A stretch of 64,000 nucleotides of DNA, from NCBI GenBank assembly GCA_008632985.1, contig QPGO01000013.1, positions 124,001 through 188,000 of the forward strand, read 5' to 3'. The notes beneath the pieces are model-generated. The model had not been told where the DNA came from. It did no database searches and was given only the letters and a program-made list of their open reading frames with translations. The position numbers were made by a program, and so were the translations under genes. Positions 1 through 64,000 of the stretch are shown here, piece after piece; within the stretch, counting starts at the first letter, position 1, and every line of letters starts with the position of its first letter. This stretch comes from Psammoneis japonica. Its lineage: Eukaryota.

Positions 1-237
1 GTTGTAGCTTACCACCATTATTAGTTGATTCGGATCAGCCAACGATGGATGGTCGGTCGTCTTGGTGATGGCAAGGATAGCAGGCACCTGCACCGATTCC
101 ATGGTGTGGACGAATTTTGGCGCGAGCAAAAAGCGCGCGTTAGGCAACCCAATAAGGCAGCAGTAGCCATGACAAACCCAAACCGCACCGCAGCCATCGG
201 CAGTTGTTCGGGTTTCACTACATAGCAGCAAGTAAGC

Positions 238-792
238 ATGTCGAAGCAAAGCGAAAGTAGTTGGAAAATGTTGCGCTGTGTTCTGGTCGTTGTGTTGAGC
301 TATGCAACAATAGCGGTCGCCAGTGATGAATTTGACGATTCCGACATGCAGCGCCGACGTGTTGCTGCCAAACCTTGGTATACCGACGACACAACCATCC
401 TTGGCTACACCATTCCAATCAGTCCAGTGACATTTGTCATTTCATTTGTGGCGCTGTGGCAGTTGATTAAAGGCTTCACCAGTGCAAGCACAGCAGAAGC
501 ATGCCACATTTTGATCAAGGAACGGAGTCCGGCGTCGCGCAAGCTTTTGGAAAATATGAAAAAAGATATTGGAAATGATATCAATAAATTTCATAAGTTT
601 GCCAAAGAGTACAGTGCTTGCCCCTCCAAGGATCAGGGTGGTTACTTGGGACAGTGGAAAAAGGGTTGTATGGATCCGAATTTTGATGCGGCCGTTTTCA
701 ATCCGAGCAACCCAATCAACTCGACCATTGGGCCTGTGGAGACAAGCTTTGGCTTTCATTTGATTTACATTCAAAAAAGAAAGATTGTATGA
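238..792 (+). CDS. Parvulin/PpiC-type peptidyl-prolyl cis-trans isomerase with N-terminal hydrophobic segments
   Basis: Rotamase motifs CHILIK, FAKEYSACPSKDQGGYLG, FDAAVF, GPVETSFGFHLI; signal-like N-terminus and a TM-like segment. Confidence 0.9.
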   Translation: MSKQSESSWKMLRCVLVVVLSYATIAVASDEFDDSDMQRRRVAAKPWYTDDTTILGYTIPISPVTFVISFVALWQLIKGFTSASTAEACHILIKERSPASRKLLENMKKDIGNDINKFHKFAKEYSACPSKDQGGYLGQWKKGCMDPNFDAAVFNPSNPINSTIGPVETSFGFHLIYIQKRKIV

Positions 793-982
793 TTGAAACA
801 GTGCCTGGGAAGTAGTTTGGAAGTTAATGCAAATAATATTGTCCCGTGTTCACGCAGAAAACAGAAACACTCTTCCTCATTCCAGACGCGAAGTTTTATC
901 TACATGTCGACTACAGACTACAGAGGGGGAGTTGGGCAACCGATGCACGTCAGTACCAAAGTAGAAGCGATTCCACAATTGC

Positions 983-3490
983 TTAGTACGCCTCGGCAGA
1001 GTTCATCTTTTCGTTAAAGTCGCAAAGCATATCGACGGTCTCCAAAATGACATCTTGTGACAACGACTTGTCATCTTCTTTGGCAAGCGCCATGGCTAGA
1101 CGAATAGCGTTCTTGATCTCCCTTCCATTCAATTCATGTTTTGCAAGTTCTTGCGGCTGGATGGATCCATCATCGATTGAAGGTCCCAATCCAGACGCAA
1201 CCAGCAGATTCCTCCAGACTTGATGACGAGCGTCGTAATCAAGTGTCTCGTACCGAAGAGCCAACGTGATGCGCGTTTTGAAAGCTGGATCGAGAGAGTC
1301 CACTCGATTGGACGTTAGAAACAGTACTCCCTTGAAGTACTCCACCAGGCGCAACATGACGCTGACCATGGCGTTCCTTTCCAGAGAACCGCCAGCGATG
1401 CGTTTCTCGAGAAAAATGTCAGCCTCATCCAGCAAGATCAAGGCGTCCCATTTGGCACACAAGTCCAAGATTTCGCCAAGCTTCGTCTCGAGTTCAGCAG
1501 GAGTCGTTCCTAGTTGACCCAAGGAGACAGAGTACAGAGGACGATGCAGCATTTCGCTGATAGCTTCGGCGGTAAGAGTTTTGCCGACACCGGGCGGTCC
1601 GTACAAAAGAAAAACAGACCCTTCACCTTTACCGCTGACAATATCACTAAAAGTGTCACTGCTGTGCCTCACCAGGGCCTTGATCATGCGCTTCCTTGCT
1701 GGTGGAAGGACCAGACTTTCAAACACAGACCCCTGAAACTCAATGTCACTCAAACCGTCAATCAGGACATCACCCCACGTCTTACTAGTGAATGAGAACC
1801 CAACTGCGGCTGGCCACGTCATCTCGAGGTAGTCGATTGGAACGGTATCGAACAGAATCATACTGTCATCGCTTGGGTCTGCACCGGCGGTACCACCTGT
1901 GGAGGTCGCCCCAGATGCCTGTTTGAGTCGCCTCATATGAAGCATGTACTCTTTGTACTTGTACTTGATACCAGTAATCATTGGATCATATCCGACACTG
2001 AGGCTATGTCCAGCGTCGTAAGAACCTTGAATGTCCACCATGACTCGACCATTTGTCCGAAGCGCAGCTGTCTGTGACTCTCCACGGCCGCCCTTTGCGT
2101 AGAAGGAACCCTTTGAATACGCCAAAAAGTGAGCACTGGTTGCACAACGAGAATACATTTTGCCACGGCGACAAAATTCTTCCTTGAGTTTCTTTGCTGC
2201 TTCAGTGTCAAATGAAGCAATCGGGACAAAGGGTAATCCCATGACACTACGGCGCCCGTCAAAGGATTCCATTCCTTCGACAAACTCACACATGGTAAAG
2301 TGCCCTCCGACCGCCACAATGAATTGAAAGCACACCTTGAAGTACCTTGTTACTCCAAATAGCGTCTTTCCTTCTTCATATCGCGTCCAACTGACCTCAC
2401 ACATCATGTCAACGCCAGAGGAGAAGGCGTTCTTGGCCACGACCCGATCGCCTGGTTTGTAAACCTCGGACAAGGAATTGAAATCGTACATTCCAACCCG
2501 AACATTGTCACGAATGGCAGAGTTCTCACTATCAAAGTGCTTCTCGATAAGCGAGACCAAATCATCCAATCCTTCAATATCAACAGCCTCGTTCCGATGT
2601 TGAGGAGGACGAATGCCCAAACCGCTAAGCTGTTCCAAGAAGGGCTTGCGTTTAGACCTAAGTTCGTTTTGCGTCATTTCATTTGTGGGGTCTACCGTGC
2701 TGTTATATAAATCACGAGCATGCTGTACACCTCGAAAGGCCCCCAGAGCATTGTACAAGTCTTTGATATCCACCGTAAGAAAAGATCCCTGGTGATTTAA
2801 ACGCGTGTTGCCACCTCGCTTTCGAACGGTTTGAATCAACTTTCGCACAAGAGTTGCAATGTGGGTGCCCCTCGAGTTCTTGGTAAGGTCCGCGAGAAAC
2901 TCGACTCGTTCTTCACCGTTCGTGTCTTTGAAAAACCGAAACAAATCGTTTTCTTCTTGCGTTGTCTTTTCGGGTGATTCTTCATCCTGAACAGATTGCT
3001 CTTTATCACTGGATTCAGTCGTTGTTGCTTCACCACTTGCAGCATCTGTACTCCCGTGAAGTAGGGCAGGGTCGATACCTTCACGTTTGGCATGTGCTTC
3101 CACGGCTGCCACGGGAACACCGCTCTTGAGCATACGTCGGAGCTTTTTAAGCTGCACCGAATCAGAACTTCGTGGCTGAGCAGCAGCCACTTTCTTTCGT
3201 TCCTCCTTTTGCGTCGCTCGAACCATCTCTTGTATGTCACCTGGATGTTTCCAACTCCTCCTTCCATCTACATGAACATACGGAGGCTCTCCTTCTTTCT
3301 CGCTTCTGCTCCAACCAGGCGGAAGCTTGTGGTATGCCTCGTAAAACGCCAAAACGTCTTTTTGATGTTTGTAGTTGGGGTCATCAGGATCAAAAGTAAG
3401 ATCATCCGGGTTCATCGCGCCAGCAGAATCAATGGGTTCTTCATCTCGAGTCTCCTTGGAGTGATCCGTCTTTGCGGAGGATACAACCAT
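983..3490 (-). CDS. AAA+ ATPase with long N-terminal extension (WW-like and LRRMLKSGVP helical motifs)
   Basis: 835-aa ORF; Walker A GPPGVGKT, Walker B LLDEAD, LFLTSNR, LNGREIKN; N-terminal LPPGW..YVHVDGRRSWKHP. Confidence 0.9.
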   Translation of the reverse strand: MVVSSAKTDHSKETRDEEPIDSAGAMNPDDLTFDPDDPNYKHQKDVLAFYEAYHKLPPGWSRSEKEGEPPYVHVDGRRSWKHPGDIQEMVRATQKEERKKVAAAQPRSSDSVQLKKLRRMLKSGVPVAAVEAHAKREGIDPALLHGSTDAASGEATTTESSDKEQSVQDEESPEKTTQEENDLFRFFKDTNGEERVEFLADLTKNSRGTHIATLVRKLIQTVRKRGGNTRLNHQGSFLTVDIKDLYNALGAFRGVQHARDLYNSTVDPTNEMTQNELRSKRKPFLEQLSGLGIRPPQHRNEAVDIEGLDDLVSLIEKHFDSENSAIRDNVRVGMYDFNSLSEVYKPGDRVVAKNAFSSGVDMMCEVSWTRYEEGKTLFGVTRYFKVCFQFIVAVGGHFTMCEFVEGMESFDGRRSVMGLPFVPIASFDTEAAKKLKEEFCRRGKMYSRCATSAHFLAYSKGSFYAKGGRGESQTAALRTNGRVMVDIQGSYDAGHSLSVGYDPMITGIKYKYKEYMLHMRRLKQASGATSTGGTAGADPSDDSMILFDTVPIDYLEMTWPAAVGFSFTSKTWGDVLIDGLSDIEFQGSVFESLVLPPARKRMIKALVRHSSDTFSDIVSGKGEGSVFLLYGPPGVGKTLTAEAISEMLHRPLYSVSLGQLGTTPAELETKLGEILDLCAKWDALILLDEADIFLEKRIAGGSLERNAMVSVMLRLVEYFKGVLFLTSNRVDSLDPAFKTRITLALRYETLDYDARHQVWRNLLVASGLGPSIDDGSIQPQELAKHELNGREIKNAIRLAMALAKEDDKSLSQDVILETVDMLCDFNEKMNSAEAY

Positions 3491-3871
3491 GGTTACTTGT
3501 TGATGTACGTACTTCTAGGTTAACAGTAAAGACGTCCCACGTCCCACGTCCCATCGCTGTCTGCGTCTGCGATTATTCATACTCGCCCGTCGGCATGTAT
3601 CTTGAATGATCGTATTCGTAACCCAATACCATTTCAAAAGAATTGATTCGTGGATACCGTATCCGGGACTAAATTACCGCCACCTCACGCTTCGTCTCAC
3701 CTTTTCACACGATCACACAAATTGCCAAGTGGCGTTTGAAGCGCATTCGAATTCGATGTGGTTCGAAAACATGTCAACAGGTGGATCTCTTTTAGATCCA
3801 TCGCTTATTTCCCTTGTTATTCCTCTCATTATTTTCGAATCGAGAGGTCAAAGAATCAATCTACAACAAAC

Positions 3872-4964
3872 ATGAAATTCTCTTTTGCTCTTTTTGCCAC
3901 CACGGCCCTCGTCGCCGCTGGAGGAATCCACGCCTTTGTCGCCCCACCTACGGGCTCATCCTCCACTTTTCAAGCTCCGCCCCGCACCGTAGCCATGGCG
4001 CCAGTGCAGGAAAAGAATGCGCTCCGTCAAGGTTCGGCTCCTCCCTATCAGGCGCCCTACCAGCCATTGCGGAGCAGTAATACCGCTTTGCAGGCGAGTC
4101 TCGTGGATCGATTCATGAGGGTTGCAAAGGCCAATATCAACAATGTACTTATGAATCTCGAAGGACCAGAAAAGATTATGAACCAAGCTGTAAACGATAT
4201 GCAGGTGAGCTTACGATCGTCTTTGTTTTCTCGATTTGAAGTAATGTACTTTCCCATTGTACTGACGCATTCTTTTAATTTCTGTTTTATTATACTTTCA
4301 GAGTGACTTGATGAAGATTCGCCAGAACTATGCCGAAGTTACTGCTACTCAGAGACGACTTCAAAAGCAAAAGGAATCCGCGGAAGCAGTTGCATCGGAT
4401 TGGTACAACCGTGCTCAGCTCGCTCTAAAGAAGGGAAACGAACAGCTCGCCAAGGCGGCCCTTGTTCGGAGGCAGGAGCAGCTTGAAATTGTCCGCAACG
4501 TCCAGGCGCAGCTTGATTTGCAGACCAATGCCATGGATAAGCTATACGAAGGAATGCAAACTCTCGAGGGCAAGATTATCGAGGCCAAACAGAAAAAGGC
4601 CCAGTTTGTTGCTAGGGCCAAGACTGCCGAGAGCACTCAAAAGGTAAACGACATGCTTTCGGGCTTGACCGGAAAGACGTCCATGGATGCCTTTAAACGA
4701 ATGGAGGAGAAAGTGGAGGCGCTTGAGGCAGCCGCTGAGGTTTCTGCTGAAGTAACAGGCCTTGGAGGTGCCGTGTTGCCGGGTAGCATCGAGTCTGATC
4801 TTGAGAATGAATTCCTACTTCTGGAAGGATCTGCAGAAGTGGACAAGGAGCTAGAGAAACTCAAAATGAATTTGCTCACTGGATCCCCTGTTGAGAAAGA
4901 ACCCGAGTTTGTGTCGAAAAAGAAGAAGGAATCCGTTCGAATTCCCGTCGACTGGGTTGAATAG
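3872..4964 (+). CDS. VIPP1: PspA/IM30 family protein (VIPP1), plastid-targeted; intron 4205-4301
   Basis: Signal peptide ending IHA-F; SLVDRFMRVAKANIN..PEKIMNQAVNDMQ|SDLMKIRQ joined across a GT..AG intron; ARAKTA, AFKRMEEKV motifs. Confidence 0.92.
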
Positions 4965-5826
4965 GCAGCTTATTTCATGGCAGAGCGTTTATGAGCAATC
5001 AAAACGCATTTCCTTCTCACATATAAAATGAATAGAACTCCATTATTTGATAATACCAGCTGCAGAGACTGAAAACTAGACAAGTGGAAAAAACATCACA
5101 CGTGTATCGTCATGACGAAACAACAAGTACCTCGTCGTGTCCGTTCACTACTACGCTATGTTTTCCCCTGCTAGCTAGTAGAGCTCTCTACGGTGTTCCA
5201 GAAACAATGTGAGGCAATGACGACAGCATGACGAGATAACCATACTGTAGCACAACATAAGGCACTGCAGAGATGCATTTCGCCAACGGAAAAAGTGACG
5301 AGGATTAGGTGATTGTGTTGAATGACCAGAAGTCATTCTTTGCTGGTCCGGTCATAGTTAGCGATTAAGTATTCAACAGTATTGTAGTCGTGGAAATATT
5401 TATTATTTGTGGTTCGAACAAACTATTATTTTTTAAAGAAGGAGGCGCTTCCTAAGTCATTATCTCGTTTCGGAGAAACTATTCTCAAAAATACAATACT
5501 TAAACAGCAATGACCGATTGACATTCAGAGAAGATGACTGGGACGAAACCACTTCCGCCAACGCTCGCACAAAAAAATTCTATTTGACTCTAGGCTATTT
5601 ATTATGCCCTGGAAGCATTTAATAATTAGACACAATTTTGTCCAGATTTCTCTTTACAGGACACATCCAACTCCCGTTTCACTGTCCCGTGAAAATTTGC
5701 AAAAAACAATCGTGTATGGATTTATCATGATCCCGTTTGGTTGTAGGATCGAAATTGCAAAACAACGACAAAGACATTGTTGATTGGGTCGATCGCCCTG
5801 ACTATCAGAAGACGCTATTGTATAAG

Positions 5827-6705
5827 ATGCAATCTCAGGAAGAAGTCACCGAAGAATGCTACTCCACCGTTTACCTGGAGTACGACGAAGATGACGCTTG
5901 TTACACAGATGCCGCTAGTTCTATGTGCTTGGCGTCCAGCTATCATCCACTTTATCTTCAGAGCATACCAATGGAATTTATGTTTCCGATTCGCTTTGAG
6001 GAAGGCATGGGATACGAAGAGTGTGAGAACTACTACGCCTCTATGGCAGGTGCTGGTAGAGGAAAGCTTCACCGAGCATCATCAGCCCGCTATCCAAGGC
6101 GCAGTTCCAAAGTGGAGATCCAGCAACAGGCAAAAGGAGCTCTCCGATCGTGCTTGAGGAAGCCCAAGAGGGCCTCACAAGCAGCTTGTGTTCCTACCGG
6201 CAAGGTTCCTATCATCCGCCGAAACTCCGCTTGCTCGGATTCGTCAAAGCCGGTGACTAGCGTCTCCGAACTGCGAGAACTAAAGCCGTGGGCGTCGCTT
6301 CGTGACATGTCAGAGGGTCCTAGCGTTGCCTTTGAACCTCTTATTCATGTCATTACGATTTTTCCCTACTACGAGTATCCAGATGACGTATGGTCTTCTA
6401 TCTGGCATACGCCGACCGAGCTGCATCGTATGGTTCGTGAAGCCACGAGAGAACACAGGAACGAGCTCCTTGCAGCAAGACGTGGAATCGACGCGCCTGA
6501 TGCAGATGTGGATTTGACTTACGACAAGAATCAAGAGCCGATGTTCGAGATAGAAATAATTTCTTCTGTGGAGAAGGAAAACTGCCGAACGGAAGCAAAA
6601 GAGACACATGCATTGCAGGGACTGGCACCAAAGCTTACTCGTCACCCTAGTTACAGCTGCCTGTCAGATGCTGATACTGCTTGCAGTGATTTCAGCGAAC
6701 AATAG
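5827..6705 (+). CDS. Hypothetical protein (diatom-type S/V-x-F...V-x-x-I...W motif)
   Basis: Long ORF; first ATG at 5827; RSCLRK and SVAFEPLIHVITIF...SIWHT segments; no catalytic motif recognised. Confidence 0.6.
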   Translation: MQSQEEVTEECYSTVYLEYDEDDACYTDAASSMCLASSYHPLYLQSIPMEFMFPIRFEEGMGYEECENYYASMAGAGRGKLHRASSARYPRRSSKVEIQQQAKGALRSCLRKPKRASQAACVPTGKVPIIRRNSACSDSSKPVTSVSELRELKPWASLRDMSEGPSVAFEPLIHVITIFPYYEYPDDVWSSIWHTPTELHRMVREATREHRNELLAARRGIDAPDADVDLTYDKNQEPMFEIEIISSVEKENCRTEAKETHALQGLAPKLTRHPSYSCLSDADTACSDFSEQ

Positions 6706-6828
6706 AGACTACTAAAAAGCCTGTAGGACGGCGTAATGCAATAGAGGTAATTGCTGTGCTGAAATAGAGAGAAAAATAGAAAAGAACCGGTTTCTCTCTT
6801 CGTTTGTTTCTTTCCAATATCTGTGAAA

Positions 6829-8373
6829 CTAGTATGGCCGGGCGCTGCGTTCATCGATTGCCGCCATGGCATCCAAAACAACTCGCACTTCTCCCAACAT
6901 TCGGAGTACTTCATTTCTCAGTTCGTCCACTCCATCTCCTTCATGAATGCTCAGCATAATATACGGAGTCCCGTCAAGGATTTCTTCCAACTGCTCCTTG
7001 GCACCTTCTACAAGACCCAAATCGATCTTGGAAACAACATCGATCCATGGTCGGCGGGGAAAGCGTGCCCTTACCTATGGCGGGACGCGAAACGAACAAG
7101 AAACAAAGAAATTGTCAATGCCTACTGCACCAACACCACAAGAAAAGCAACACTCAACAGTCAACGCATCCCACCTCTTTTCGAAGCTGCAGTTGATCCT
7201 CAACACTCGAACACTTGTCTCCGGCCCCACCAGAGAGATCCATCACATACATGACTGCAGTCGGCAAGTGCTGCATTGCAGCTAACGTGAGCGCTTCCAT
7301 CTCATTCCTCTCATCGTCAGGCCTTACAAGCAGCCCAGGTGAATCCATGATTTGACAAAGCTGAGAAAACGCATACCTACCCATGGCAACTTCGAGCGAC
7401 GGGTTTTTGCCATTGACCGCTTTATCAGACAAGGGAACAACAGCTTTGCTGATTCTTTCCTCTTCGTTATCCCAAAACACTTCGACATGCCCCAGTGTCA
7501 TTCCTCGCGTTGTAAATGGATAATTGTTTACCTCGGGTGTGCAGAACTAATGGCTCGTACAATCGAAGACTTCCCAACATTGGGCGCGCCCACCAAGACT
7601 ACTGCTGGAGTGTCGAGACGAACCGCAGGGGCGCTTCGAAGAGACCTTTGCATTTCCAAAATGCTTCTGACCGAGGGAGCTGCCAATTCCTTGAAAATTT
7701 CCAGCAGCCTTGCCTGTCCTTCTTTCATATTGTCACCCGCCTCTCTTGCGGTTTCAGCATGTTTGGATGCCTGCAATCCAATCCTTACCAGCCTCCAAAA
7801 TTTCTTTACGAGCCTCGTGAATATCATCCTGTTGAACAAAGCAATTTTAGTTGACGCTCGTTCTCAGAAAGAAAGTTTATTCTGCAATTTACTTACCAAA
7901 ACATTATTCAATGTCAGTCCATCTTTTTTCTGTCTTGACCTCGCTGTAAGGTCAGCAACGACACGTTCAAACGGATGCAGTCGTCTCCACTCGGACTTGT
8001 ACCCCTTGACAACATCTCGTAGCGGTATGCACAACGCCTGTGTCATGGCATTGAGAGTTTCTGCTCCGTGTTTTCTCGCTCTTGTTCTTGCATTCTTGAT
8101 GGATGTATCGGCAGGAACATTGCGTGCTATCCGTTTTGCCTTGTCCATGAGTTCATCGGGTGATTTGACAACGGGCAAACGTCGTAGTCCGCCCGTGTTG
8201 CTGCTGCTGGCCTTATTTTTCGATGATTTTGTGGAAGAAGATGCATAGAGAGCAGCGGAGAATCGTGAAAACCGAGCGCTTTTTCGAGTTACAGAAAATG
8301 TAGTCACCATTTGCATGGTAGAGAGGAGGATTAACAGTGTAGTACAAACAAAGAGAAGCCGTATTTTCGTCAT
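6829..8373 (-). CDS. NOG1/Obg-family GTP-binding protein, probably organelle-targeted; 2 introns (~7829-7896, ~7075-7173) and 2 apparent 1-nt frameshifts (~7530, ~7770)
   Basis: LHPFE, G1 GAPNVGKSS, PEVNNYPFTT, DSPGLL, RNEME, YVMDLS, WIDVVSKID recovered across reading frames. Confidence 0.85.
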
Positions 8374-8827
8374 GGCTGACCAGCAAGGAAGAAAAACACA
8401 GAATAAAAAAAGTGAGCAGGATAGATGAGCGAGAGGTCTGTCGTCTGTCGTCTGTCGATCGAGCGTTGCAGATTTTGATGGCCATCGTCTTCGACTGACG
8501 ATGGACGGACGGAGTATTTTCGAATTTCGAAAATCTCCATCCAACCCACTTTGCAGAGTTGGAACAGGCCGGTAAGTGTCTGCCCCATTGTTCTTCCTGC
8601 CAATCTCGCGTGGGACAACAAGGTCAGATGCAGCAGGTGTGCCTCACTTACTCAACCACTCCTAACCGATGGTGCCTTTTTCAACAACACAAAGTGGCGT
8701 CATTCTTGCTTGTTTCACACGGCGCCCCCGGCATCCTCCCACACTCACGCGCACACAAATTTCATGTCATTTTTTTTCTTTCATCTTTCTGACTTCTGAC
8801 AACATCATACGGTACAACATCATCACC

Positions 8828-10129
8828 ATGACGGATCGAACATGGCTTGGACTGTCACTGGTTGTAGTGTTAATCGCCTTGTACGTTAGTCATGTGATGA
8901 ATGGTAGGAAGCGCCGTGAAGAAAATCCTGATGATTCTTCCGCTAAAGCTGCTACTCCAGACCGGATACTAAAAGAACAACAACAACATGCTCTTTATGT
9001 CATTGGGGATTTACACGGTGATGCACATTGCGCTCGGTATTGGGTCGAACAAACGGGGTTAATTCAATTCGGACAGGGCAATAGTCAAGTTGAAGATTGG
9101 GTATGGATAGATGAATCATCGTCACTGCTCTTTATGGGCGATTATGTGGATAAAGGAACAACATCGAGACAAACCGTTGAATTTGTAAAAGCCTTGACGA
9201 CTCGGTTTCCTCAGCACGTGCACGCCTTGTTGGGGAACCATGAAATGGAGTTGCTTCGAGATCGTGATCAGCTACAACGATGGGGAGATAATGCGGACTT
9301 TTTTCAGCTTCCATACGCGTCGGTTCATCCCTCGGAGTACCTTAATTTCTTGGAGAATCGCGATGAAACGGATGATCTCGTGGTGGACGCATTGTACAAT
9401 GCCAGTCTCGAGCTCTATGGAGTTGGGAGTTATAGAACCATAATTTCACCATCCGTTGCGACCGAGCGATCTATTTTTAAATTTATGGATCCAAGCATGC
9501 ACCAAGTCGTCCGGGAGCGACTGACGCACTACCAAGAAACGTACTTGAATGCTTTTTCGTCTGGAACGGATCTCGGAACGTGGCTTGAACAAAGACCTTT
9601 ACTACATCTTCATAACGATACAATGCTCTTTGTTCATGGCGGTGTAAGCAGTGAGGTTGCTAACTTGATGAAATACCTTGGCGGTGATGATGTTTCCACT
9701 CAGAATGTCGTTGCCATGATCAACAGTCTCTTGGCCAAGAATGCTCATCAAGAAACGCTCAACAAGTTCTTGGATGAAACCACGATTGGAAATGCAATTT
9801 ATGAAATGTTGGTATACAGAGGCAACTTGAAAGTGAACGAGGGATCCTGTCAAGAATTAACAGAGACAATAATGCCATCCTTGGGAATATCCCTTGTGGG
9901 AGTCGGCCACACACCCGACGCCAACGTTCGCATCCTTTGCAATGGCGCCTTGCTGGCGTTGGATTCAGCTCTGTCAAGGTGGTTTCGTAATTCAGGAAAC
10001 GAGTATTGCCGGGGTGAAAAGGTCCAGATATCATCGAATGGTCGTTTCCGGTGCAACAAGATCAACCCGAAATGCCAAGGTCAAACAATCCGCGTCACTG
10101 ACAATGGAAATGTTGAAATCGTTGAATAA
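8828..10129 (+). CDS. Calcineurin-like metallophosphoesterase (Shewanella-like phosphatase type) with N-terminal TM anchor
   Basis: IGDLHGD, GDYVDKG, LGNHE, FVHGG, VGHTP motifs in the expected order. Confidence 0.9.
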   Translation: MTDRTWLGLSLVVVLIALYVSHVMNGRKRREENPDDSSAKAATPDRILKEQQQHALYVIGDLHGDAHCARYWVEQTGLIQFGQGNSQVEDWVWIDESSSLLFMGDYVDKGTTSRQTVEFVKALTTRFPQHVHALLGNHEMELLRDRDQLQRWGDNADFFQLPYASVHPSEYLNFLENRDETDDLVVDALYNASLELYGVGSYRTIISPSVATERSIFKFMDPSMHQVVRERLTHYQETYLNAFSSGTDLGTWLEQRPLLHLHNDTMLFVHGGVSSEVANLMKYLGGDDVSTQNVVAMINSLLAKNAHQETLNKFLDETTIGNAIYEMLVYRGNLKVNEGSCQELTETIMPSLGISLVGVGHTPDANVRILCNGALLALDSALSRWFRNSGNEYCRGEKVQISSNGRFRCNKINPKCQGQTIRVTDNGNVEIVE

Positions 10130-10281
10130 GAAAGACACACTACTTGTTCATCATCATGCTATCTTACATAATATTTATTTTAAAGCTCGAAAGGTACATA
10201 CAGTACGCGAAACATAAAATCATAAGGTTTCATAGTGTACTCTGTGCTCAGGGTTGAAATGCTTGTGATCCCGCACTGCAA

Positions 10282-10926
10282 CTAGAAGATCAACTTGAGA
10301 ACGAACAACATCATGAGCGACAACTGTCCGACTACCATTGAATCATGATTGGACATCATCCTGAAGCTCCCAGAAGTCGTCAATTCCCTGGTTTCAAGGA
10401 GCGTCTCAATGTGTTCCGGATCGATCGTTCCTTTGTCGTGCATCTTAATGAGCCACACGTTGTAAGCATCCGTGTACTCTCCAGTCGTCGGTGGTCTTGC
10501 TTCATCCACGGTTTCGTTACCGCAGGTGCACTGCGCCGTATCTTGGAGCTGTCTGCCATGAGGACCAAGGTGTATGGTCTCAATAGCTCGCCTGCCACTG
10601 GCATCGTCAAAGAGAGGCGCTTTCCTTTCGCACCCTCGGCAGTCTCCCGCGACCAGAAAGCGGAAGCGAAAAAATCTTGCCTGCAAAGACCGATCGCGTC
10701 GCTCGGCAATCTCCTCTGCCAAGATGATTTCTGCATTCGTGACTCGTCGAAATAGAGGATCGCACAGGGTTGAGTTTGTAAGGTCATTGTACGTGATGCG
10801 GAATCCGCGTTCTGTCGCGTTCCTTTCCAATTGCGTCACGGCGTCAAAATCACCTTGGAATTCAAGATCTACCTGAGATTCAAACGTGTTGACCTCATCG
10901 CTGCAATTCACGTCCACAGAAGTCAT
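10282..10926 (-). CDS. Hypothetical diatom-type protein (possibly 5'-incomplete) with C-terminal hydrophobic tail
   Basis: 214-aa ORF with CDPLFRRV, GDCRGC, GRRxLQ-like segments; lies next to the TpA-depleted block. Confidence 0.55.
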   Translation of the reverse strand: MTSVDVNCSDEVNTFESQVDLEFQGDFDAVTQLERNATERGFRITYNDLTNSTLCDPLFRRVTNAEIILAEEIAERRDRSLQARFFRFRFLVAGDCRGCERKAPLFDDASGRRAIETIHLGPHGRQLQDTAQCTCGNETVDEARPPTTGEYTDAYNVWLIKMHDKGTIDPEHIETLLETRELTTSGSFRMMSNHDSMVVGQLSLMMLFVLKLIF

Positions 10927-11335
10927 AGGCCAAAAGCAGTTTCAAGTTTGACTTGAATCCGGTTCAAGATTTCCAGAAAAATGAAACAAAACTCTCCCTT
11001 GATTGACGAGTTGTACTGTATGTTGTTGTGTAGCGTATAATCTTTAGTCTCTACCGGTAGCTAGATGAGATTAGCTTTTATCAGGCTGCACGCAGCGAGC
11101 GAGCTTCACCTCTGGCTACGTCTGGCTGTGGCTGCTGGTTTGCTTCTGGGTGAGCAAGGCATGCTTGGACGACGGAATGGTTCACCCGGCACCTTGCCGG
11201 CACACCAGCCAGCAGGGAAAGTGGCACAAATCTCGAATGTTTGCTCGCTTCGTGGCAAATTTTTTGACACTTTACACATTCAACGGACGAGCTCGGTGAT
11301 GCCGCCGGCACCCGGCTCAGTTCTGTCGATGAACC

Positions 11336-11350
11336 TCATGCGACCTCCTT
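11336..11350 (-). promoter_or_regulatory. Fossil bacterial Shine-Dalgarno plus ATGA stop/start overlap
   Basis: Minus strand AAGGAGGT-CGC-ATGA; TGA ends the aminotransferase frame and the overlapping ATG opens MRFIDRTEPGAGGITELVR*. Confidence 0.6.
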
Positions 11351-11960
11351 CTTCTTGGAGGCGAAGATGGCGAGGGCCACCTCGTCAAGCACCTGGCTGA
11401 ACACAGATCGACGACACAGAGCGGGGTGATTGCCGCGGGTGCATGCAGAAGATCCACAGATCAGATGCATTGCAAGCCAGGAATCCACGGATGTGAAGGG
11501 GGCATCATGGACACGGATGTGAAGGGCACTGTGGACAGGCCCAGCAGGGTGGTCGAGGACCATGACGATCCAGGTGCTGCAGCCACAGATTGTTGCAACT
11601 GCAGCACCGGGGATGCCCAGATGCTTCACATCTTCATCCAGGCTCCAAGCTCACTTGAGGCCATGAGCAGGCCTTCATCTTCAACTGTGGTGAGGGCAGT
11701 GTCGACTGCTGCACAGGCAAGGGGGCTGTCGCTGAACGTGGTTCTGTGCTCGCCAGGAGTGAGGGTCATGGCCATTGCATTGGTCAGGAGCAGGGTGGCA
11801 ACCAGAAAGCTGCTGCCCACACCCTTGCCTCCATGACAAGGTCCAGCATCGTGCCATTGTGCTGGCAGGTCAAGGAACCCCAGCCGAGCTGATGCCAGAC
11901 CAGAGCCATCAGCCCAACAGAGTTCTTCTGCGCCAGCAAGCCACACACTTTTGGTCACTT
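11336..11960 (-). pseudogene. Decayed C-terminal half of a bacterial-type class-III aminotransferase (ArgD/LysJ-like)
   Basis: Across frameshifts reads TCQHNGTMLDLVMEA-KGVGSSFLVATLLLT...LTPGEHRTTFSDSPLACAA...VEDEGLL...ICGCSTWIVMVLDHPAGPV, matching the PDxxTxAKGLGxGFP / HGTTFGGNPLACAA / VRGxGLxxGxxL pattern. Confidence 0.75.
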
Positions 11961-14900
11961 GTCAACAGTGCAGGATGGCTTTTTTGTGATCTGTTTTAGC
12001 CTCATGGCACTCATCCCAGCAGCCCACGTGATTCATGAACACGCGCCATTCCAGCTTGCTTTCTTCCATTTCCCTGCAGCATTTCTTGTTGCATTTCTTT
12101 TTGTCACACCCACAACCTGATGCCAGCACATTTTTGTTTCACGACCATCTCAAAAAACCTTGAAACACTGCTTGACAAATTTTCTGAGGGGACAGTCCCC
12201 CACAAAAAGATTGGGTCTTGTTGTCTTTGATTGATTGAAAAAAATTGCAGCTTGTCTGCCCATTTGTTGCTCATTTGTTTTGCACTCACTCACTTGCTCA
12301 TTTGCAAATCATGCGTTTGCAGTTGTTTGTTTGGCTTGCACGTTGGGTGGCTTTTCAAGTGCAAAACAAGAAGGAAAGAGATGGCCAAAACAGGAGGCTT
12401 CAAGTGATGATTGCCCATGCATCATGGCTCTTTTGCATCTCTCTAGCCCTCTTTTCCCTCTTGAGAGTTGTGGCGTTCAATGCCCTGCAAGATGGCACAG
12501 GTGAGCCAGGCTCTCCCCAGCCTCTGCTCTGCGAGTTGAACTCTAAAATTGCAAAAAGTGTGTCAGTTGGCCAATTTCTAAAAATCACTTAGTTTCCTGT
12601 GTCTCTTTTGGTGTCTCTGCTGTCTGGGTTTGTCGGCACAAGCTTTTTCTTCTTCTCTGTGGTGACTGCATTGTGGGTGACCTTTTTGGGCTGATCTTTG
12701 TTTTTGGCTTGTTGTCAAGGTGATCCCTGCCCTTCTTTTTGGGGTTGGAGTCAGAGTTGTGTGAGTGCAAACATTTTGCCCAGATTTTAGAAATTTTCAA
12801 AGTGCCAGCCACCAAATGCTGCTCAGCAGTGTTTGTCTCCACTGTTTGTTGCTGCTGCACAAAAAAAACATGAGTTTGATGTCCGCGCACAAATGGAAGC
12901 ACAAAGCAAGCCATGAGGTGAAGAAATGCTCACTTGCTGCCCATTTTGCATGTTGCAAGGCAGCAAATCATCATTGTCATCAAATGATTTGTTTTTTTTC
13001 ATTGACCACCCAACAGATTGAGCAGCCCTGGCCCCACATGCCTTTGTCCCACTTTTTCTTTTTTGTGCATTTCTCATGTTGCTTTCCCCTGCGTCTTTTT
13101 TTTTTCAGGACATTTCACACAGAAAATTGAGAAAAAGGATTGTTGAAATGGCAGCACCATTCTCCACCTCATGTCTCAGGTTGTTTTTAACTTGGGTGAA
13201 GCATGCATGCTGGGGCATGACATTGTGTTTGTCTGCAAGAGAACATGTGCCATCTCAGTGCTTCTTGCATGAAAAAAAAACGCGCGCTTCCCGCCAGTTG
13301 TTTTTTTTTGCGTTTTTCCCTGAGACTGTTTGTGTGGTGGTGTGCTCAACTGCAGGGTGCGCGTTCTTTGTGCACTGTGGGGCACAACATCAAAAAGAGC
13401 AATCTTTTGGCAAGGAATTGTTTTTGCACAAAAATGTGAAGATTTGTTTTTTGGGTTTGATGTGGGCTGCTGCCCTCGTTGCCAGCTGGGTTGTCTTGGG
13501 GACACCCACATCTTTGCACAAGTTGAACAAAATGGTTGTCCCTGAAACTCTGCTTGCTCAAGGGAGACCAGTCTGCTGCTGTTTGGGCTTTTTGTTCTCC
13601 ATGAAGAGCCGCCAATCAGTGAAAGGAACATGTTTTTAAGCTGGTGGTGACAGAGATTGGCAAGAGCAGCAGACCAACCCCCAGTCCTTTGCACAATGGT
13701 GGGAAACACATTTGTGTGTGCATGTTCATCTGTGCTGGCATGTTTCTGCACCCCATGGTCTTGAGTGCATTTGTGCCAAGCACACAGTTGAAATGCTCCC
13801 CAGCCTTTCTCAGGCCGCTTTTGTCAGCAACAAATTTGAAGAAAACAGGTTCCCAAATTTGTCTTTGGGCATGAAACAGAGAGCCCAGCTTTGGCACATG
13901 CGAGCCACACACAGTTGTCGTCATCTGCTCACAGTGCCGCTCTGCCACCCATGGCCTTTTCTGACAACTCCAGCTTGTTCTTGCAAACCTTAGCACCAAC
14001 AAGGCTCACAGTTCAGGGAGCAGCATGAGATCCCACCCAGGAAAGCTGGCTGGACCACATTTGTGCTGGTTTGAGGAAGACAAAGAGCCAGGGGCAAAGA
14101 ACAGGCTTGATGTGGGGACAGCTGTGCTGCTGATGCATGACAATGCATGCCACAACAGCAGCATGGCTTGGAGGGACCACACACAGTGACAGGCTGCAGA
14201 CAACATCAACAGCAGCTGTGTGGGCTGAAATTGACCCGCTGACCTGTGCCCCCATTGAGGAGATTTTTAACTTCTCCCTTGCCCAGGCTGGTCATGCTGG
14301 CACTGGCTTGCTTCTTCTTGTGGGCATCTGCACAGTGTGTGGAAGGGGGGGGGACTCCCCTCACTCAGATTTTTTTGCAGCCCTGCAAGTGCCTGCTCAA
14401 TTTTTCTGCAGCGCCCATGTGCACTTGTGCAAGTTGAGTCATTGCTTCACAGAGCAAGTCAACCAAGAAGTTGTTGCTGTGTGTCCATGGTCTGCACAAG
14501 CACCCCAACTTTGTCTTGACAAAAGTGCCATGTGTTGGAAGATTTGACCAACACTGCTCCGCGCACATTTTTTTGTCTGAAATCATTGTTTGAAAGGTTT
14601 GAAATCCCAACAAACTGCTCTCACATGTGTGCAGGGTGGTGAGAAGGCAACAAGACAAAAAAGTTGAAAAAAACTCCAAAAAGTGCTCAATTGTTCAAAA
14701 CAAGCAACATCCCAACCTCAACAGCGAGACACCAACTTTGGCAGCTGGGACAATGAAGAGCATGGGAGATGAAACAGAGATGTCAGTGCCAGCCAGTCTC
14801 AAATGAAAACAGAGCTCTGTGGGTTTTGCACTCAATGTTGCTGACAGCAGTGTTGGTTTTAGATCACTCAATCTGTGTGGGCCAAGAAGGGGCTTGTTTA

Positions 14901-16561
14901 TCTTTGGTGAGCTGTGGATGTCCCTCATTGTGGTCATTTTTTGGTGGCAGTGAAAATGTGGTGCAACCGCAGCACTTGAGGCCCAACTTGCACTGTTGCA
15001 TTGTTTCAGTTGGAGAGCAGCGCTCCTCACTTAAAAAAATCCACACACACAAAAGGAGATCAAAAGAAGATGCAAATCAAACTTCTTGCTCAAGAACACA
15101 TGCAGCTCATCATGATCTCAGTGCACAATGTTGGGGCAAACTGCTTTTTGTGCAGCTGGTGTTGGCATGGCCACTCATCATTGTGGGTGCTGCTTTGAGC
15201 TGTGTCATTGCAGCATTTGTGTGGCAGGCAGAGAAATTGAAAAAGTCCTGCTCTGGTGTCACAAGAGTGCAACATCATCTTCAAAAAATCTTGCTGGTGC
15301 CTTTTTGTCTCAGCATGCTTTTTGCACTCAATTCCAGGCCCTTGCAAGGTTCTTTTTGTTGGAGGACAAGAGAAAGCAAAGAAGCAGCAACATGTTGGCA
15401 TTGGAGCACAATGCACAAAGCTGCACTTCCCATTTTACCTTCCATTTTTGAGTGTGGCACATTCTTCTTTTTTGCCAGCAGCCAACTCTTGCTGGGCTGT
15501 CTTCTTGACATGAAATGCCCCCCAGATTGCACAGTCAAAAAATGTCAGATTCTGTGCAGCAGGCAGACCCAACCTGCTCCTGCTCAAGATGCTTCTCAAC
15601 CAGATTGTGTGGCACACATCTGGGCAAAAGAGCTTCTGGCACAGAAAGGCATTTTTTTTTGCAGCTGAGGGGCGGGGTGCCACAAATGTCTGTGCCCTCT
15701 TGTCATGCAATGCATCATGCATCAGAGGCAGCAATGCAGTGGTTTCCACTTTCCTTTGTAAAATTTTGAGTGTGCATTGTTGAAATTGTCAACAAGCAGA
15801 ACTTGAAAAATGCCAGCAAAAATGCTTGACAAAATGAAGCTGTTTTTTGCATTTTATCTGATGTCTCATTGACTTTTCTTGCACAAGCTTCAATCAAATG
15901 CATGCAATGTTTAACTCAATTGGGATCAAAATCCATTTTTTGTTGTGCATGGTTTGGTTTCCTTTTGATCGCAATCAATTTGAACTTGGTTTTAACTTTG
16001 TCCTCCTCACTCACATGTGTGTGTGTCTTTGCACGTGTGCAGTCTGCAGCACTTCACGCACGCACATGACCCACCTTCATTTTTCTTCACTTTTGCACAG
16101 CCCGTTGGTCCACGGGTTTTCAGCACATGTTTTGCATGCGCAATTTTCCACACATTTCACAACAGCACACCCTCTCCCCAAAGTTTGAAAAACGAGAGCG
16201 TGTGCTGTTGTGATTCACGTGGATCCTGCGTGTGGTCACAAATCTGCAAATCAACAACCGGCCATGGCGGTGAAAGACTTTGCCCCATTGGCCGACGACA
16301 GCAGCTCAACGCGTGGTGATGCCTGCCATCCTTCTGGTTGGTCAAGATGGGGTTTTATTCGGGCACAGCTTGAATTTTGTGATTGCGAGTGTGCTGTCAC
16401 AAATCTGCCGCATCCAGAATGCTGAGCTGCTGGCGTGTTGTTGTGTGTTGTGTGCACGCACGTCACAAACTTGCTTTTCTGCAGCGTTGTTGTGATCGCG
16501 TGTGCGAGAGTTTTGCATCCAGAATCATCACAAGTTGCCATGAATTGCACTGTCCAAACAA

Positions 16562-16831
16562 GGCATGCACAAAAAGAGGTTCGTTGTTTTTTGACACATT
16601 CGCTGGCAACACACCCGTCTTCTCCAATTTCTGTGTCCAGACCCAGAAAGACTGCAGGCGGTGCTTGTTCCTGCAGCTCCAGAACCACACACATGAAAAG
16701 TTCTTTGCCGCATGTGACACTCTTCAAAAAAGGCATGCACAAAAAGAGCTTCATTTGTTTTTGATGTGTTCACTTGCATCACATCCATCTTCTCCAATTT
16801 CTGTGTCCAGATCCAGAAAGACTGCAGAGGC
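16562..16831. repeat. Degenerate direct duplication (~100-bp unit, ~170-bp period)
   Basis: GGCATGCACAAAAAGAG...TCTTCTCCAATTTCTGTGTCCAGA.CCAGAAAGACTGCAG at ~16562 and ~16732. Confidence 0.85.
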
Positions 16832-18281
16832 AGAGAGTGGGGAGACAACCCATTGGAGGTTGCCTGAGTTGTTGGGCTCATTTTGAAGGCTTCCCAAGTC
16901 TCTCCGCTGTGGTTGGTTCATCTTTGTTGTGCTCTCACAACGTTTTCTACACTGTTTGACAATGAACAAGGTGGCTGCCAGCACTGGCAGTGGCTCTTCA
17001 AGAAAGAGAACTGCAGCAGCTGCTGCAAACTCGCCTGTTCCAGAATCGGCGGCGCCGGATGCACCGGCAAGTCCATATTGCTGTTCCTGTTGGTGGTGTC
17101 AGTTCATCCACATTGCACTCTCACAACGCATTCTGCATTTTTTTGGCAACGAACAAGGTGGCTGCAAGCAGCGGCACTCAAAGAAAGTGAGCTGCAACTG
17201 CTGCAGACTCTGGGGTGCTGTCTCCGTCGGCGTCATTTAATTTGAGTGTAAACAACAAAGTGGAATGTTCATGGTGCAATGCAAATGATTTTAATTTGCA
17301 GGTTTTGCAGGGATAGAGGGTGGGCACTCTCACAGGGAAAACGTGCCCCTGTTTCATGGTGAAACATTTTTTCTCATGGGGAGGGGGGTCTGATCCCACA
17401 GCACAAAAATGTTGATCTGTCACAGCTGGCATGTCATTGCCAGCCACACAACTAATGAGGTTTGAAACCACAAAAAAATTGTCTGTGAAAGGAACAAAAA
17501 TCACAATGAAAAGATGTGTGATGATCACCACATTGCGCGCTCTGATGTGCCGCCCTGTTGCGCAATGTGTGCTGCTCAAACACACCAGCCAAGTGGCGCC
17601 CCCAACTTGCCGGCAGCTGGCTGTTGCTGCTGCACCCTGCAAATTGTCTTGCTGGCAAAAACAATGTGTTGAAGCCACAGAGAAAGCCCTCCGGGGCACA
17701 CTCTCTCTTTTCATGAGATTTGGCCACATGCAAAACTGAGTTTGTGGCTGTTTTGGGAGTGACAGAGAGAAGCACCCTGGTTTGGACCTGATTGCTGTGG
17801 AAACAATGAAAGGGCTGTTGCCCAAGCTTGTGAGTCAGGGCTGGGAGAAAAGCGGAGGAGTGTTTTGCCAAATGGGTGCTTTGCTCGCAGAGCTCCACTG
17901 TTGGAAGTGTGGAGGAAGAAAGAAAAGCAGGAAAAGCACAGCATCTACAACTTCAGAGCCCCCAGGCATGCACGCAGCAGAGATGACGGAGTTTAGAAAC
18001 AAGGGCGGCAACGCACAGTCGTGTCGCACAACGGACGTGTATTGCCCTATATTCTTTTCATGAGGGAATTTGATCATTTCCAGTCAAACAGGTTAAATTT
18101 TTCATAAACGTCAACATTGCCGAATATGTTTTGATTGGATTATTACAGAATTAGCGATTTTGAAAAGAATCGGCGCGGGCTTTTTCCTGGAAGCGGACCA
18201 CAACATACTACACTGACTTGCTTCTGTGGGAGGAGGTGTGTTGGTGTTGTGCCGTGATGCTAGAGAGCATAATAAAGAAGA

Positions 18282-19905
18282 ATGAAGGCCCAAAGTGAAT
18301 CTGTCGACACTCTTGAGAGAGGGGTGTCGTTCGTTGCTGGCGGCGACGAAGACGTGGCTTTGCTAGATGAATCCAGCGTTGAGAGCAACAGCGACGAGAA
18401 ATGCACCAAGAAGAGCACACGAAGGGAAACAACTGCTATCCGGTTTCTTTGGGATGAAGTTAGTTCTTATTGGAACTTGTTTCGGAAAAACAGAGGTTTC
18501 AGACTAGCGATTCTTTCTTACATCTTTGGGCAAATGGGAGAATGGCTCTCCTACATTGCTGTGATCAGTCTTGTTCAGCGCTTGGTCGGAGAGGATAACC
18601 CGAATTATCACACGTCGCTTGGCATTACCGTCTTGATTCGACTGTTGCCGGCTGTCCTTTTGAGTCCTGTGGGAGGTGTCTTGGCGGATTCAAGAGACAA
18701 GCGAAAGACTATGATTGTCCTCGACCTGCTTGGCGCTACGACGCCGCTCGTTTTCCTCGTGGCTACATTTTTTGAAAGCTCAATGCATGGAATTTCCATT
18801 CTTTATTTTGGTTGCCTGTGCCAGGCAACTGTCTATGCTCTTTATGAACCGTGCCGGGTTTCTCTTTTGCCTCTGCTTGTTATTGGGAATGACGACGATC
18901 TCAAGAGGGCGACTACTCTGTCGGGTATATCCTGGGCAGCCACATCTTGCTTTGGTTCGGCACTTGGGGGCTTTGTAACATCGTACTATGGCGCTCGTGC
19001 ATGCTTTTGTAAGTTCACATGTTTGCTCGTCTTGATAATAGACGGTTATCAGGACTCGCTTCGATTTCTCACGACTTTGCTGATTGCTCTCGCTCATTTG
19101 TTTTGCTCCCGAAAAACTAGGCTTGGATTCTTGTAGTTACATCCTTAGCGCCTTTCTCATGTATCAGGTGGGTGGAAGCTGGACAGTCGCTCCAAAGGCA
19201 GGTTGTGATTCTGTGTGGAAACTAGTCAAGAGCATGACCTTTGACGGAGCCAAATACCTTTTGAGTTCATCATTCGGTATGTTGGTCTTCTTCAACGCGA
19301 CCGGCAACTTGGTTACTGGTGCATTTGACGTATTAAACTATGCACTCTCTGAGCAAAGCTCTGGAGGAATGTGGTTATTTGACACCATGGATACAGAACA
19401 GAAGCTCGGGGTTATTGTTGGTATCGCTGGTATTGGATACATTATTGGGCCGGCGTTCTCGGAACCTTTTACCGATCCGAACCGTCCCAAGGGGGTTCAA
19501 CTCATGTGCATCCTTGGCCTTTTGGCAATTTTGGTTGGTTGCCTCGGAATTAGCAACTTTCATCCGTATTGGTTGGTTTGCTTGTTCAGTCTGATCCGCG
19601 CGGCAGGGGTTGGTGTTCTATGGTTAAACTCGCAGTTTTTGTTGCAGAAATTGACCCCAAAGGACATGCTTGGACGCGTGTCAGCCGTCGACCAAGCGTT
19701 GGCGTTGCTATCGGCGGCTTTGTCCTCCCTATGGTGTGGCGTGCTGCAAGATCGAATACACTTGGATGCGGATCAAGTGTCGGGAGTACAGGGTTTTCTT
19801 TGCGCAGTCTTTTTAGTGTCGTGGGCAATGTACCACTTTTCTGGACGAGGTGCGGCTTGTCTAACATCATTTGAAGACAATGTTCCAATGAAAAAGGGTT
19901 CGTAG
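18282..19905 (+). CDS. Major facilitator superfamily transporter; intron 19009-19120
   Basis: Multiple TM segments, MFS motif A GVLADSRDKRK, C-terminal LQKLTPKDMLGRVSA; GTAAGT...CTAG intron joins the two ORFs. Confidence 0.9.
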
Positions 19906-20529
19906 CGGCGAATGACGGCTGCACGACAAGGACACTTTAACACTAAAACAATAGACTGTAAAAACTTATTTTGTAAACCACACTTTTGCACACTGATTTC
20001 TATTAGGTCGACTCCCGTATCTGATACCATACCGTAGCTGCTCGGGCAATTCACAACAGCAAAGGGCAGCGTTGTCATGTATCCCAATCCTAAACTGACT
20101 CATAACGCATTGCTCCCCCCGCATACGTCACGGTGGGAATGGCATTACCGGTAATACAGTATCATTGTTGGGTGTCACCTTGCGTTTGCGAGTTGAATTC
20201 GCCGTTGCCGCCACGTTCCGTCAACTTCCAACCACCGCAAAACGAATCCAAGGCGCCTTCACGATCGCGACATCGTTCTCCTTTATTGTATAGAAACCCC
20301 TGCTATTTTGACTCATCTACGCAATGACAGGTCCTGTTGACAGTCATTTGGTACGTGCCAGTGACCGTGTTCCGACAAGTAGAGTTTCAGCATCCCTCAT
20401 TTTCTTGTTCCATGCTTCACTGACAACAACACACCAACCCCAGGCTGCCTGTCCCAATCAAAACCAACTTAAGCAAAGGCTTCTTTAGTTCATGACTTGG
20501 CTCACCCTTGTTGTTGTTAAATTAAAAAG

Positions 20530-20800
20530 GGTGGATCCACCTGCCCAATGACGGATCCTCTTCGTGTGCCGCTGGCATCCGACAGTGACCGTCTTCTGAT
20601 CGGAAAGCTTTCAAACTTTCAAAACTTCTCATTCCATGCGTTGTTGTGAAATGCAGAGGATGTCAGTGTTCTGTTCTCATCATCCTTGTCAACTGGATCT
20701 TGCTGTGAAGAAACATCATCCTTGCCTTTGTTGTGGCTCTGCAGACTGACCACAGTTCCTTCCAATTCCTCATGCAAGGTCGCTTTTACGCAGCTCTCCA
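20530..20800 (-). pseudogene. Helicase-associated (HA) domain pseudogene fragment
   Basis: AWNEKF(frameshift)ESLKAFRSEDGHCRMPAAHEEDPSLGRWI resembles the HA consensus W..F..L..F...GHC.VP..Y...P.LG.WV. Confidence 0.75.
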
Positions 20801-20899
20801 TCGTGCTTTTGCGCTCTTTTTGCCTGGTGGGTCACCGCCATTGTTCTCTCTTTGTTAAAATGCAGAGTTAAAAAGCCCAGCAGAGCAGAGCAGGGAACA

Positions 20900-21895
20900 G
20901 CAGAAGGAGGCACAGAGGCAGCTGCAGTGACAGCGGAGTAGAGCGGGCACAGAATGCAGGACGCAGGGCATTTGGCAGAGGGAGTGGGGGGTGAAGGGGC
21001 GGGGAGAGAGGAAGCAAGTCGGAGGGCATGCATGGAGAGGTGAAGAGTGAAAAGCAACAATGCAGGTGTTGCAGGTAAGGTGGGAGCTCCAGAAGCATCA
21101 AGAAAAGGAATGGAGAGGAAGGCCAGCAAGCGGAGACAGCAGCAAAGGCAGGGAGACTTGCACACCATCAGAGGGAGCGTTGGCAAGAGTGGAGGTGATG
21201 ACTTGCTGCTGATGTTCATGACAAAGATGGTGGGCTGGCAGACCAGGAAGAGCAGCTGACTTGACTGGAGTGATCAGGGAGGAGGCAGAAAGAGCAGAAG
21301 CGGAGGCAAGAACCGGAGCGCAACGGCGGAAAATCGTGTGGAGGCACAGAGTCGAGCGGGGGTTGTGCCAGGAGGACAAAGACAGGCAAAAGCAGCAAGG
21401 AAGGGCAACAGTGACACCTGACAGGAGCTGAGTGCCTTGAGTTGCAAAGCAGAAAGAGCAAAGAAGAGAGACCATGAACAATGGAATGGCGGCAGCCGTT
21501 GGATCTTGGAGGCCAAAGCCGCCAAGCGAAGCAGGAAGAAGGAAGGCAACGGCGAGAGAATGATCAGGAAGAGGAGCAGCATGGGAAGCAGCACAGCCAA
21601 GAAAGCAATGAATGGTGCTGAGAAGAGAGTCTTGAAAGGAGGAGGTCCAAAGAAAGGGATCAGGAGGGTTGTCGGGATCAAAGTTGTGGTGGAAATCAGC
21701 GCCAAGAAGGTGGGCAGAGGAAGGGGGGTGAGGCAGTGCTTGAAAAGTTGACCTTGAGTTTGCTTGTCATGAATGTGGGTGAGAAGCATGCTGACTTTAT
21801 GGGAGAGAGTGGAAGAGGTGGTAGAGAGGAAGGAATTGGCAAAGTCTTGGGAGCCAAGAGGCTGACCGAGGAAGCGGACACCGGAGGTGAGCTCG
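20900..21895 (-). mobile_element. Truncated CRE/SLACS-like non-LTR retrotransposon, RT C-terminal/thumb region
   Basis: LTSGVRFLGQPLGSQDFANSFL (~21815-21890), QTQGQLFKHC, PASLGGFGLQD (~21500-21535), LPPLLSPLAGLPL; broken by frameshifts. Confidence 0.65.
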
Positions 21896-22452
21896 AGACT
21901 GTAGGAAGGATCAGCGTTCCGTTGAAGTCTCAGCGAGCGATGCTGTATGTAGATTTGTACGTGAAATGTTCGTAAAAAACCTTTTATTTTATATACTTTA
22001 TATAGGTATCCAACATTTTATTTTATATATATGGTATGATACCTAAACATTGAATATGATCATTTCCTATCAAAAATGAATGAATATCCAAAATGAGTAC
22101 TTTCCTCAACATGTGCTTCGTTAGCTCTTTCCACCTGGCAGAAGCGACACATCATCGCGATTGCGGTGTCGGCGAGCCGAAGGGGACAATATCCAAGTTC
22201 AAAGTGTGTTGCGTTAACGGGACCTTATGCGTTTTGGGGGATTAGGTCTAGCTTAGCTTGCCAGCTTCTTGTCGGTGCTTCAAATAGAGTCAGAAGTTTC
22301 GAAGAAGTTTCTCTTGAAATTTGTTTCGGAAGACTTTCAAAGCTACTTCTCCAACTTCTCTTCAGCTCGCCCATCAAATTATTTTTTTCAGCGGCACATA
22401 GCTGGGTAACAAGCCCCATAGTTCCTGTTCTTTTTCATATTTCACAATCAAA

Positions 22453-23799
22453 ATGAGATTGAAATGTCAGAATCAAGCTTGGGGCTTGTCTACATGTTTT
22501 CTCAGTCTGTTATTGACGTCCCTCCTGATACCGGCTTCTCTGTGCTTTGTAATACCTTCTGCAACAAGACAAACTCGTTTCGCTACACCATTGTATGAGA
22601 GCCGACCCTATGATGGACTACGAGCCGAGGCAGGTCCACCTTGCGTCATCAAGGTGCTGGGAGTTGGTGGAGGTGGTGGGAATGCGGTAAACCGAATGAT
22701 TCAAACAAGCATTGAGGGAGTTTCGTTTTGGGGTATCAACACGGACGCCCAAGCACTCGCCAAGAGTTTGGCCCCCAACATTTTAAACATTGGTCGGGCC
22801 CTGACGCGAGGTTTGGGAGCCGGTGGGGATCCTGCCGTTGGAGAAATGGCTGCGCTGGAGAACATTGATGAGTTGAGAAGGATATGTGAGGGTGCCAATA
22901 TGGTCTTCATCACGGCAGGCATGGGCGGAGGAACCGGCAGCGGTGCTGCGCCAGTCGTGGCTGAGATTGCCAAAAAGGACTGTGGGTGTCTTACGGTGGG
23001 CGTGGTTACGAAACCATTTGCCTTTGAGGGAAGGAAACGAATGAGACAAGCTGAAAAAGCCATTGAAGAACTGCGAAAGCATGTTGACACGTTGATTGTG
23101 ATATCGAATGACAAGTTGCTTCGTATTGTGCCTGAGAATACACCCGTCACGGATGCATTTCTGGTTGCAGATGATATCTTGAGACAAGGTGTTGTTGGAA
23201 TATCAGAAATTATCTTAAAGACAGGTATTGTCAATGTGGATTTTGCCGATATCCGTTCCGTGATGAAGGATGCCGGCACTGCTCTCATGGGCATTGGTAC
23301 CGGGGTCGGAAAGTCGAGGGCAGCCGACGCAGCGGTCGCTGCCATTTCTAGTCCTCTGTTGGACTTTCCCATTCAAAAGGCACAACGCATTGTGTTCAAC
23401 ATTGTCGGTGGCGAGAGCATGGGTCTGAGTGAAATCAACGAGGCGTCTGAAGTGATTCACGAGAATGCCGACGACAATGCCAACATTATATTTGGTGCCC
23501 TCGTAGACCCCAAGATGGATGAAGAGATGAGTATAACTGTCTTGGCTTGTGACTTTAAGGACGAGGAGAGTCTACTGAAGGGTGGTGGCGAGCGAAATGC
23601 AAACTTCTACAAAGATCGTCGTCAAATGACAAAGAGCCCGTTAGGACCAGATGCGTCCCTCGAGGAGACAAGGATTGCCATTACAAGAGGATTCAAGATG
23701 CCGGTTGATCCTGAGGAGAGAAGCGCCATGCAAGAATCGCGAGATACAAGTGGCTTTAGCTTTCGGCGGTTCTTCAAGAAAGTTTTTGGAGGCTCGTAG
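22453..23799 (+). CDS. ftsZ: Plastid division protein FtsZ with bipartite presequence
   Basis: IKVLGVGGGGGNAV, GLGAGG, tubulin signature GGGTGSG, PFAFEG, NVDFAD; signal peptide ending SLC-F. Confidence 0.97.
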   Translation: MRLKCQNQAWGLSTCFLSLLLTSLLIPASLCFVIPSATRQTRFATPLYESRPYDGLRAEAGPPCVIKVLGVGGGGGNAVNRMIQTSIEGVSFWGINTDAQALAKSLAPNILNIGRALTRGLGAGGDPAVGEMAALENIDELRRICEGANMVFITAGMGGGTGSGAAPVVAEIAKKDCGCLTVGVVTKPFAFEGRKRMRQAEKAIEELRKHVDTLIVISNDKLLRIVPENTPVTDAFLVADDILRQGVVGISEIILKTGIVNVDFADIRSVMKDAGTALMGIGTGVGKSRAADAAVAAISSPLLDFPIQKAQRIVFNIVGGESMGLSEINEASEVIHENADDNANIIFGALVDPKMDEEMSITVLACDFKDEESLLKGGGERNANFYKDRRQMTKSPLGPDASLEETRIAITRGFKMPVDPEERSAMQESRDTSGFSFRRFFKKVFGGS

Positions 23800-24010
23800 A
23801 TACAGCCAGCTACGTGACCATTGGGGATTTCACGCGGGATGTGTGTTTGCGGTGTATAACTGAGATAATTTTTTAAAAAACCAGCTACCAGTACCAAGTA
23901 CCAACTTACTACTCAAGCGAGCGTGAACTACTATGCGGCACTAGAGTCTAGTATATCGATAAGGACAAGTTGAGAACTACCGCAAGATTTCTCGTGTTCA
24001 GGACCACATG

Positions 24011-24121
24011 CACCACAAAGGCCGGATTCTCTAATATACTAAGAATTCTTAACCGACGTTTAACTTCGTCCACCACAAAGCGGATCAGTATACTAGAATC
24101 TTAAACGACGTTTAACTTCGT
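24011..24121. repeat. Short imperfect tandem duplication (~55-60 bp) in the ftsZ-RPL40 intergenic region
   Basis: CACCACAAAG...TATACTA.GAAT.CTTAA.CGACGTTTAACTTCGT occurs twice. Confidence 0.8.
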
Positions 24122-24334
24122 AGAAAACTCTCTAGGTGCCCTAGATCGTCCTACTTGACTCCCGAATCAAAACTACCGGTACGTGGAAGTGGGACGCGGT
24201 GCAACGAAGGAACACACAAAAACGAAACAAACTTAGTTTTACAAAACTAATTCTAAAGTAAAACAGTTTCTGATTTGGTTCATTATAATCATATAATCCC
24301 AACACTCTCCCACAGAAAAGGACAGAGTATGAGT

Positions 24335-24865
<531 letters not shown>

Positions 24866-25103
24866 CTACGGTAAGCAGTAAAACATGTGAACATCGATTT
24901 GACTCGTTCGATTCACTTTTGCCCGCGATCTTTTCGGCACGCACGTCAGCCGCGAAACCAAAAAACAAGGATCTTTCTTGACATCGACATCATCAAGATC
25001 TCTCTAGAGAGAGGTGAAAGAGAAGAGAAATACAACAGAGACCTTCCTTTCTGTCTGCTGTGGAAGATACGAATCAAAATCTCATAAAATTTCCTGCCAA
25101 ATC

Positions 25104-26257
25104 ATGAATTTTCGTTCCATCGTTTCGTTCCTGTTTGTCACTTCCATGGCAAAAGCCTATGCTTCGGTAGCAGATTACAGGTATTTTGTAGCAGGCGGTA
25201 CCTGTGCAGCGATAAGCCATGGTATCACCACTCCAATCGATGTTGTAAAGACTAAAATGCAAGCGGAACCAGAGGTAGGTTGTGGCGTGTTTTTCACGCT
25301 GGGATAGAAGAAGCTGGAAGTTCAAACGTCTTTTGTATTAATGGTTCGCCCCACGAATCTGAATTTTGACACTTGTTTTCATATATGTTATGCGGTAGGT
25401 ATTCAAAGACAAGGGCCTCGGTCAGGCAACTTTGTTTGTTTTGAAAAATGACGGTCCCGGTGCGCTCGTGGGAGGATTGGGCCCCACCGTGGTGGGCTAC
25501 GGCATTGAGGGTGCGCTCAAGTTTGGTGTGTACGAGGTGCTCAAGCCAATAATGGCAAAAATCATAAAGGACAACACAGCTGCTGCCTATATCTGCGCTT
25601 CGGTTGCTGCTGGTGCGGTCGCTTCCATCATTTTGTGTCCAATGGAATCAACTAGAATTCGTATAGTGACAGATGAAGATTACAAAGACAAGGGACTACT
25701 GACTGGACTTCCCAAACTCATTCGAGAAGACGGACTTTTGTCAACCTTTGGTGGCATCTGGGCCATGCTTGCAAAACAGGTTCGTTGTTGGGAAAGAATA
25801 AGATGTGATGCACCTGCAGAACTGAACCTTTTCTGACATACATTACATGTACTGCTTGTTCGATAAGGTGCCTTACACAATGGCCAAGCAGGTGTCTTTT
25901 GACGTTGTTGCTGGTCTATTTTATTCATTCTTTCACAATACGAAATCGCTCGTGGAAAAGTTTTCAGCAGAAGACGTCAAGTGGATGGTATCCGTCTCGG
26001 CTGCCTTTGTTGCCTCTATATTTGCTTGCATCTTTTCTCAACCCGGTGATATGATTTTGACTGAAACATACAAAGGAACGTCGAACGAGAGTGTGTTTGG
26101 TGTCGTTCGGTCAATCTACAACAGAAGTGGATTTGCGGGATTCTTTACCGGAACAGGCGCACGAATCGTTCATGTCGGCACCATTATTACAAGTCAACTT
26201 GTTATTTATGATATTGTCAAACAGTTGTTGGGGCTACCTGCGACTGGATCGCATTAG
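25104..26257 (+). CDS. Mitochondrial carrier family phosphate-carrier-like protein; introns 25275-25398 and 25780-25867
   Basis: PIDVVKTKMQ, GYGIEGALKFGVYE, CPMESTRIR, KQVPYTMAK, SQPGD; both introns restore the frame. Confidence 0.9.
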
Positions 26258-26592
26258 GGAAAACGTTGTTTTATTTTGTAGTAGCAATGAGTCTGACAAC
26301 ATTAAAAAAGGGCTACCATAACAAATAAGGGTTGCTTGTTTTGGCTTGGTATCTTGTCCGCGATACACATTTTTCCGGTTTCTATAATCGATGTCGCTGT
26401 CGCTCCTTTGTGCGCAGTTGCAACGCTCCCAACTTGCAGAACTAACGTACGTCGTGTTGCATTTCTATTCTTTTAACCATTTTTAACATATAAAGAACAA
26501 CCAAGTTTTGCTGCGTTGGTACATAGAACCCTCAAGCTAGTGTGCTTGAAGCTGGAGTCTCCCGCAAACAATTTCCACAAAAAGAAAAACAC

Positions 26593-28513
26593 TTATACAA
26601 TGCAATCGTCCTCGAAGAAGCACTTGTGAAGACATAAGACTGCCGCCTCCAGCTGATCGTCCCTCATAATGAATGATATGTTTACTTTGGAGGCTCCTTG
26701 ACTCATCATTTCCACCTTGATATCTTGTGATGAAAAGACCTGGAATGCGGTCGCCAATACATCGGAACTGCGTTCAACATCGGTAATCAATGTAAGGATT
26801 GATCGTTTCTCCTTCATGGTAATATCAGCATAGGGTTTGAGATCTTCCAGCAAACCACAAATGGCACTAAAATCCTGCTTTTTGTCTAGCGTGAGCGACA
26901 CGGAAACTTCGGATGAGGCCAAAACGTCAACCGACAACCGATGCTTTTCAAACTCTCCAAAGACCTGCGACAAGAAACCATAAGCACCAAGCATTTGTGT
27001 CGAATGAATATCCAAGAGCCGAATGTCGCGTTTGTACGTAATCGCAGTTACCTGTTGCAGAGTAAATGTACAGTGTGGTGAGAAACAACAATAAGTTTTG
27101 TCACGGCCGGACCTTAGTGCCTATGCTTGTAAGGAAACTCACCAATCGGTCTGGTTCATCCGTTTTCTCAATCACGGTTCCCTCCGCAGACGGATTGTAT
27201 GAGTTTTTGACTCGCACGGGCACGTTGTGCTTCATGGCGGGTTGCATAGCAATGGGATGCAAAACCTGAGCACCAAAGTACGCCAACTCACTAGCTTCTT
27301 CGTAGCTCACTCGGTTAATTGGGACAGCATTCGGGACGACGCGAGGATCGCTGCTGAGAATTCCGTCTACATCCTTCCAAACCTGAACTTCGTCCAAACC
27401 ACAAGAAGCACCAATCGCCGTTGCCGTCAAGTCGGATCCTCCACGACCTAGCGTGGTAATTTTGCCGTTGGGGTCGTGACCAATAAAACCCGTCACAACG
27501 GCAACGACATTGGGGTCCAACCTGTCCATGGCTTTCTTTATGCTTTCTTCGTAATCCGGAACCAATTTGGCGTCTCCAAAGTTTGAGTTTGTATGAATTC
27601 CCATGTCCCACGCATCAAAGGCTTGCGCAGGTACACCAATTTGATTCAAACGTGCCGCCATGATGCGAACAGAACAGCGTTCTCCATAAGAAACTAACTG
27701 GTCCAGAGATTTGGGTGACAATTCCTGAATCAATCGAACACCCTGCAACAAATCATGACACTGAAAAAACAGAAAAAATCGAGACGAAACGCCAATAAAT
27801 TCGATAAGGCTTCGCATATGCAAAAAGCCAATGTCATTAGATGAAACAAAACTCGTACCTCATCAAGCAGTTCTTCCACTTCCTCTCGTGTACTGTTTGG
27901 GTAATCAAATTCATTACATGTATTCAAATGAAGCGTACGGATAGCATCAATACACACCCGTCCATCTAGAGCAAAGTCGCCCGCGGCCAATAGAGAGTTG
28001 GTTGTCTTTCCCATTGCCGAACAAACGACAGCCCTTGGTCGGTACCCCGCCTTGATTTGCCCCTTGATGAGATTCGCCACGTAATCGATCCGTTCGTAAT
28101 TTGCCAAGGACGAACCACCAAATTTCATGACGACATCAATTTTCTATTGAAACAAAAAATGAAGAAGTGATATTAGATATAGATCGCCATGCAAAAAAGA
28201 CGCATTGCAGATAAGAGAAGCTCAACTCCAGAAAAAAAAACTCAACACACCGACTTACTTCACCGTTATCGCCTACGTTTGCGATTTGACTCATACCACC
28301 ACGATATTCACTGACTGGATCTGAACTCTCACTGCCATCAGTTTTTGATTCTTCTGTATCACTATCCTTGTTGAAGGATACCATATTATGTGGTGGTGCA
28401 ACCACAACCGATCTTGAAAAAGCAAACGGCATGGGAACAACAAAAGCTGTTGCTTGATCCACTGTAGCTGCCAACAAGAGCCATGATGCAATACAAAATC
28501 TTCTCATTGTCAT
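26593..28513 (-). CDS. lysC: Aspartate kinase (lysine-sensitive type, ACT domains), plastid-targeted; 3 introns
   Basis: VMKFGGSS, VCSAMGKTT, SYGERCS, TLGRGGSDLTA, WKDVDG, YFGAQVLHP, ACT segments SEVSVSLT and SQGASKVNIS; presequence ATA-F. Confidence 0.95.
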
Positions 28514-28864
28514 GAGACACTTCTTTTCTCTCGCTTTAGAAACAATGTGTATCGACAGTCACAATGAGAACTACACTGGCATTATGTTATGCATCGGAGG
28601 GAAAAGCGTTCTGGGGTTCGCACTGGCACTTCTGGTCCGCAACAAAGATTTGTGGCGCAGAAAGCGACAGAAACGGTCGCTTAAGTAATATGACGTCACA
28701 TATGACTTTTCGACACGTCATCAACAACGAAAAGAAATCATCGGAGGAAAAAACGCGTGAGCACAACAAACAACGAAGCAAACTGGCTAAAGGTTACTGT
28801 GAGGCAAGTCAAAGCTGCATTACACATTGTTTCTAATCCAAGACACAGCGTCCATTGTATCAAA

Positions 28865-29581
28865 ATGAGATGCTTCTTGTTGGCTAGTTTGTGTTTTCTT
28901 CTTCCAACGGCAGTGTTGTCGCTGTCAACTTCAACGAGGCAGGGCAGTAGCAGCACTGCGATGTCGCGTGCACAATTCTTGAGTTTCGTTGGAAGCTCGA
29001 GTCTTGTGGCTGCTGCTGCTGCGACAGTGTCACCAGCCAACGCGGCTGTTCAAGATGAAAAGAGACTGAATCTTTCAAACGATGAGCTTAAAGCGATTGT
29101 TACGGAGGATCTTTTGGATCGTCACTTTTTGGTGTCGGGTGACTTGACCAGAAGTGTGAGTTTGGTGTTTTGCGTCGCGCTGCAGACAATGGTCTGGTGG
29201 TTTATTTATTTGTTCTTTATGATAATGATGCTCTTTTTCTGCATTTCTTTATCTCTGCAGATTTATGACGAATCGGCGACCTTTACGGATGAAATCGACA
29301 CGTACGGCATGGACCAATGGATGAAGGGTACACAAAAGCTCTTTGTCGCCGAAGGATCGACTTTTGATCTCGTGGGAGATGTAGACGTAAACAAGGACCG
29401 CGTCGAGTTGCGTTTTGCAGAAGATTTAATGTTTCGAATTCCCTTTCGGCCTGTCGTTTCCTTGACTGGGCGATTAGTATTGAAGCGAGACGAATCGACA
29501 GGACTCATTACATCGTACCGTGAATTCTGGGATCAGGATGTGGCTACTGTCCTCAAGAGCGCAAAATTCAAAAAAGGCTAA
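28865..29581 (+). CDS. SnoaL/NTF2-like (DUF2358-like) protein, probably plastid-targeted; intron ~29156-29260
   Basis: Signal peptide, SRAQFL..A-rich..ANA transit; FLVSGDLTRS|IYDESATFTD, C-terminal ITSYREFWD. Confidence 0.75.
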   Translation: MRCFLLASLCFLLPTAVLSLSTSTRQGSSSTAMSRAQFLSFVGSSSLVAAAAATVSPANAAVQDEKRLNLSNDELKAIVTEDLLDRHFLVSGDLTRSVSLVFCVALQTMVWWFIYLFFMIMMLFFCISLSLQIYDESATFTDEIDTYGMDQWMKGTQKLFVAEGSTFDLVGDVDVNKDRVELRFAEDLMFRIPFRPVVSLTGRLVLKRDESTGLITSYREFWDQDVATVLKSAKFKKG

Positions 29582-29674
29582 ACCACCAGTCCATGAGTAA
29601 CCTTTCAACATTTTTCTTTCTTAAAGAAAAGCTAGAGCTACTTGCAAACATATGAAGTGTGCCGCACATCTGAA

Positions 29675-31204
29675 TCATACACCACACAACCATTGGAACC
29701 AACGGAAACAATGACGCAAGTTCAATCGAATTGATTGGCATTCTCTGCTAACGAACCACTTGGAGACGAAAGTCAGAACAGTAGATCCAGTTGGAGAGCA
29801 GCTGGATTGACCGAACGGCGGTAATGTCGGGTCAACAAAAAAGTTTGCAGTCCAGAAATCTGGATCGGAGTGAAGAGCCTGAAGTTGTGCAGGAGCGCTT
29901 CCGCCTTCAATATCTGGAGAGCCGATACGACCTTCAAACAATACCAAGACTTCTTTCTTGTCGTAAAGGAAAAACTGAAAGCCATGATCCGCCAAGAGTA
30001 AGATGGGTACATCGGTGGGACTGACGGGAGCCGACATCGGACTCATCTGTACTGTCCACCCGTCAGAGCTGCCGCAATTGTACCTACTTCATTTACTTCA
30101 ATCATTGTCTTCTGGACAATCAAGTTCAACACTTGACAACTTTCGTCACGGAAAATGCCACAGAATCCACCACCGGCATCTTTCGCAAACGGGGCCAAGA
30201 GACCAATAGTCTGGGGAGCTTTCTTGAGGATACCTTCGTAATGGGACGCGAATCGAAATCGTGGTAGCGCCAAGGCAACACGTTTTGATTGAAGGGACGA
30301 CATCGCTTCCAAGACACTTTTGACGACACGGCATTCAAGCCGTCATCTGTTGGCAGAACCACCACCATGGAGAGGAAGCCTGACGCATGCTTCAATTGAA
30401 CAATCTGATATCCAGGAATGGCGTCATGAGAGTAGGGAAAGTACTCTACCTTGTGCATAAAGTTGAAAGGAATAGGCAGCTCTTCGGTTCTTGAAGGAGA
30501 AGTGAAAACTTGTTTGTAGTCGTAAAGCCTTCCACAAAAGGAAACTCCCAGTTTGCCTTCTTGTAAATCGAATTGAGCGCTAAAAGGACAAACGGTGGAA
30601 AAAGAGGACCATCATCCACTATCGAATCAATCAATCTGCGTGTCGATGCATTGACCCAGTTATTCACAATCTTCCCAGCTTTGGGCGAGGTAAAGTCGGT
30701 TTCTTGAAGGAACTTACCCACTATCGCCTCGTATTCAGGTGCAAGCTGAACCCCAGTGGTCATCCATACACTGTTTGCGATTTCCAAAGTAGGAGCTTGG
30801 CGATAGCACTGGTCGTTCCTACCAGATTTAAAACATCGGAGATAGCACTGGTCGTTCCCACCAGATTTAACGCGTCTCCCATCGCACGCCGTAGTCAGCC
30901 GCGAAACCGTATCTTTCCAATGGAGTGTGAAAGATCCATCATTTGGTGCTAGTGTGTTACAAAGTGACATGGCGCGCACAATTCCTCTCTTGCCAAAGCT
31001 CTTCCACCGGGTTACAAGAGATCGAACATCAAAGATACACCCCAAGAGGAGGAACACTCGTTATCTTTTTCATATAGCTCGTCTGTGAGTTTATCCGCGA
31101 AACGACTGTGCCCCTCCCTTGCAACTTCTACATGGTAGTCTCGCAATGAAGGATAGTACTAATAAAATAACGACGAAAGCTTTCAACTGGCTCTTCGACG
31201 ACAT
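29675..31204 (-). pseudogene. Serpin copy 1, multiply frameshifted, with a 39-bp internal tandem duplication (~30802-30870)
   Basis: Fragments in at least 4 frames homologous to the intact serpin: NNWVNASTRRLI, LALPRF, EVNEVGTIAAA, ADHGFQFFL..VLFEGR. Confidence 0.8.
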
Positions 31205-31624
31205 CGCGTTCTATCCGAATATCTCGATGCGTTTTTTCTCATTTGTGCCAAAAGAAACACGACCCATGCATTGGCGCGTCGCGTTCGCTGGGATGCGGGA
31301 CCAAATTCGCGACATACGACTACGACCAAAAGGACCAGCCTTTGTTCCGCTGACACCAGTGGCTGATGATTAAGTTGAAGACCTCAGTGCCTTCTTTCGC
31401 AGTTTTGGCTGCCGTTTGTGGGTCTTGCCACCCAGTGTACAGCTTTTAAAAGGACGTTTTGATATCCGAACTCAAAATGAGGCCAAAACTGCACTTTGCC
31501 ACGGCTTTGAATTGCAGAGCACACTGGCATCGAGGGGCAGTTTGATTTTTCCTTACTTAAAATCTGTAGCTAGCTTTCAAACCTTTGAAGTGTACAGAGT
31601 ACCGCCGGTTGGCTCCAAGCGTAT

Positions 31625-33184
31625 CTAGATCATCAAACATACAATCAGTGACACCAGCAGGAGCAATTGGTTGCATATTCGGTCGACCTGAAAGGGACTA
31701 TTTGCCGACGAACCGCTTGGAGGCAAGGTTGACTCAACAGATCCACTTGGGGGCAAATTCGAAGCTGCCGACGAACCGCTTGGCGGTAAAGTCAGCTCAA
31801 CAGATCTACTTGGCGGCAAAGTAGGATCCAAAGTCGGACTGACCGAACCGCGTGGTGGTAACATGGGATCAACATTTAGGTATGCAGTCCAGAAATCTGT
31901 ATCTGAGTGAACAGCCAGTAGCTGCGCAGGAGCGCTTCCACTAACAAACTCCGGAGAGCCGACGCGACCTTCAAACAAGACCAAGTCTTCCTTGTTGTCG
32001 TAAAGGAAAAACTGAAAGCCGTGGTCTGCCAAGAACAAGATGGGTACATCAACGGGATCAATGGGAGACGCACTCGTTAGGGATACTCCACCCACTGTTA
32101 CAGCTGCAGCAATTGTACCAACTTCATTTACTTCAATCAATGTCTTCTGAACAATCAAGCTCAACACTTGACAACTTTCGTCACGGAAAATACCACAGAA
32201 ACCACCACCGCCACTTGTCTCAAACGGAGCCATTAGCCCAACTCCCTGCTGGAGAGCTTTCTCGAGGTTCTCCTTATATTTTGACTCGAATCGAAACCGG
32301 GGTAGCGCCAGAGCCACACGTTTTGGTTTGAGGGAGGGCATCGCATCCAAGATACTTTCAGACGACACGGCATCCAAGCCGTCATCGGTAGGCAGCACCA
32401 CCACCATGGAGAGGAAGCCTACCGCATAATTCAATTGAACAATCTGATACCCAGGAATGGCGTCATGAGAATATGGAAAAACCTCTACCTTGTGCATAAA
32501 GTTGACAGGATTTGGTAGCTCTTCGGTTCTTGAAGGAGAAGTGAAAAACTTGTCTGTATTCGTTAAGAGTTCCACAAAAGGAGACTTCCAGTTCGCCTTC
32601 AAGTAGATGGAATTGAGAGCCAAAAGGACAAATGGAGGAAAGAGTGGACCATTATCCACTATCGAATCAATCAATCCGCGTGTTGAAGCATTGACCCAGT
32701 CATTCACTTTTTTCCCAGCGTCAGGTGACGTAAAGTCGGTTTCTTGTAGGAACTCACCAACAATCGCCTCGTATTCTTGAGCAAGTTCATCCCCAATATT
32801 CATCCATACACTGTTGGCGATTTCCAAAATCGGAGCTCGGAGATTACACTGGTCGTTCCCACCAGATCCAACACATCGCCCATCGTATGCCGTCGTCAGT
32901 CGCGAAACTGTATCGTTCCAATGGAGCGCAGAAGATCCATTATTGCAGAGCGCCATAGCTGTGCACAAATCCTCTTGTGTTCTGGATGTGCCACCCGGGT
33001 GTAAGAGATCAAGCATTAAAGATACGCCCCAAGAGGAGGAACACTCGTTATCGTTTTCATAAAGCTCGGCTGTGAGTGAATCCGCGAAACGACTGTGCCC
33101 CTCCCTCGAAACTTCTCCTGCTGTAAATGACTGTCTCGCAAAAATTGATAGTATAAAGATAAATAAGTGGTGCTTCGATGCCAT
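31625..33184 (-). CDS. Serpin (copy 2, intact) with signal peptide, LPPSGS repeats and hydrophobic C-terminus
   Basis: VNDWVNASTRGLI, NSIYLKANW, LALPRF, hinge EVNEVGTIAAAVT, FLADHGFQFFL, VLFEGRV. Confidence 0.93.
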   Translation of the reverse strand: MASKHHLFIFILSIFARQSFTAGEVSREGHSRFADSLTAELYENDNECSSSWGVSLMLDLLHPGGTSRTQEDLCTAMALCNNGSSALHWNDTVSRLTTAYDGRCVGSGGNDQCNLRAPILEIANSVWMNIGDELAQEYEAIVGEFLQETDFTSPDAGKKVNDWVNASTRGLIDSIVDNGPLFPPFVLLALNSIYLKANWKSPFVELLTNTDKFFTSPSRTEELPNPVNFMHKVEVFPYSHDAIPGYQIVQLNYAVGFLSMVVVLPTDDGLDAVSSESILDAMPSLKPKRVALALPRFRFESKYKENLEKALQQGVGLMAPFETSGGGGFCGIFRDESCQVLSLIVQKTLIEVNEVGTIAAAVTVGGVSLTSASPIDPVDVPILFLADHGFQFFLYDNKEDLVLFEGRVGSPEFVSGSAPAQLLAVHSDTDFWTAYLNVDPMLPPRGSVSPTLDPTLPPSRSVELTLPPSGSSAASNLPPSGSVESTLPPSGSSANSPFQVDRICNQLLLLVSLIVCLMI

Positions 33185-33674
33185 GGTGTTCTGCTGTGAT
33201 GTGTGTTATACGTGTTGCTGCGGTCTATTCCCGGTGTTCTCGTTGTGTGTGTCCATGGTCAAAATGATGGTTGTGTCGGGTCGTGAGTCGTGATATGGCA
33301 AAAAATAAGAACCCAGGACGCAGCGGAACCCTAACCCTAACGATGTCTGTTTCCACTGCTTCCGCTCTCGCAATTTCTCGACTACCGGTACACTCTCTCT
33401 AGAGAGTAGAGTTACCGGTAGTAGCTCTCTTGCTAGCTACTTGCTAGAAACTGGCCTTTCTCTAGATGTGGGATTGTTGCTACTTGCTACAGTGTGGTCC
33501 TGATGAGCGCTAAATCCATAGAATCGTCTCACTGCGCGCCTTCTCTGTGCATTTTGAAACTAAGTGTGCTCAACAGTGCCCGCTATCTTTTCTCTTTTGC
33601 GTGCAACAAAGCTAATAGCAAAAGCGATGAAAACTACAGCACCTTCAAGCATGTGTATATCACCGTTCAAGCAC

Positions 33675-35133
33675 CTAGGTCCAAATCATCAACCATGCAA
33701 CACTTGCGACCTGCAGCAACGTAACGCACATTCGGTCGAACTCCAAAGCCTTTGATAAAGAACCACTTGGAGGCAAAGTTGGATCGACCGAACCGCGTGG
33801 TGGTAACGTTGGGTCGACAAAGAAGTTTGCAGTCCAGAAATCTGGATCCGAATGAATAGCCTGCAGCTGCGCAGGAGCGCTTCCCTCTATCATCTCTGGT
33901 GAGCCGACACGACCTTCAAACAAGACCAAGTCTTCATTGTCGTCGTAGAGGAAGAACTGAAAGCCGTGATCTGCCATGAACAACACGGGTACATCAATAG
34001 GAGCCGATTCGACAAGTCCACCTAATGTTACAGCCGCAGCAATTGTACCGACTTCATTCACTTCAATCAATGTCTTCTGAACAATCAAGTCCAACCACTG
34101 ACAGCTTCCGTCCCTGAAAATGCCACAGAATCCACCACCACCACTTGTCTCGAACGGAGCTAAGAGCCCAATAGTCTGAAGAGCTTCCTCCAGGGTCTCC
34201 TTGTACTTGGACTCGAATCGAAATCGCGGCAGCGCCAACGCGACACGTTTTGATTGAAGGGAAGGCATCCCTTCTCGTACACTTGCAGATGTCAAGGCAT
34301 CCAAGCCGTCATCTGTTGGCAGCACCACCACCATGGAGAGGGAACTTGCTGCATACTTCAATTGAACAATCTGATATCCAGGAATGGCGTCATGAGAGTA
34401 GGGAAAGTAATCTACCATATGCATAAAGTTGACAGGATTTGGTAGCTCTTCGGTTCTTGAAGGAGACGTGAAGAACGTGTCTGTATTCGTAAAGCGCTCC
34501 TGAAAAGGAGACTGCCAGTTTGCCTTCAAGTAAATCGAATTGAGCGCTAAAAGGACAAAAGGAGGAAAGAGAGGACCATCATCCACTATCGAATCAATCA
34601 ATCCGCGTGTCGATGCGTTGACCCAGTTATTAACCACCGCCCCAGCGTTGGGTGAAGTAAAGTCTGTTTCTTGAAGGAATTCACCCACTATCGCCTCGTA
34701 TTCAGGGCAAGCTGATCACCTATGGCCATCCAAACGCTGTTTGCAATCTCCAAAGTAGGAGCTTGGCGAAAGCACTTATCGTTTTCGTCAGAATCAACAC
34801 ATCGCCCATCGTACGCGGTAGTCAGTCGCGAAACGGTATCTTTCCAATGGAGTGTAGAAGACCCATTATTTGGTGCCAGGGGGTTACAGAGTGACATGAC
34901 ACTGCACATTTCCTCTCTTGTAATTGCTGTTCCACCGGGGTGCAAGAGATCGAACATTAAAGATACACCCCAAGAAGAGGAACACTCGTTTTCTTTCTCA
35001 TAAAGCTCGTCTGTGAGCGAATCCGCGAAACGACTGTGCCCCTCCCTTGCAACTTCTCCCGTTGCACATGGTATTTTCGCAACAATAATGGATAGTATGA
35101 ATACAAACCCTTCAACTGGTTCTTCGATAACAT
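33675..35133 (-). CDS. Serpin (copy 3) with apparent frameshifts at ~34690 and ~35080 (consensus errors or young pseudogene)
   Basis: ORF pieces collinear with copy 2; hinge EVNEVGTIAAAVT; hydrophobic C-terminus. Confidence 0.8.
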
Positions 35134-35524
35134 GGCGCTGACTTCTTTGCTGATGCTCTCATTGTGATCTCGGCGCAAGACCGGCATCAAAGCGAACACG
35201 GCCACGCGCAAGAACGCGAAGAAGCCGTCGCGCATTTTTTCAATCGAATTATTCAACAGGACCTTGCAGAAACCATTCGACTTCAGGCGAGGGTGTGAAA
35301 GCAGTGTTGTTCCATCGATACAGTGTGTCTGCCACGATACACTCTTAGAGAACCGGTAGAAATGCAAGCACCGTCTCTAGAAAAAAGTTCACGTAGTTTG
35401 CTAGGCCCACAGGACTCTTGGTCTTGAATGGCACGGGGAAACACAGTTGTTCTTCGAAGTGCCTATATGATGGTACACACTTAAGAAAACCAGACAGTTG
35501 TCTCTAGAGAGAGAGAGAGAGAGT

Positions 35525-36389
35525 TCACGAAGTTGCTTCTAGGACCTGAAATGGCAATCGCTTCAATCTCGGATCTTGCTTTCGTACAACCACCGTTTCG
35601 ATCACAGTCGTTTGATCTTGCTTTGGGCCACAATACTTGGCAATCAGTTTCTTCAACTGATCCATGCATTCTTCACTTGTACAGTCAGAAAAATCCATTC
35701 TTGTTAGTTCATGATTGATGCTACTCTTGTCGTCGTCTTGTTGCGTCGTTTCTGGTTGCTTCGTTGTTTTCGTAGCACCGAAACCTAGAGCATGGGCACG
35801 AACACGATAGGCCCCGGTTGCATCGATGAGCCACAATCCGTCACTGTCACACAACAAGGCTACACAGTGCAATGCACGGACCTATGCATATATAATACAG
35901 CGACAACATGCACATAAAATGTGAGTACCTACACCAAACCAAAACACCTTTAACAGATTCTGTTTCAGCCAAGCTTACGTTGTTGGATACTTCACAGTTG
36001 GCCATGTACATGTGAGTTTCCTGTGCTAATTCGTACAAGGAAAATGATCCATACTGCTCCTTTTCTTTAAATGCGAGTGAACGGCATTTTCGGGCCAGAG
36101 CTAATCCATCGGTTTTCCACCCCGCACACATGATGCACGTTTTTGGGTCCACCACCTGAAGAATGCGTTTGCTGCCCGATACATCTGACGACGTGAGATT
36201 GGATTGGACAAGATGTGTTGCAATCATGACGACTCCGTCTCGACACGTTGCAGCCACCATGGCGGGTGCGTTTGATACAAGCGGATTGGGCATAAAGCTC
36301 TTGGATGATGGATTTTGTTGGGTGGAAGCAAGCGAGACGCGACCGTACAATGCCACCAGTAAGCTGAGGAGTAATCCTGATAGCATCAT
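35525..36389 (-). CDS. Divergent 20S-proteasome-subunit-like Ntn-fold protein with signal peptide; intron ~35882-35979; start uncertain
   Basis: VAATCRDGVVM, RILQV..TCIMCAGWKTDG.AL...R, LWLIDATGAY...AHALGFGA follow the proteasome subunit pattern. Confidence 0.65.
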
Positions 36390-36733
36390 CTTACAATAAG
36401 AGGGATACCAACGTTTGCCAGAGAAGAAAGGTAAGAAAGCAGTTCGACACCACGTCGTGTGCGGCGCCATCGTCAATCGTCGATCCCCGCGTCGCCCGTC
36501 GCGCAATCGCGCATACCAACACCATTTGGGCACTTGTGCTCTGATGAGTCAGACAGACATACAACGTGGAGATTTCGTCGCGCGCGACGCGCACTCGCGA
36601 CATGACCTGCAAATCGAAAATCACACACGACCGACCAAGCAACGACCACATCATCAGCGAAAGCCGAAAGAATTCAACGCACTCTCACACATCATCATCG
36701 TTTCAAGTACCACATACAGAATTCTTTGGGACC

Positions 36734-39043
36734 ATGATGGCTGACGATGATGTAGCGACGGCGGCGACCGAGGATGAGGAGAATGTCCATGATCAGCTTC
36801 CTACTGTCGAAGAGGCGAGGACTGGAATGGGGCGTAACAGCCAGCAACGATCAAGGAGCATCGAGACGAAAGCGATTGTGGTTTGGAATCGTTGGATTGA
36901 TTGTGCTAATTGTTCTTGTTGTTGTAATTGCTGTCGCAGTTACCAGTGGCAATAACAAAGGCAGCGGCAGCCAAGAGAGCCGTGTAGAAGAGGTGGTGCT
37001 CTTTCTCAGCAAGGTTTCGGACCCTACCGCTCTCGAGACTCCGGGTACTCCTCAGTACAGGGCGGCACGGTGGATTGCGGATGAAGATCCGTATCCATAT
37101 GCCGTTGATCACGAACGCTTCGTTCAGCGTTATGCGGTCGTGGTGTTTTTCTACTCACTAGGAGGGGAGAAATGGAGTGAGTTGACATAGTTTGCGGGAC
37201 GTACATGACACGTACAGTTCTTTTTCTAAATGCTGTTTTCTTTCCTTCTTAGTTCGAGACTGGAACTTTCTGGGCAGCTCGGATGAGTGCTTCTGGAACA
37301 TCTTCGTGGGTACTGAGTCTGAACGACCCATCCCGTTTGGCGTGGCGTGCAATTCGGAAGGCAAAGTGTTGACGTTTATTTTAGGTAAGTATTTGACTTA
37401 GACCCGGAGTCAAGTATGAATCGACATCGGCATCTTACACTTTATCATTACCTGTATTGGAAGGCGATAACAGGTTGGTTGGCAAATTGCCGCCTGAGAT
37501 TGGGCTCTTAACTTCTCTTGACTTTTTGTGGCTACCGGATAATCTCATTGTGGGTGAGCTACCCGACGAGATGCAGAAGTTGTCGGATATGAGCACTCTT
37601 AATCTCGACCGAAACCTCATGTCGGGCAGCATCCCGTCATGGATTGGCAACCTCTCGTTTCTCAGCTTTCTTAGTATACAACAAAACAAGTTCTCCGGCC
37701 AGCTCCCGAGTGAGCTTGGCCTCTTGACCTTTGTCGCCAGGCTTGAAATGGAAATCAACGAATTCACCGGAACTGTTCCGACAGAACTGTTGAACCTCAG
37801 TGATTTAGATGTTATAACTCTTGGCCGAAACAAGCTTGAAGGGGAGCTCGATTGGGTGTCGCCCAAGTTGGGAGAAACTCTCAGGATCTTTGGACTCAAC
37901 GACAACAACTTTACCGGCCCGATTCCTTCTGCAATGGGAGAATTAACGTCTCTTTGAGGCTTTATCTCGACGACAATTCCTTCACGGGCGACTTGAAGGT
38001 TCTCAACAAACTCACCAATTTGGAAGAGCTTTATATTGAAGACAATAGTTTCAAGCATGATATTGGTGACAAGACTCTCTTGGCGGATTTGGCAAATCTT
38101 ACAAAGTTTGATGCGAGTGACAACAAACTCTTTGGGGCCCTTCCTGTGGAGTGGCTGAGTCGCGAGAAGCTCGGTTTCCTGGATCTTCACGGGAATGACT
38201 TGAACGGAAGTCTTCCGGCTATTCCCGAAGAAAACAATGCGCTTTTGCTCTTGGCATTGCATGATAATAAAATTGGAGGTCCAATTCCCGATTCGATTTC
38301 GAGTCTCAGGGTGTTGCGCCACTTGGATTTGAGCTCCAATTCTCTTTCTGGTGACTTGCCTGTCTCGATGGGAGAAATGGAGGACCTGCTTTATCTCTTT
38401 TTGGCTGAAAATGATTTCAGTCGTGGACCCATCCCAGACTTTTTCCGTCCGCTGACAAATCTCACTGAGTTGTCATTGAAAAAGACAAGGCGAAACGGGC
38501 CAATTCCTGATTGGATTGGAACCGACTTGAAAAAACTCCTTTTGCTGGATCTTGATAATAATGACTTGACTGGTCCAATCCCAGGGAGCCTCGGAGAAAT
38601 TAATACGTTGCTTTATCTGTTGCTCAACCGCAACAAGTTGAACGACACGCTACCAGCTTCTATTCAAAGCCTCCCAAACCTACGTAAGTAGCGTTGTGGT
38701 TGTTGTGGCTAGCCTCCTTGGTGATTTGAATACCGGGATGTGACTCACGAGTATCGTCATCTTCTTTCTACACGTAGGTCTTTTGTTGATTGAGCGGAAC
38801 AACATGACAGGCTCTGTTGGAGGCCTCTGTAAAGGCACCGCGCTTCTCAGCGGTGTTCAGGAGCTAAGTGCCGACTGCGGTGGAGCCAGTGTTGAAGTAG
38901 ATTGTTCCTGTTGTACATTATGTTGCGAGGATGGTGAGACCTGCAACGATAACAAAATGCTTGCAAACTCGGACCCCAACTGGGAGAGCAGATTCAACCG
39001 AGTTGTGTGGGATTTCAGAAGTGAGCTGGACGATGTGTTTTAG
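36734..39043 (+). CDS. Type-II membrane leucine-rich-repeat protein (LRR-1), with introns and apparent frameshifts
   Basis: N-terminal TM, TPQYRAARWI..D, QRYAVVVFFYS..G..W, plant-type LxxLxLxxNxLxGxIP repeats, C-terminal ADC...CSCCTLCC. Confidence 0.88.
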
Positions 39044-39602
39044 TTATAACGAAGTATCTTGTAGATGCGCATACCTACGTTTTAAATTAGTTGAAGGCGA
39101 ACTGAATTTGTTAAAGGACTACGTGACGAAACCCAAGTCAGTGAAAGGAGTGGTCGTCAAAAATTCCTATCAGGAACGTAACTTGCACCATTTTCAGTCT
39201 TCAAACACCGTTCATCGACACGGACAGTGGTCTCCTCGTGGAGTCGTCAAGCTTGCGGTTTTCCCGGTCGTTCCAAACACAGCTACGGTACAACAGGGGC
39301 AAAAAAAGTTGTTCTAGTGCGTCTATGTCCATGCCACTCTAGACTACGACAACAAATAATCCAGCACACCCATCTTGTGGATGCGTGAGGGGAAAAAAGG
39401 ACTAGACTTTCCATGCCTACAGGCTACTTCCTAGCATGCTCTCTACTGAAGGTAGCTACCCGTGGCTACCTTCTAGTCTACCCTCTACTCTAGCTAGCTA
39501 CTCTCTAGGCCTAGTAGCTAGCTAGCTAGCTCTACTGTACCAGATAGTAGCTATGACTCACTCGACTACCGTATGAATCATGCGCACGAACCTTGCGAGA
39601 AG

Positions 39603-39866
39603 CCGTGCGACCACCGATTTGGTCCTAAACTCCCGCGCGGGAGCAGCGGTCTCTGATCCTTCCATAGGAGTAGACAGGTCTACGCAAATCTTAAGTACAT
39701 GAGACAAACAGAGCGCAATGACTAGCATAAAGATGGTCTTTCATAGCGTCCTAAATGATTTGCCAGTACAAACTTCACGTGAAGCTACAATCCACAACTC
39801 CCGCGCGGGACCCTGATTAGCTCACAAAATGGATTTTGTTCCTAAACAGAGTGGTCGCACGGGAGT
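39603..39866. promoter_or_regulatory. Cluster of palindromic/inverted motifs upstream of a small secreted-protein gene
   Basis: CTCCCGCGCGGGA(G) at 39630 and 39798; CCGTGCGACCAC (39603) and its reverse complement (39851); TCCTAAA three times. Confidence 0.5.
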
Positions 39867-40087
39867 ACAATGATGGACCAAGATGGACCACTACCGAGGA
39901 TTTCAACGTAGCCGTTTACGGCCGCAAATCGCAAAATGTACCGGGCGACGTTCAATTTCTACGCGGTCTTTTTGCGGAGGACCAAAACGCGATCAGCTCG
40001 AGATCAATTCACTTTTCTCCTCACAACCCTCTCACAATTCGAGAAACTCACAAAAGTACACTCAAACTTCCTCTCAAGCCTTTCACC

Positions 40088-40576
40088 ATGAAGCTCTCTA
40101 CCATCTTCTCCATCGCCGCCATCGCCTTGGCTACTCCCAACGCCGTCTCGGCTAACTTCGCCATGTACGAGGGAACTATCTTGATGACGAGCGAAACCGA
40201 TGCGGAACTCACCGCCTCCGATACGCTCTACCTCGACATGACTGTCAAGGATGCCTACAACGAGGCTCATACGGGTGGTGACTTTACCGCCGAGGTTGCT
40301 GTCGTGAGCGACCTCGATCTCGTAAGCCGCCGTGCTCTCAACGAGAACGGAGAGCGCAAGCTCCCTAATAGTGGAGGCTGGGCCGGTGTCGTTCAGGTCG
40401 GAGGACAGTGCTACTTGTGTGGTGGGGGTCGCCGTGGCCTCAAGGGAGGAGAAGAGAAGCGCCGTCAGCTCAACGATGCCGTTGTGGGAGCACTCTTGTG
40501 CAACAAGCTCGCTACCGGCTCCAACAGCAAATTCCATGGCGTTTCTGACTGCCAGGTCAGCCTGATTCTTGTCTAA
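40088..40576 (+). CDS. Small secreted diatom-type protein
   Basis: MKLSTIFSIAAIALATPNAVSA signal peptide; strong C-ending codon bias; CYLC and RRGL/RRQL motifs. Confidence 0.8.
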   Translation: MKLSTIFSIAAIALATPNAVSANFAMYEGTILMTSETDAELTASDTLYLDMTVKDAYNEAHTGGDFTAEVAVVSDLDLVSRRALNENGERKLPNSGGWAGVVQVGGQCYLCGGGRRGLKGGEEKRRQLNDAVVGALLCNKLATGSNSKFHGVSDCQVSLILV

Positions 40577-41677
40577 TAAGCCCCGCCTCGTCGTTTAGAG
40601 GTTGGTTAGGACCCTCTACGGATATGGATTCGAGCGCGATCAGTACCCCGTGGATGGTGTCCTTTTTTGTAGTGGTATGTTCATTGGTTCTCCTGTTGGT
40701 ACTGCCAGCACGGATCGTAGGTGATTTGTCACAACGTAACTCTTTTAGAACCACAATGAATAATGTGCTGTGTGTGACATGCTCGATGCTCTTGCTCTCT
40801 TGATAGCTTCGCCGCTACGCTGTACAATAGTTACGACAGGTGATTCCCGCAAGTACGAGAAATCTGTTACGACATTCTTACCTGTTGCGAGACTCGTGGT
40901 TTCCTCTCAACACCGTCATCGCGTAGGACTCAGAGCCATAAAGTTCGTATGAGTCAGAAATATATTTTTGCAATGATCATCGCTGTCCCCATGCTGTAGT
41001 TTATGCATCATTCTTTTCCACTTGAAAAGATTCAAGAGTGCGGATGGGGTGCGTTTGGAGTTTGTTGGCGCAAGCGCCTGTTTGCATGTCAAAATATCGC
41101 TATCGTATCTATTCAAAGTCCTGTCTTGATCAACTGGTTCAAGACCACTTTCTCGTTCTAACAACTTGTCCAAAAGCTCTTTTACTTCGTGCAGTTTTTG
41201 AAAAGATTTGGAATATTCCTAGCGACATGTGCGACTTGACCAAGACTCTTGGTCAAGTCTCAAGTCGCGTATTGAGTATGTCGCTAGGAATAACCAAGAC
41301 CGGTATGTCTGTTGTGAGGCGTAATCGAGCAAAGTCTTCATCTATCCACTCAAGTCATCTAGAGAGAGATAAGACTATCGCTCCAGACCGTTTCTTACGT
41401 TGTTAATGAGCAGTTGTGGTGTCATAGTAGGTGTCATTCCTTTGTGAAGGCAGAAGGCAGCTTCAAAAAAAATCAAAAACTCAAAAAATCCAAAATCCTG
41501 AAGAAGCTTTCGTATTTCTTGGGTTGTCGGCCAGACGGCAGGATTCAAAATTCAAAATCTTATACGAAAATGTATATTCAAAATGATCAATAACGTCTAT
41601 CGCTCTTCTCCCCAACAGCCAACAAAAACGATCACAAAAAACAGACCGGTGAACAACGGCAAAGACAGTCTCCCACG

Positions 41678-43986
41678 ATGATGCAAGAGACACACAGCGA
41701 GTGGGTGGGAAGCTCTGGGCGTTCAGGGGCTTATCCAGATACGATGAATCGTCGACATGATCAGCTGCCGCACCTTGAAGAGGCTCGGCATTGGGTGACG
41801 GGCAACAGACACAGCAACAACGGGAGGAGACGAAGGCGAATCATCTTGGGCGGACTTGTAGCTGCTCTTGCTATTCTTATTGGTGTTTCCGTGCGTGTCT
41901 CCACAAGAGCCGATCGCGACAGCACTTATACCGAGAAACCACCAAACGAGCGGTACCAATCGGTGCTTTCGTACTTGGATGGCTATTCAGACCCGCAAAA
42001 ACTCCGTACCAGGGGAACCCCCGAATACCGTGCAGCGCTGTGGATGGCGAACGATGATCCCCTTCAATACGATATTCCGGTCAACCCGCTCGAGCAGCAC
42101 TTTCGCCAGAGGTATGTCCTCGTCCTCTTTTACTATGCCATGGGCGGAGAGCAATGGAATGATCAGTTCAACTTTTTGAGCGACAGGAATGAGTGCTTTT
42201 GGTATGTCAGACAGGCACGCAAAGATGTATATTATGCACCCTCTGGAATAACATGTGACGATAATCAAGAAATTCGGACAATTGTCAATGGTAAGTTCTG
42301 GTGCGAATGAAGGAGAAGGGTCCAAAGCCGAGCGACTTGAGCTTCATTGCTTCTTGTACTATCAAGTTTGGTAAGCGATCTGTTTTCTCAAAACCCGCCT
42401 TTTCTATTTCTTGATGCGCATCCAACAGAAGATAACAATTTGAGAGGAAAAATCCATCGGAGCTTAGCCTTCTTACAAAGCTCAATTTCTTTTGGACACC
42501 GAACAATGACAATATTGTAGGCACCATACCAGATGAACTTCAAGAACTGACAGACATGGATACGTTCAACGTGGACAACAACAAGCTGCATGGCACAATC
42601 CCGACTTGGATTGGCTCGTGGGGCCAAGCAACGATGATAAGCTTGCAGCACAATAAATTCTCGTCCTCGCTACCCACTGAGTTGGGGCTGCTAACATTTA
42701 TGATGAGACTTCAACTCGAAGACAACAAATTGACCGGTACGATTCCTCATGGAGTAAAAGCCATGAATGACTTGCAACGACTGTTGCTGGGAAGAAATAA
42801 GTTCAAGGGAGAAATTGGAACGTGGCTACCATCTAATGCGGAAGAGTTATCCGGCCTCACGTTGAACGACAACATGTTTAGCGGGTCGCTTCCCTCAGCC
42901 CTGGGCAACCTCTCGTACATGGCGCGACTGCATCTGGAACACAATTTATTCACCGGTGACCTTTCTGCCTTGGATTCTCTCAAGTATCTTCAAGCTGTGT
43001 TTCTGCAGCACAATCAGTTTGAACAAAGTCTTGATGAGAACTTTCATTTTATGACAGGACAGACACTGCGTATCGTTGACGCCAGCACAAACAATTTCTA
43101 CGGGAAGTTGCCGCCAGAGTGGCTGTCACACAAGACGTTGAAAACCCTTGCTCTCCACAATATTTCTCTAAGTGGCGCAATTCCTGTTGATATAGCCGAA
43201 AACACAGTGCTGGAATACCTGTCGTTGAACGCGAACGCGATTAAACATGGCATCCCCGCGTCGATATCAAACCTCAAGTCCCTCTTTCACCTGGATCTGA
43301 GCGCCAACGAGTTGAACGGCGACCTGCCGACGTCGCTCGGGGATATGGTGGAGCTAACTCATTTGTCTGTTGCTGAAAACAATTTAGATGCTGGTCCATT
43401 GCCGCAATTCTTGGAGGCGTTGACGAATTTGAAGGAGCTTTCATTGAGGCAAACGAATATCAAGGGACCGATTCCGACTTGGTTGAGGAAATTCAAAGCT
43501 CTTTCCCTTCTAGATCTTGGTCATAATGATTTTACAGGTGAAATCCCTGCAAGTTTGGGCAAGCTCCCTCTCGAGCACTTGCTGCTCAATCACAATCATC
43601 TCAACGGCACCCTGCCACAGTCGATCCAAGATCTGTCCACGCTCAGTAAGTCGTTACTGCGAGATCCTTGTTTTGTAGGTTTTGCTCGAGCGTTTCTTAC
43701 ATACAAACGTTTTTTCCTTTTCGTAGAGGTCGGATTCTTGAGCGAGAATGATATCTCGGGCAGTGTTGGATCGCTTTGCGAGGGAACTAGCCTTGCCAAC
43801 AATCTAGAAGAGTTGTACGCGGATTGCGGTGGAGAGATACCCGAAGTAACTTGCCCCTGCTGCACGGCTTGCTGTCAGGATGGAACAGATACTTGCGATT
43901 CCATCAAGACGCCAGCCAATCACTGGGTTTCCGCTTATAATCGAGGCAAGTGGGACTTTCAGAATGATTTGAATGAAATCTTCTAG
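41678..43986 (+). CDS. Type-II membrane LRR protein (LRR-2); introns ~42291-42429 and ~43646-43726
   Basis: Paralogous to LRR-1: QLPHLEEAR, TM, TPEYRAALWM, QRYVLVLFYY, LRRs, ADCGG..TCPCCTACC. Confidence 0.9.
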
Positions 43987-44436
43987 TTTTTAGTCCGAGT
44001 ACTTTTTGTGGATGCACGCCATGAATCATCCTAATGTATAAGTCGAAATCTTTACATAGCGATAGCTACTGCCAAGTGTCTATTGGATTCTTCCTTCTAT
44101 ACCACGGCTCAGTTTACCTCTAGTAGAGAGTACCATGGACTTTGAGAAACCTAAAGAATCGAGAATTACTGTACATATCGGGCGGTCAAGTGGTAGTAGT
44201 ATCGTCGCACTTTTTTTACAGAGCTCGAGATGATTTCAGTAATGACCTGACTAAGAAATAACAAGCGCACGAGCTCTTCGCCTCAGCACTCTCTTTATCT
44301 CTCTGCGCGTTGCATCTCTCGCCTCTCGCCTCCCAAGCCGGGAGTGGCCTCTCGCATCTCTCAACTCACAACCGGTGGTTGTGAAGCAAGAAACAAGTAG
44401 AGCAAGTTGAAAGTATAACTGAAAGAGCAATACAGC

Positions 44437-46001
44437 ATGTCATCAACAGGAGGAGGAGATGTGTCGTCGACACAAGAGGTGATGAATTTGTCGGCCGAGT
44501 CGCTTCAGGAGCGTCAACAGCATGAACAAATGCTCATGGATCTCAAGGCCAAAGAACGTGCGGCAACTCTTGTTTCTGTCCCGACGCTTCCAAATCAAGT
44601 TCGCGAGGCGCTTCGTGCCATGGGTTTGCCGGTTCGATTGTTTGGAGAAAATCTGGCCAATGTACGTGATCGACTTCGATATGAATTAGCCAAACAACAA
44701 GTGTACAGTGAAAGTGAAGGAGTGCAACAGCAAGAAGCGGCTGCTAAAACGAAAGTTGTGGAGGAGGAGGAAGAGCAGGTTACAAAATACACGAGAGCGT
44801 CTCAAGAACTTGTCGAGGCGAGACAGAAAATTGCGCTATTCTCTTTGGAACGATCCAAGAGTCGTCTAGCTAAGGAACGGACGATTCGTCTTGGAGCAAA
44901 GCGAAAGCGCGCACAGAAAAAGCTAGAGACAACAACCGAAAACGACGCTGGCATTGCAGAACTTGATCGAATCGACGAGATTGTCTAAAGTTTTACAAAT
45001 CACAACGTCAAATAACATTGCAGGGATCGCAATATGGGGAGGAACGACCGCTTTCTGCCATTTGCGCCGCCTCTGATACTTGTCTAGTTGCCACGGGTGG
45101 TTGGAGCGGGTCGGTCAAGCTATGGGATGGTTCGTCTTCGCAGCTGAGTTTGATTGGTCACACGTCCATGGCTCATGAGGATCGAATCACGGGTGTGGCC
45201 ATGACGTCGTCTTCGCAGTCGAACAACAAGCTAGTGGCAACAGCGTCCATTGACTTGACGGGGAAATTGTTTAAGATTGTAGAGAACGACGTTCAAATGG
45301 AGACTGAAGATGACGGCGAGAACAATAACTACGACAACGGCACGCCGTCTCTCCGCTATAGCTTGGAGGAGGTTGCTCATCTCAAGGGTCATGCAGCGCG
45401 CTTGTGCAAGGTGGCGTTTCATCCTACCCATGCATACGTTGGGACCTCCAGCTATGACCACACGTGGCGTCTCTGGGACGTAGAAACTTCAAAGATGTTG
45501 CTGCTTCAAGATGGACACTGGAAGGAGACTTATGGCATTGGGTTCCATCCCGATGGGTCTCTGTGCGCCACTACTGATTTAGGAGGTGTCATTCAAGTTT
45601 GGGACTTGCGAACCGGCAAGTCGATTGGTAACTTTTTGGGTCACGCCAAACGGGTGCTTTGCTCTGACTTTTCACCTAATGGCTTTCATTTGGCGACGGC
45701 CGGTGACGATGGGACCATCAAGGTGTGGGATTTGCGAAAGAGAAAGAAACCGTCATTTGCAAACATTCCTGCTCATTCCAATCTAATATCTCAGCTACGA
45801 TACAATGTTTGCTCCGGAGGGGAGTCTCTAGTGTCTGCGAGTTTTGATGGGACAGCCAAAGTGTGGTCCACGCGAGACTACAAGATGCTTTCCTCTCTCC
45901 GAGGACACGAGGGCAAGGTAATGGGAATTGATATCGTGGGAGCAAGCACTGGAGCCATTGTCACCAGTGGATACGACAAGACCATCAAGTTTTGGAAGTA
46001 G
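44437..46001 (+). CDS. PRP4: U4/U6 snRNP protein Prp4 (WD40); apparent frameshift at ~44985
   Basis: PRP4 motif VPT...VREALRAMGLPVRLFGE....RDRLR; GSQYGEERP; WD repeats such as SYDHTWRLWD and VWDLRTG. Confidence 0.92.
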
Positions 46002-46550
46002 CGGAAATACGTAGAATCTGGAAAATACTTGATTTCTATGCTTGGCTCACTCGCTATTCGTGCGTATGAGGGATGCACAATAATGCAGAGGACAAGAATT
46101 GGAAGAGATCTGCCCACACACTCTCTAGAGATTGTAGTACTTCCTGTTCTCCTTCCGTAATATCTCTTTCTGACATGTGCTCTATGGCACGAGATGCAGG
46201 AAGGAAGAAATCCTAGCTTCTAACTACTCGATGCGGATTACCGGTACGTACGGTATTCGATGGCACGGAAAAAAAACAAACTTCTCTTTCTTGTCCGAAT
46301 GAACGCACTCGAGCAAATTTTCCAAAATTGTCTGACATAAATGCCGATACAAAGTTCGTAATAAATTAATAGATGAATACATGGAATAAACAATCTGACC
46401 CATAGTAAATAAATAAAACATTTAGCTTTTAATACGTATATATCGTTTATGCCTCACATTTTTTTGGCAGAACGCATCAAAATCATTTTTTTGATCGGAA
46501 CGAAACACCAGTCGGATCTTGAATAACAAAAAGCAAACAGAAAGCTGTCA

Positions 46551-48797
46551 ATGACGGAAGAAAGTGGCCCTCAAGCGGCGCTGTGTGCACCGGAGAGAGA
46601 TGAAATACCTGAAGCATTCGACGACGAAGCCCCGTCAGATTCGACGGGAAATGTGGAAGCCGACCAGCATTCTCTTCCAACTCCGGAGAAGCTTAAAAAT
46701 GATTTAGCTATGAGCCATGCTTCAGGAAAGATTTTGAGCACGATCGAAGAAGCGATTGAATACCCTTTAGTTCACATGGAGGAAGAAAAAGAGAAAGAAC
46801 CGAAGGATCTTATCTCCAGTCCAGTCATTAGGGGCTGTCTACTGCTCTCAATGATTGTTCTCGTAATAGGTCTATCATTGGATTAACTTCCAAGCCAAGC
46901 ACAGCAAAGTTGACAGAACGAAAGAGCGCGCTCTTAAATTTCTCAGCGTAGTTTCGGATCCAACAGCACTTACTACCGACGGTACGCCTCAAGCTCTCGC
47001 AGCAGAATGGATCGCAAACACCGACGACGTCTATGTCGTTCCCAAGTCACCTTACTCCGCTAACGCTCACCGCTTTATTCAACGATATGTCCTTGCTGTC
47101 TTGTGGTATTCTATGGGAGGAAAGGATTGGCCCCAGCAGCTCAACTTCCTTTCTGAAAAACGCGAATGCGCATGGGCACAGGTGTTCCCCGTTGGAAGAC
47201 GAAACTATCAAGTTGGTGTATCATGTGAAGGCGACAAAGTGACCAAGCTCTTTATGCGTAAGTTCATAGTCGTGTACATACGAGATATTGTTTGCTGCTC
47301 GTCTCATTCTACATTCCGATACTTTGTGTTTAGCTGGCATGAAGATGACGGGACGGCTGCCAGCTGAAGTTGGCTGGTTGTCCAATTTGAACCATTTGTC
47401 GCTCTACGATAACCAGATCACTGGTCCGTTGCCATATGCACTGAAAGACTTGACGGCCTTGAAGTTTCTTGCTATACAAAAGAATCAAATCAGTGGCGAA
47501 ATCCCTGAGTGGATAGGAGAGCTTTCCAACCTTCATGATTTGGGCCTCAACGACAACAATCTTAAAGGCGCCCTACCAGAGTCTATCTCTTATCTTACCA
47601 ACCTTCATGAGCTCGCTCTTGGCCATAACAAGCTCATTGGTGACATTGCAGTTCTCGAGCCTCTCACAGAGCTACGCGGCCTCTTCTTGGAAGGGAATGT
47701 GTTTAGCGCCAAATTCCACCACGAGACGCTGGCGAACTTGCAGAAGCTGGAATACCTAGATTTGAGTGGTAACAAGTTTCAAGGCAGACTACGAGATCAT
47801 TTCCTTAATTTTAAGGAGCTCAAGTATCTCGAAATAGCAAACAATACGCTGACTGGAACGTTCCCTCAGTACATCGAAGAGAACACTGCTCTGAAGTATC
47901 TTACGGTAACTGGAAACGAGGTACGCTGACTAATTCCCGTCGTTCCGGGAAAACATGCCATCTTTCTAATATATTTGTCCTGTTGCACTTAATATCAAAA
48001 AGATTGAGGGAACAATTCCTGAAGCCTTGTCAAACCTTAAATCCCTTGAGCACCTCGACATGGGTTCGAATGACTTCACCGGTTCGATGCCGACCTTCTT
48101 TGGTAGCATGAACAGATTGAAGTACTTATTATTGGATGATAACCACTTTGAGGAGGGTCCTATTCCCAGCTCTCTTCAAAATCTAAGCTCACTCCACGCC
48201 CTTTCATTGGAGAACACGGGTCGTACTGGACCCTTGGAAGACTGGATTGGATACAACCTAGGAAGAGTGAGGTACTTGAATCTGGCACGAAACGAGTTGA
48301 CAGGCACCGTTCCAAAGATTTTTGGAGAAGGACTGCATTGGGTAGAACTTCTACTTCTGCAACAAAATGACCTATCTGGAACTCTTCCGGATATGAAGCG
48401 ATTGTCCAATCTCGGTAAGTTTGTCTTGAGAGCTCTCATCTGGAGATAGTTTGGAACTTTCGATTTGGTCCTCGCTTAAAAAGAACTATTTCGTTCGTTA
48501 GAAATGCTACTCATTGATAGGAATAGCATTGAAGGTTCTGTCGAAGATCGAGTCTGTAATGGCGACGACATGGCTTTGGAAAGTTTGGAGCAGTTTGTAT
48601 CGGACTGCACCGGTAACGACCCCGAAGTCATCTGCCCCTGCTGCACTCAGTGCTGTCACGACGAAGACAAATTGTGCATTGACTATGTCTGGGTTGAGAA
48701 CATTGATGGTCATTGGGAAGACTACACTGAAGACGCCCGTGTGTTTAGTGAGCAGATTGAGTTCCAGGTACAGTCGACCACTCGGAAATCGCCATAG
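46551..48797 (+). CDS. Type-II membrane LRR protein (LRR-3), with introns and apparent frameshifts
   Basis: HSLPTPE, TM, TPQALAAEWI, QRYVLAVLWYSMGG..W, LRRs, SDC...VICPCCTQCC. Confidence 0.85.
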
Positions 48798-49154
48798 TTT
48801 ACGATTTTTGCGTCGCTTTCTCTGATGTAGCCATAGTAATGCAGAGAAATAGATACTTCACCTTCATTTTCACTTTGGAAAGCTTTTAACATTACCCATG
48901 ACATCCATATATGTTGACGGTTGCGAGCCATTTGGAGGCCATTGCAACTTTCCCGCCAACATGGGGCCCTCTAGTTTTTCGCAGTTGCGCGTCGCGCGGT
49001 CGGATCTTTCATTGCGATGATCGTGATCTTTGCGATCAAGAAGTGTGCGACGATCCAGATTCCTGATCGGTGAATCGGTCTCGCATCTCTCATCTCATCC
49101 ATTGCCAACATCAAAGTTGACATTTTATGGAACAAACGCGAACGAGTTTATACG

Positions 49155-50015
49155 ATGGGCAACAGCTGGAGCATATATTCTTCGGTTCCTTCTTTTATTC
49201 CAATTTTCGCTTCTGGACTTTTACACCATGTTCGATTTTCCAGACAAGAGAAACCGTACCGCATTAAATCGTTTGCAGGAATTGGCGTCGCACTCGGGCT
49301 TTGGCTGTTACCACCGCATTCCTTCACGTGTTGGTGGAAGCACACAACGTGGTTATTATGTCAGTGGACACATGTTGTAACAACAAGTGAAAACAAAGAT
49401 TTGAATTTTCTAATCAATGGCGGCCCACTGGGCAAAGGCTGTGGCAAGCTTTGTGAGGTTATCGCGGGATGCATCTTGTGGAAATTAGTTCATCATAAAC
49501 CTCTTCCTCTTCAATTGGGACCCATGCCAAGTGCTTCCACTGGAGCAATCGTTGCCGTGCTTTCTGTGGCTGTGAATGTAACCTTGTCTCTCTGGTCCCG
49601 ACAACTTAAGTCGAGAGGAGATCATGATGGGGTCAATTCAATGGTCGAATCGTCGCTAGGAAGAAAGCTTTTGGTTAAGGAGCAAATCAAGTTGGCAGTT
49701 TTGGCACTGATTAACGCTGTTTGTGAAGAAGTGTGTTCGAGAGGGTTTTGGTATCATGAATATCAACAACAAGGTGGTCTATCTCCCGTGCGGGCGAATC
49801 TATCACAATCGCTTTGTTTCGGTATATGGCATTACCATGGCATCCCAAGCGGATTGACCGGCGTCGGCCTTACCTTTGTTTATGGACTCATTATGGGTTT
49901 ACTTTGCGAATACGATGGACCGGGCCTTCTGCTTCCGGTGTTGACTCATGCTGTAGCGGACTATCACATCTTTGCTACAATTGCTCGACAACAGCAACAC
50001 ATGCGTACAGAGTAG
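49155..50015 (+). CDS. CPBP/Abi (type II CAAX protease-like) intramembrane metalloprotease
   Basis: EEVCSRG, FGIWH, THAVAD motifs with several TM segments. Confidence 0.85.
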   Translation: MGNSWSIYSSVPSFIPIFASGLLHHVRFSRQEKPYRIKSFAGIGVALGLWLLPPHSFTCWWKHTTWLLCQWTHVVTTSENKDLNFLINGGPLGKGCGKLCEVIAGCILWKLVHHKPLPLQLGPMPSASTGAIVAVLSVAVNVTLSLWSRQLKSRGDHDGVNSMVESSLGRKLLVKEQIKLAVLALINAVCEEVCSRGFWYHEYQQQGGLSPVRANLSQSLCFGIWHYHGIPSGLTGVGLTFVYGLIMGLLCEYDGPGLLLPVLTHAVADYHIFATIARQQQHMRTE

Positions 50016-50522
50016 CTCCAAGCTCTAACACCCCATATAGACTCGTAACCAGAGGATTAAAAAGGATTTAGGCCCATTGAGTGAGTGATACAGAACCATT
50101 TGCATTTAGTGTACTATGTAATATGCCTTATATATTAACCGTCGTGAAAGCGTCCCCGGTGTCACCGACTCTCGCACTTACCAAAGCGCAACGGCACAGT
50201 AAGACTTCCCCATTTCTTTCAGGATCCTCGTATATTCTCGCAAACTTAGGATTCGTTGCAAATTATGGCTTTTTCTGAACCCAGTTTTTAAGTGAGCACC
50301 AGCAGAAACCTTGTTTACATCATACGGACATCATCATGTTTCCTCTTGACGTTCCTCCCATCCTCCGACAGCCTGGCATTCGTCTTCTCCTCTGAGGCAC
50401 TCTCTGAGTTCCTCCTTGCACGATGAAGGACGTCCAATGCCTGAGTAGGAGAGAATATGTTGGAGAGGAGTGAGAGGGCTGAATTCCTGCTACAGCAAGA
50501 AAGATGCATTGAAACTGTTCAC

Positions 50523-51557
50523 CTATAGGCAACTTTTGAAACTTACCGTACGCCCCAAGCCCGGCCTTGCTAGAGGTGGGGGCGCCCTAAGCCCTGCGAC
50601 ACCAATATCTGAAAGCGATATGCGACTAGAGGGCAAGTCAGACACTGGAGCCGAAAGCGCACGTTGGGAGGCGAGGCGAGAAGCGGAGGAAGGGCTCCTT
50701 TCCACAAGAGGATGACCACCGCGACCAACAGCACGTAGTAGCTCTTGTTCGTCAGAATCCAAGAGTGCTGCAGCTCGGCTGGCGTCAGGAGCACGACCAG
50801 CAGCAGATCCCAGACCCAATTGCCGCGCGAGTAAGGCTTGGTTTTGCCGCTGCTGGAGGCGTCCCAGGTCAGCACTTGCAGACGCAAGTGTGGCGGAGGG
50901 AATGGCAGGAATCTGGGCGGCAAGAGTCATGCGAGCGTCCTGGACCTCAAGTAAAGCTCTTAGTCTCTCTTGTTCCCGCAGTGCTGCCAGGGCCGCCGCG
51001 TCTGCTGGAGGAGGCGGGGCTAATAGGGACGCTGCGACTAGCGGGTCGAGTCCAGCAGCAGAAGCAGCAGCCAGAGGGTCTTGGCCAATCGCACCACCAA
51101 GAACGGATGCTGATAGGGCAGGCTGAGGAGATGCCGCAATCAAGGTGGTTAGATGGGAGACCTGAGCCCGTAATTCCTCATTGGCTCGACGGAGACTACG
51201 GTTCGAATCCGAAAGCTGCTTGTTCTTCTCGGTGAGTTCTTCAATCAGTAATCGTTTACGCTTGCGCCTTTCACGAGCGGAAGCTCTGTTCAAAGCGAGA
51301 CGCTTTTCACGTCGGCGTTTTAACGCGAGCTGTTCTTCTTCCGTGAGGGTCTCGTCTTGCTTCTGCTCTTCTTCTTGTTCTTGTTGAAGCACTTCGTCTT
51401 GATTTTCCTCTTGCTCGGACACGCTATCTTCTGCTTCGTGTTCTTTTTCGTGCATCATAAGCTGATCTTCTTTTTCAGGACCTGTGCAAGGTGCCATCGT
51501 GGGCGATTTATCTGAAACAGCAGACTGATTCAAGCTGCTATTGGAACGATCTTCCAT
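50523..51557 (-). CDS. bZIP transcription factor (may continue through a 3' intron near 50546 to ~50315)
   Basis: RREKRLALNRASARERRKRK basic region followed by a Leu heptad zipper; Ala/Leu/Gln-rich C-terminus. Confidence 0.88.
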   Translation of the reverse strand: MEDRSNSSLNQSAVSDKSPTMAPCTGPEKEDQLMMHEKEHEAEDSVSEQEENQDEVLQQEQEEEQKQDETLTEEEQLALKRRREKRLALNRASARERRKRKRLLIEELTEKNKQLSDSNRSLRRANEELRAQVSHLTTLIAASPQPALSASVLGGAIGQDPLAAASAAGLDPLVAASLLAPPPPADAAALAALREQERLRALLEVQDARMTLAAQIPAIPSATLASASADLGRLQQRQNQALLARQLGLGSAAGRAPDASRAAALLDSDEQELLRAVGRGGHPLVERSPSSASRLASQRALSAPVSDLPSSRISLSDIGVAGLRAPPPLARPGLGRTVSFKSCL

Positions 51558-53299
51558 TACGGGTTCGTCGGAAGAGAAGGTATCTTTGTCTGATCAGCGT
51601 CCGCTTCGACCTTTTTCATATGATAAGTCCCCTACAGTTTCTCGTTGATAGGTATGTAAACCGTACACCGATTTCGTCACCACTGCGTGCTGAGCTAGAC
51701 TTACGATACAACGATGCAAGATCACTGATCACTGATGCGTAACACCCCTCAACAAAAAGAGATGATGACAATGAATGGGATGAAACTCGCGTCTCTTGTG
51801 GCGTCGTCAGGAAAGAGGCATAGCGGGTCGAATGAAGTCACTTCACCGCAGTGACGACGCGAAGAAAAAAGGCCTTTCTTTGTAGAACCTGGTACGAATT
51901 CTACGTGGAGCTGCGGAAAATTACGTTCGTGACAACGAAACGGGTGATTGGGTGGACAGCAGAAACCCGGAAAGGTGAACCGTAAGTACGCATAATTGAC
52001 TTGATTAAGTGATAGTTTTACTATCGTTAAAAGTGAATGACCGACTTTGCTTCACTTAAGACACGAATGGATGAACGTTATTTCTCCAGCGGTTCCAACT
52101 GTTCCAACTGTTCCAAACTGTTCCTTTAGCGATTTCACGATTAGATTTCACAAAATGCTTTCTCCGGAAATGTAGCTCGACAAAAGACATATTCTTTATA
52201 CGCGCTCTTCCCGTAAACGTGACACGTACGAATGAGGTGAAATGGACAAATTCGTTTTGAGCGCATTCATCATCTTACAAACCATTCAGTTCAACTTTGA
52301 TCGTCGCGAACCGATGACCACCACCCATCGTACGCATTGAAGTGCGACACTGCGACATCATGCCGCCACAGGGAAGCTTCACGTCACGTCACGCCTCCAC
52401 GCTGCGACACCGGTACTTAAACGCTGTAGAAAGCAAGACGTGGCATTTCGTTTTCGTCAGCATGTCGTCACACGCCACACGTCATCATTGCTTGGTACCT
52501 TCTTTCACTCCCGCCCCACTTCACGGCCGGGCAGCATGGATGCACGCAATTTGGTGACAGCAGCTCACATTCTCACAGCAATTTGAGCACATGCTTCTCA
52601 GGAGACCCAGCTGTCCTGCTGCCCTTCTGGCCTGTTCCAGCCCCAGGCAACCGCAACCCATCAAGCGAGATTTTTTGTGCGCAGCTTTTGGCATCGACAA
52701 TTTTGTCTCTGTCCAGCAGAGCTTGGCTTTTGTGGCAAACATCAAATGCCTTGATGATGTGATGCATTTGTGACAACAACGCATGTCTCCAACAACCAAG
52801 GTGCACATTTCATCACAGGAAGAGCACAGTGTCAGTTGGCGTTTCACGTTGTTTTGCAAACGCGTTGACCAGTGCTGACTCCTGCACGCGTGTGTGCCAC
52901 CCACATCAAAAACACACAATGTCAGCCACAGTGCAGCACACTGCTGTTGCCGCTCTGCCACCCCCTTTTCACCATTGCAGTTGCATGGAACCATCTGCTC
53001 TTTTCATTTGAAAGTTGCGCTGTTGTTGTCACAATGCAGCTGCGGCTCTGTGCAACCTCTTTTGTTGTTGCAGATGGCACCACTTCTTTTTGCACTCTCT
53101 TGTGTGGAGTTCAGCAAGTTGATTTTGTGTGTTGTGGTTCACACAAGACACTGCACATGTGCTTTTTCTGGTTGCCTCCAATGTCTTGTGTTTTGTTTGC
53201 TTTGCAGAGTTTCTGCAAAACTCGCATTTTTGTCCCAACGATTTTCAAATGACAGGCGCCACCATCTTGAACTTGTTTTTGTTTGTTTGCACTGTGACA

Positions 53300-54530
53300 C
53301 TTGCTGTTTGGTGCTGCCAAGCATCTGGAACTGCCTTGGAGGCTGTTTCTGTGCATCTGCATCACTTTTGCGGCACAGCTGATGTTGCCCCCCTCTCTGG
53401 AGTGCATTTGTTGCACAAACAGAAGTTCAAAAGCAGTGCAATCAAAATGGACAAGTCAGCCAAAGCAGCCACCAAGAAACATCTGGGGCTGGCAAATTCT
53501 TCCATTGGCGGCAGTGGCATTGCCCCAAGCAAACAATTCTTCAAGCCAGCCAAAGATGTCTTTTTGCATTGAGAGCTTCATTGACTCGTTGGAGAGGCAC
53601 ATTGCCAACCGGCGAGTTGGCACCATCAACCTCTCCAAACTTTGGTTGATCCCAAGATGTGCCCACAAGGTCTTGTGGAATTGAGCCTCTTGACCATCGA
53701 AGATCATGAGACCCAGAAGACCAGCCCTCTCTCTCTTTCAGGTTCTCATCACAGGAATGGTGTTGATGGGTTCAACATTGCCAAAGCATGAGTCCTGTTC
53801 CATGACACTGTTGTTGGTTGGTTTCATCAAGAATTTGCCAACAAGAATCAACTGCCAACAAAAGCATTTCTCAAGGAGAAGCATGACAACATGTTCATTT
53901 GTTGCGCAAGTGGAAGTGCAGCTTGCTGTTTGGCGCTGTCGAGCATCTGGACCTGCCTTGGAGGCTGCCTCTGTTCATCTGCATCACTTTCATGGCAGCT
54001 GATGTTGGCCCCCTCTCTGGAGTGCATTTAAACCACAAACAGAAGTTTGAAAGCAATGCAATCAAAATGGACAAGTTGGCCAAAGCAGCCAGTGAGAAAT
54101 GTCTGGGGCTGGCAGATTCTTCCGTTTGGTGGCAGTGCCCCTCAAGCAAACATTTCTTCAAGCCAGTTGAAGGTGTTCTTTTGCATTGAGAGTTTCTCGT
54201 TGACTCACTGGGAGCACATTGACCACCGGCAGGTTGCTCCAAAACTTGGTGCCATGAGCCTCTCCAAACTTAAGTTGACCCCAAGACGTGCCCACAAGGT
54301 CTTGTGGAGTTGAGCCTCTTGACCATGGAAGATCACAAGACCCAGAAGACCAGCCCTCTCTTTCATGTTCTTCATCATCACAGGAATGGCGTTGACGGGT
54401 TCAACAGTGCCAAAGCATGAGCCCTGTTCTATGACATTGTTGTCAATTGGTTTTGTCAAGAATTTGACAGCAAGATTTGACCGTGAATGCCCGCAAAAGC
54501 CTTTCTTGAGGAGAAGCGTGACAACATGTT
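53300..54530. repeat. Tandem duplication, ~620-bp unit, of a formerly coding segment
   Basis: CTTGCTGTTTGG..CCCTCTCTGGAGTGCATTT..GCCCACAAGGTCTTGTGGA..GACAACATGTT at ~53300 and ~53922. Confidence 0.9.
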
Positions 54531-55053
54531 GATGTTGGTTGCATTCCATCAGGAACATTGAGAAACACATTGCTGCTGTTTAGATGTGCTAGGTCAAGAA
54601 AGGAGTTGGTGTGCTTGTTGATTGCATCTGAGTGAACTGCTCTGGGTGATGAGAGAGGTGACAAGAGAAAGACCATCTCACACCACAGCATTTGTTTTTT
54701 TCTGTCAGATGTTGCAAGTTCACTTCCCCAATGGCCCAAGAAAAAAGGGCTGTTTCAAGGAGCCGCTGGCTCACCTTGCTGATTGGTGCAAGGCAGCTTG
54801 CCAACTGCAATGGCGCTTGTTTTGCAGAAGAATGCATCGCCATCATTGCTTGGCTCATGCCAAGATGGCAAAGGAAATTCTTGAGGGTGATGAGAATGAA
54901 ATGCAAGAGGCACATGAGGGCACCAAAAGCTTGCAACTGTGAGATGGAAACAAAGAGGAGGAGGATCAAGGGCAAGAGGCATGGATGTCTCAGCTGAGGA
55001 AGAGGAGGAAGACACAGAAGAGGAAGAGCAGGAGCAGGGGGGGGGGGGGGCGT

Positions 55054-55575
55054 GAAGAATGCAGAAGACTTGGCACTTGGAGACATGAAGGCAGAGAAGG
55101 AGAGGGCAGGAGACAGGCATTGCAAATGCTGGATGGAGCTCATGAAAGCCACAACTGGAGTGAAAAATGATGACGATCTCATTGGCCTTTGCGGCTTCAA
55201 GCCAAAATCAGGAGCGCCAGGAGCACCTGTGTTTCATTGGTTCTTGAGCAAAGGCAAGTGCCACCAACAAGAAAGCGCGATGACAGAGCAAACGTGTGAC
55301 AAAGTTCATGGAGCAGGGGAAGCTGCTGAAGAATGCAGAAGACTTGGCACTTGGAGACATGAAGGCAGAGAAGGAGAGGGCAGGAGACAGGAGACAGGCA
55401 TTGCAAGTGCCAGATGGAGCTCATGAAAGCCACAACTGGAGTGAAAAAGATGACAATCTCATTGGCCTTTGCAGCTTCAAGCCAAAACCAGGAGCACCAG
55501 GAGCACCTGTGTTTCATTGGCTCTTGAGCAAAGACAAGTGCCACCAACAAGAAAGCGTGATGACAGAGCAAATGT
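55054..55575. repeat. Tandem duplication, ~275-bp unit
   Basis: GAAGAATGCAGAAGACTTGGCACTTGGAGACATGAAGGC...CCACCAACAAGAAAGCG at 55054 and 55328. Confidence 0.9.
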
Positions 55576-56159
55576 GCAACAATGCTTGAGTCATGTTGCA
55601 GGTTAAAAAATTTGTTTTGATTGACCCCAGTTCATGAAGCAGGAGAGAAGCTGCTGCAGCCAGGCAATTCTGCAGGAGCTGTTCCTCACTTGTTTGGCTG
55701 CATTGCTGAAGAGAATGAGGGCATTGTGTTGTGTGAAGAATGGTTTGTCCAAAGGGCCAATGCATTGAATGGCCATCCCATGGAAACATGTGTGGGCCTC
55801 ATCAAATGTGCTGAACACAAACCCAACATTGCCTGGAAATTAAATCAAAGATGATGCATCAACAAGATTGAGCACAAGGTGCATGTGATTTGCAGCAGTG
55901 CACCGCAGATTGCAAGACTCAAGAGATTGAGTCAGGAGGTGATGCAAAAGCTTCCACATCTTGTGCGGGGTGCTGATTTTGTTGGTTGCACCCAGCAGGG
56001 CAACCGTCCAATGTGTGTGACACAAGATTGAGCTGAGTGCAATTTCCAGGTGTGGTTTCCAGAAGTTTGGAAAGATTTGAAAGATTGGAAGCCAGGGGAG
56101 GGTTTCTGCATCTTGCTGGAAGGAAACGTGTTGATGCCATTGGATGCCAACTTGCTGAC

Positions 56160-56620
56160 AAGCAGCCTGCCTGTGAAATTCTTGCAAGGACACAACAACA
56201 CTTGCTTGTTTTGTCCCTGACCTGTGTTCTTCATTGTGCTTTGTGCTGGTGACCTGGAAATGAGAGATTGCATTCCATCTCATGTTGAAACATCTGCCAA
56301 CCATGCCAACACCAATGACAATTGCATGTTGTTTGAAAAGCACATGCTGAGCCACTGTTTGAAGGGAAAGTTCCCATCAACAAACTCAAACATGAAGTTT
56401 TGCTGCAGTTTGGATCAAACCATTTTCTTGGAAGCAGGTGGTGAATTTGATGTGTGACAACCTGCAATGATGGCTGCACAACTTTGTGCCATCTGGTGAA
56501 CAACCACTGCATTGCCTTGCACCATGGATCTTTGACTCCAATCACAGTTTTGCATTGCCAGCAAAGGAGGACATCAAGTGCTTGAAACGGTGTCTTGGAA
56601 ACAAGGAACATGATGTGAAA
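56160..56620 (+). pseudogene. Decayed ORF with a papain/C39-like peptidase pattern
   Basis: VKFLQGHNNTCL (~56173-56208), NHCIAL (~56502), WIFDSN (~56525): Q..C / H / D order typical of papain-fold proteases; family uncertain. Confidence 0.4.
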
Positions 56621-56999
56621 CATGTGGCAAAAAAGGTCTGAAAACAAGTGGCCATGGTGTGCCAGTTTGAACTTCCAAGGGTGGTGGCACAGCAGGCAAA
56701 TGGCAAAAGGAAAGATCTTGTGTTGGGTGGTTCATCTGGTTGCATGATGCAAAGTGACAATCACAGTGTTTGTTCATTTTCCCACTGCCATTTCATTCCT
56801 CAGACTCATCACTTTCACTGTCCCCTCCTGCACTCTCCTCCTCCTCCTTGCAGTCCACTGCTGTGCTGTTCTCCTCCTCATCATTGTCACTCTCTTCCTC
56901 CCAACTCATCAGCTTCGCTGTTGTCGTCCTCCTCCAAACATTCCTCAAAATGATTCATTGACTCATGCTGGTGAATCGCACCAAGAATGGCTTTGTGCT

Positions 57000-59480
57000 C
57001 ATCCTCACTCAAATTGCGTGGAATGAGAAGTGAAGCCTCATTCCTGTTGCATGTCCTTGGCAGCTGCAGAGAGGCTGATGGTTCATTCAGCTCGGTGTTT
57101 GCAGCTGCACTTTGCTTGAGCAACACTCTTGTCTGACATTCCTCAGTGTCAGCAGGAGTGCACCATCCTCTGGCCCATGGAGCACAGTTTGCAAGCATTC
57201 CCTTGCAAACCCACTCACTGGCCTCAACAGGTGTGGGTGGATCAAACTTGTTCCACACCACATCTTCGCATGCTTTGTGGGGCAGTTCATCCCATTGCAG
57301 CAGATGGAAGCTCTCATCAGATTCACAAGACAAAATGTGGCACAGCTGTTCATGACAATTTCCTTTGCCATTTCCTCAGTCAATTTGTCCAACACAGGTT
57401 TGTGGGCCAACTGCATCTTGTCAGCATCACTCTGAGTTGTTGGAAGCACCTGACAAACTTGCCAATCATTCAGTCCCTCAAATTGGGCCACAGTTTGCAA
57501 GCTTGGTTGCCACCTGCATGTCGAGGCCACTCAGCTGGCTTGACATTGTTCACCCAAGGTCAATTCAGCTGATCCAGGCAGCCTTCACAAGGGCAAGGAA
57601 TTGGTTGAATGGCAACCCAAACAATGGGAAAAAGAGAATCAAATCAAAAATGGCACATGGCGCCAATGCCACAATGGTGCATGCAAACTTGCACCAATCC
57701 AGTCAACTTGACTTCAGCTGAAGAGCCAAGAACTTCATCAGCTTCTTGCAGAAAATGTGCCCTTTCTTTCAACTTTTGAAGGGACTCCCTCAAAGCATGT
57801 TTCCTGTCACCAACTTTGCCACACTGGCACATTTTTTCATTTTGAGAAATTTGAAACATTCCTGAGTGCAGCTGTGCTCTGCTGCAACATTGTTGTCATC
57901 CATGGCCAGAGCATCAGCTCCAATTTTGCTGTCCTCATCATTGACTCCTGCAACAGTTGCAGACTGCATTGCTCAACACACAAGTGATTCAACACAGGCT
58001 CCAATTCCATCGACCTCTCCTTTGTCATGTCCAGGTCAGGGGACATCTTTGGAAGTGAGATCATCGAAGGCGGTCTGATCACCAGTGCATTTGGGGACTT
58101 TCCCAGTGCGGTTTGCACACAAAAGAAAACATGCAGGATCTGTCCAGAGGTCCCAAATGCCCAACTGCACTGACTGACAGACTGTTTTGGTGCAAATTCT
58201 GTGCAACTTTCTTTGACAGTCTCACTTCCAAAGACGTCCCCCAAGGTGCTCCAATGGCGCGGTCCAATGCAACGTTGCATTTGTGGGCAAACACTGACAA
58301 CAAGTGCAGTGCCGAAGGGCATCAATGCTGTTTGGCACAACCATTGCTCTGTGCAATCCCAAATTGCAAGCCACACCTGACACAGTCCATGGTTCTTTAA
58401 CTGTGCGACAAAGTTTTCCAAGTGAGTGTGGGTGGTGGTGGCGGCATCTTGCTCAGAAGAGTCAAAGAGATGTGCCTGATGTGTTTTTTCAGCCTCATTG
58501 TCAACCATCACATTGCAAACTCTTCTTTCAATGGACAATGTTTTGTTGTTGCCACAATGATCCCCATGAATTTGGTTGTTAAACTTGGCTGCTGGAATGC
58601 CAGAGCAGTCATGAAATGTGAAAATGCTGTTGGGCATTGACTCAAATGCTTTGCAACACATTTCCATGCAATGATTTTTCCCAAGAATGGCCACCTGGGG
58701 AAGGTGGCAATGCAGCTTCTTTGCACTTGGAATGCAGCGTTCTTTTGCAAAAAGTCCAACTGTTTTGTGGAACCTTGTCAACAAGATCTTTCATTTGACC
58801 TTTGCATCCTTGTTCCCACCTGGATCTGCCTCACAAACAGGACATGCTTCCATGAACATGTCATGCTTGAGGCACCTTTTTGCAGTCAAATGCCATTGAA
58901 ACAAAACTTGGAGCACACTGGAACTTTCACTCTGTTCCAACAATGGAGTTGGGTGGGATGCCATGCTTGCATTCACCCAAAACATGTTTCCAATGAGGGT
59001 GGTCATGACCATTGACATTGCCACAAATGATGGTTGCAGCTGCATCTCAAGCTTCAGGATGAAGGTGATTGGAGTTGGAGCCAAACGTTTCCTCTTGATG
59101 ATGGCACATTGTCCTCTCCAATTTGCGTGCAGTGCTGTCATGGTTCTCTTGTTCACTTTTTTCCCCTTCATCTTCAACAAGAATCATGTCTCTTGAGTTG
59201 GGATGCTGTGCCATGTCTGGGATGATTTGACAACCAGCGCACATCAGCTTTGCTGATCTCAGGGGAAACTTTGTGAGGGTGCTGATGGGGCTGTGCACTG
59301 AAGACCACATGACATTGCCTTTGATCACAATCAAAGCCACTCTGGCCGTCTTTCCCTGCCTCGTCATTTGGTGACAAACAGCCCCTGGATTCAGGCTGCT
59401 GGGTGCATTGGCGCAGTCCTTGGACAACAACCCAGGCTCATCAGCAGGTTTTTCCAGAGAACTGGAGACTCCAGCCGCCA
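57000..59480 (-). mobile_element. Fossil DDE/D-type transposase gene (possibly Sola-like), interrupted by a MITE; ends approximate
   Basis: FHDCS..AAKFNNQIHGDHCG..TLSIE, DSSEQDAATT, SNGCAKQH*C..ALHLLS...LDRAIGAP|GHDKGEVDGIGA, IPCPCEGC, FEGLNDW. Confidence 0.65.
58037..58243. mobile_element. 207-bp MITE with ~22-bp TIRs and 4-bp TSD AGGT
   Basis: GGGGACATCTTTGGAAGTGAGA ... TCTCACTTCCAAAGACGTCCCC; AGGT at 58033-58036 and 58244-58247; removing it restores GAP-GHxKG. Confidence 0.88.
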
Positions 59481-59894
59481 CTGAATGGACAAAAAGATTG
59501 TCGTCAAAGCAGCACTGACCATTGCTTTTGTCATTGGCATGTGGCTGCCTGCATTTTGCCCAGCTGCTGGGTTGTTTGCAAGGCAGCAGACTTTGCTTTT
59601 GGCAACGTCAAGTCACAAGTCTCAACATGAGCCAACTCAGGAAAATGCAAAGTGCGCACAAAGGCAGTGGCTTGTTGCTCTTGAATGGCAGTGCAAGACA
59701 AAACTCTTTGTCTTGTTTCAGCCGCTGCATGACAAAGTGCTTGTTGGGGATTTTCGTGGGTTGCATCAAAGGCGCGAGGGGATCAACAATGGGGCACTCT
59801 CAAAATTGAAGGAGCTTGTTGTGCTGAGTGCAAAAATGGGCCAGCAATGGGTTGCGCACCTCTGTTGACACCTGCTGGAGCTGGGGCAGGCCTT

Positions 59895-60110
59895 CTGTTG
59901 GTCATGTGGCCACAATTGACCCAGGGCAGGACAAAAAGCCAAGCGTGCTTTGTGGCCAGACAGCCACCAAGAGATGTTCAGTGTGGCTGGCTCCTTTTGC
60001 GCATCGAGCCGCACACTCTGTTGGTCGTGTGGCTGCATTGACCCAAGGCAGGATGAGTGGTCAAGTGTGCTTTGTGGCCAGGTGGTTGCCAAGAGATTTT
60101 CAGGGCAGCT
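59895..60110. repeat. Degenerate tandem duplication (~125-bp period)
   Basis: CTGTTGGTC.TGTGGC..ATTGACCCA.GGCAGGA..GTGCTTTGTGGCCAG..CCAAGAGAT occurs twice. Confidence 0.75.
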
Positions 60111-60185
60111 TGCTCCTCTTGCACATCAAGCTGCACACAGTGGCAAGCAGCTGCTTTTTCACAAAGAACAACAAATTCTCTTGTG

Positions 60186-60189
60186 CACG

Positions 60190-60231
<42 letters not shown>

Positions 60232-60333
60232 ACCACACACACCACACACACCCCCCACACCACACACCACACCACACACCACCCCCCCCACCACACACCC
60301 ACACCACACACACCACCACACCACACCACACAC
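60186..60333 (+). repeat. (CA)n microsatellite grading into CACCA repeats
   Basis: Read directly from the sequence. Confidence 0.95.
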
Positions 60334-60556
60334 TGTTTGCTCCAACAAGAGCCAACAAGAGCTTGCAGAAGATGCCATCTTGTCTGCAAAAAAGGAGAGA
60401 TGTGTGGAGTGCATGGGCAGACATGCGCATCACCACTCTGATGCAGCACAGCCCTGGTTCAATCCCGTGCCTTCTTTGCAGAAGCTTGGGCTTTCAAACA
60501 CTGCCTTTTTGACAGAGGCCTTGGATGCAGACATGAGCAAGTGCCAGCGCCATGAT

Positions 60557-60816
60557 GGCCTGTTCCAGCTCCAGGTGCTCCGTGCGGGCTCGATTCCCAT
60601 CATTTGGAAATTTGTGAATTTGGCGCAATTGACTTTTTCCAAATCCGTTTTTTGCCAAATCGAAGGGCAAGTGTGCACTTCACATGCATTTTCGGGTGTG
60701 CACTCACCTTTCGATTTTCGAAACGATCAAAATTGAAGGAGTCAATTGCACCAAACTGCGCAGAAAATCGGCCTCTTGCGTGATGAAAAGCAGAGCACCT
60801 GGAGCTGGAACAGGCC
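60557..60816. mobile_element. 260-bp MITE with perfect 24-bp TIRs and 4-bp TSD TGAT
   Basis: GGCCTGTTCCAGCTCCAGGTGCTC / GAGCACCTGGAGCTGGAACAGGCC; TGAT at 60553-60556 and 60817-60820; inner inverted pair TTTGGCGCAATTGACT/AGTCAATTGCACCAAA. Confidence 0.88.
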
Positions 60817-63800
60817 TGATGATGAGACACCCTCCAGCCAGCACACGCAAGCCAGCACATGCAAGAAAAGACAGTTGCGTGGTTTTTGCCACATGTGGTC
60901 TCTGAAATTTGACCAAACTTTTGCCACAAAAAGTGCGGCAGCAAGGGTGACCCATCATTGCCCAAGAGGGTCTTGTGGCCCTTCTTCTCAGATCAGCTCA
61001 GGCATCCTCAGCAGGAGGACAGCGCTGGTCTGTCCCTGTGCAGGCACCAAACAGCACTGCTTGGGCCAGATTCTGCCCACAGAGATGGAACATCAGCTTG
61101 AAATTCCACCAAGGCAGATGCTGTCAACACAGCACCCTCCCAAGATGACCAAAACTCTGCCAAGTGTGGCTGCAATGCCAAACTCCACTCAAATCATGCA
61201 CGCAGCAAGTTGGCACATTTCTGCACAAAAACGCCACACCCTGCATTCCTGTGACTGCATTTTGATGCCAACCAGAAACAAATTTCATGACCACATGTGG
61301 TCACCAGGTGCAGCTGCTTTTGTCACCCTGTTTTTTTTGTGCTTTTGCAACAACCACATGTCCACACAACATGATGACTGACAACAACGAGAATTTTGTC
61401 AACGACCTTGGATCTGACAAGTCTTTTGCAAGCCTGTCATTGCACTTGCGTTGATTGCTTTGTTGATTGATGTGCGCGGCACCAGCGTGGTTGTGCTTTG
61501 TGCAACATTGCCACCACTCTGACACTCCATTTTCCTTCTTGCCCTTTCAGACCTCCAGAAGAGTGGCGGTGTTGACACCAAAGCAGATTGTGAGCAGGAG
61601 ATCCATCAAAATGTTGGCAAGGTGCACAGAGCATGAGCAGAAGATCCATCAAAATGCTGGCAAGTTTGACTGTTTTGTGAGTTTTTGGGTGACACACGCG
61701 CTGTTTGCAAGTGGTTTTCTCAACAATGTTTTTGTTTTTGTGTCTGTCATTGGTGCGGCCACTGGCCTGGCAGCCTTTTGGGAAGGCGGACTGTGATGCT
61801 GTGTCTGCCATTTCATTTGTCCCAGCAAATGAGGTTGGCTCAGTGTCTGTTTGTCGCCAATTCTCCAGAGGATGCTGCTGTGCTCTGTGTGCTTGCAGTC
61901 TGTGCAAGTTCATCCCCAGCTGGCTTGCTGGTGTCATGACTGTGGCAAATCTTCACGTGCAATGCATGGCATGTGTGGTCAACCAGCCACAATGGGAGAA
62001 CAGGGAAAGCAAATTGACCTGATTTTAAACAAGCAGATCTGTTTCTGCTTGGCACCACAGTGCGCCATCTTTCCACTGCGTGGGCATCTTGGGCACGGCA
62101 ATTGTGCCAAGCTGCGCAGATGCACTCACACAAAGTGTCAAACTGGCAAGCCAATTTTGCCAAAAGGGAATCCTGCAAAGCTTCCTGTGCCACTCATTGC
62201 ACTTGCCCTGGCTGCTGTGGTGGCTGTGGTTTGCCTGGAAGTTCTCAACAAACTTCAAACTCATGATGCAAAACAGGCACCTGTGCTTGCACATTTTTGC
62301 AAACCAGATGATTCACTCCAAAGAGCAAGAACAAAACGCAAAACAGAAGGAAGAGTCATCATTGTGGCGTGCAGCAGGATCTGAATGGGTTCAATGTGCC
62401 AGGGGGTTCTCACACCCTTTTGGTTTTTTTGTGCTGTCACACTCAGCTGTGTCCCCACCCATCTTTTCTGGGACTTGTGTTGGAGTTCCAAGGCTTGCCA
62501 ACAGATGCACAGCAGTTGGCATTGCTGACCCCAACACAACCTTGCCACACCCTCCTTCAGCAGACCTTCAACAGCTTCTTTGACAGCAAGGCACCCTCCA
62601 GAGATTGTTTCTTCACCCTCATCCAGCCAGCTCATTTGCTGCAATCTGCCAAGGAACACCACAAGGCACACCTTTGGGTTCCTGTTGACCTCCTGGTCTG
62701 TTTCTTTTGACTCCTGTGTTGACTTCCCAGCCCTCACATCTGTGGATTCCCTTGACTTTCCAGCCCCCGTTCTGTGGATTCATCTTGACTTCTCAGCCCT
62801 CAAATGACTCTGCTCTTTTGAGCATTGTGCCACAATGACCAGCACACATTCTGTCTCACCATCTCCCAACTCACTGAATGGCTTGCAAACACATTGGCTT
62901 GTGTTGCTGGCTGTTGTCACCATGTCAACCAGGCACAGAAGATGGGAAGCATGCACAAAACCCGCGGCTCAACCCAAGGTTGCACAGCACCGCTGCTCCC
63001 CACAACTGCCCTTTCATTTGGTTGTCACTTGCAAAATTGTGCCTCAAGTGTTCCTTTTGCATGTTTCCAGGCTGGCCATTGTTGGTTTTCCATGGACACA
63101 CTGCCGCCATGCCCTCTCCATTTGTGCCTTGTCAAATGGCATGCTGGAGCACAGATCTTGGCACTGGGGTGCCACAAACAAATTTGCGCTGCCTCCCTTG
63201 GCTTCTTTTTCAAGCAAGGAAACTGGCTCCTGGACTTTTTAGTTTGTGCCTGTTCAACTGTGGCCTCATTTGCACACCAGGGCAAATTTCCAGAAACTCT
63301 CACGAAAACTGCTCTTCAGCAAAAGCACCTGGCACCTCAGATGCATCTCACCTGAAACCCCCAGAACAGCTCCAATGTCTGTCTCTTCTCTTTGTGTCTC
63401 TGAAGGAGACAGGGGTGCTCTGAGGAAACATTCTGGCAATGCTGGCATGCTGGAGGTGATGCCATGGTGGAGGCAGTTTGTGCAGGAAATTTGCCAAAAA
63501 ACTCCACACTTTCAAGAGGTGCTGTGGTGGAGCCAAACGTCACTCAATGACACAAAGTGCAAAATTGTGTGTTTTCAGGTGTGAAGATTTTGTCATGAGG
63601 TCATTTGGGGCTCATGGAGCTGCAACCAAAATGTTTTGTCTTTTTTCAAAATTCTTTTCAGGTGATGCTTGGCACGACTTGAAGACTGGTGCCACCAATT
63701 TTTTGTCAACTCAAACTTCTTTCCTCCCAACAACAACTGGCACTTCTCCATGGGCTCTGGTCACAGCTCATCAAAAGAAGCAAGAAGACTGCTCAACTGC

Positions 63801-64000
63801 AAGCAGAGAGAATGAAAGCAGGGCTCAGCTTGTCCCTGATGATGATGCCAGGGAGGAACTGGGTGCCACCGCTGTTGTTTTGAGGAGGGAATTCCTTCTG
63901 CAGACTCAGGCAAGAGCACCAGCATCCACAACCACCTCTTGGCTGTTTTGCAAAAGTGTGACATTGATGAAAATGAAAAGCTTGACAAGATGGAACAGGC

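Follow-up and report, generated by a model that had tools for sequence, protein, structure and literature searches.

A composite block of TA-erased DNA in a diatom genome and a putative A-to-G hypermutation of silenced domains

RIP in ascomycetes introduces C:G to T:A transitions, which make TA from CA and TG and lower the GC content, and it needs duplicated sequence. The block of DNA described here shares with RIP heavy context-specific transitions in a repeat compartment, on both strands and with leakage into the flanks, but TA is lost and not gained, which is the opposite of the RIP direction, and single-copy DNA is erased while a tandem gene family is spared, although old lost copies of the single-copy DNA are conceivable. 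To our knowledge, there is scarcely any record of a natural enzyme that converts A to G within a chromosome.

The closest described system comes from Bigelowiella natans, in which integrated DNA of NCLDV and virophages is hypermutated specifically at TpA (Mettrop et al., 10.64898/2026.01.13.699255). There TpA turns only into TpG or CpA, on both strands and in foreign or silent regions including single-copy ones, where the de novo rate is raised about 1000-fold with activity in a subset of lines, and where ADAT2 (ADAT2/3) has been put forward as candidate enzyme (10.64898/2026.01.13.699255). As the preprint presents it, that system has in common with the present locus the TpA-only spectrum, the TpG and CpA products and the TpA-depleted, CpA- and TpG-rich clusters, with single-copy silent DNA included. 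Unlike in B. natans, the process is near completion here (TA o/e 0.02-0.1 versus 0.45 in the NCLDV region there), the host is a diatom, about half of 264 kb with LTR and TIR elements, bacterial and unique DNA is affected, and CG decay and context dependence accompany TA loss.

DNMT5 is needed for transposons to be methylated at CG in Phaeodactylum tricornutum, and TE-rich H3K27me3/H3K9me domains occur in the same species (10.1101/2021.06.11.447926). Such a system, as described there, would explain the CG to TG/CA component of the present pattern and its limitation to TE-rich domains but cannot yield TA to TG/CA, the faster change here. With respect to the chemistry, ADARs favour 5'-UAG, engineered TadA accepts DNA and A to I reads as A to G, the natural substrates of TadA/ADAT2-3 and ADAR being tRNA or dsRNA (PMC10661471).

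A diatom report of TpA loss was not found in the literature searched, which largely excluded subscription papers, and such a TA-erasing scar has, in the sources at hand, so far been reported in only one unrelated alga, B. natans, with diatoms, stramenopiles and CpG absent from the main text of that preprint (10.64898/2026.01.13.699255). The present block adds a case of foreign and single-copy DNA inside an erased domain. As the footprint covers about half of 264 kb and is readable in copy alignments, target choice, context and timing become testable, in a group for which genetic tools exist. What was seen on viral inserts in B. natans would thereby reach a whole silent compartment and a second SAR lineage.

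Anatomy of the block

The block belongs to a diatom genome and comprises about 6.8 kb of gene-free DNA within the window, the whole stretch of 64,000 nucleotides that was analysed; about 9 in 10 TA steps of the block have become TG or CA (Table 1). Positions 11125-17990 hold 28 TA versus 278 expected at the window background rate (log10 P = -82), corresponding to a TA o/e of 0.06 versus 0.58 in the background; CG is also depleted (o/e 0.31 versus 0.97) and TG/CA is raised (1.75 versus 1.15). The preliminary description spoke of a TpA-free island with sharp edges between two normal genes. The loss of TA is real, but the block is TA-poor, not TA-free, and, as the two-state HMM that places the edges at 11121 and 17944 is defined on TA, their sharpness is partly built in. 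The TA-rich string at 11041-11064 adjoins the left edge and TA is back at 17994, as had been noted. The right gene encodes an MFS transporter, while the left ORF is normal only by composition and ORF length. An Rfam search at the gathering score gave 0 matches in 10900-18300. The block is one of 19 TA-poor segments, which together make up 127,356 of the 264,000 bases (48%) of the sequence around the window and contain most dispersed repeats of these 264 kb.

Table 1. Features of the TA-erased block and its flanks (window positions)
Feature	Position	Strand	Support
Left flanking ORF, TA and CG normal, without known family	10282..10941	-	No Pfam match; Atlas matches all <0.9
Whole TA-erased, CG-eroded domain	11121..17944	.	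HMM edges; 28 TA vs 278 expected
Left margin: TA 1/9 expected, CG largely kept (o/e 0.73)	11121..11289	.	
Putative first codons of decayed bacterial argF'-type carbamoyltransferase gene	11290..11339	-	Pairwise and DNA alignment
3' part of decayed bacterial acetylornithine aminotransferase (argD), frameshifted	11338..11940	-	Pfam Aminotran_3 E 1.7e-7
Single-copy decayed DNA; TA 14/268 expected, CG o/e 0.16	11901..15719	.	
299-codon Tyr-free ORF	14769..15668	+	No Pfam match
Non-autonomous multi-copy TIR transposon, ends CATCAGAG / CTCTGATG	15720..17547	+	2-bp target duplication TG/TG
Right tail, single-copy, TA-erased (TA 1/24 expected in 17548-17990)	17548..17944	.	One X1 contig crosses
Right flanking MFS transporter gene, TA and CG normal	18276..19905	+	Pfam MFS_1 E 8e-13

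The block is composite, and the heterogeneous content claimed earlier proved real: part of a decayed bacterial argD(-argF') operon lies together with 3.8 kb of single-copy DNA and with a TIR transposon that is multi-copy and non-autonomous, and the three are unrelated in kind. The argD subfamily profile matches the bacterial piece in two frames (E 1e-22 and 7e-6); a longer aminotransferase piece used as homology query gave no matches, a shorter piece did. The closest loci are L057-L059; over about 65 residues the piece is 54% identical to L057 versus 25-34% for host paralogues, and a tree groups it with bacterial rows (support 92/95, not starred), so that in these comparisons the class III aminotransferase piece is closer to bacterial than to host genes; a close host copy was looked for in the genome and not found. 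The putative start of argF', the ATG of which overlaps the stop of the upstream reading frame (ATGA), aligns with the OTCace_N protein that follows argD in L057 (14/42 identical, pairwise E 4e-6), although its score with a 31-sequence profile is not significant. The left margin might hold slightly more of this start, to about 11214, by a weak pairwise extension without a profile match, while a further ArgF match near 11090 was dropped as unsupported by the profile. The argD piece has a GC content of 0.59, carries a 26-bp internal duplication (tandem repeat 11486-11537) and contains 0 TA in 11290-11900. Judged from the 6 aligned TA of its closest relative L057, this lack of TA may be partly native, and one conserved Tyr codon alone visibly reads TGT. 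The decayed operon piece would be a gene-transfer record caught inside an erased domain.

The adjoining single-copy DNA has one match in its own genome (160 bp at 70%), by a search that skips common words, and a depth of 50-71 versus 56-57 in the flanks; it may be an old repeat with siblings diverged past detection. No Pfam family was found in six frames of 12001-15750. Erasure is as complete here as in repeats. In the unique part, the 21 listed differences between the window and the public run X1 include 9 CG changes but only 1 TA change, so that current TA activity at this locus is at most putative.

The TIR transposon contains internal duplications (16548-16827 and 16916-17210), and of the 16 other copies that retain both ends, 13 show an exact 2-bp target duplication. 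CACTA/EnSpm type elements end in inverted repeats and duplicate 2-3 bp of variable target sequence, as does 15720-17547, and the superfamily label CACTA/EnSpm-like is offered as a lead only. Its reconstructed ancestor carried TA at 18 to 50 positions along 1,191 bases, which different copies resolved to TG or to CA, with outcomes largely independent of their tree: among 25 copies, TA, TG and CA occur side by side in 18 columns, for which the tree requires 71 TG/CA changes versus 82 when shuffled, whereas 175 control columns need 342 changes versus 574.

Mutation spectrum and reach of the erasure

In three young repeat pairs, chosen out of 14 for high identity and one TA-rich copy, two of them sharing the reference LTR, TA was lost at 57/97 sites versus 16/117 for CG (Fisher p 3e-12). 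Per strand, A changed to G in 57/135 cases after T versus 4/249 after A, 6/231 after G and 6/220 after C, and transversions account for 2 of the 59 changes at TA. In control gene paralogues, TA changed at 22/151 sites versus 21-32 of about 340 in other contexts; in older pairs CG changed at 246/309. As 7/14 TA sites are resolved in both directions among four relatives of one TA-bearing LTR, TA is ancestral at these sites. The changes are TpA-specific A:T to G:C transitions with AA spared; comparison of copies further shows that TA turned into TG or CA once the copies were inserted, in each of them separately and on either strand, and faster than CG decayed. This mechanism had gone unnamed for the block in the preliminary description.

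With respect to context, ATAT and ATAC are lost most and TTAA and CTAA kept most, a preference for RTAY over YTAR, and a pyrimidine 3' of the edited A is weakly favoured (69 versus 49, p 0.08). Deamination at methylated ApT is not favoured, as A changes after C, G and A are all low. Strand coordination is absent (neighbouring changes alike in 110/218 cases, null 108), which rules out processive one-strand deamination, and RNA editing before reverse transcription would affect one strand and retroelements only, which is not the pattern here.

At 25 block edges the fall of TA o/e is abrupt, from 0.70 to 0.03, whereas that of CG o/e is gradual (0.96, 0.65, 0.55, 0.54, 0.38), and TA loss reaches a few hundred bases beyond CG loss. 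A nearby LTR element has its 5' part erased and its last ~950 bases normal, and one 379-bp repeat copy nearby is erased in one half and not in the other; the erased tracts ignore element borders. Erasure appears confined to foreign or presumably silent regions, single-copy ones included, with genes spared, and the bias would be set by the chromatin domain.

Proposed mechanism and rival explanations

We favour, with a probability of roughly 0.58, an adenine-deamination-like A-to-G hypermutation of silenced domains accompanied by CpG decay, the enzyme and the link to chromatin being putative. Inserted DNA would accumulate in a silenced, gene-free domain of the diatom chromosome, where a fast, strictly TpA-directed A:T to G:C process would hit either strand independently, so that each TA would become TG or CA and then no longer be a target. 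A slower decay of CG to TG/CA, as expected of methyl-CpG deamination, would follow. The chemistry may be enzymatic A to inosine deamination in DNA by a TadA/ADAT2-3-type deaminase, guided to its target by silent chromatin or its guide RNA and not by pairing between repeat copies. The genome holds a gene of ADAT2 type that shows HAE, PCIMC and the Asn within the CRNDRFGG stretch and looks like an ordinary tRNA-editing enzyme, and none of the 9 PF00383, 5 PF14437 and 4 PF02137 genome matches (those to PF02137 counted only) suggested itself as a dedicated DNA deaminase; DNA-methylase matches number 27 (PF00145).

The same conversion of TA to TG/CA might have its targets picked by copy homology as in fungal RIP and leak into unique neighbours. 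While the concentration of dispersed repeats in the erased segments and the TA-free margins of 126-421 bases, resembling leakage, around TIR copies whose wider surroundings are normal (L007, L022, L024) fit such targeting, 4.6 kb of the block in total lack a detectable second copy and lie at single-copy depth, three tandem gene copies that are 78-80% identical (window 29783-35137) are untouched, and erasure has largely passed over one LTR in a pair that is 95% identical, which makes copy homology an unlikely guide. That the block is natively TA-poor, as one element or a foreign insert, or a misassembled contaminant, is barely credible, even though the bacterial piece stems from GC-rich donors with few TA and X1, which may be the source sample, spans the whole block in no single contig. 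X1 contigs 9500-11527 and 17508-19000 cross the left and right edges at a depth of 56-57; being at single-copy depth across both edges, they speak against a contaminant and remove the preliminary description's option of a misassembly without junction reads. An empty orthologous site, sought in metagenome contigs via the left gene, yielded 84 pattern matches, none confirmed, and in X1 the block and its TIR copy are present at the same place. The bacterial piece is frameshifted and CG-eroded, and the composite anatomy and TA-bearing TIR ancestor dispose of the other option raised there, a single natively TA-poor element, and uphold its statement that the bias is not inherited from one element, the TIR copies having lost TA separately.

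Two further explanations concern the chemistry. In some protists silent DNA carries oxidised thymines as a mark, and a hydroxymethyl- or formyl-uracil at TpA of silent DNA could mispair with G and turn T into C, which sequence cannot separate from A to G on the opposite strand. The genome gave no TET/JBP match, to which an incomplete assembly or a diverged enzyme may contribute, and the near-complete TA conversion with almost no transversions also renders a T lesion distinctly unlikely. Mismatches from methyl-C deamination might on the other hand prompt patch resynthesis by a polymerase-eta-like enzyme mutating A:T pairs. The co-occurrence of TA and CG loss, the further reach of TA loss, which patch length would explain, and the uncoordinated changes on both strands agree with such repair, but polymerase eta mutates TA and AA and also makes transversions, while AA is spared here (4/249) and transversions are rare (2/59 at TA), and error-prone repair is very unlikely as the source.

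Returning to adenine deamination, the broader proposition that diatoms own a native chromatin-guided DNA adenine deaminase system, converting TpA to TpG/CpA over whole silenced domains irrespective of whether they are repeated, foreign or unique, is held tentatively, at somewhat less than even odds. If true, it would represent a genome defence that eliminates Tyr codons and TA target sites, with a polarity opposite to that of RIP. It would also be an old SAR trait that diatoms have in common with chlorarachniophytes, and nature's equivalent of engineered adenine base editors.

Consequences for open reading frames and annotation

Loss of TA strips two of the three stop codons and all Tyr codons and so leaves long false ORFs in dead DNA, besides distorting LTR-based dating and repeat annotation. 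The frame at 14769-15668 indeed has 299 amino acids and zero Tyr, as stated previously, but what was then held noteworthy is a by-product of TA loss: TAA, TAG, TAT and TAC all need TA, and their disappearance opens a Tyr-free frame. A real gene was rejected in view of the missing Pfam match, an equally long frame in 7% of 200 simulated sequences of the same dinucleotide make-up and two 1-base insertions in X1, and the ORF is most likely spurious.

Composition and content of the TA-erased block

The TpA-depleted island claimed at 11125-17990 in the preliminary description is real, with 28 TA steps observed and 278 predicted by the background rate of the window (log10 P -82), and a two-state model defined on TA (HMM) places its edges at 11121 and 17944. 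The observed/expected ratio in the block is 0.06 for TA against 0.58 and 0.31 for CG against 0.97, with TG and CA at 1.75 against 1.15; the TA-rich string quoted at the left edge and the 299-codon ORF lacking Tyr are likewise present as described. Misassembled or contaminant DNA was rejected as an origin, as contigs of the public sequencing run X1, covering 9500-11527 and 17508-19000 with no one contig across the whole block, cross both edges and the depth of the unique part (50-71) is like that of the flanking genes (56-57). X1 is possibly the source sample and therefore not independent of the assembly; in the unique part, X1 and the window disagree at about 0.4% of sites. A second run, X2, gave one 808-base contig (depth 305; window 10157-10964) over the left flanking ORF and hardly any other part of the stretch, which is no evidence of expression because the kind of run is only guessed.

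Features of the block and its surroundings (window positions unless a contig, C14, is named)
Feature	Position	Strand	Remarks
Class III aminotransferase gene, 3' part	about 11338-11940	-	Pfam E 1.7e-7
Middle stretch	11901-15719		14 TA, 268 expected
Non-autonomous TIR element	15720-17547		ends CATCAGAG and CTCTGATG; target duplication of window copy TG/TG
Unique sequence	17548-17944
Further TA-erased block	20532-21797
Tandem gene family	29783-35137		three copies, 78-80% identity
Further TA-erased block	52441-64000		11 TA over 11.5 kb; runs on to C14:192903
LTR element (L040)	C14:249191-256301		277-bp direct repeats, TG...CA ends, 5-bp target duplication

The best solved structures for the aminotransferase piece are acetylornithine aminotransferases, and its closest relatives among 1.84 billion representatives lead to three bacterial loci (L057-L059), two of them labelled Myxococcota in the tree output. 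A subfamily profile matches the piece in two frames (E 1e-22 and 7e-6); over about 65 residues it is 54% identical to L057 versus 25-34% to the host paralogues, it groups with bacterial rows with a support of 92/95, below the starred-branch level, and no close copy was found in the assembly. At the gene junction an ATGA overlaps the stop of the last aminotransferase reading with an ATG, and the codons beyond it align with the beginning of the carbamoyltransferase gene downstream of argD in L057 (14/42, pairwise E 4e-6); since a 31-sequence profile gave this short piece no score, the argF' part of the fragment is considered likely, not firm. Frameshifted, with a 26-bp duplication and many CG lost to TG/CA, the bacterial piece is best interpreted as transferred DNA that has since decayed. 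It was probably TA-poor on arrival (6 aligned TA in L057) and is therefore a good witness of CG decay and a weak witness of TA erasure. The Enterobacteriaceae label of the L057 record may result from misbinning: the record has 66% GC, and its arg genes fall with loci of the Myxococcota type.

For the middle stretch, six-frame translation gave no Pfam match and the rest of the genome a single 160-bp match at 70%; such 'single-copy' DNA may hide old diverged copies. Loss of stop codons most likely accounts for the 299-codon ORF as a by-product; frames as long arise in 7% of 200 simulated sequences, and X1 carries two single-base insertions inside the ORF. The block is one instance of a compartment-wide pattern: the 264 kb around the window, which corresponds to C14:124001-188000, hold 19 TA-poor segments (together 127,356 bases), inside which most dispersed repeats of this region are located.

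Direction and timing of TA loss

Three of 14 aligned repeat pairs are young, each with one TA-rich copy and two sharing a reference LTR, and in these 57/97 TA versus 16/117 CG were lost (p 3e-12). One 379-bp pair has 15 mismatches, every one involving a TA, TG or CA step, and keeps all of its 23 CG. Per strand, A to G changes affect TA at 57/135, AA at 4/249, GA at 6/231 and CA at 6/220. Transversions at TA number 2, and in control gene paralogues the TA excess is only mild (22/151). The polarity of TA loss does not depend on the choice of reference alone: among four relatives of a TA-bearing LTR, both outcomes, TG and CA, occur at 7 of 14 sites.

The copy search for the TIR element scored 40 of 247 candidates and retrieved 29 other loci; the 2-bp target duplication is exact in 13 of the 16 copies that retain both ends. 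Among 25 copies, 100 columns mix TG and CA, 18 of them with TA, 50 with CG, 3 with both and 29 with neither. On a tree built from columns other than the TA ones, the TA columns need 71 changes versus 82 with shuffled labels and 175 control columns 342 versus 574; with the former near shuffled and the latter far below, a natively TA-poor element, which the 18 TA/TG/CA columns also contradict, is excluded, and the copies were erased largely singly. The mutational pattern, TA changing to TG/CA after insertion, is close to certain. In older pairs CG loss (246/309) has caught up with TA loss, and the block is in the same state.

Choice of target

The claim that the bias is set by position and not by one element stands for the composite kinds of DNA and for tracts crossing element borders, with its link to chromatin presumed. 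In L040 erasure covers the 5' LTR and the body but stops short of the final ~950 bases, which are normal, and in the 379-bp pair the first 13 TA are retained and 8 of the final 15 lost. Where TIR copies adjoin normal DNA, TA is absent from margins of 126-421 bases. At 25 block edges TA falls in one step, which the HMM partly builds in, and CG declines over about 400 bases, a gradient that it does not. Homology sensing between copies would choose its targets by similarity, but the tandem gene family is unerased, with normal TA and CG. On these grounds, namely both half-erased copies, the margins, the edge profile and the spared family, a domain is favoured as the target over homology sensing. 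The tandem copies look serpin-like by eye. The half-erased L040 largely keeps CG in its TA-poor part and, as a natural case, is well suited to dating the erasure process.

Candidate chemistry and known systems

Adenine in TpA would be deaminated to inosine and fixed at replication, a hit on either strand removing the site from the target set. Such deamination fits because of the strict TA context, the almost pure transitions and the independent hits on both strands (neighbours alike 110/218, null 108). Measured per base against normal DNA, remaining TA amounts to 0.003 in ATAT, 0.015 in ATAC, 0.41 in TTAA and 0.28 in CTAA, and in polarised pairs 30/68 YTAR versus 11/83 RTAY survive (p 4e-5). 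Polymerase-eta-type mutagenesis agrees with the TA-free margins but not with the sparing of AA. Fungal RIP was rejected as a cause, as it has the wrong direction and needs duplication. Diatom transposons carry CG methylation in H3K27me3/H3K9me regions (10.1101/2021.06.11.447926), which explains only the CG part of the change. We infer both the identity of the enzyme and the link to chromatin, and chromatin-guided adenine deamination as the full mechanism has a probability of roughly 0.6.

In mutation-accumulation lines of Bigelowiella natans, the TpA to TpG/CpA spectrum common to the block was measured on silent, single-copy inserts of viral origin, and ADAT2 was put forward as a candidate enzyme; neither diatoms nor CpG are mentioned in the main text of the preprint (10.64898/2026.01.13.699255). 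No diatom report of TpA loss was found in the literature searched, which covers few subscription journals. In the block, TpA hypermutation of a diatom genome has gone almost to completion across a whole domain, a kind of change otherwise known from one preprint; here it is seen to cover a DNA transposon, unique DNA and, less clearly, a transferred bacterial fragment.

Besides an ADAT2-like gene in which the usual motifs are present, the 91 Mb genome offers a TadA-like gene and two loci with PF02137 matches as candidates; nothing marks the ADAT2-like or TadA-like gene as a dedicated DNA deaminase, and no TET/JBP match was found in the genome. At one locus (L141, G000:C79:87006-90176) a single frame of 491 codons joins a deaminase-domain reading to a 2OG-Fe(II) dioxygenase. 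PF00145 has 27 matches in the assembly (contigs C43, C10, C59, C78, C27, C301, C297, C34 and others), and broken DNA-methylase-domain copies cluster on C297, C10 and C28. Silicon-transporter matches number 24 (best E 2e-208), on which ground the host is regarded as a diatom, and a 1,511-codon frame at G000:C38:226311-230342 carries three silicon-transporter domains.

Follow-up and report, generated by a model that had tools for sequence, protein, structure and literature searches.

Results

The window, meaning the whole 64-kb stretch of diatom DNA analysed here, contains genes of normal TA content interrupted by three gene-free islands in which the dinucleotide TA has been largely erased. The erasure described by the initial annotation for 52498-64000 is real and is larger than first reported: two further islands lie at about 11274-17950 and, in partial form, at about 20400-21800. 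The features on which the analysis draws are as follows.

10282-10941, minus strand: 219-codon open reading frame without a Pfam family, neighbour of island A
11274-17950, unstranded: island A, TA-erased, flanked by the 219-codon frame and an MFS transporter gene
11274-11600, unstranded: edge zone of island A, TA absent, CpG nearly normal
11494-11961, minus strand: decayed C-terminal third of an acetylornithine/ornithine aminotransferase gene, the sole recognisable coding relic in the islands
20400-21800, unstranded: island C, short and partial, upstream of the FtsZ gene, plus strand purine-rich
52498-64000, unstranded: island B, almost without TA, CpG-poor, TG/CA-rich, without a recognisable gene
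53300-54533, plus strand: tandem duplication in island B (copies 53300-53898 and 53922-54533)
55053-55582, plus strand: younger tandem duplication in island B (280-base unit, 1.9 copies)
57837-58790, minus strand: 317-codon open frame named in the initial annotation, a candidate non-gene
59894-60138, plus strand: tandem duplication in island B (122-base unit)

Island B holds 11 TA in 11,503 bases, against 754.5 expected from base composition (observed/expected [O/E], 0.01) and about 440 expected at the O/E of 0.59 found in the normal DNA of the window; it continues to the window end, and only its left border lies in the window. Normal TA end at 52496 and no other occurs until 54029, in agreement with the TA-free run from 52498 to 54028 reported initially, and 11 TA follow from 54029 to the window end, where about ten had been reported for the next 10 kb. 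The five longest TA-free runs of the window (3446, 2557, 1533, 1214, and 1014 bases) all lie inside island B; outside the islands, TA lie 25.6 bases apart on average, with a largest gap of 264. The sliding-window check proposed with the annotation, run across the 64 kb, gave TA O/E values of 0.00-0.07 in all 11 one-kb windows of 53001-64000 (TG+CA O/E, 1.64-1.97), against 0.40-0.99 in normal windows. Island A has 26 TA against 442.7 expected (O/E, 0.06); its six consecutive 1-kb windows from 12001 to 18000 show TA at 0.03-0.13 and TG+CA at 1.68-1.85, and TG and CA make up at least 0.8 of all pyrimidine-purine (YR) steps across 11401-18000. Island C has 10 TA (O/E, 0.13), with TG+CA at 1.47 and no TA in 21077-21797. 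TpA frequency is 0.0010 in island B and 0.0044 in island A. The change from normal TA density to zero takes place within a few bases at 52496/52498, at 11273, and at about 17946-17994; the island flanks have a TA O/E of 0.51-0.52 and the flanking diatom genes are normal, as had been claimed for the surrounding DNA.

A footprint of this kind has been described in Bigelowiella natans, in which integrated viral DNA undergoes A>G/T>C hypermutation at TpA only (2026 preprint, bioRxiv 10.64898/2026.01.13.699255). The TA and TG+CA thresholds of that preprint are passed by 11 consecutive 1-kb windows at 53001-64000 and by six at 12001-18000, while island C falls below the second; confinement to discrete regions, with the surrounding DNA unaffected, is likewise common to both organisms.

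The composition of the islands points to transitions at TA. TG and CA are enriched equally in island B (O/E, 1.78 and 1.84; together, 1.81), matching the abundance of both noted earlier; across the islands they reach 1.8, AA shows no depletion (O/E, 1.24-1.44), and GC stays the same or rises slightly (0.488 versus 0.471). YR steps remain constant at 0.24 of all steps, which disfavours loss by transversion, since transversions would lower that share. The TG+CA share of 0.226 in the islands equals the normal share (0.142-0.145) plus the missing TA and CG, and simulated conversion of normal window DNA, with 98.5% of TA and 77% of CG turned into TG/CA, gives CA and TG O/E values of 1.79 and 1.81, close to those observed; shifts that the simulation fails to reproduce are those of GpC (1.27-1.39 versus 1.08), GA/TC (0.85-0.92 versus 1.09), and ApT (0.71-0.79 versus 0.88). 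The order of TG and CA along the islands is as random as in normal DNA (runs test, z=-0.9 in B and -1.7 in A), and sites were thus resolved independently on both strands. The equal gain of TG and CA and the constant YR share fit the TpA transitions on either strand proposed in the annotation.

The TA that survive in the islands have a distinctive context. Y-TA-R makes up 32 of the 46, compared with 17.8% of 1777 normal TA (p=1.7e-14); 20 of the 46 are TTAA (4.9% in normal DNA) and one is R-TA-Y (29.6% in normal DNA). That the survivors are new TA was rejected both for uniform transitions (p=2.6e-11) and for TCA>TTA changes only (p=0.008; conditional p=2.5e-4). Their bias toward Y-TA-R and TTAA implies that erasure was quickest at T-A-Y and slowest at T-A-A; the removal fitted for each base 3' of the A was 2.98 for C, 2.62 for T, 1.33 for G, and 0.45 for A, on the assumption that the ancestors of the islands had the tetranucleotide make-up of the normal, mostly coding, DNA of the window. 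The apparent order of preference is T-A-C ~ T-A-T > T-A-G >> T-A-A. The products agree with the fitted preference, R-YR-R having become CA, and Y-YR-Y TG, in 72-80% of the excess.

CpG has been lost from the same DNA (O/E, 0.22 in island B, 0.30 in A, and 0.39 in C), and the ordinary CpG decay that the annotation placed alongside TA loss is visible directly in the aminotransferase relic and the in-island duplicates. TA has been removed about ten times more completely; its loss is also sharper and reaches further, the edge zone 11274-11600 having 0 TA against 13.5 expected at a CG O/E of 0.71. The two losses are therefore separable. Decay of methylated CpG as the sole cause was rejected, since TpA cannot be removed in this way and the edge zone has lost TA at that CG O/E. 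In the fit by 5' flank, T-C-G was removed fastest and G-C-G slowest, an order unlike that of the human 5-methylcytosine (5mC) signature. Both the Y-TA-R context of the survivors and the reach of TA loss past CpG loss are new here.

The initial annotation called the process repeat-targeted and pointed to duplications in the block. Three local tandem duplications are indeed present in island B, and two more in island A. The copies of 53300-54533 are 81% identical as bases and 92% identical in purine/pyrimidine coding, with 12 TG:CA double differences; those of 59894-60138 are 78% and 94% identical, respectively; and those of 55053-55582 are 92% identical, with all 13 substitutions being transitions. 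TG and CA outcomes both occur within one short duplicate. These duplications, together with the finding that many diatoms encode DNMT4, a protein of unknown function related to the fungal factor RID of repeat-induced point mutation (RIP) (PMC9998398), are what would favour the same TpA chemistry with sequence duplication as its trigger, in the manner of fungal RIP. We consider such a trigger improbable. Islands A and B have no detectable homology to each other, even in purine/pyrimidine coding; three tandem serpin gene copies (~2 kb, 60-84% identity) retain normal TA, with 63 TA:TA pairs; and the NCLDV region targeted in Bigelowiella is single-copy (10.64898/2026.01.13.699255). The in-island duplicates, moreover, show no sign of TA conversion after duplication: they contain 23 TG:CA double differences, 3 CG:CG pairs, and 25 CG:TG/CA pairs, and CpG decay alone would yield about 26 such double differences. 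The label repeat-targeted is thus not upheld.

The description of the block as transposon fossils likewise finds no support: among 134 of the 169 listed island open reading frames, there were no transposon or viral Pfam domains, and no island sequence was identified as a transposon. The one recognisable relic, placed at 11961-11494 by tblastn, matches Pfam Aminotran_3 (E=1.6e-8), with acetylornithine aminotransferase 8ht2_A as its top PDB match (E=9e-7) and 76 representative proteins at E<=0.001, the best at 53% identity. It carries an in-frame TGA where 95% of aligned relatives have Arg, as well as Gly>Ser/Arg changes at C|GGN junctions. The foreign-DNA part of our interpretation is drawn from this one fragment; the proteins that match it best are unlabelled metagenome entries, some of which carry the name acetylornithine/N-succinyldiaminopimelate aminotransferase.

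The frame at 57837-58790 has 0 Tyr, 18 Cys, and 15 His, in keeping with the initial account of it as Tyr-free and Cys/His-rich. Tyr codons and the TAA and TAG stops all contain TA, and the long open frames of the islands, like the lack of Tyr, are a mechanical result of TA loss. The frame had no Pfam, homologue, or PDB match and is probably not a gene. An Atlas lead from it to integrase clusters scored only 0.83, which is chance level. Purine/pyrimidine 3-base periodicity at 57751-58200 is 7.9 (medians: islands, 0.96; coding windows, 3.93; windows outside long open frames, 1.56), a weak hint that this segment was formerly coding.

We consider it very unlikely that the islands were always TA-poor, whether as foreign or satellite DNA that avoids TA natively or through selection against TA. 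The direction of change is seen in no single site, and the in-island duplications are younger than the TA-free state, both of which would suit such an origin. The trait is nevertheless common to three islands without mutual homology, and it extends to an ordinary gene, the aminotransferase fragment having 0 TA in 723 bases against 32 expected. The low island periodicity argues against a coding function that selection could protect, and survivors biased to TTAA resemble the specificity of an enzyme.

An artefact of sequencing or assembly, such as modified bases that are systematically miscalled in silent chromatin, appears to be the least probable explanation. The window may derive from a long-read assembly, which would leave room for such errors. 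Strand-specific miscalls, however, would make reads disagree with a consensus of mixed TG and CA; the 11 TA called inside island B show that TA is readable there; and the pseudogene shows decay of the CGA>TGA and CGG>TGG type, as real mutation would. The same footprint in Bigelowiella is based on Illumina NovaSeq data (10.64898/2026.01.13.699255). Contigs of run X1 hold 0.75 of the sampled exact 31-letter words of 50001-60000, a segment that is three quarters island, so that no less than two thirds of the words from the island recur exactly in the run; X1 may be the source sample, and the agreement is not independent support.

Discussion

Our results suggest that the islands are probably a saturated case of hypermutation of the Bigelowiella type at TpA, accompanied by ordinary-looking CpG decay. 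From the footprint, its borders, its dependence on context, and the fact that it can be told apart from CpG loss, we infer the direction of change at TA, a chemistry, an enzyme, and a mark for editing. The islands would be silent DNA, probably foreign or junk, where nearly every TpA is converted to TpG or CpA by a localised process that acts in place, on either strand, and site by site. The likeliest chemistry would be deamination of the adenine of 5'-T-A-3', giving hypoxanthine that is read as G on copying, and the candidate enzyme a polynucleotide adenine deaminase of the ADAT2/TadA kind; a second, slower process would strip CpG from the same DNA. At equilibrium, TA removal would run at ~50-226 times the background transition rate. 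The annotation's alternative of a modified adenine is unsupported, as 5mC alone is present in the model diatom P. tricornutum and 6mA at ApT has limited mutagenic potential (10.1101/2024.10.28.620566).

TA is self-complementary, and A>G leaves the same footprint as T>C on the other strand, so a thymine-directed process (oxidised or modified thymine at TpA) or repair of G:T mismatches biased to G:C in silent chromatin would look alike. A precedent would be very-short-patch repair in E. coli, which is held to change TA to CA/TG and so to deplete CTAG. We give this alternative little credence: repair bias acting on ordinary replication errors cannot produce the implied 50- to 200-fold rise in rate, the listed papers that pair "5-hydroxymethyluracil" with "diatom" concern dinoflagellates, as judged by titles and the openings of abstracts, and the Bigelowiella authors favour adenine deamination, as a proposal and without testing it (10.64898/2026.01.13.699255).

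It is conceivable, though doubtful, that the SAR supergroup shares an ancient genome defence in which silent or invading DNA is edited at TpA, and that a single ADAT2-type deaminase with a preference for a 5' T acts on T-A-Y as well as on T-C-G; some members of the ADAT2/TadA family act on both A and C. Loss of TA and loss of CpG would in that case be the work of one enzyme, and many algal genomes, in diatoms as in chlorarachniophytes, would carry TA-free islands as marks of ancient invasions.

Among known systems, RIP of ascomycete fungi resembles the islands as a localised, context-specific transition hypermutation of non-genic or invading DNA with a sharp-edged dinucleotide footprint. Its chemistry, however, is C>T at CpA, which makes TpA, whereas the islands have lost TpA, gained CpA/TpG 1.8-fold, and kept or slightly raised their GC; it was rejected. 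Methylated-CpG decay is present in the islands but unable to remove TpA, and the annotation was right that neither process explains the loss. ADAR hyper-editing of double-stranded RNA followed by retrotransposition would also produce A>G with a preferred 5' U. ADAR is a metazoan family, and its editing would give coordinated one-strand runs and also hit ApA; the islands do neither, and with TG and CA in one duplicate this explanation was rejected as well. Deaminases of the ADAT2/TadA family, which edit A34 of tRNA, deaminate an adenine after T/U, as we envisage for the islands, and the natural site of bacterial TadA, U-A-C-G, matches the apparent T-A-Y preference; the link of this family to the islands is putative. 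Amphioxus BjADAT2 and Trypanosoma TbADAT2 are reported to edit DNA (cited in 10.64898/2026.01.13.699255).

The closest parallel is Bigelowiella, which makes the annotation's statement that no established description of such a system exists out of date. There, A>G or T>C changes made up 230 of the 231 de novo mutations of two integrated viral regions, all 230 of them on TpA according to the authors, at a rate of ~6e-7 versus 3.5e-10, ~1000 times the genome background, with TpA frequencies down to ~0.002 (10.64898/2026.01.13.699255). As in the diatom islands, TpA becomes TpG or CpA on either strand. The hosts differ, a diatom (Stramenopila) here and a chlorarachniophyte (Rhizaria) there, and the support is a single preprint from a different branch of the supergroup, whose main text contains neither "diatom" nor "stramenopile". 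Erasure is near-complete in the diatom (O/E, 0.01, versus 0.45 in the Bigelowiella NCLDV region). The diatom islands add CpG decay, a word (CpG) absent from the main text of the preprint, and a preference for T-A-Y over T-A-A, absent from its Results and Discussion. De novo mutations were observed in integrated viral regions in Bigelowiella, whereas the diatom offers the footprint alone, in DNA without a recognisable viral gene. The islands thus look like the long-term footprint of a targeted DNA editing that has been seen directly in one unrelated alga only.

TA depletion in the window

The initial annotation described a single TA-erased block at 52498-64000, and its counts hold: TA occurs 11 times in these 11,503 bases, against 754.5 expected from base composition and about 440 predicted at the normal observed/expected ratio (O/E) of the window (0.59), and the count is zero between 52496 and 54029. 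The block itself was confirmed and extended, as the window contains three such islands, delimited by the share of TG and CA among pyrimidine-purine (YR) steps (0.6 in normal DNA, at least 0.9 in the island B block).

TA-depleted islands and a tandem gene array in the window
~11274-17950: island A; 26 TA, O/E 0.06; CG O/E 0.30
~20400-21800: island C, partial; 10 TA, O/E 0.13; zero TA at 21077-21797
29664-35139: three tandem serpin copies of ~2 kb each, 60-84% identical; Pfam Serpin, E down to 7.7e-56
52498-window end: island B, the TA-erased block of the initial annotation

Island B contains all five of the window's longest stretches without TA (3446, 2557, 1533, 1214, and 1014 bases); mean TA spacing in non-island DNA is 25.6 bases, with a longest gap of 264. 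The TA borders are steps only a few bases wide, beyond which the flanking DNA has a TA O/E of 0.51-0.52. The long Tyr-free ORFs of the islands, such as a 317-codon frame in island B (57837-58790, minus strand; 0 Tyr, 18 Cys, 15 His), are a mechanical outcome of this loss, since TAA and TAG stops and TAY codons are absent.

A sequencing or assembly artefact has a very slight probability. Of the exact 31-letter words sampled from 50001-60000, a share of 0.75 is present in the contigs of one sequencing run (X1); as this segment is three-quarters island, that run must contain no fewer than two thirds of the island words verbatim. X1 may be the source sample, so this agreement does not count as independent support. 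Two further runs (X2, share 0.11; X3, 0.00) carry no weight, and an RNA run was absent among the listed word holders. Strand-specific miscalls of modified bases would also clash with a consensus that mixes TG and CA from site to site, and TA was called 11 times within island B.

Direction of change

The share of YR steps among all steps is 0.24 in islands and normal DNA alike, which speaks against removal of TA by transversions, as these would lower the YR share. In island B, TG and CA are equally enriched (O/E 1.78 and 1.84) and CG is depleted (0.22); the combined TG+CA frequency of 0.226 equals that of normal DNA (0.142-0.145) plus the missing TA (~0.04) and the missing CG (~0.04). When 98.5% of TA and 77% of CG in normal window DNA were converted to TG or CA by simulation, the resulting O/E values (CA 1.79, TG 1.81) were close to those of island B. 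These counts are consistent with TA having changed to TG or CA, although the simulation leaves unexplained an excess of GpC (observed 1.27-1.39 versus simulated 1.08) and deficits of GA/TC (0.85-0.92 versus 1.09) and ApT (0.71-0.79 versus 0.88), a residue that reflects either unusual island ancestors or a weaker A:T>G:C pressure outside TpA. The order of TG and CA along the islands is random (runs test, z=-0.9 and -1.7, the same as in normal DNA), which speaks against long single-strand editing tracts. A 49-base alternating YR tract of mixed TG, CA, and CG at 60182-60230 in island B runs into a CA-type microsatellite; alternating tracts examined as relics of (TA)n were uninformative.

Tandem duplicates inside the islands rise from 81% identity in bases to 92% in purine/pyrimidine coding, and a second pair from 78% to 94%, so that transitions dominate their divergence. 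Across 1176 aligned bases, 23 dinucleotides are TG in one copy and CA in the other (double differences); the serpin copies have 4 such cases across 3335. This excess was rejected as proof of TA conversion, since CpG decay alone predicts about 26 (arithmetic from 3 CG:CG and 25 CG:TG/CA pairs in the duplicates); the DNA was thus already free of TA when the duplications occurred. The serpin copies have normal TA and CG content, indicating that duplication of genes as such does not bring editing, and we regard as unlikely a scheme in which the same chemistry is triggered by duplication.

Context dependence and rate of TA removal

The TA sites that survive in the islands are strongly biased in their flanks. 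Y-TA-R accounts for 32 of 46 (17.8% among 1777 TA sites in normal DNA; p=1.7e-14), and TTAA for 20 of 46 (4.9% in normal DNA), whereas R-TA-Y, the commonest class in normal DNA (29.6%), is represented once. New TA arising from island TG and CA by uniform transitions would give 23% Y-TA-R (p=2.6e-11), and origin by TCA>TTA only would give 51% (p=0.008); among survivors with a 5' T, a purine follows in 27 of 33, the expected fraction being 0.51 (p=2.5e-4). As neither model of re-mutation fits this bias, TA removal is context dependent. Relative to normal tetranucleotide frequencies, survival was 0.44 for TTAA, 0.16 for CTAA/TTAG, 0.06 for CTAG, and 0.00-0.03 for the others, and in a two-strand fit cumulative removal was 2.98 where the A is followed by C, 2.62 by T, 1.33 by G, and 0.45 by A; these fits presuppose island ancestors resembling the normal DNA of the window. 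A native avoidance of TA in this DNA is, in our judgment, highly improbable. The products are in accord with this preference, CA making up 72-80% of the excess in R-YR-R contexts and TG 72-80% of that in Y-YR-Y contexts, but products derived from CpG are biased in the same way as those derived from TA, and the two contributions to this excess are inseparable.

If equilibrium is assumed and TA is replenished only by background TG/CA transitions, TA removal would exceed the background transition rate ~226-fold in island B and ~50-fold in island A; the same calculation gives ~15-18-fold for CpG removal, a typical magnitude for methylated CpG.

CpG loss in the same DNA

CpG declines more gradually at the island borders, and with a shorter reach, than TA. 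Segment 11274-11600 has 0 TA (13.5 expected) at a CG O/E of 0.71, and 52498-52900 has 0 TA at 0.55; the two losses are therefore separable, that of TA being the more complete. Over islands A and B (11998-17945 and 52498-64000), CpG survival falls from GCGC (0.79) through CCGC (0.52), ACGC (0.44), ACGT (0.33), and CCGG (0.22) to the TCG-containing classes (0.09-0.16), and the fitted removal is 1.41 where the C is preceded by T, 0.77 by C, 0.70 by A, and 0.11 by G. Erosion is thus strongest at T-C-G and almost nil at G-C-G, an order that differs from the human 5-methylcytosine signature and resembles the T-C-G hypermutation of basidiomycete fungi.

Immediately left of island B, 52100-52497 is unusually CpG rich (CG O/E 1.58), and repeated ACGTCA/CACGTC-like words occur at 52200-52497 beside a bZIP transcription factor gene (50523-51593, minus strand); this stretch is a possible promoter carrying sites of the bZIP type.

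Content of the islands and the surrounding genes

The block at 52498-64000 had been read as containing transposon fossils, which our searches did not confirm. The Pfam scan covered 134 of 169 island ORFs with 70 or more codons (105 of 111 in island B and the 29 longer of 58 in island A) and returned no transposon or viral domain; its sole significant match was Aminotran_3 (11629-11961, minus strand; E=1.6e-8), the remaining listed matches having E values of 0.0083 to 0.44. A Pfam search with 22 long island ORFs gave no families, homologue and PDB searches with the 317-codon ORF gave no hits, and Atlas returned integrase-cluster leads at 0.83 (chance level) for one island ORF and nothing for another. 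Rfam had no matches in the whole window, tblastn of 98 normal window ORFs against island DNA gave nothing below E=0.007, and islands A and B showed no homology to each other in a self-comparison under purine/pyrimidine coding. Three-base periodicity in purine/pyrimidine coding, which outlasts transitions, falls from a median of 3.93 across coding windows and 1.56 across windows outside long ORFs to 0.96 across the islands; most island DNA is thus without sign of recent coding. Values above 6 occur only over the aminotransferase relic described below, within island C, and at 57751-58200. In island C, 21151-21750 reaches 6.8-7.5 with a purine-rich plus strand; its ORFs are only low complexity, rich in Pro, Leu, and Ser, and matched no family, and the segment is a simple repeat or else a gene that has decayed.

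The relic in island A corresponds to the C-terminal third of an acetylornithine/ornithine aminotransferase (tblastn, 11961-11494, minus strand; best PDB match, E=9e-7), and it matches 76 representative proteins with E<=0.001, of which the best is 53% identical. An in-frame stop (TGA) replaces a residue that is Arg in 95% of 21 aligned relatives, invariant Gly codons following C are now AGC or AGA, and a CCG Pro codon is now CTG; all are CpG-to-TpG/CpA changes, which identifies a decayed gene. Its relatives are too distant (36-53% identity) for the relic to serve as a test of Tyr>Cys/His at the level of codons. Its best matches are unlabelled metagenome proteins, and 4 of 9 looked up are named as this aminotransferase type; the relic may be bacterial-type DNA that entered the diatom genome. 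Some matches are named acetylornithine/N-succinyldiaminopimelate aminotransferase, labelled diatom proteins are not among the best, and the relic is GC rich (0.57-0.59). The aminotransferase ORF found no homologue match against longer proteins, and a contig scan with the pseudogene found no relative.

Ordinary genes lie between the islands, encoding an AAA ATPase, PspA/IM30, a phosphoesterase, an MFS transporter, FtsZ, an amino acid kinase, the three serpins, LRR and WD40 proteins, an Rce1-like protease, and a bZIP factor. The FtsZ ORF (22402-23799) matches proteins at 68-82% identity; an identical protein on record was not found. Among the 120 matches listed, all that name an organism name diatoms, which indicates that the host is a diatom. 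Of 80 metagenome loci at diatom-type FtsZ, only 3 were diatom-like (72-81% identity, 14.5 kb in total), and the longest stretches without TA in them measured 84-110 bases.

Proposed mechanism and comparison with known systems

The islands are most likely silent DNA, marked by its chromatin or its origin, that has been edited repeatedly at T-A-Y by an adenine deaminase. A deaminase repeatedly targeted to such DNA would convert the A of T-A-Y to hypoxanthine, which replication would fix as G; because TA is self-complementary, either strand could be edited and every TA would end as TG or CA. TTAA would persist longest because T-A-A is proposed to be a poor substrate, and CpG would decay separately and more slowly. 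The window itself demonstrates the footprint, where it begins and ends, its flank bias, and its independence from CpG loss; the direction of TA change, the chemistry, the enzyme, the marking, and a foreign origin of the DNA are inferred. A thymine-directed change or biased mismatch repair is an unlikely route to the same footprint. ADAR-type RNA editing fails on strand coordination and ApA, and 6mA at TpA was dropped as a cause, as was 5hmU; by titles and abstract openings, the examined papers that mention both 5hmU and diatoms concern dinoflagellates.

The view that neither CpG decay nor fungal RIP accounts for the TA loss stands: CpG decay cannot remove TpA, and RIP, a C>T change at CpA, makes TpA and is opposite in chemistry. 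The initial interpretation is otherwise supported in part: the erasure footprint holds, but the phenomenon, for which the initial annotation knew of no established description, now has a precedent. A natural process that edits A:T pairs of DNA within a specific motif was first reported in 2026, for one chlorarachniophyte, Bigelowiella natans (bioRxiv 10.64898/2026.01.13.699255). In mutation accumulation lines, 231 of 302 nuclear single-nucleotide mutations fell in two integrated viral regions (NCLDV, ~186 kb; virophage, ~25 kb), and 230 of the 231 were A>G or T>C, all on TpA per the authors, at ~6e-7 per site per generation versus 3.5e-10; the effect was confined to some lines, and an ADAT2-like DNA adenine deaminase was proposed (10.64898/2026.01.13.699255). 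The words "diatom," "stramenopile," and "CpG" are absent from the main text of the preprint (10.64898/2026.01.13.699255).

Our literature search found no description of TpA erasure in diatoms, where it appears to be undescribed. If true, a saturated diatom footprint would mean that TpA editing is not limited to one lineage, and the transformation and CRISPR tools of diatoms would be helpful in finding the enzyme. The TA-free footprint would offer a simple genome-scan marker for old invasions beyond the reach of similarity searches, and base-editing research, too, would have an interest in a natural adenine deaminase that acts on DNA with dinucleotide specificity. The footprint also gives a sharper motif, with T-A-Y edited and T-A-A spared, and this flank preference and the distinct CpG component would be new, testable additions. 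The thresholds of the preprint are passed by islands B and A in 11 and 6 consecutive 1-kb windows, with TpA frequencies of 0.0010 and 0.0044, and TpA erasure here is far nearer saturation than in the B. natans case as published there.

Follow-up and report, generated by a model that had tools for sequence, protein, structure and literature searches.

The CA/TG swaps that separate two tandem repeat units in a 64,000-nucleotide stretch of DNA from the diatom Psammoneis japonica are best explained by the combination of methyl-CpG decay and a separate, TpA-specific A:T-to-G:C process. The latter would act on silenced repeats and favor TAY. We put the probability of this reading at about 80%. Beyond what the first-pass annotation of this DNA had noticed, the tandem pair was found to sit within a transposon and TA was found to be lost faster than CG. 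The whole stretch that was analyzed, referred to as the window, is G000:C14:124001-188000, where C-numbers denote contigs of the 91.4-Mb assembly G000 and L-numbers denote loci. All swap and site counts were taken from assembled sequence.

CA/TG swaps in the tandem pair

Unit 1 of the pair (53300..53921, + strand) consists of a ~130-bp repeat and the 5′ part of the long ORF1 of the element, and it is followed by its partner, unit 2 (53922..54533, + strand). The two units are 81% identical by BLAST and are sisters in the tree described below. Their pairwise alignment gave 589 aligned columns with 82 mismatches. These comprised 12 CA/TG swaps (24 columns), 10 differences of CG versus TG or CA, 2 of TA versus TG or CA, 22 other transitions, and 24 transversions. 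All six CA/TG pairs quoted in the first-pass annotation were recovered, at 53428/54048, 53457/54077, 53480/54100, 53707/54336, 53825/54454, and 53872/54507, and six further swaps were found. The 10 CG-type single differences likewise agree with the CG/TG and CG/CA pairs that it had reported. Its statement that the units differ mainly by CA/TG swaps was too strong, since swaps make up 24 of the 82 mismatched columns (29%), or 36 of 82 when single CG and TA differences are included.

Two genic serpin duplicate pairs in the window, with a similar level of divergence, served as controls. Of the isolated double mismatches, CA/TG made up 8 of 13 in the tandem pair, 1 of 19 in one control, and 2 of 26 in the other. 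When all swaps were counted, there were 12 in 589 columns of the tandem pair, compared to 1 in 1303 columns and 4 in 1297 columns of the serpin pairs. The excess of swaps in the tandem pair over genic duplicates is therefore real. Swaps were also seen in the remaining island repeats, with 2 in 249 columns of the 55053 pair, 5 in 122 columns of the 59894 pair, and 2 in 110 columns of the 16548/16718 repeat. The last of these bears out the claim that the repeat at 16562-16831 has the same pattern.

A dead transposon in a TpA-erased island

The tandem pair is housed in a dead, 7.3-kb copy of a DNA transposon (52629..59892, + strand). It has inverted termini starting with GGCC and a 4-bp target-site duplication, TTCT, on both sides, and it is collinear with an 8.8-kb young family member at 67-81% identity. 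The family has 74 matches in the 91.4-Mb assembly, and its young members, at 8.8 kb, carry a pair of convergent ORFs. Terminal inverted repeats, a target-site duplication, and dispersed copies are what a cut-and-paste DNA transposon would have, and it is from this anatomy that we infer the label. Pfam scans gave no meaningful match for either ORF, only a sub-threshold pacifastin, and detected neither a reverse transcriptase nor a viral domain on the element. The homologue search returned one protein (P0004, 31%, unnamed) among 7999 scored candidates, and an Atlas search with the element proteins gave matches at 0.94-0.95 that were unnamed clusters, mostly eukaryotic. An ORF2 remnant located by tblastn of P0004 (58431..58955, − strand; E 2e-18) is a putative transposase, a label that again comes from the element anatomy.

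Further inside the element is a second, younger tandem duplication with a 280-bp period (55053..55582, + strand), in which 2 CA/TG swaps and 5 CG-type differences occur in 13 mismatched columns. A 260-bp miniature derivative of the family (60557..60816, − strand) has both termini and a target-site duplication of TGAT. A right end of the large element near 60.8 kb was considered and rejected, since the sequence there is this separate miniature copy.

TpA is almost absent from the 7.3-kb element, with 9 occurrences versus 493 expected (~2%), and CpG is reduced to 86 versus 417 expected. The element opens a TpA-erased island (52629..64000) with 11 TpA versus 749 expected and 144 CpG versus 674 expected, and low TpA runs ~4.5 kb past the window end (L036). 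A second TpA-erased island (11600..17600; TpA 26 versus 412 expected) contains the 16548/16718 repeat. Both islands show near-total loss of TpA, loss of most CpG, and a gain of CA/TG. The genic 18-52 kb of the window has 1369 TpA versus 2357 expected, and the ordinary parts of the window carry FtsZ, LRR, serpin, WD40, and bZIP genes. In this window and its loci, TpA loss is confined to repeat islands and host genes are spared. Three tandem serpin-type and three LRR-type copies (29787-35086 and 37397-48661) keep normal TpA, and so duplication alone does not attract the mutator.

Two other stretches of the window have low TpA. The 130 bases outside the left end of the element (52497-52628) are also without TA, which may be slight spread past the repeat edge or another relic. 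A purine-rich kilobase between ordinary genes (21001-22000) has lowered TpA (0.23) and CpG (0.42). Elsewhere in the genome, there is a silicon-transporter family with 24 matches (best E 2e-208), which by gene content alone points very probably to a diatom.

Ancestral state at the swaps

Both units were aligned with 28 relatives (21 young and 7 older), some of the young ones being alleles or tandem units and hence non-independent. In a tree of these 30 sequences, built on columns with the hypermutable ones masked, units 1 and 2 were nearest relatives (89.2% identity versus at most 86.3% to others; bootstrap 95). As the units are closest kin, the duplication arose in the lineage of this copy and the differences came later. 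At four of the 12 swaps (53428, 53621, 53707, and 53872), a single relative had TA and no relative had CG. At another four, CG was found in 12-16 young relatives (53369, 53480, 53815, and 53849). At the last four, neither TA nor CG was found in relatives (53457, 53473, 53551, and 53825). The swaps thus appear to be of mixed TA and CG origin. The masked tree and these TA and CG witnesses support the proposal of the first-pass annotation that an ancestral CG or TA was mutated independently on opposite strands after the duplication. It had named resolution of every swap to CG as the refuting outcome, and the swaps instead divided as given above.

The site-by-site test in this pair is only suggestive because the relatives are just 70-79% identical. 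Counting against our reading, a TA witness is present at only 4 of 12 swaps, each time in a single relative, and 4 swaps are CG-type. The direct CA/TA pair that had been pointed out does exist (53801/54430), as one of the 2 TA-versus-TG/CA differences. It is poor evidence for an ancestral TA, as 17 of the 21 young relatives read CG at that position.

One alternative is CpG decay alone, in which all swaps came from ancestral CG and TA was simply absent. The CG-type swaps and the 10 CG-type single differences in the pair are what it predicts. The four swaps with TA and without CG in relatives are where it fails, and TpA at ~2% of expectation does not fit it. It is also refuted by the held-out test and the changes of tyrosine described below, and we give it next to no chance of being correct.

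Loss of TA and CG in young copies

A firm test was possible in the young subfamily, which provided 18 copies with a median identity of 91.6%, among which the alleles L013/L024 and the tandem units on C80 are not independent. Polymorphic pyrimidine-purine steps fell into 111 with CG/CA/TG, 47 with TA/CA/TG, and 36 with CA/TG only, and at 6 more TA and CG were present together. There were no invariant TA columns. In 17 of the 18 copies, TA was retained at 8-23% of 93 TA-type sites, meaning that 77-92% had been lost, almost only to CA or TG. The same copies retained CG at 32-75% of 135 CG-type sites. Background was low, with other transitions at 0.6-3.1% and A to G after A, C, or G at 0.7-1.5%. 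The median hazard ratio of TA versus CG was 3.9, a value somewhat inflated because 29 of the 93 TA-type sites were classed from CA and TG only.

Copy L025 is an escapee, with 76% of TA still in place against just 58% of CG. It was used for a held-out test, with sites classed from 16 copies (L025 excluded and one allele dropped) before L025 was read. L025 turned out to carry TA at 19 of 32 sites classed as CA/TG-only and at 27 of 28 where other copies had shown TA. Among CG sites it carried TA at 0 of 120, and among those fixed for CA or TG at 1 of 285 (Fisher p 4e-21). The direction of change is therefore TA to CA or TG, and a gain of TA in L025 like that of fungal repeat-induced point mutation (RIP) was excluded. 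The C:G to T:A polarity of RIP, with its gain of TpA, was accordingly not seen at the 285 fixed sites. L025 is truncated, and it is adjoined by an LTR-retrotransposon pol (L031:853-5153, G000:C196; protease, RT, RNase H, and integrase) whose TpA is normal to high. This neighborhood may be recent, or may lie outside mutated chromatin.

One young copy contains a four-unit tandem array on C80 whose units, at 97-99% identity, still differ at TA-type sites. At 7 of 47 TA-type sites, CA was found in some units and TG in others, a state seen at 2 of 86 CG-type sites and at 2 of 273 stable ones. The array thus reproduces the finding in a setting where the site classes are secure, and its units were identical at 36 of the 47 TA-type sites. 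The array (L010, L014, L017, and L019; G000:C80:152281-158210), with units of ~1.8 kb, shares with the window pair the 130-bp repeat in which it starts, and this repeat seems to found internal duplications.

The alleles L013 and L024, which were assembled separately and have flanks 99.3% identical, show the same product at 77 of 77 mutated TA-type sites, compared to a median agreement of 59% in other pairs. This comparison and the C80 array were the internal evidence on which a sequencing or polishing artefact was weighed, that is, random miscalling of a modified base at TpA as G or C in the assembly. Random miscalling would give neither the allele agreement nor the C80 pattern, and miscalling determined by context would make the copies alike. 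An artefact is therefore disfavored, and we regard it as extremely unlikely.

Strand and sequence context

Within each copy, CA and TG products occurred in similar numbers, meaning that both strands were mutated. No same-strand clustering of TA products was detected (0.51 versus 0.52 expected; 0.49 versus 0.50). TA was kept in 16 of 378 cells with TAY on both strands, 122 of 632 with TAY on one strand, and 103 of 237 with TAR on both. At one-strand-TAY sites, there were 311 hits on the TAY strand versus 199 on the other. Most of the TA steps surviving in the islands of the window, 27 of 37, were in TTAA, TTAG, CTAA, or CTAG. These counts indicate that the base 3′ of A matters and that TAY is preferred over TAR. 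As read from the aligned copies, the process is TpA-specific, directional, and two-stranded, acts after insertion and tandem duplication, and is faster than and partly uncoupled from the loss of CG.

Since TA and CG loss share the same islands, one possible explanation is error-prone gap filling by a polymerase of the eta or iota type during the repair of deaminated methyl-C, with A to G errors in the flanks. Polymerase eta has a WA motif. Several results make this quite unlikely. AA to AG was 1.3%, no higher than GA to GG, and TA loss was ~4-fold above CG loss, its expected trigger. L025 lost CG normally yet kept TA, and no significant correlation linked the per-copy hazards of TA and CG (rho 0.28, p 0.26). 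The absence of same-strand tracts also argues against gap filling.

Editing of an RNA intermediate by an ADAR-like enzyme before reverse transcription was also considered, as the genome has two ADAT1/ADAR-type genes. We find this barely credible for an element with inverted termini and no reverse transcriptase match. In addition, the similar numbers of CA and TG in each copy and the divergence of the tandem units after their duplication do not fit RNA editing, and a 3′ G is the least-hit context.

Loss of tyrosine in the encoded proteins

The proteins also carry a trace of the ancestral state. When element copies were compared with the outside homologue P0004, none of 61 aligned Tyr cells was Tyr and 56% were His or Cys, against a baseline of at most 15% where the homologue has another residue that is itself neither His nor Cys. 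Copies alternate between His and Cys at three of the P0004 Tyr positions. In the ORF2 remnant at 58431..58955, 8 tyrosines of P0004 could be aligned, with His or Cys at 6 and Tyr at 0. Similarly, 9 of 11 tyrosines in ORF1 of L025 are opposite His or Cys in other copies. A change of Tyr to His or Cys points to a TA ancestor, since a CG ancestor would give Arg.

Loss of tyrosine was also seen away from this family. Four near-identical C5-methyltransferase genes (L053, L054, L055, and L059; G000:C301 and C297) lie in TpA-erased DNA with nearly all tyrosines gone, and they look like repeat-borne or duplicated copies struck by the same process.

Candidate agents

We propose that two processes act on chromosomal transposon DNA. 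The first would be methyl-CpG decay, CG to TG or CA, which is established chemistry, with CG methylation presumed here. The second and faster one would convert TpA to TpG or CpA, with one A:T of the palindromic TA step becoming G:C. It would strike either strand with about equal odds, and a site once hit would cease to be a target. Two copies that share a TA at duplication would then become CA in one and TG in the other in roughly half of cases. The agent may be an adenine deaminase of the host, with a TadA/ADAT fold, which is drawn to silenced chromatin and converts A to inosine, read as G. As an effect, mobile DNA would be inactivated for good, in a RIP-like defense of opposite polarity. For this agent and this effect together, we consider the chances to be even.

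A TadA/ADAT agent is favored because adenine deamination gives exactly this product and because one engineered TadA, in the available text describing it, has a hierarchy of YAY over YAR (PMC12528748). Several findings argue the other way. CA was hit at background here (0.7%), whereas TadA-type editors also hit CA, and the same-strand clustering expected of a processive single-strand deaminase was absent. In addition, the genome has 9 deaminase-family matches and 2 ADAT1/ADAR-type matches, all of which look like housekeeping genes. Among the best-scoring candidates in searches of G000 with PF00383, PF14437, and PF02137, a scope in which divergent folds are missed, there was no sign of an expanded family of deaminases, and no chromatin-domain fusion of a deaminase was obvious in translations read by eye. 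The candidates are an ADAT2-like gene on C26, a TadA-like gene on C38, and two distinct ADAT1/ADAR-type genes on C40 and C79 (L061-L064). The C26 gene has HAE, PCxxC, and an Asn after the GC motif, and this Asn is general in eukaryotic ADAT2, so its presence says little. Another open frame (L043; G000:C79:87006-90176) joins a nucleoside-deaminase domain to what by eye is a 2-oxoglutarate/Fe oxygenase-like domain, and it probably belongs to purine metabolism.

The main rival to adenine deamination is chemistry on the thymine side, since A to G and T to C leave the same sequence. The T in RpTpA would be modified or oxidized in silenced DNA, to a base of the 5-hydroxymethyluracil or 5-formyluracil type, and would then pair with G or be repaired to C. 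The data are strand-symmetric, so TAY for A equals RTA for T, and the sparing of CA and lack of strand clustering suit this explanation. Modification of thymine is known in other protists. Against it, the precedent of Mettrop et al. argues for adenine deamination as a putative mechanism (10.64898/2026.01.13.699255). We consider a thymine-side process unlikely, though a serious contender.

A C5-methyltransferase of the RID/DNMT4 type could also be imagined, with the RIP-related reaction reversed on the same YpA step. There are 27 C5-methyltransferase family matches in the genome, several of them stand-alone. We know of no chemistry by which such an enzyme would turn T into C, which counts against this route. 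Diatom DNMT4 is reported to be moderately related to RID, with unknown function, and within the set of genomes described in that paper it occurs only in diatoms (PMC9998398), so this route would leave Bigelowiella natans, discussed below, uncovered. Overall, we judge it to be very unlikely. Three intact stand-alone C5-methyltransferases (L049, L050, and L056; G000:C10, C59, and C34) share the motif H-x-S-x-P-C-x-G, and they may resemble RID/DNMT4.

Comparison with known systems

In ascomycete fungi, RIP depends on homology pairing, on RID, and on the sexual cycle, in which it is premeiotic. The diatom pattern is like RIP, as far as the sources consulted describe it, in its dense dinucleotide-specific transitions on both strands, its restriction to repeats, its sharply bounded islands, and its dead elements. 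RIP, however, changes C to T and raises TpA, whereas the diatom process removes TpA.

Methyl-CpG decay accounts for the 135 CG-type sites, where only CG, CA, and TG are present, and for the 4 CG-type swaps of the pair. It cannot remove TpA or change Tyr to His or Cys, and here it runs more slowly than the loss of TA. Diatoms are described as having DNMT5-dependent CG methylation in the available text of one study (PMC9998398).

DNA deamination by TadA or ADAT2 has the same product, from A through inosine to G, but those enzymes, as described in the texts available, also edit CA or prefer GAA. For example, ADAT2 of amphioxus (ADAT2/3) is reported there to prefer GAA and not TA (PMC10354150).

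The closest parallel was found in the rhizarian B. natans. According to the text of the 2026 preprint of Mettrop et al., two integrated regions of viral DNA had de novo mutations that were A to G or T to C in 210 of 211 and 20 of 20 cases, all at TpA (10.64898/2026.01.13.699255). As reported there, the targets are NCLDV and virophage DNA, TpA-poor clusters are enriched in transposon domains, and ADAT2 is the candidate enzyme. The process is described as ongoing, at a rate raised ~1000-fold and switched on or off by line, and transposons are proposed as further targets. In the diatom, the differences at TA-type sites between C80 units of 97-99% identity and the large escape of L025 would suit such behavior. 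As in that account, the diatom changes are A:T to G:C at TpA only, on both strands and in foreign or mobile DNA only, leaving TpA-poor blocks rich in CpA and TpG. By these features, the TpA-erasing process is of the same kind as that of B. natans.

The two cases also differ, as far as the preprint text goes. The host is a diatom and not a rhizarian, and the target is a multicopy DNA transposon rather than integrated viral DNA. Nothing points to a viral origin of the target here, which has terminal inverted repeats, a 4-bp target-site duplication, and no viral Pfam match. Erasure is near complete, with TpA at ~2% of expected, compared to a Rho of 0.45 in the NCLDV region of B. natans. The mutations in B. 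natans were observed de novo, while the diatom rates come from comparison of copies. The preference for TAY over TAR and a parallel CpG clock were seen here, and the main text of the preprint contains neither "trinucleotide" nor "CpG". A candidate ADAT2 homologue is present in both organisms, the diatom one being the C26 gene with its unspecific Asn. The preprint's main text makes no mention of diatoms or stramenopiles, and the literature that was searched, with most subscription journals outside its scope, yielded no account of diatom repeats losing TpA. New here are a second lineage, a transposon target, near-complete erasure, and a measurable context preference.

Implications

The near-saturating diatom trace adds another lineage to the TpA-specific A-to-G process and brings ordinary mobile elements among its targets. 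To our knowledge, targeted mutation of repeats as a defense is textbook material only for fungi, where the change is C to T. In genomes with such a process, repeat ages, tyrosine content, and homology searches are distorted. The preference for TAY gives a criterion by which enzymes can be screened, CpG decay provides an internal clock, and an escaped copy is available. Since diatoms can be cultured and edited, an enzyme that mutates genomic adenine or thymine becomes testable. The broader idea is that diatoms, or this lineage, run a dedicated genome defense that changes A:T to G:C at TpA wherever mobile DNA is silenced, by means of a natural DNA adenine deaminase or thymine-modifying enzyme specific for TAY, shared with or convergent on that of B. 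natans. We hold this idea to be evenly balanced between right and wrong. If true, eukaryotes would have a second RIP-like defense, from which a natural adenine base editor could be obtained.

What the first reader, a model, noticed from the sequence alone, without database searches (positions are those of the whole stretch)
58245..58350. Tyr->His and Tyr->Cys changes in conserved motifs give the direction of mutation
Seen: the transposase fossil reads SNGCAKQH*CPSALHLLSVFAHKCNVALDRAIGAP. From my recollection of the family pattern (DGCxKQYR, ALYLLS, KYN), CAT at 58325-27, CAC at 58304-06 and TGC at 58277-79 replace TAY codons. N and * are explained by CpG decay (cGAT->cAAT, CGA->TGA). The same occurs in the HA pseudogene (PAAH for PxxY, 20564-66) and probably in the LINE (FKHC, 21736-38). 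Inference: both TA->CA and TA->TG occur, so both strands of the palindromic TpA are hit.
Basis: partly seen in the sequence, partly recalled or inferred. Interest (0 to 1): 0.8.

Follow-up and report, generated by a model that had tools for sequence, protein, structure and literature searches.

The report
TpA-erasing hypermutation in diatom transposon islands
A dead transposon gene in a diatom genome has lost every tyrosine codon to histidine or cysteine codons, which shows that a mutation process has converted nearly every TA dinucleotide in these repeat islands into CA or TG.

Summary
The peptide sits at 58348-58244 on the minus strand, with the named codons. A phmmer search found 47 relatives of a roughly 1130-aa protein. 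Relatives of that protein lie between terminal inverted repeats in 4 of 8 loci examined, so it is a transposase-like gene. In 26 relatives the motif reads TDGCAKQYRC..ALYLLS..KY. Tyr stands at the three positions in 26, 17 and 10 of 26.

Over the whole relic (59250-56833), 15 columns conserve Tyr. The relic has His at 7, Cys at 5, and Tyr at none (Fisher p 8e-12). Cys, Trp, Pro and Asp are kept. Arg decays to Cys, Trp, stop, His or Gln, as CpG loss predicts.

The relic lies in one of two sharply bounded islands, 52497-64000 and 11274-17946. They hold 11 and 26 TA where 430 and 252 are expected. The loss of TA plus CG equals the gain of CA plus TG. CA and TG are equally common. Surviving TA is mostly TTAA.

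The host is a diatom. The same TpA-to-TpG/CpA signature has so far been described only in one 2026 preprint on the chlorarachniophyte Bigelowiella natans. The HA part is partly supported. The LINE part is not. No read-level check against a base-calling artefact could be made.

The parts
58244..58348 (-). It is the TDGCAKQYRC..ALYLLS..KY..IDRAIGAP motif of the transposase-like protein, read here as SNGCAKQH*C..ALHLLS..KC..LDRAIGAP.
   Evidence: It shares 37-57% identity over 33-38 aa with about 30 of the 47 homologues.
56833..59250 (-). Relic of a roughly 1130-aa transposase-like gene. It matches homologue residues of about 440-1170 and is broken into 7 colinear segments in three frames. It contains 2 TA, 23 CG, 290 CA and 262 TG in 2418 bases.
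   Evidence: tblastn of the 47 homologues; counts.
58036..58243 (.). An insertion of about 205 bp with 31-nt inverted terminal arms (58039-58069 and 58211-58241), flanked by an ACCT direct repeat. It splits the relic between ..IGAP and PGHDKGEVDG (the GHGK..VDG motif). It looks like a MITE (a small non-autonomous transposon).
   Evidence: (I1).
52497..64000 (.). TA-free island 2. It runs off the end of the window. TA 11 (o/e 0.01), CG 148 (o/e 0.22), CA o/e 1.84, TG o/e 1.78. The left edge is sharp, after the TA at 52496.
11274..17946 (.). TA-poor island 1. TA 26 (o/e 0.06), CG 117 (o/e 0.30), CA o/e 1.86, TG o/e 1.66.
11629..11961 (-). Fragment of a class-III (acetylornithine/ornithine-type) aminotransferase gene inside a 724-base stretch with no TA. 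It shows Gly-to-Ser and Gly-to-Arg changes at C|G codon junctions.
   Evidence: Pfam Aminotran_3, E 1.6e-8; PDB alignments; codons.
20525..20662 (-). HA (helicase-associated domain) pseudogene repeat 1, with ..MPAAH.. (CAC at 20564-66).
   Evidence: Pfam HA, E 2.3e-8; translation.
20301..20468 (-). HA repeat 2, a weak match, with ..VPNDC.. Cys stands at the same profile position as the His of repeat 1. It carries two in-frame stops.
   Evidence: Pfam HA, E 0.063.
21077..21798 (.). A 722-base purine-rich stretch without TA. It holds the alleged LINE motif FKHC. No protein domain was found.
53300..54533 (+). Tandem duplication inside island 2 (about 620 bp per copy, 81% identity). The commonest dinucleotide difference between the copies is CA against TG.

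Best explanation
The window comes from a diatom. Between ordinary, intron-poor genes lie islands of dead mobile DNA and gene fragments that have undergone two dinucleotide-specific mutation processes in place.

1. A TpA-specific transition (A to G, read as T to C when it happens on the other strand) has gone almost to completion. It turns TA into TG or CA.
2. The usual decay of methylated CpG into TG or CA is less complete.

In a coding relic the first process turns every Tyr codon (TAY) into His (CAY) or Cys (TGY). It also leaves TGA as almost the only stop codon.

Shown here:
- the direction of change;
- the hits on both strands;
- the confinement to sharply bounded islands;
- the independence of TA loss from CpG loss;
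- a context rule, in which TA flanked as TTAA survives.

Inferred, not shown: the process is an enzymatic, locally targeted editing of DNA in silenced foreign or repeated sequence. The most likely chemistry is deamination of adenine in 5'-TA-3' to inosine, as proposed for Bigelowiella natans. In that reading it acts as a genome defence analogous to fungal RIP but with the opposite chemistry. I put about 0.85 on a real, DNA-level, TpA-specific local hypermutation, and about 0.4 on adenine deamination as the chemistry.
For: Direction:
- At 15 Tyr-conserved columns of the transposase family the relic has His 7, Cys 5, Leu 2, Phe 1 and Tyr 0. Meanwhile Cys is kept at 11 of 11, Trp at 4 of 4, Pro at 12 of 13 and Asp at 9 of 10.
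- In the control alignment, nearly all homologues keep Tyr at most of their covered Tyr columns and show 0-2 His or Cys. The short fragments P0006, P0030 and P0035 are the exceptions. Full-length homologues contain 1.8-3.8% Tyr.
- All 80 metagenomic loci encoding relatives have TA o/e of 0.35-0.93.

Scale:
- TA is 11 against 430 expected in island 2 and 26 against 252 in island 1, at the background o/e.
- Mass balance in percentage points of all dinucleotides: TA+CG falls by 8.07 and CA+TG rises by 8.35 in island 2; the figures are 7.32 and 7.63 in island 1.

Both strands: CA is about equal to TG.

Independent decay: tandem copies differ most often by CA against TG, 12 such sites in the 620-bp pair.

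TA loss separate from CpG loss:
- 11274-11997 has no TA but 28 CG.
- 16001-17000 has 2 TA and 33 CG.
- Other hosts' copies show CpG loss with normal TA, for example L078 with CG 0.02 and TA 0.67.

Context:
- 15 of the 37 surviving TA are TTAA, against 5% in the background (p 9e-11).
- 31 of 37 have a 5' T or a 3' A.
- NTGA/TCAN is among the least enriched 4-mer classes.
- All 7 Tyr-to-His sites have a non-T 5' base.

CpG decay: 8 of 16 Arg columns are Cys, Trp, stop, His or Gln.

Precedent: mutation-accumulation lines of B. natans show de novo TpA to TpG/CpA only, in integrated viral DNA, together with TpA-depleted clusters enriched in DDE and reverse-transcriptase domains (preprint 10.64898/2026.01.13.699255; abstract and sections 4 and 12 read).

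Host: named relatives of the FtsZ gene in the window are all diatoms, at 68-82% identity.
Against: - The sequence therefore rests on the assembly alone, plus one run of unknown platform that holds 70% of its sampled 31-mers and may be its own source.
- No rate was measured. Only the end state is seen.
- The ancestral codons are inferred from relatives that are only 25-57% identical. Of the 87 mismatched conserved columns, 48 are transversions or multiple changes that say nothing about the process.
- Only 23 of the 87 fit the two processes.
- The enzyme, the targeting signal and whether the process is still active are all unknown.
- The context rule rests on 37 surviving sites.
- CpG decay alone could explain the CA/TG differences between the tandem copies.
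Confidence: 0.8

Rival explanations
1. This is a regional mutation bias without a dedicated editing enzyme. In silenced chromatin, thymine or adenine in TpA is chemically modified or damaged, for example thymine oxidised to 5-hydroxymethyluracil by a TET/JBP-type enzyme, or a TpA-specific lesion. The modified base is then mis-repaired or mis-copied, giving T to C or A to G over long periods.
For: The end state does not show which base of the pair is attacked. The symmetry of CA and TG fits a palindromic dsDNA target as well as it fits a strand-wise deaminase. The co-occurrence with CpG decay shows that these islands carry base modification. The idea that TpA is a preferred site of thymine hydroxymethylation in dinoflagellates is recalled, not tested.
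Against: TA removal is about 97-99% complete, while 116 of 176 other conserved residues of the relic are still intact. A very large rate ratio is therefore needed. In B. natans the same signature appears de novo within a few hundred generations and only in some lines, which looks regulated. No such thymine modification is reported for diatoms in the searches made.
Confidence: 0.12
2. This is an assembly artefact. The real DNA still has TA and CG in the islands, but the bases are modified, and a long-read base-caller read them as G or C (and as T or A), strand by strand.
For: A modification on both strands of a palindromic dinucleotide, miscalled on the strand being read, would give TG from one strand and CA from the other, and never TA. 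The islands are likely to be methylated. I could not lay reads.
Against: - Direction switches at short range. The Tyr sites run H C C C H H H C H H H C over 1.7 kb, and a CA product sits 3 bases from a TG product at 58327 and 58324. Strand majority in long reads would be uniform over kilobases. Near-equal coverage called position by position would also produce TA and CG.
- A public run holds 70% of the sampled 31-mers of 52001-62000, which raw error-prone reads would not.
- The relic also carries frameshifts, an inserted MITE-like element and many other substitutions.
- The same signature was obtained from Illumina data in B. natans.
Confidence: 0.05
3. This is RNA-level A-to-I editing of double-stranded transcripts of repeats (ADAR-like, with its preference for a 5' U), copied back into DNA by reverse transcription.
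For: The 5' T preference and the involvement of both strands resemble dsRNA editing. That resemblance is established knowledge of ADAR and is also cited in section 12 of the preprint.
Against: The affected sequences include a TIR DNA transposon, a host-type gene fragment, tandem repeats and non-coding stretches, all edited uniformly up to a sharp border. Nothing suggests retro-copying. As far as I recall, ADARs are known only from animals.
Confidence: 0.02
4. The island DNA never had TA. It arrived from a source with that composition, or TA was removed by selection.
For: None beyond the composition itself.
Against: The relic has lost Tyr at columns where its family conserves it, and it is broken. 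Relatives have normal TA in 80 of 80 loci. The mass balance fits conversion from a host-like composition.
Confidence: 0.01

Closest known systems
TpA hypermutation of integrated viral and other foreign DNA in Bigelowiella natans (Mettrop et al., bioRxiv 10.64898/2026.01.13.699255; abstract and sections 4 and 12 read)
   Same: Only TpA is hit. The products are TpG and CpA, depending on the strand. The process is confined to particular regions. [quoted passage not shown]
   Different: - The host here is a diatom (stramenopile), not a rhizarian.
- The end state is nearly saturated: TA o/e 0.01-0.06, against 0.45 for the viral insert there.
- The targets seen are a TIR transposon relic, gene fragments and tandem repeats rather than a giant-virus insert.
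- Strong CpG decay accompanies it. 'CpG' does not occur in the preprint's main text.
- A TTAA exception is visible here and is not mentioned there. The preprint's supplementary tables, which list each mutation, could not be seen.
- No rate was measured here.
Repeat-induced point mutation (RIP) of ascomycete fungi
   Same: Both are local, saturating, dinucleotide-specific transitions that destroy repeated or mobile DNA, with sharp borders against neighbouring genes.
   Different: RIP is C to T, mainly at CpA, and it creates TpA and lowers GC. Here TpA is destroyed, CpA and TpG are created, and GC hardly changes (0.472 against 0.483-0.488). Dependence on duplication was not tested.
Decay of methylated CpG (deamination of 5-methylcytosine)
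   Same: It explains the CG deficit (o/e 0.22-0.30), the changes of Arg to Cys, Trp, stop, His or Gln, and the Asp-to-Asn change at a C|G junction.
   Different: It cannot remove TA. TA loss is more complete than CG loss and occurs where CG is still half present.
Deaminase-based restriction of viruses and retroelements (APOBEC C to U, ADAR A to I)
   Same: These are editing-based defences with a characteristic neighbouring-base preference.
   Different: They act on single-stranded DNA of replicating elements or on dsRNA. Here resident chromosomal DNA of all kinds is affected, on both strands.

Membership tests
TpA-targeted hypermutation (B. natans type) | Changes are TpA to TpG and TpA to CpA, that is A:T to G:C transitions at TpA only. 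| tested here: met
   Of 15 Tyr (TAY) columns, 12 became CAY or TGY and none kept Tyr. TA is 11 against 430 expected. The gain in CA+TG equals the loss of TA+CG.
TpA-targeted hypermutation (B. natans type) | It is confined to particular regions of foreign or mobile DNA, while the rest of the genome is normal. | tested here: met
   There are two islands with sharp edges. TA o/e is 0.58 in the 41 kb of flanking genes. The islands hold a TIR-transposon relic. Only one 64-kb window was seen.
TpA-targeted hypermutation (B. natans type) | The de novo mutation rate in the region is raised by orders of magnitude. | not testable with these tools
   This needs mutation-accumulation or population data from the organism.
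TpA-targeted hypermutation (B. natans type) | The spectrum is almost purely AT to GC, with no excess of GC to AT. | tested here: not met
   The islands also show strong CG to TG/CA decay (CG o/e 0.22-0.30). This looks like a second, separable process.
Fungal RIP | C to T at CpA, giving a TpA excess and a CpA/TpG deficit. | tested here: not met
   The pattern is the opposite: TA o/e 0.01-0.06 and CA/TG o/e 1.66-1.86.
CpG methylation decay | A CG deficit with a matching TG/CA excess. | tested here: met
   CG o/e is 0.22-0.30. Of 16 Arg columns, 8 carry CpG-decay products. This does not account for the TA loss.
TIR DNA transposon encoding the roughly 1130-aa TDGCAKQYR/GHGK..VDG protein (no Pfam family) | The protein is homologous over most of its length. 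| tested here: met
   47 phmmer hits with the best at E 2.4e-18. tblastn is colinear over homologue residues of about 440-1170.
TIR DNA transposon encoding the roughly 1130-aa TDGCAKQYR/GHGK..VDG protein (no Pfam family) | The gene lies between terminal inverted repeats. | tested here: inconclusive
   This holds for relatives. In 4 of 8 loci examined, 24-32 nt inverted repeats beginning GACGTG bound elements of 4.2-5.0 kb. No such ends were found for the relic itself: 3 matches in the window against 6.25 expected, and none in the island.
TIR DNA transposon encoding the roughly 1130-aa TDGCAKQYR/GHGK..VDG protein (no Pfam family) | An RNase-H-like DDE catalytic fold. | not tested
   Structure prediction was not accepting jobs. 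There was no Pfam match in 0 of 14 and 0 of 15 members, and no PDB match by profile. The nearest protein-atlas clusters are unnamed animal proteins and a DUF7869 cluster, which is a lead only.
   No Pfam hit in any ORF of 20.7-22.0 kb.

The most novel reading that the evidence does not exclude
Diatoms possess an active, targeted DNA-editing defence that erases TpA (5'-TA-3' unless flanked as TTAA) from silenced transposons, gene duplicates and other foreign DNA. It would be the same system as in the rhizarian Bigelowiella. That would make it an ancient genome-defence mechanism of the SAR supergroup: a mirror image of fungal RIP, with an as yet unidentified DNA adenine deaminase or thymine modifier.
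Probability: 0.45. Interest if true: 0.85.

Novelty: new member of a known kind. Interest (0 to 1): 0.7.

Why it matters
If this is real, a second major eukaryotic lineage shows TpA-specific hypermutation of mobile DNA, and diatoms are among the most important primary producers. A single-species preprint observation would become a candidate for a widespread genome defence.

The finding also gives a cheap computational marker for surveying other genomes: TA-free, CA/TG-rich tracts, Tyr-free relics and TGA-only stops.

It supplies a sequence rule (TTAA spared) that constrains the enzyme.

There is a practical warning as well. Such tracts defeat domain searches and create long spurious ORFs. Pfam found nothing in 11.5 kb of island 2, and only TGA stops remain (552 of 573 stop codons in six frames).

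Tried and rejected
Read-level and expression checks
- The look-up of sequencing runs listed no RNA holder.

Searches on the relic and the islands
- Pfam on the three minus-strand frames of 57001-59998 found nothing real.
- Pfam on 113 stop-to-stop ORFs of island 2 also found nothing real. The only hit was Semialdhyde_dh at E 0.008-0.24, which I take as chance.
- A search for the family's TIR start (GGAYRTGKTCC, 1 mismatch) gave 3 matches against 6.25 expected, none in the island.
- blastn found no repeats shared between the two islands.

Aminotransferase and HA pieces
- The search for homologous proteins on the aminotransferase piece and on the HA piece, both with 'longer' lengths, returned nothing.
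- A PDB search with the downstream frame of the aminotransferase returned nothing.
- A PDB search with the HA piece returned only designed repeat proteins.

Family identity of the transposase-like protein
- Profile against PDB: nothing.
- Pfam at E up to 5: nothing shared among members.
- A paper search for DUF7869: 0 papers.

Other tools
- No whole genome is held for the window.
- There are no earlier notes of this scan on it.

Readings considered and rejected
- Bigelowiella itself as the host. The genes are intron-poor, the FtsZ relatives are diatoms, and background TA is 4.0% of dinucleotides against the 6.0% reported there.
- Ile-to-Val changes as TA>TG across codon borders. None of the 4 has a 5' T.

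Literature
- Searches for this signature in diatoms and term look-ups in three diatom papers found no description of it.
Full report
**What is at the coordinates**

The codons it names are present: CAT at 58325-27, CAC at 58304-06, TGC at 58277-79, TGA at 58322-24 and AAT at 58343-45.

Pfam does not recognise anything here. The three minus-strand frames of 57001-59998 gave nothing. Neither did 113 stop-to-stop ORFs of 70 aa or more across 52.3-64 kb. ORF length carries no weight in this region, because TGA makes up 552 of the 573 stop codons in the six frames.

**Is it a real gene relic?**

There were 47 hits at E<=1e-3, 9 at <=1e-10, and the best was 2.4e-18.

tblastn of the 47 proteins against the island shows a colinear relic running from about 59250 to 56833. 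It is split over three frames and matches residues of about 440-1170 of proteins that are 1003-1218 aa long.

The homologues are metagenomic 'hypothetical proteins' on contigs of 1.8-7.4 kb. They have no Pfam family: 0 of 14 at E<=0.01, and nothing shared among 15 at E<=5. A profile search against PDB found no relative.

A scan of metagenome contigs returned 80 loci encoding relatives. In 4 of the 8 long loci I examined, the gene lies between inverted repeats of 24-32 nt that begin GACGTG. These bound elements of 4207-4991 bp. 'Transposase of a TIR DNA transposon' is therefore a reasonable label.

In the 26 homologue rows printed the motif reads TDGCAKQYRC..ALYLLS.LA.KY..IDRAIGAP, followed by GHGK..VDGLNA.DK. 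My counts from those rows are:

| Position | Residues in 26 homologues |
|---|---|
| Y of KQY | Tyr 26 |
| R after KQY | Arg 26 |
| D of TDGC | Asp 26 |
| Y of ALY | Tyr 17, F 5, W 2, H 1, L 1 |
| Y of KY | Tyr 10, F 6, H 4, K 2, W 1, Q 1, C 1, L 1 |

So CAT and CAC stand where Tyr is expected. TGC stands where Tyr is merely the commonest residue. The stop is a decayed Arg codon, and the Asn is Asp decayed at a C|G junction (AGC|AAT).

Right after ..IGAP the relic is interrupted by an insertion of about 205 bp with 31-nt inverted arms. It then resumes as PGHDKGEVDG.

**Extending the test to the whole relic**

For each relic codon covered by tblastn alignments (bit score >=35) I collected the aligned homologue residues. 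Where two frames covered the same DNA I dropped the less supported one, which reduced 793 codons to 713. A column counted as conserved when at least 8 homologues aligned and at least 60% agreed. That gave 207 columns.

| Family residue | Columns | Relic residues |
|---|---|---|
| Tyr | 15 | His 7, Cys 5, Leu 2, Phe 1, Tyr 0 |
| Arg | 16 | Arg 4; Cys 1, Trp 1, stop 2, His 2, Gln 2 (the five CpG-decay products); 4 others |
| Cys | 11 | kept 11 |
| Trp | 4 | kept 4 |
| Pro | 13 | kept 12 |
| Asp | 10 | kept 9 |
| Thr | 8 | kept 7 |
| His | 9 | kept 7 |

His or Cys occurs at 12 of 15 Tyr columns, against 7 of 172 columns whose consensus is not Tyr, His or Cys (Fisher p 7.7e-12). Of the 176 columns that are neither Tyr nor Arg, 116 are unchanged.

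As a control, I made an independent MAFFT alignment of the 47 homologues. Nearly all keep Tyr at most of their covered Tyr columns and carry 0-2 His or Cys. The short fragments P0006, P0030 and P0035 are the exceptions. Full-length members contain 1.8-3.8% Tyr.

Results that limit this reading should be stated. Of the 87 mismatched conserved columns, only 23 are single TA>CA (8), TA>TG (5), CG>CA (6) or CG>TG (4) steps. Another 16 are other transitions, 24 are transversions, and 24 need two or more changes. That is expected, since the relatives are only 25-57% identical. It does mean that the ancestral state is inferred from a family consensus and not from a close copy.

**The wider picture**

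The relic lies in one of two islands.

| Region | Bases | TA count (o/e) | TA expected at background o/e | CG count (o/e) | CA o/e | TG o/e |
|---|---|---|---|---|---|---|
| Flanking genes | about 41,000 | 1651 (0.58) | n/a | 2226 (0.98) | 1.15 | 1.15 |
| Island 2, 52497-64000 | 11,503 | 11 (0.01) | 430 | 148 (0.22) | 1.84 | 1.78 |
| Island 1, 11274-17946 | 6,672 | 26 (0.06) | 252 | 117 (0.30) | 1.86 | 1.66 |

Conversion accounts for the composition. TA+CG falls by 8.07 percentage points of all dinucleotides in island 2, and CA+TG rises by 8.35. In island 1 the figures are 7.32 and 7.63. GC content barely moves (0.472 against 0.483-0.488).

CA and TG are balanced along both islands. The left edge of island 2 is sharp: the last ordinary TA is at 52496 and the next is at 54029.

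Tandem copies inside island 2 differ most often by CA against TG at the same site. There are 12 such sites in the 620-bp pair and 5 in a 122-bp pair. This is the footprint of independent decay of a self-complementary YpR dinucleotide, although CpG decay alone could produce it.

TA loss is separable from CpG loss:
- 11274-11997 has no TA but 28 CG.
- 16001-17000 has 2 TA and 33 CG.
- Among the 80 loci of relatives from other hosts, several are nearly CpG-free with ordinary TA, such as L078 (CG 0.02, TA 0.67). None has TA o/e below 0.35. That scan was seeded with intact motifs and so favours intact copies.

**Other contents of the islands**

Island 1 holds a fragment of a class-III aminotransferase, with Pfam E 1.6e-8 and PDB alignments to acetylornithine and ornithine aminotransferases. 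Where its relatives have Gly, the fragment has Ser or Arg at C|G codon junctions (GGC AGC AGC and CAC AGA).

At 20.3-20.7 kb a helicase-associated (HA) domain pseudogene has ..PAAH.. in one repeat (E 2.3e-8). A second, weak repeat (E 0.063) has ..PNDC.. at the same profile position. These are the two products expected from one Tyr codon.

The alleged LINE at 21.7 kb has no detectable domain.

**A context rule**

Of the 37 TA that survive in the islands, 15 are TTAA, against 5% of TA in the flanking genes (p 9e-11). Another 16 have either a 5' T or a 3' A. Only 6 have neither, against 60% in the background.

This fits a per-strand target of 5'-TA-3' not followed by A, or equivalently T not preceded by T. 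Under that rule TTAA has no editable strand. TTAB (B = any base but A) and VTAA (V = any base but T) each have one. VTAB has two.

Two weaker observations agree. NTGA/TCAN is among the least enriched 4-mer classes in the islands. All 7 Tyr-to-His sites have a non-T 5' base, though chance alone would give that about 13% of the time.

**Host**

The flanking genes are intron-poor. They include FtsZ, three tandem serpins, LRR proteins, PRP4/WD40, VIPP1 and aspartokinase. Every named relative of the FtsZ gene among the best 120 is a diatom, at 68-82% identity. The protein atlas agrees.

**What is known**

A 2026 preprint on Bigelowiella natans reports de novo mutations at about 6e-7 per site per generation. 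I read its abstract and sections 4 and 12, and ran term look-ups in the main text. All of these mutations are TpA to TpG or CpA, and they fall in an integrated giant virus and a virophage. The preprint also reports 124 TpA-depleted, CpA+TpG-enriched clusters and an enrichment of DDE and reverse-transcriptase domains among TpA-poor genes. It proposes an ADAT2-like adenine deaminase.

Eight full-text searches and term look-ups in three diatom papers found no description of this signature in diatoms. The preprint's supplementary tables were closed, so I cannot say whether TTAA is spared there.

**Mechanism**

Shown here:
- the direction (TA to CA/TG);
- both strands are hit;
- local confinement;
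- near-saturation;
- independence from CpG decay;
- sparing of TTAA.

Inferred: an enzymatic process directed at silenced mobile or duplicated DNA. Adenine deamination on either strand is the most economical chemistry. A tRNA A34 deaminase always sees its target after U33. That point is established tRNA knowledge and was not tested here.

**Rivals**

- A modification or repair bias at TpA could give the same end state without a dedicated deaminase.
- A base-calling artefact from modified bases deserves mention, because it would also give TG or CA and never TA. I rate it low for four reasons:
  - the direction switches at a scale of 3-130 bases;
  - a public run holds 70% of the 31-mers;
  - the relic is broken in many other ways;
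  - the B. natans data are Illumina.
  I could not lay reads.
- RNA editing followed by retro-copying does not fit a DNA transposon, gene fragments and non-coding DNA all edited up to one sharp border.

**Verdict**

The observation and its interpretation are correct. The feature is a new instance, in a diatom, of a very recently described kind of hypermutation. It adds near-saturation, co-occurring CpG decay and a flanking-base rule.

Noticed in passing
window islands 11274-17946 and 52497-64000: Surviving TA dinucleotides are mostly TTAA (15 of 37, against 5% in the flanking genes). Most of the rest have a 5' T or a 3' A. This suggests a flanking-base rule for the process.
   Followed up: partly
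window 58036-58243: An insertion of about 205 bp with 31-nt inverted arms and a flanking ACCT repeat sits inside the transposase relic. Its arm starts with GGGGACGT, which resembles the GACGTG start of the family's terminal repeats. It may be a non-autonomous relative.
   Followed up: partly
proteins P0006 (216 aa) and P0030 (149 aa), from metagenomes: P0006 has no Tyr at all and shows His, His and Cys at the 3 Tyr columns it covers. P0030 has Tyr 1 and Cys 2. These may be hypermutated copies of the same element family in other organisms.
   Followed up: no
loci L078, L048, L034, L045, L019: Copies of the same transposon family in other hosts are nearly CpG-free (o/e 0.02-0.30) but have ordinary TA (o/e 0.59-0.69). 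CpG decay without TpA loss is therefore common elsewhere.
   Followed up: no
window islands: Surviving CG is enriched in GCGC (41 of 265, 15.5%, against 5.4% in the flanking genes) and in GCGT/ACGC and CCGC/GCGG. This is unexplained.
   Followed up: no
window 29783-35137: There are three tandem serpin gene copies at 78-80% DNA identity. The first (29.7-31.1 kb) is split over several ORFs and is probably a pseudogene.
   Followed up: no
window 18276-19905: An MFS transporter just right of island 1 is read in two overlapping ORFs (18276-19136 and 19084-19905). This is either a frameshift or a short intron.
   Followed up: no
window 20301-20662: The HA pseudogene shows Trp codons turned into TGA stops (..RK*G....RR*V..). 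That is G to A outside both CpG and TpA, so ordinary decay is also at work there.
   Followed up: no
loci L005, L011, L015, L065: The unnamed transposon family has elements of 4.2-5.0 kb with terminal inverted repeats beginning GACGTG(T/G)TCC. No obvious target-site duplication is visible. It has no Pfam family and may be an undescribed or unmodelled superfamily.
   Followed up: partly

Follow-up and report, generated by a model that had tools for sequence, protein, structure and literature searches.

The window analysed here is a stretch of 64,000 nucleotides of contig QPGO01000013.1 from Psammoneis japonica. The MITE occupies positions 60557–60816 (260 bp) and ends in two 24-bp TIRs that are 100% complementary, the left one (60557–60580, forward strand) being free of both TA and CG and the right one located at 60793–60816 (forward strand). 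TGAT is found as the TSD on either side (60553–60556 and 60817–60820, forward strand), and the element contains 13 CG and 0 TA. The perfect TIRs, the TGAT TSD and the CG and TA counts had been named in the original prediction and are confirmed; its description of the element as AT-rich was wrong, the GC content (48.5%) being like that of the window (47.7%), with only the 212-bp interior mildly AT-rich (44% GC). The CpG-poor flanks that it described are also found: the adjoining 500-bp segments have 5 and 6 CG (o/e 0.15 and 0.18), and each of them has 0 TA as well. The hairpin predicted for the MITE DNA (z −7.5) was considered as a mechanistic clue and discarded; it reflects the TIRs together with internal palindromes and has no bearing on mechanism. 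A long CA/CAC-rich microsatellite (60190–60333) lies 220 bp upstream of the MITE.

The MITE is embedded in a TA-erased, CpG-depleted block, which at 53001–64000 holds 11 TA in 11 kb (o/e 0.015) and has a CG o/e of 0.20. The TA-erased block starts at about 52.6 kb and extends about 4 kb past the end of the window. Set against the TA-normal parts of the window, a MITE with no TA would be rare (P about 8e-5); inside the block it is unremarkable (P about 0.7), whereas 13 CG are unexpected for this block (P about 2e-5). As zero TA is ordinary within the block, it is the CpG retention that carries information, given the evidence from the family that TA was ancestral (below). The rest of the window, where TA o/e is mostly 0.4–0.7 and CG o/e about 1, carries an FtsZ gene (22402–23799), two tandem serpin genes (31625–34715), and bZIP and WD40 genes. 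A second TA-erased, CpG-depleted block (12001–18000, TA o/e 0.03–0.13) lies amid these gene-bearing stretches, and there is a short TA dip at 21001–22000. A search of the genome for an unoccupied paralogue of this insertion site gave only weak matches of 70–130 bp. For the one window gene that was searched, those homologues that carry a name come from diatoms.

Searching the genome with the MITE gave 40 scored near-full-length matches among 311 candidates, and searching with the TIR pattern gave 194 matches, 100 of which were listed. The 121 loci fetched, a non-random sample, contain 87 different full-length copies, which occupy 72 insertion sites. At 64 of the 72 sites the TSD is 4 bp long and perfect, with no fixed sequence. 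Elements of 8.7–9.2 kb carry the same TIRs and a 4-bp TSD. The left 198 bp of this parent transposon correspond to 60557–60754 of the MITE (forward strand, 87% identical to parent copy L071) and its right ~60 bp, including the right TIR, to 60753–60816 (forward strand, 89% to L071). The element is short and non-coding, has TIRs and a TSD, exists in many uniform copies and shares its ends with a partner of autonomous type; it is, judged from its sequence, a non-autonomous internal-deletion derivative of an 8.7-kb Sola2-like DDE cut-and-paste transposon. The parent transposase has 62 homologues, and its conserved motifs match by eye, without statistical comparison, those of the Sola2 alignment in the available part of the source (PMC3627910, supplement S10). 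Common to both are the 4-bp TSD, the short TIRs and the transposase motif order D(F/Y)AE..EIQS.H..SD..(S/T)DG..QY..HGK..DG; unlike Sola2 as described there, the parent has a TSD that is not AT-rich, a 24–26-bp GGCC-ended TIR, a length of 8.7 kb with extra ORFs, and no Pfam match. The TSD base counts (C71, A69, T66, G50) show none of the AT-richness (AWWT) of amoebozoan Sola2, which may not be a family-wide feature. Neither the transposase nor the other ORFs of the parent had a Pfam match above the cut-off, and for these two reasons the name is kept at 'Sola2-like'. Long convergent ORFs, likewise without a Pfam match, lie opposite the parent transposase (L071:4498–8997, reverse strand). One MITE insertion rides inside a larger repeat that is present at least 13 times, for the most part on small contigs (L002–L006, L009, L010, L014, L016, L017, L019, L021 and L096).

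The family was used to establish which dinucleotides are ancestral. At 11 sites of the MITE, TA is present in 2–33 of the 72 copies, and at 10 of the 11 both TG and CA occur in other copies. Sixteen CG sites are ancestral, and all 13 CG of the window copy are among them. The least mutated sibling, L007, keeps 7 TA and 16 CG and, outside TA and CG sites, departs from the family majority only at one subfamily marker. Between the window copy and L007 there are 12 differences, comprising 7/7 TA lost, 3/16 CG lost and 2 others (Fisher p=5e-4). The TA present in L007 have become CA at 60668, 60681, 60687, 60743 and 60752 and TG at 60674 and 60699; a further four sites at which few copies have TA (60615, 60621, 60630 and 60784) are all TG and may have been lost in the donor. 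Position 60705 (CA) is another likely ancestral TA, where TG and CA, with TA absent, are seen among copies. The lost CpGs are at 60583 (TG), 60749 (CA) and 60777 (TG), leaving 13 of the 16. Three to five of the TA losses of the window copy may have been inherited from a donor copy; in L007, four or five further TA are already TG or CA. The family founder had at least 7 TA, probably 11–12, and 16 CG. The two objections that the original prediction raised against itself, a family consensus free of TA and CpGs that are not ancestral, thus do not apply, with TA ancestral at 11 sites and 13 of 13 window-copy CpGs ancestral.

These data bear on the idea that the MITE was born TA-poor, such that the missing TA is a property of the master sequence or of selection and the CpG retention reflects youth only. 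A per-column majority of the family holds just 3 TA, 17 of the 72 copies have none and L007 is already TG or CA at five sites, all of which would suit that idea. However, TA occurs at 11 sites with both products at 10, L007 keeps 7 TA, the sites are unlinked, the halves of one TSD are mutated oppositely and Tyr codons of the parent are erased (both below). We give the idea next to no credence; L007 and the two-direction polymorphism already refute it.

The 59 copies of the main subfamily show 54 TA haplotypes, and none of 21 site pairs is linked. In copy L023, the TSD reads TGTC on the left and CATC on the right, so one TA has been mutated oppositely in the two halves, which places the change after insertion. 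Thirteen copies with one common insertion site differ at three TA sites (25/39 lost) and have lost 16 of 188 CG. The TA losses behave as independent, site-by-site events after copying, on either strand. That the insertion is recent, as had been proposed, holds in part. The family is young, with about 1% background change outside TA and CG, but the perfect TIRs and TSD that were taken as the mark of age are uninformative: with TA and CG both absent from them, they cannot register either process and are weak evidence of youth, and a perfect TIR pair is present in 23 of 72 copies. The window copy is moreover at the more-mutated end of the family (7/7 TA lost against a median of 5; 3 CG lost against a median of 2). 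It is a mid-stage snapshot in which TA is saturated and CpG about 19% decayed. An older relative of the parent in the same block (52629–59796, reverse strand; 68–81% identical to L071) has 9 TA (o/e 0.02) and 85 CG (o/e 0.21; core 0.10), and with both TA and CG gone it is a late stage of the same series.

The rates of the two losses were compared as ratios of −ln(fraction kept). In the main MITE subfamily (59 insertion sites), TA is kept at 105/409 and CG at 754/900, giving a ratio of 7.7 (4.8–13.5 on bootstrapping over copies and sites). Leaving out the most-eroded site gives 6.9, and the 28 copies that the TIR pattern by itself recovers, which are free of any bias from a TA-free search query, give 6.7; in the 13 insertion sites of an older subfamily, which were set apart, the ratio is 3.9. 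For the parent, a pile-up of 19 rows was reduced by two short divergent ones and the 12 youngest were used, with 191 strict TA sites retained and 89 dropped. Strict TA is kept at 436/2089 and CG at 2768/3931 or 2817/4494, so the ratio is 4.5 or 3.4 (bootstrap 2.9–3.9 for the latter). These strict-site figures replace an estimate of 1.4–3.6, which had included ambiguous sites and TA that may have arisen anew. The transposase was also polarised by outside homologues: at 10 conserved Tyr positions, 6 of 166 codons still read Tyr (90 are His and 67 Cys), and CGN-Arg is kept in 103 of 161 codons at 10 sites, or 53% if two sites fixed as CAT/CAG are included. Eighteen conserved Arg sites were considered in all; six are not CGN, the two fixed ones were left out and 10 were used. 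By arithmetic from the family counts, CpG loss is ~20–40 times non-CpG C-to-T change and TA loss more than 100 times other A:T transitions. Overall, TA is lost ~4–8 times faster than CG, although TA sites are near saturation and the ratio varies two-fold between data sets. The claim that TA loss outran CpG loss is borne out in 58 of the 59 main-subfamily copies, the exception having lost neither, and the process is fast, as predicted, at about 8 times CpG loss in the MITE (CI 5–14) and 3.4–4.5 times in the parent.

The TA loss has a clear context. Fitted rates are 1.28 for TAT and 1.19 for TAC as compared to 0.52 for both TAA and TAG; RTAY is kept at 21/386 sites and YTAR at 210/493. Within the window, YTAR accounts for 27 of the 38 TA that survive in the TA-poor blocks as against 293 of 1660 in the TA-normal parts. 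TG and CA products are about equal. Rates at TA are 0.5–1.3 per A, as compared to 0.4–2.7% at other A, and with this ~100-fold specificity the process seems much more selective than engineered TadA. The preference for a following pyrimidine extends beyond TA, with A-to-G change at 173/1256 non-TA sites before a pyrimidine and 75/1959 before a purine, whereas transversions are flat (27 vs 43); the same excess is seen among singletons (171 vs 105), and again in the MITE set (64/2395 vs 15/3507). The base preceding a non-TA A makes little difference (AA 1.6%, CA 1.2%, GA 1.3%). Among trinucleotides, AAA (8/380) is at baseline, and CAC (38/217) and GAC (13/117) are about as high as AAC (39/262). 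The WA signature of polymerase eta, with AA raised over CA and GA, is thus absent. Among TA sites, those no more than 4 bp from a CG have the lowest retention (0.10, as against 0.15–0.18).

A search of the genome for deaminases gave five matches, named by reading: one TadA-like, one ADAT2-like, two identical dCMP deaminases and one deaminase–dioxygenase fusion. In the last (L164:1381–2853, reverse strand), the deaminase domain shares one frame with what we take to be a 2-oxoglutarate dioxygenase domain. The TadA-like and ADAT2-like matches look like ordinary housekeeping deaminases, and their presence is no evidence of a role; the same applies to the 27 C5-methyltransferase matches (L166–L177 and others). 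Several of the latter are broken or clustered (C297, C10 and C28) and one has a parent element 4 kb away on C1, which suggests that some C5-methyltransferases may be transposon-borne.

Whether the two losses are coupled was assessed at several scales. Strands are not coordinated between neighbouring hits, either TA–TA or TA–CG (z −1.5 to 0.7), and whether a TA is kept does not depend on the retention of CG 2–200 bp away (z 1.4, −0.7 and 0.0). Per copy, TA and CG loss do correlate (rho 0.52 in the MITE and 0.59 in the long element), and both also track background change. In a repeat-biased set of 1451 overlapping 500-bp tiles, none of the 300 with TA o/e ≥0.3 had CG o/e <0.4, while 200 of the 894 with TA o/e <0.1 still had CG o/e ≥0.6. 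The per-copy correlation and the lack of any strongly CpG-poor, TA-normal tile fit shared targeting. How much a copy has lost shows no relation to the TA or CG level of its flanks (rho −0.09 and −0.17), but the flanks are already depleted in 64 of 72 cases. At the MITE copies L013, L018, L025, L050, L066, L079 and L117, which sit at domain edges, TA-normal DNA begins within 100–300 bp on one side. Boundaries of TA-erased domains are sharp, with a short halo at most.

A Gypsy family separates the two processes. Among the best 12 of 38 matches (coding copies, two sub-lineages), four keep 72–75% of TA and eight keep 2–17%, yet CG is kept at 49–80% in the TA-spared copies and 46–78% in the others (Mann–Whitney p=1.0). 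Copies that keep TA and lose CpG like the rest indicate that the two processes can be uncoupled. The MITE of L007 sits in a broken, TA-spared Gypsy element, whose siblings show the empty site and which has a stop codon where they read CGA/CGT; a location of L007 inside a gene was considered and rejected, the Gypsy lying in ~30 kb of repeat-rich, mostly TA-normal DNA. Loci L206, L159 and L205 (G000:C160:100001–129700) span ~30 kb in which nested and in part broken repeats have, for the most part, normal TA (o/e 0.3–0.9), and the Gypsy siblings L194 (on the contig of this repeat domain), L195 and L199 are spared from TA erasure too. Parent copy L144 keeps 41% of TA (others 8–18%) while its CG loss (45%) is ordinary, another sign that TA erasure varies from locus to locus. 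We read the data as a separate chemistry with a per-locus switch and overlapping targets. The earlier claim that the TpA process is mechanistically separate from CpG decay, which it took to be passive 5mC deamination, is supported by the A-to-G direction, the lack of strand or local coupling and the Gypsy uncoupling; full independence is less well supported, as the losses are correlated.

On the mechanism that we favour, copies of a young family would lose TA to TG or CA site by site, on either strand, through a targeted A-to-G (T-to-C) mutator that would act on repeat-rich domains and be switched on per locus. Most likely the A of 5'-TA would be deaminated, best in TAY, by a TadA/ADAT-like activity. 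CpG loss by 5mC deamination would run in parallel, more slowly and in the same domains, TA loss not being its by-product. We hold this account as a whole, from a Sola2-like parent to fast TA loss by such a mutator apart from 5mC, to be probable. Deamination of A would be our best guess within it; a lesion on T is equally compatible, A-to-G on one strand and T-to-C on the other being indistinguishable in sequence data. A repeat-specific modification, such as oxidised thymine or 6mA at TpA, might accordingly mispair or be deaminated, and the process would then be targeted and separate from 5mC but not a TadA-type reaction on plain A. The extreme dinucleotide specificity would suit a sequence-specific modifying enzyme and the locus-wise on/off pattern agrees with one, but the graded spill-over onto VAY and not VAR resembles the context profile of a deaminase, and we think such a lesion improbable.

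A different source for the TA changes would be cytosine methylation itself, if 5mC or T:G mismatches recruited error-prone, polymerase-eta-like patch repair that wrote A-to-G at nearby TA. The same domains are affected, the losses correlate per copy, TA retention dips next to CG and the genome has its 27 C5-methyltransferase matches; moreover, in the parts of the sources available, the young TEs of a model diatom are targets of methylation by DNMT5 (PMC9998398) and a 3' T also raises the mutability of polymerase-eta hotspots (PMC8749460). Yet TA and CG hits lack strand coordination and co-retention at 2–200 bp, there is no W preference outside TA, TA hits far exceed CG hits per site and some Gypsy copies have decayed CpG with TA kept. 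In Bigelowiella natans, 210 of 211 hits are A/T-to-G/C in the accessible part of the account by Mettrop et al. We regard this route as unlikely, marginally less so than a lesion on T or methylated A.

The reading of a targeted mutator has one close precedent. Mettrop et al. (bioRxiv 10.64898/2026.01.13.699255) describe, in the part of the preprint available, TpA-specific hypermutation of integrated NCLDV and virophage DNA in B. natans and propose an ADAT-type deaminase. As there, A:T-to-G:C transitions occur here almost only at TpA and on both strands (TpA to TpG or CpA), the TA-poor block is transposon-derived while gene-bearing parts have TA o/e 0.4–0.7, and some repeats are spared; restriction to selfish or foreign DNA, heterogeneous on/off behaviour and TpA-poor DDE and RT coding sequences are reported in that account too. 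The settings differ, Rhizaria in that case and a diatom-like genome in ours, where DNA transposons and MITEs are near saturation. Unlike in that account, as far as available, CpG decay runs alongside TA loss so that both can be timed, and the TAY preference and VAY spill-over are not found in its accessible text. Its rate was measured de novo (about 1000-fold, in mutation-accumulation lines), whereas ours is inferred from copies. TadA-derived adenine base editors are most efficient at TAY (PMC10879117, as far as available); they are engineered and Cas-guided and the natural process is far more TA-specific, with AAC/AAT raised here too, so the likeness is one of signature only. The literature searched yielded no report of TpA hypermutation from a diatom, only the B. 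natans preprint.

Fungal RIP, a premeiotic process whose targeting depends on pairing, changes C to T at CpA, makes TpA and leaves same-strand runs. The process described here resembles it in being a repeat-limited, strand-symmetric transition hypermutation that wrecks the coding capacity of transposons. It runs in the opposite direction, TpA being destroyed by A-to-G and falling to o/e 0.015 rather than rising, and same-strand runs are absent.

The MITE itself is ordinary; the mutator that it records is barely described, a natural repeat-directed A-to-G DNA mutator having been reported, in the literature searched, from one alga only. With the MITE family, this mutator gains an internal clock, a trinucleotide signature by which the class of enzyme can be narrowed down, and loci at which it is off while CpG decays; with these three, mechanism and targeting become testable. 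In such genomes, divergence that includes TA overstates the age of repeats, and TIRs free of TA and CG understate it. As a tentative proposal, to which we give rather less than even weight, a DNA adenine base editor of natural origin might serve diatoms as a genome defence. This would be a TadA/ADAT-type, TAY-preferring activity, applied locus by locus to transposon domains and independent of 5mC decay, that would erase most TA of a new insertion before ~1% background divergence has accrued.
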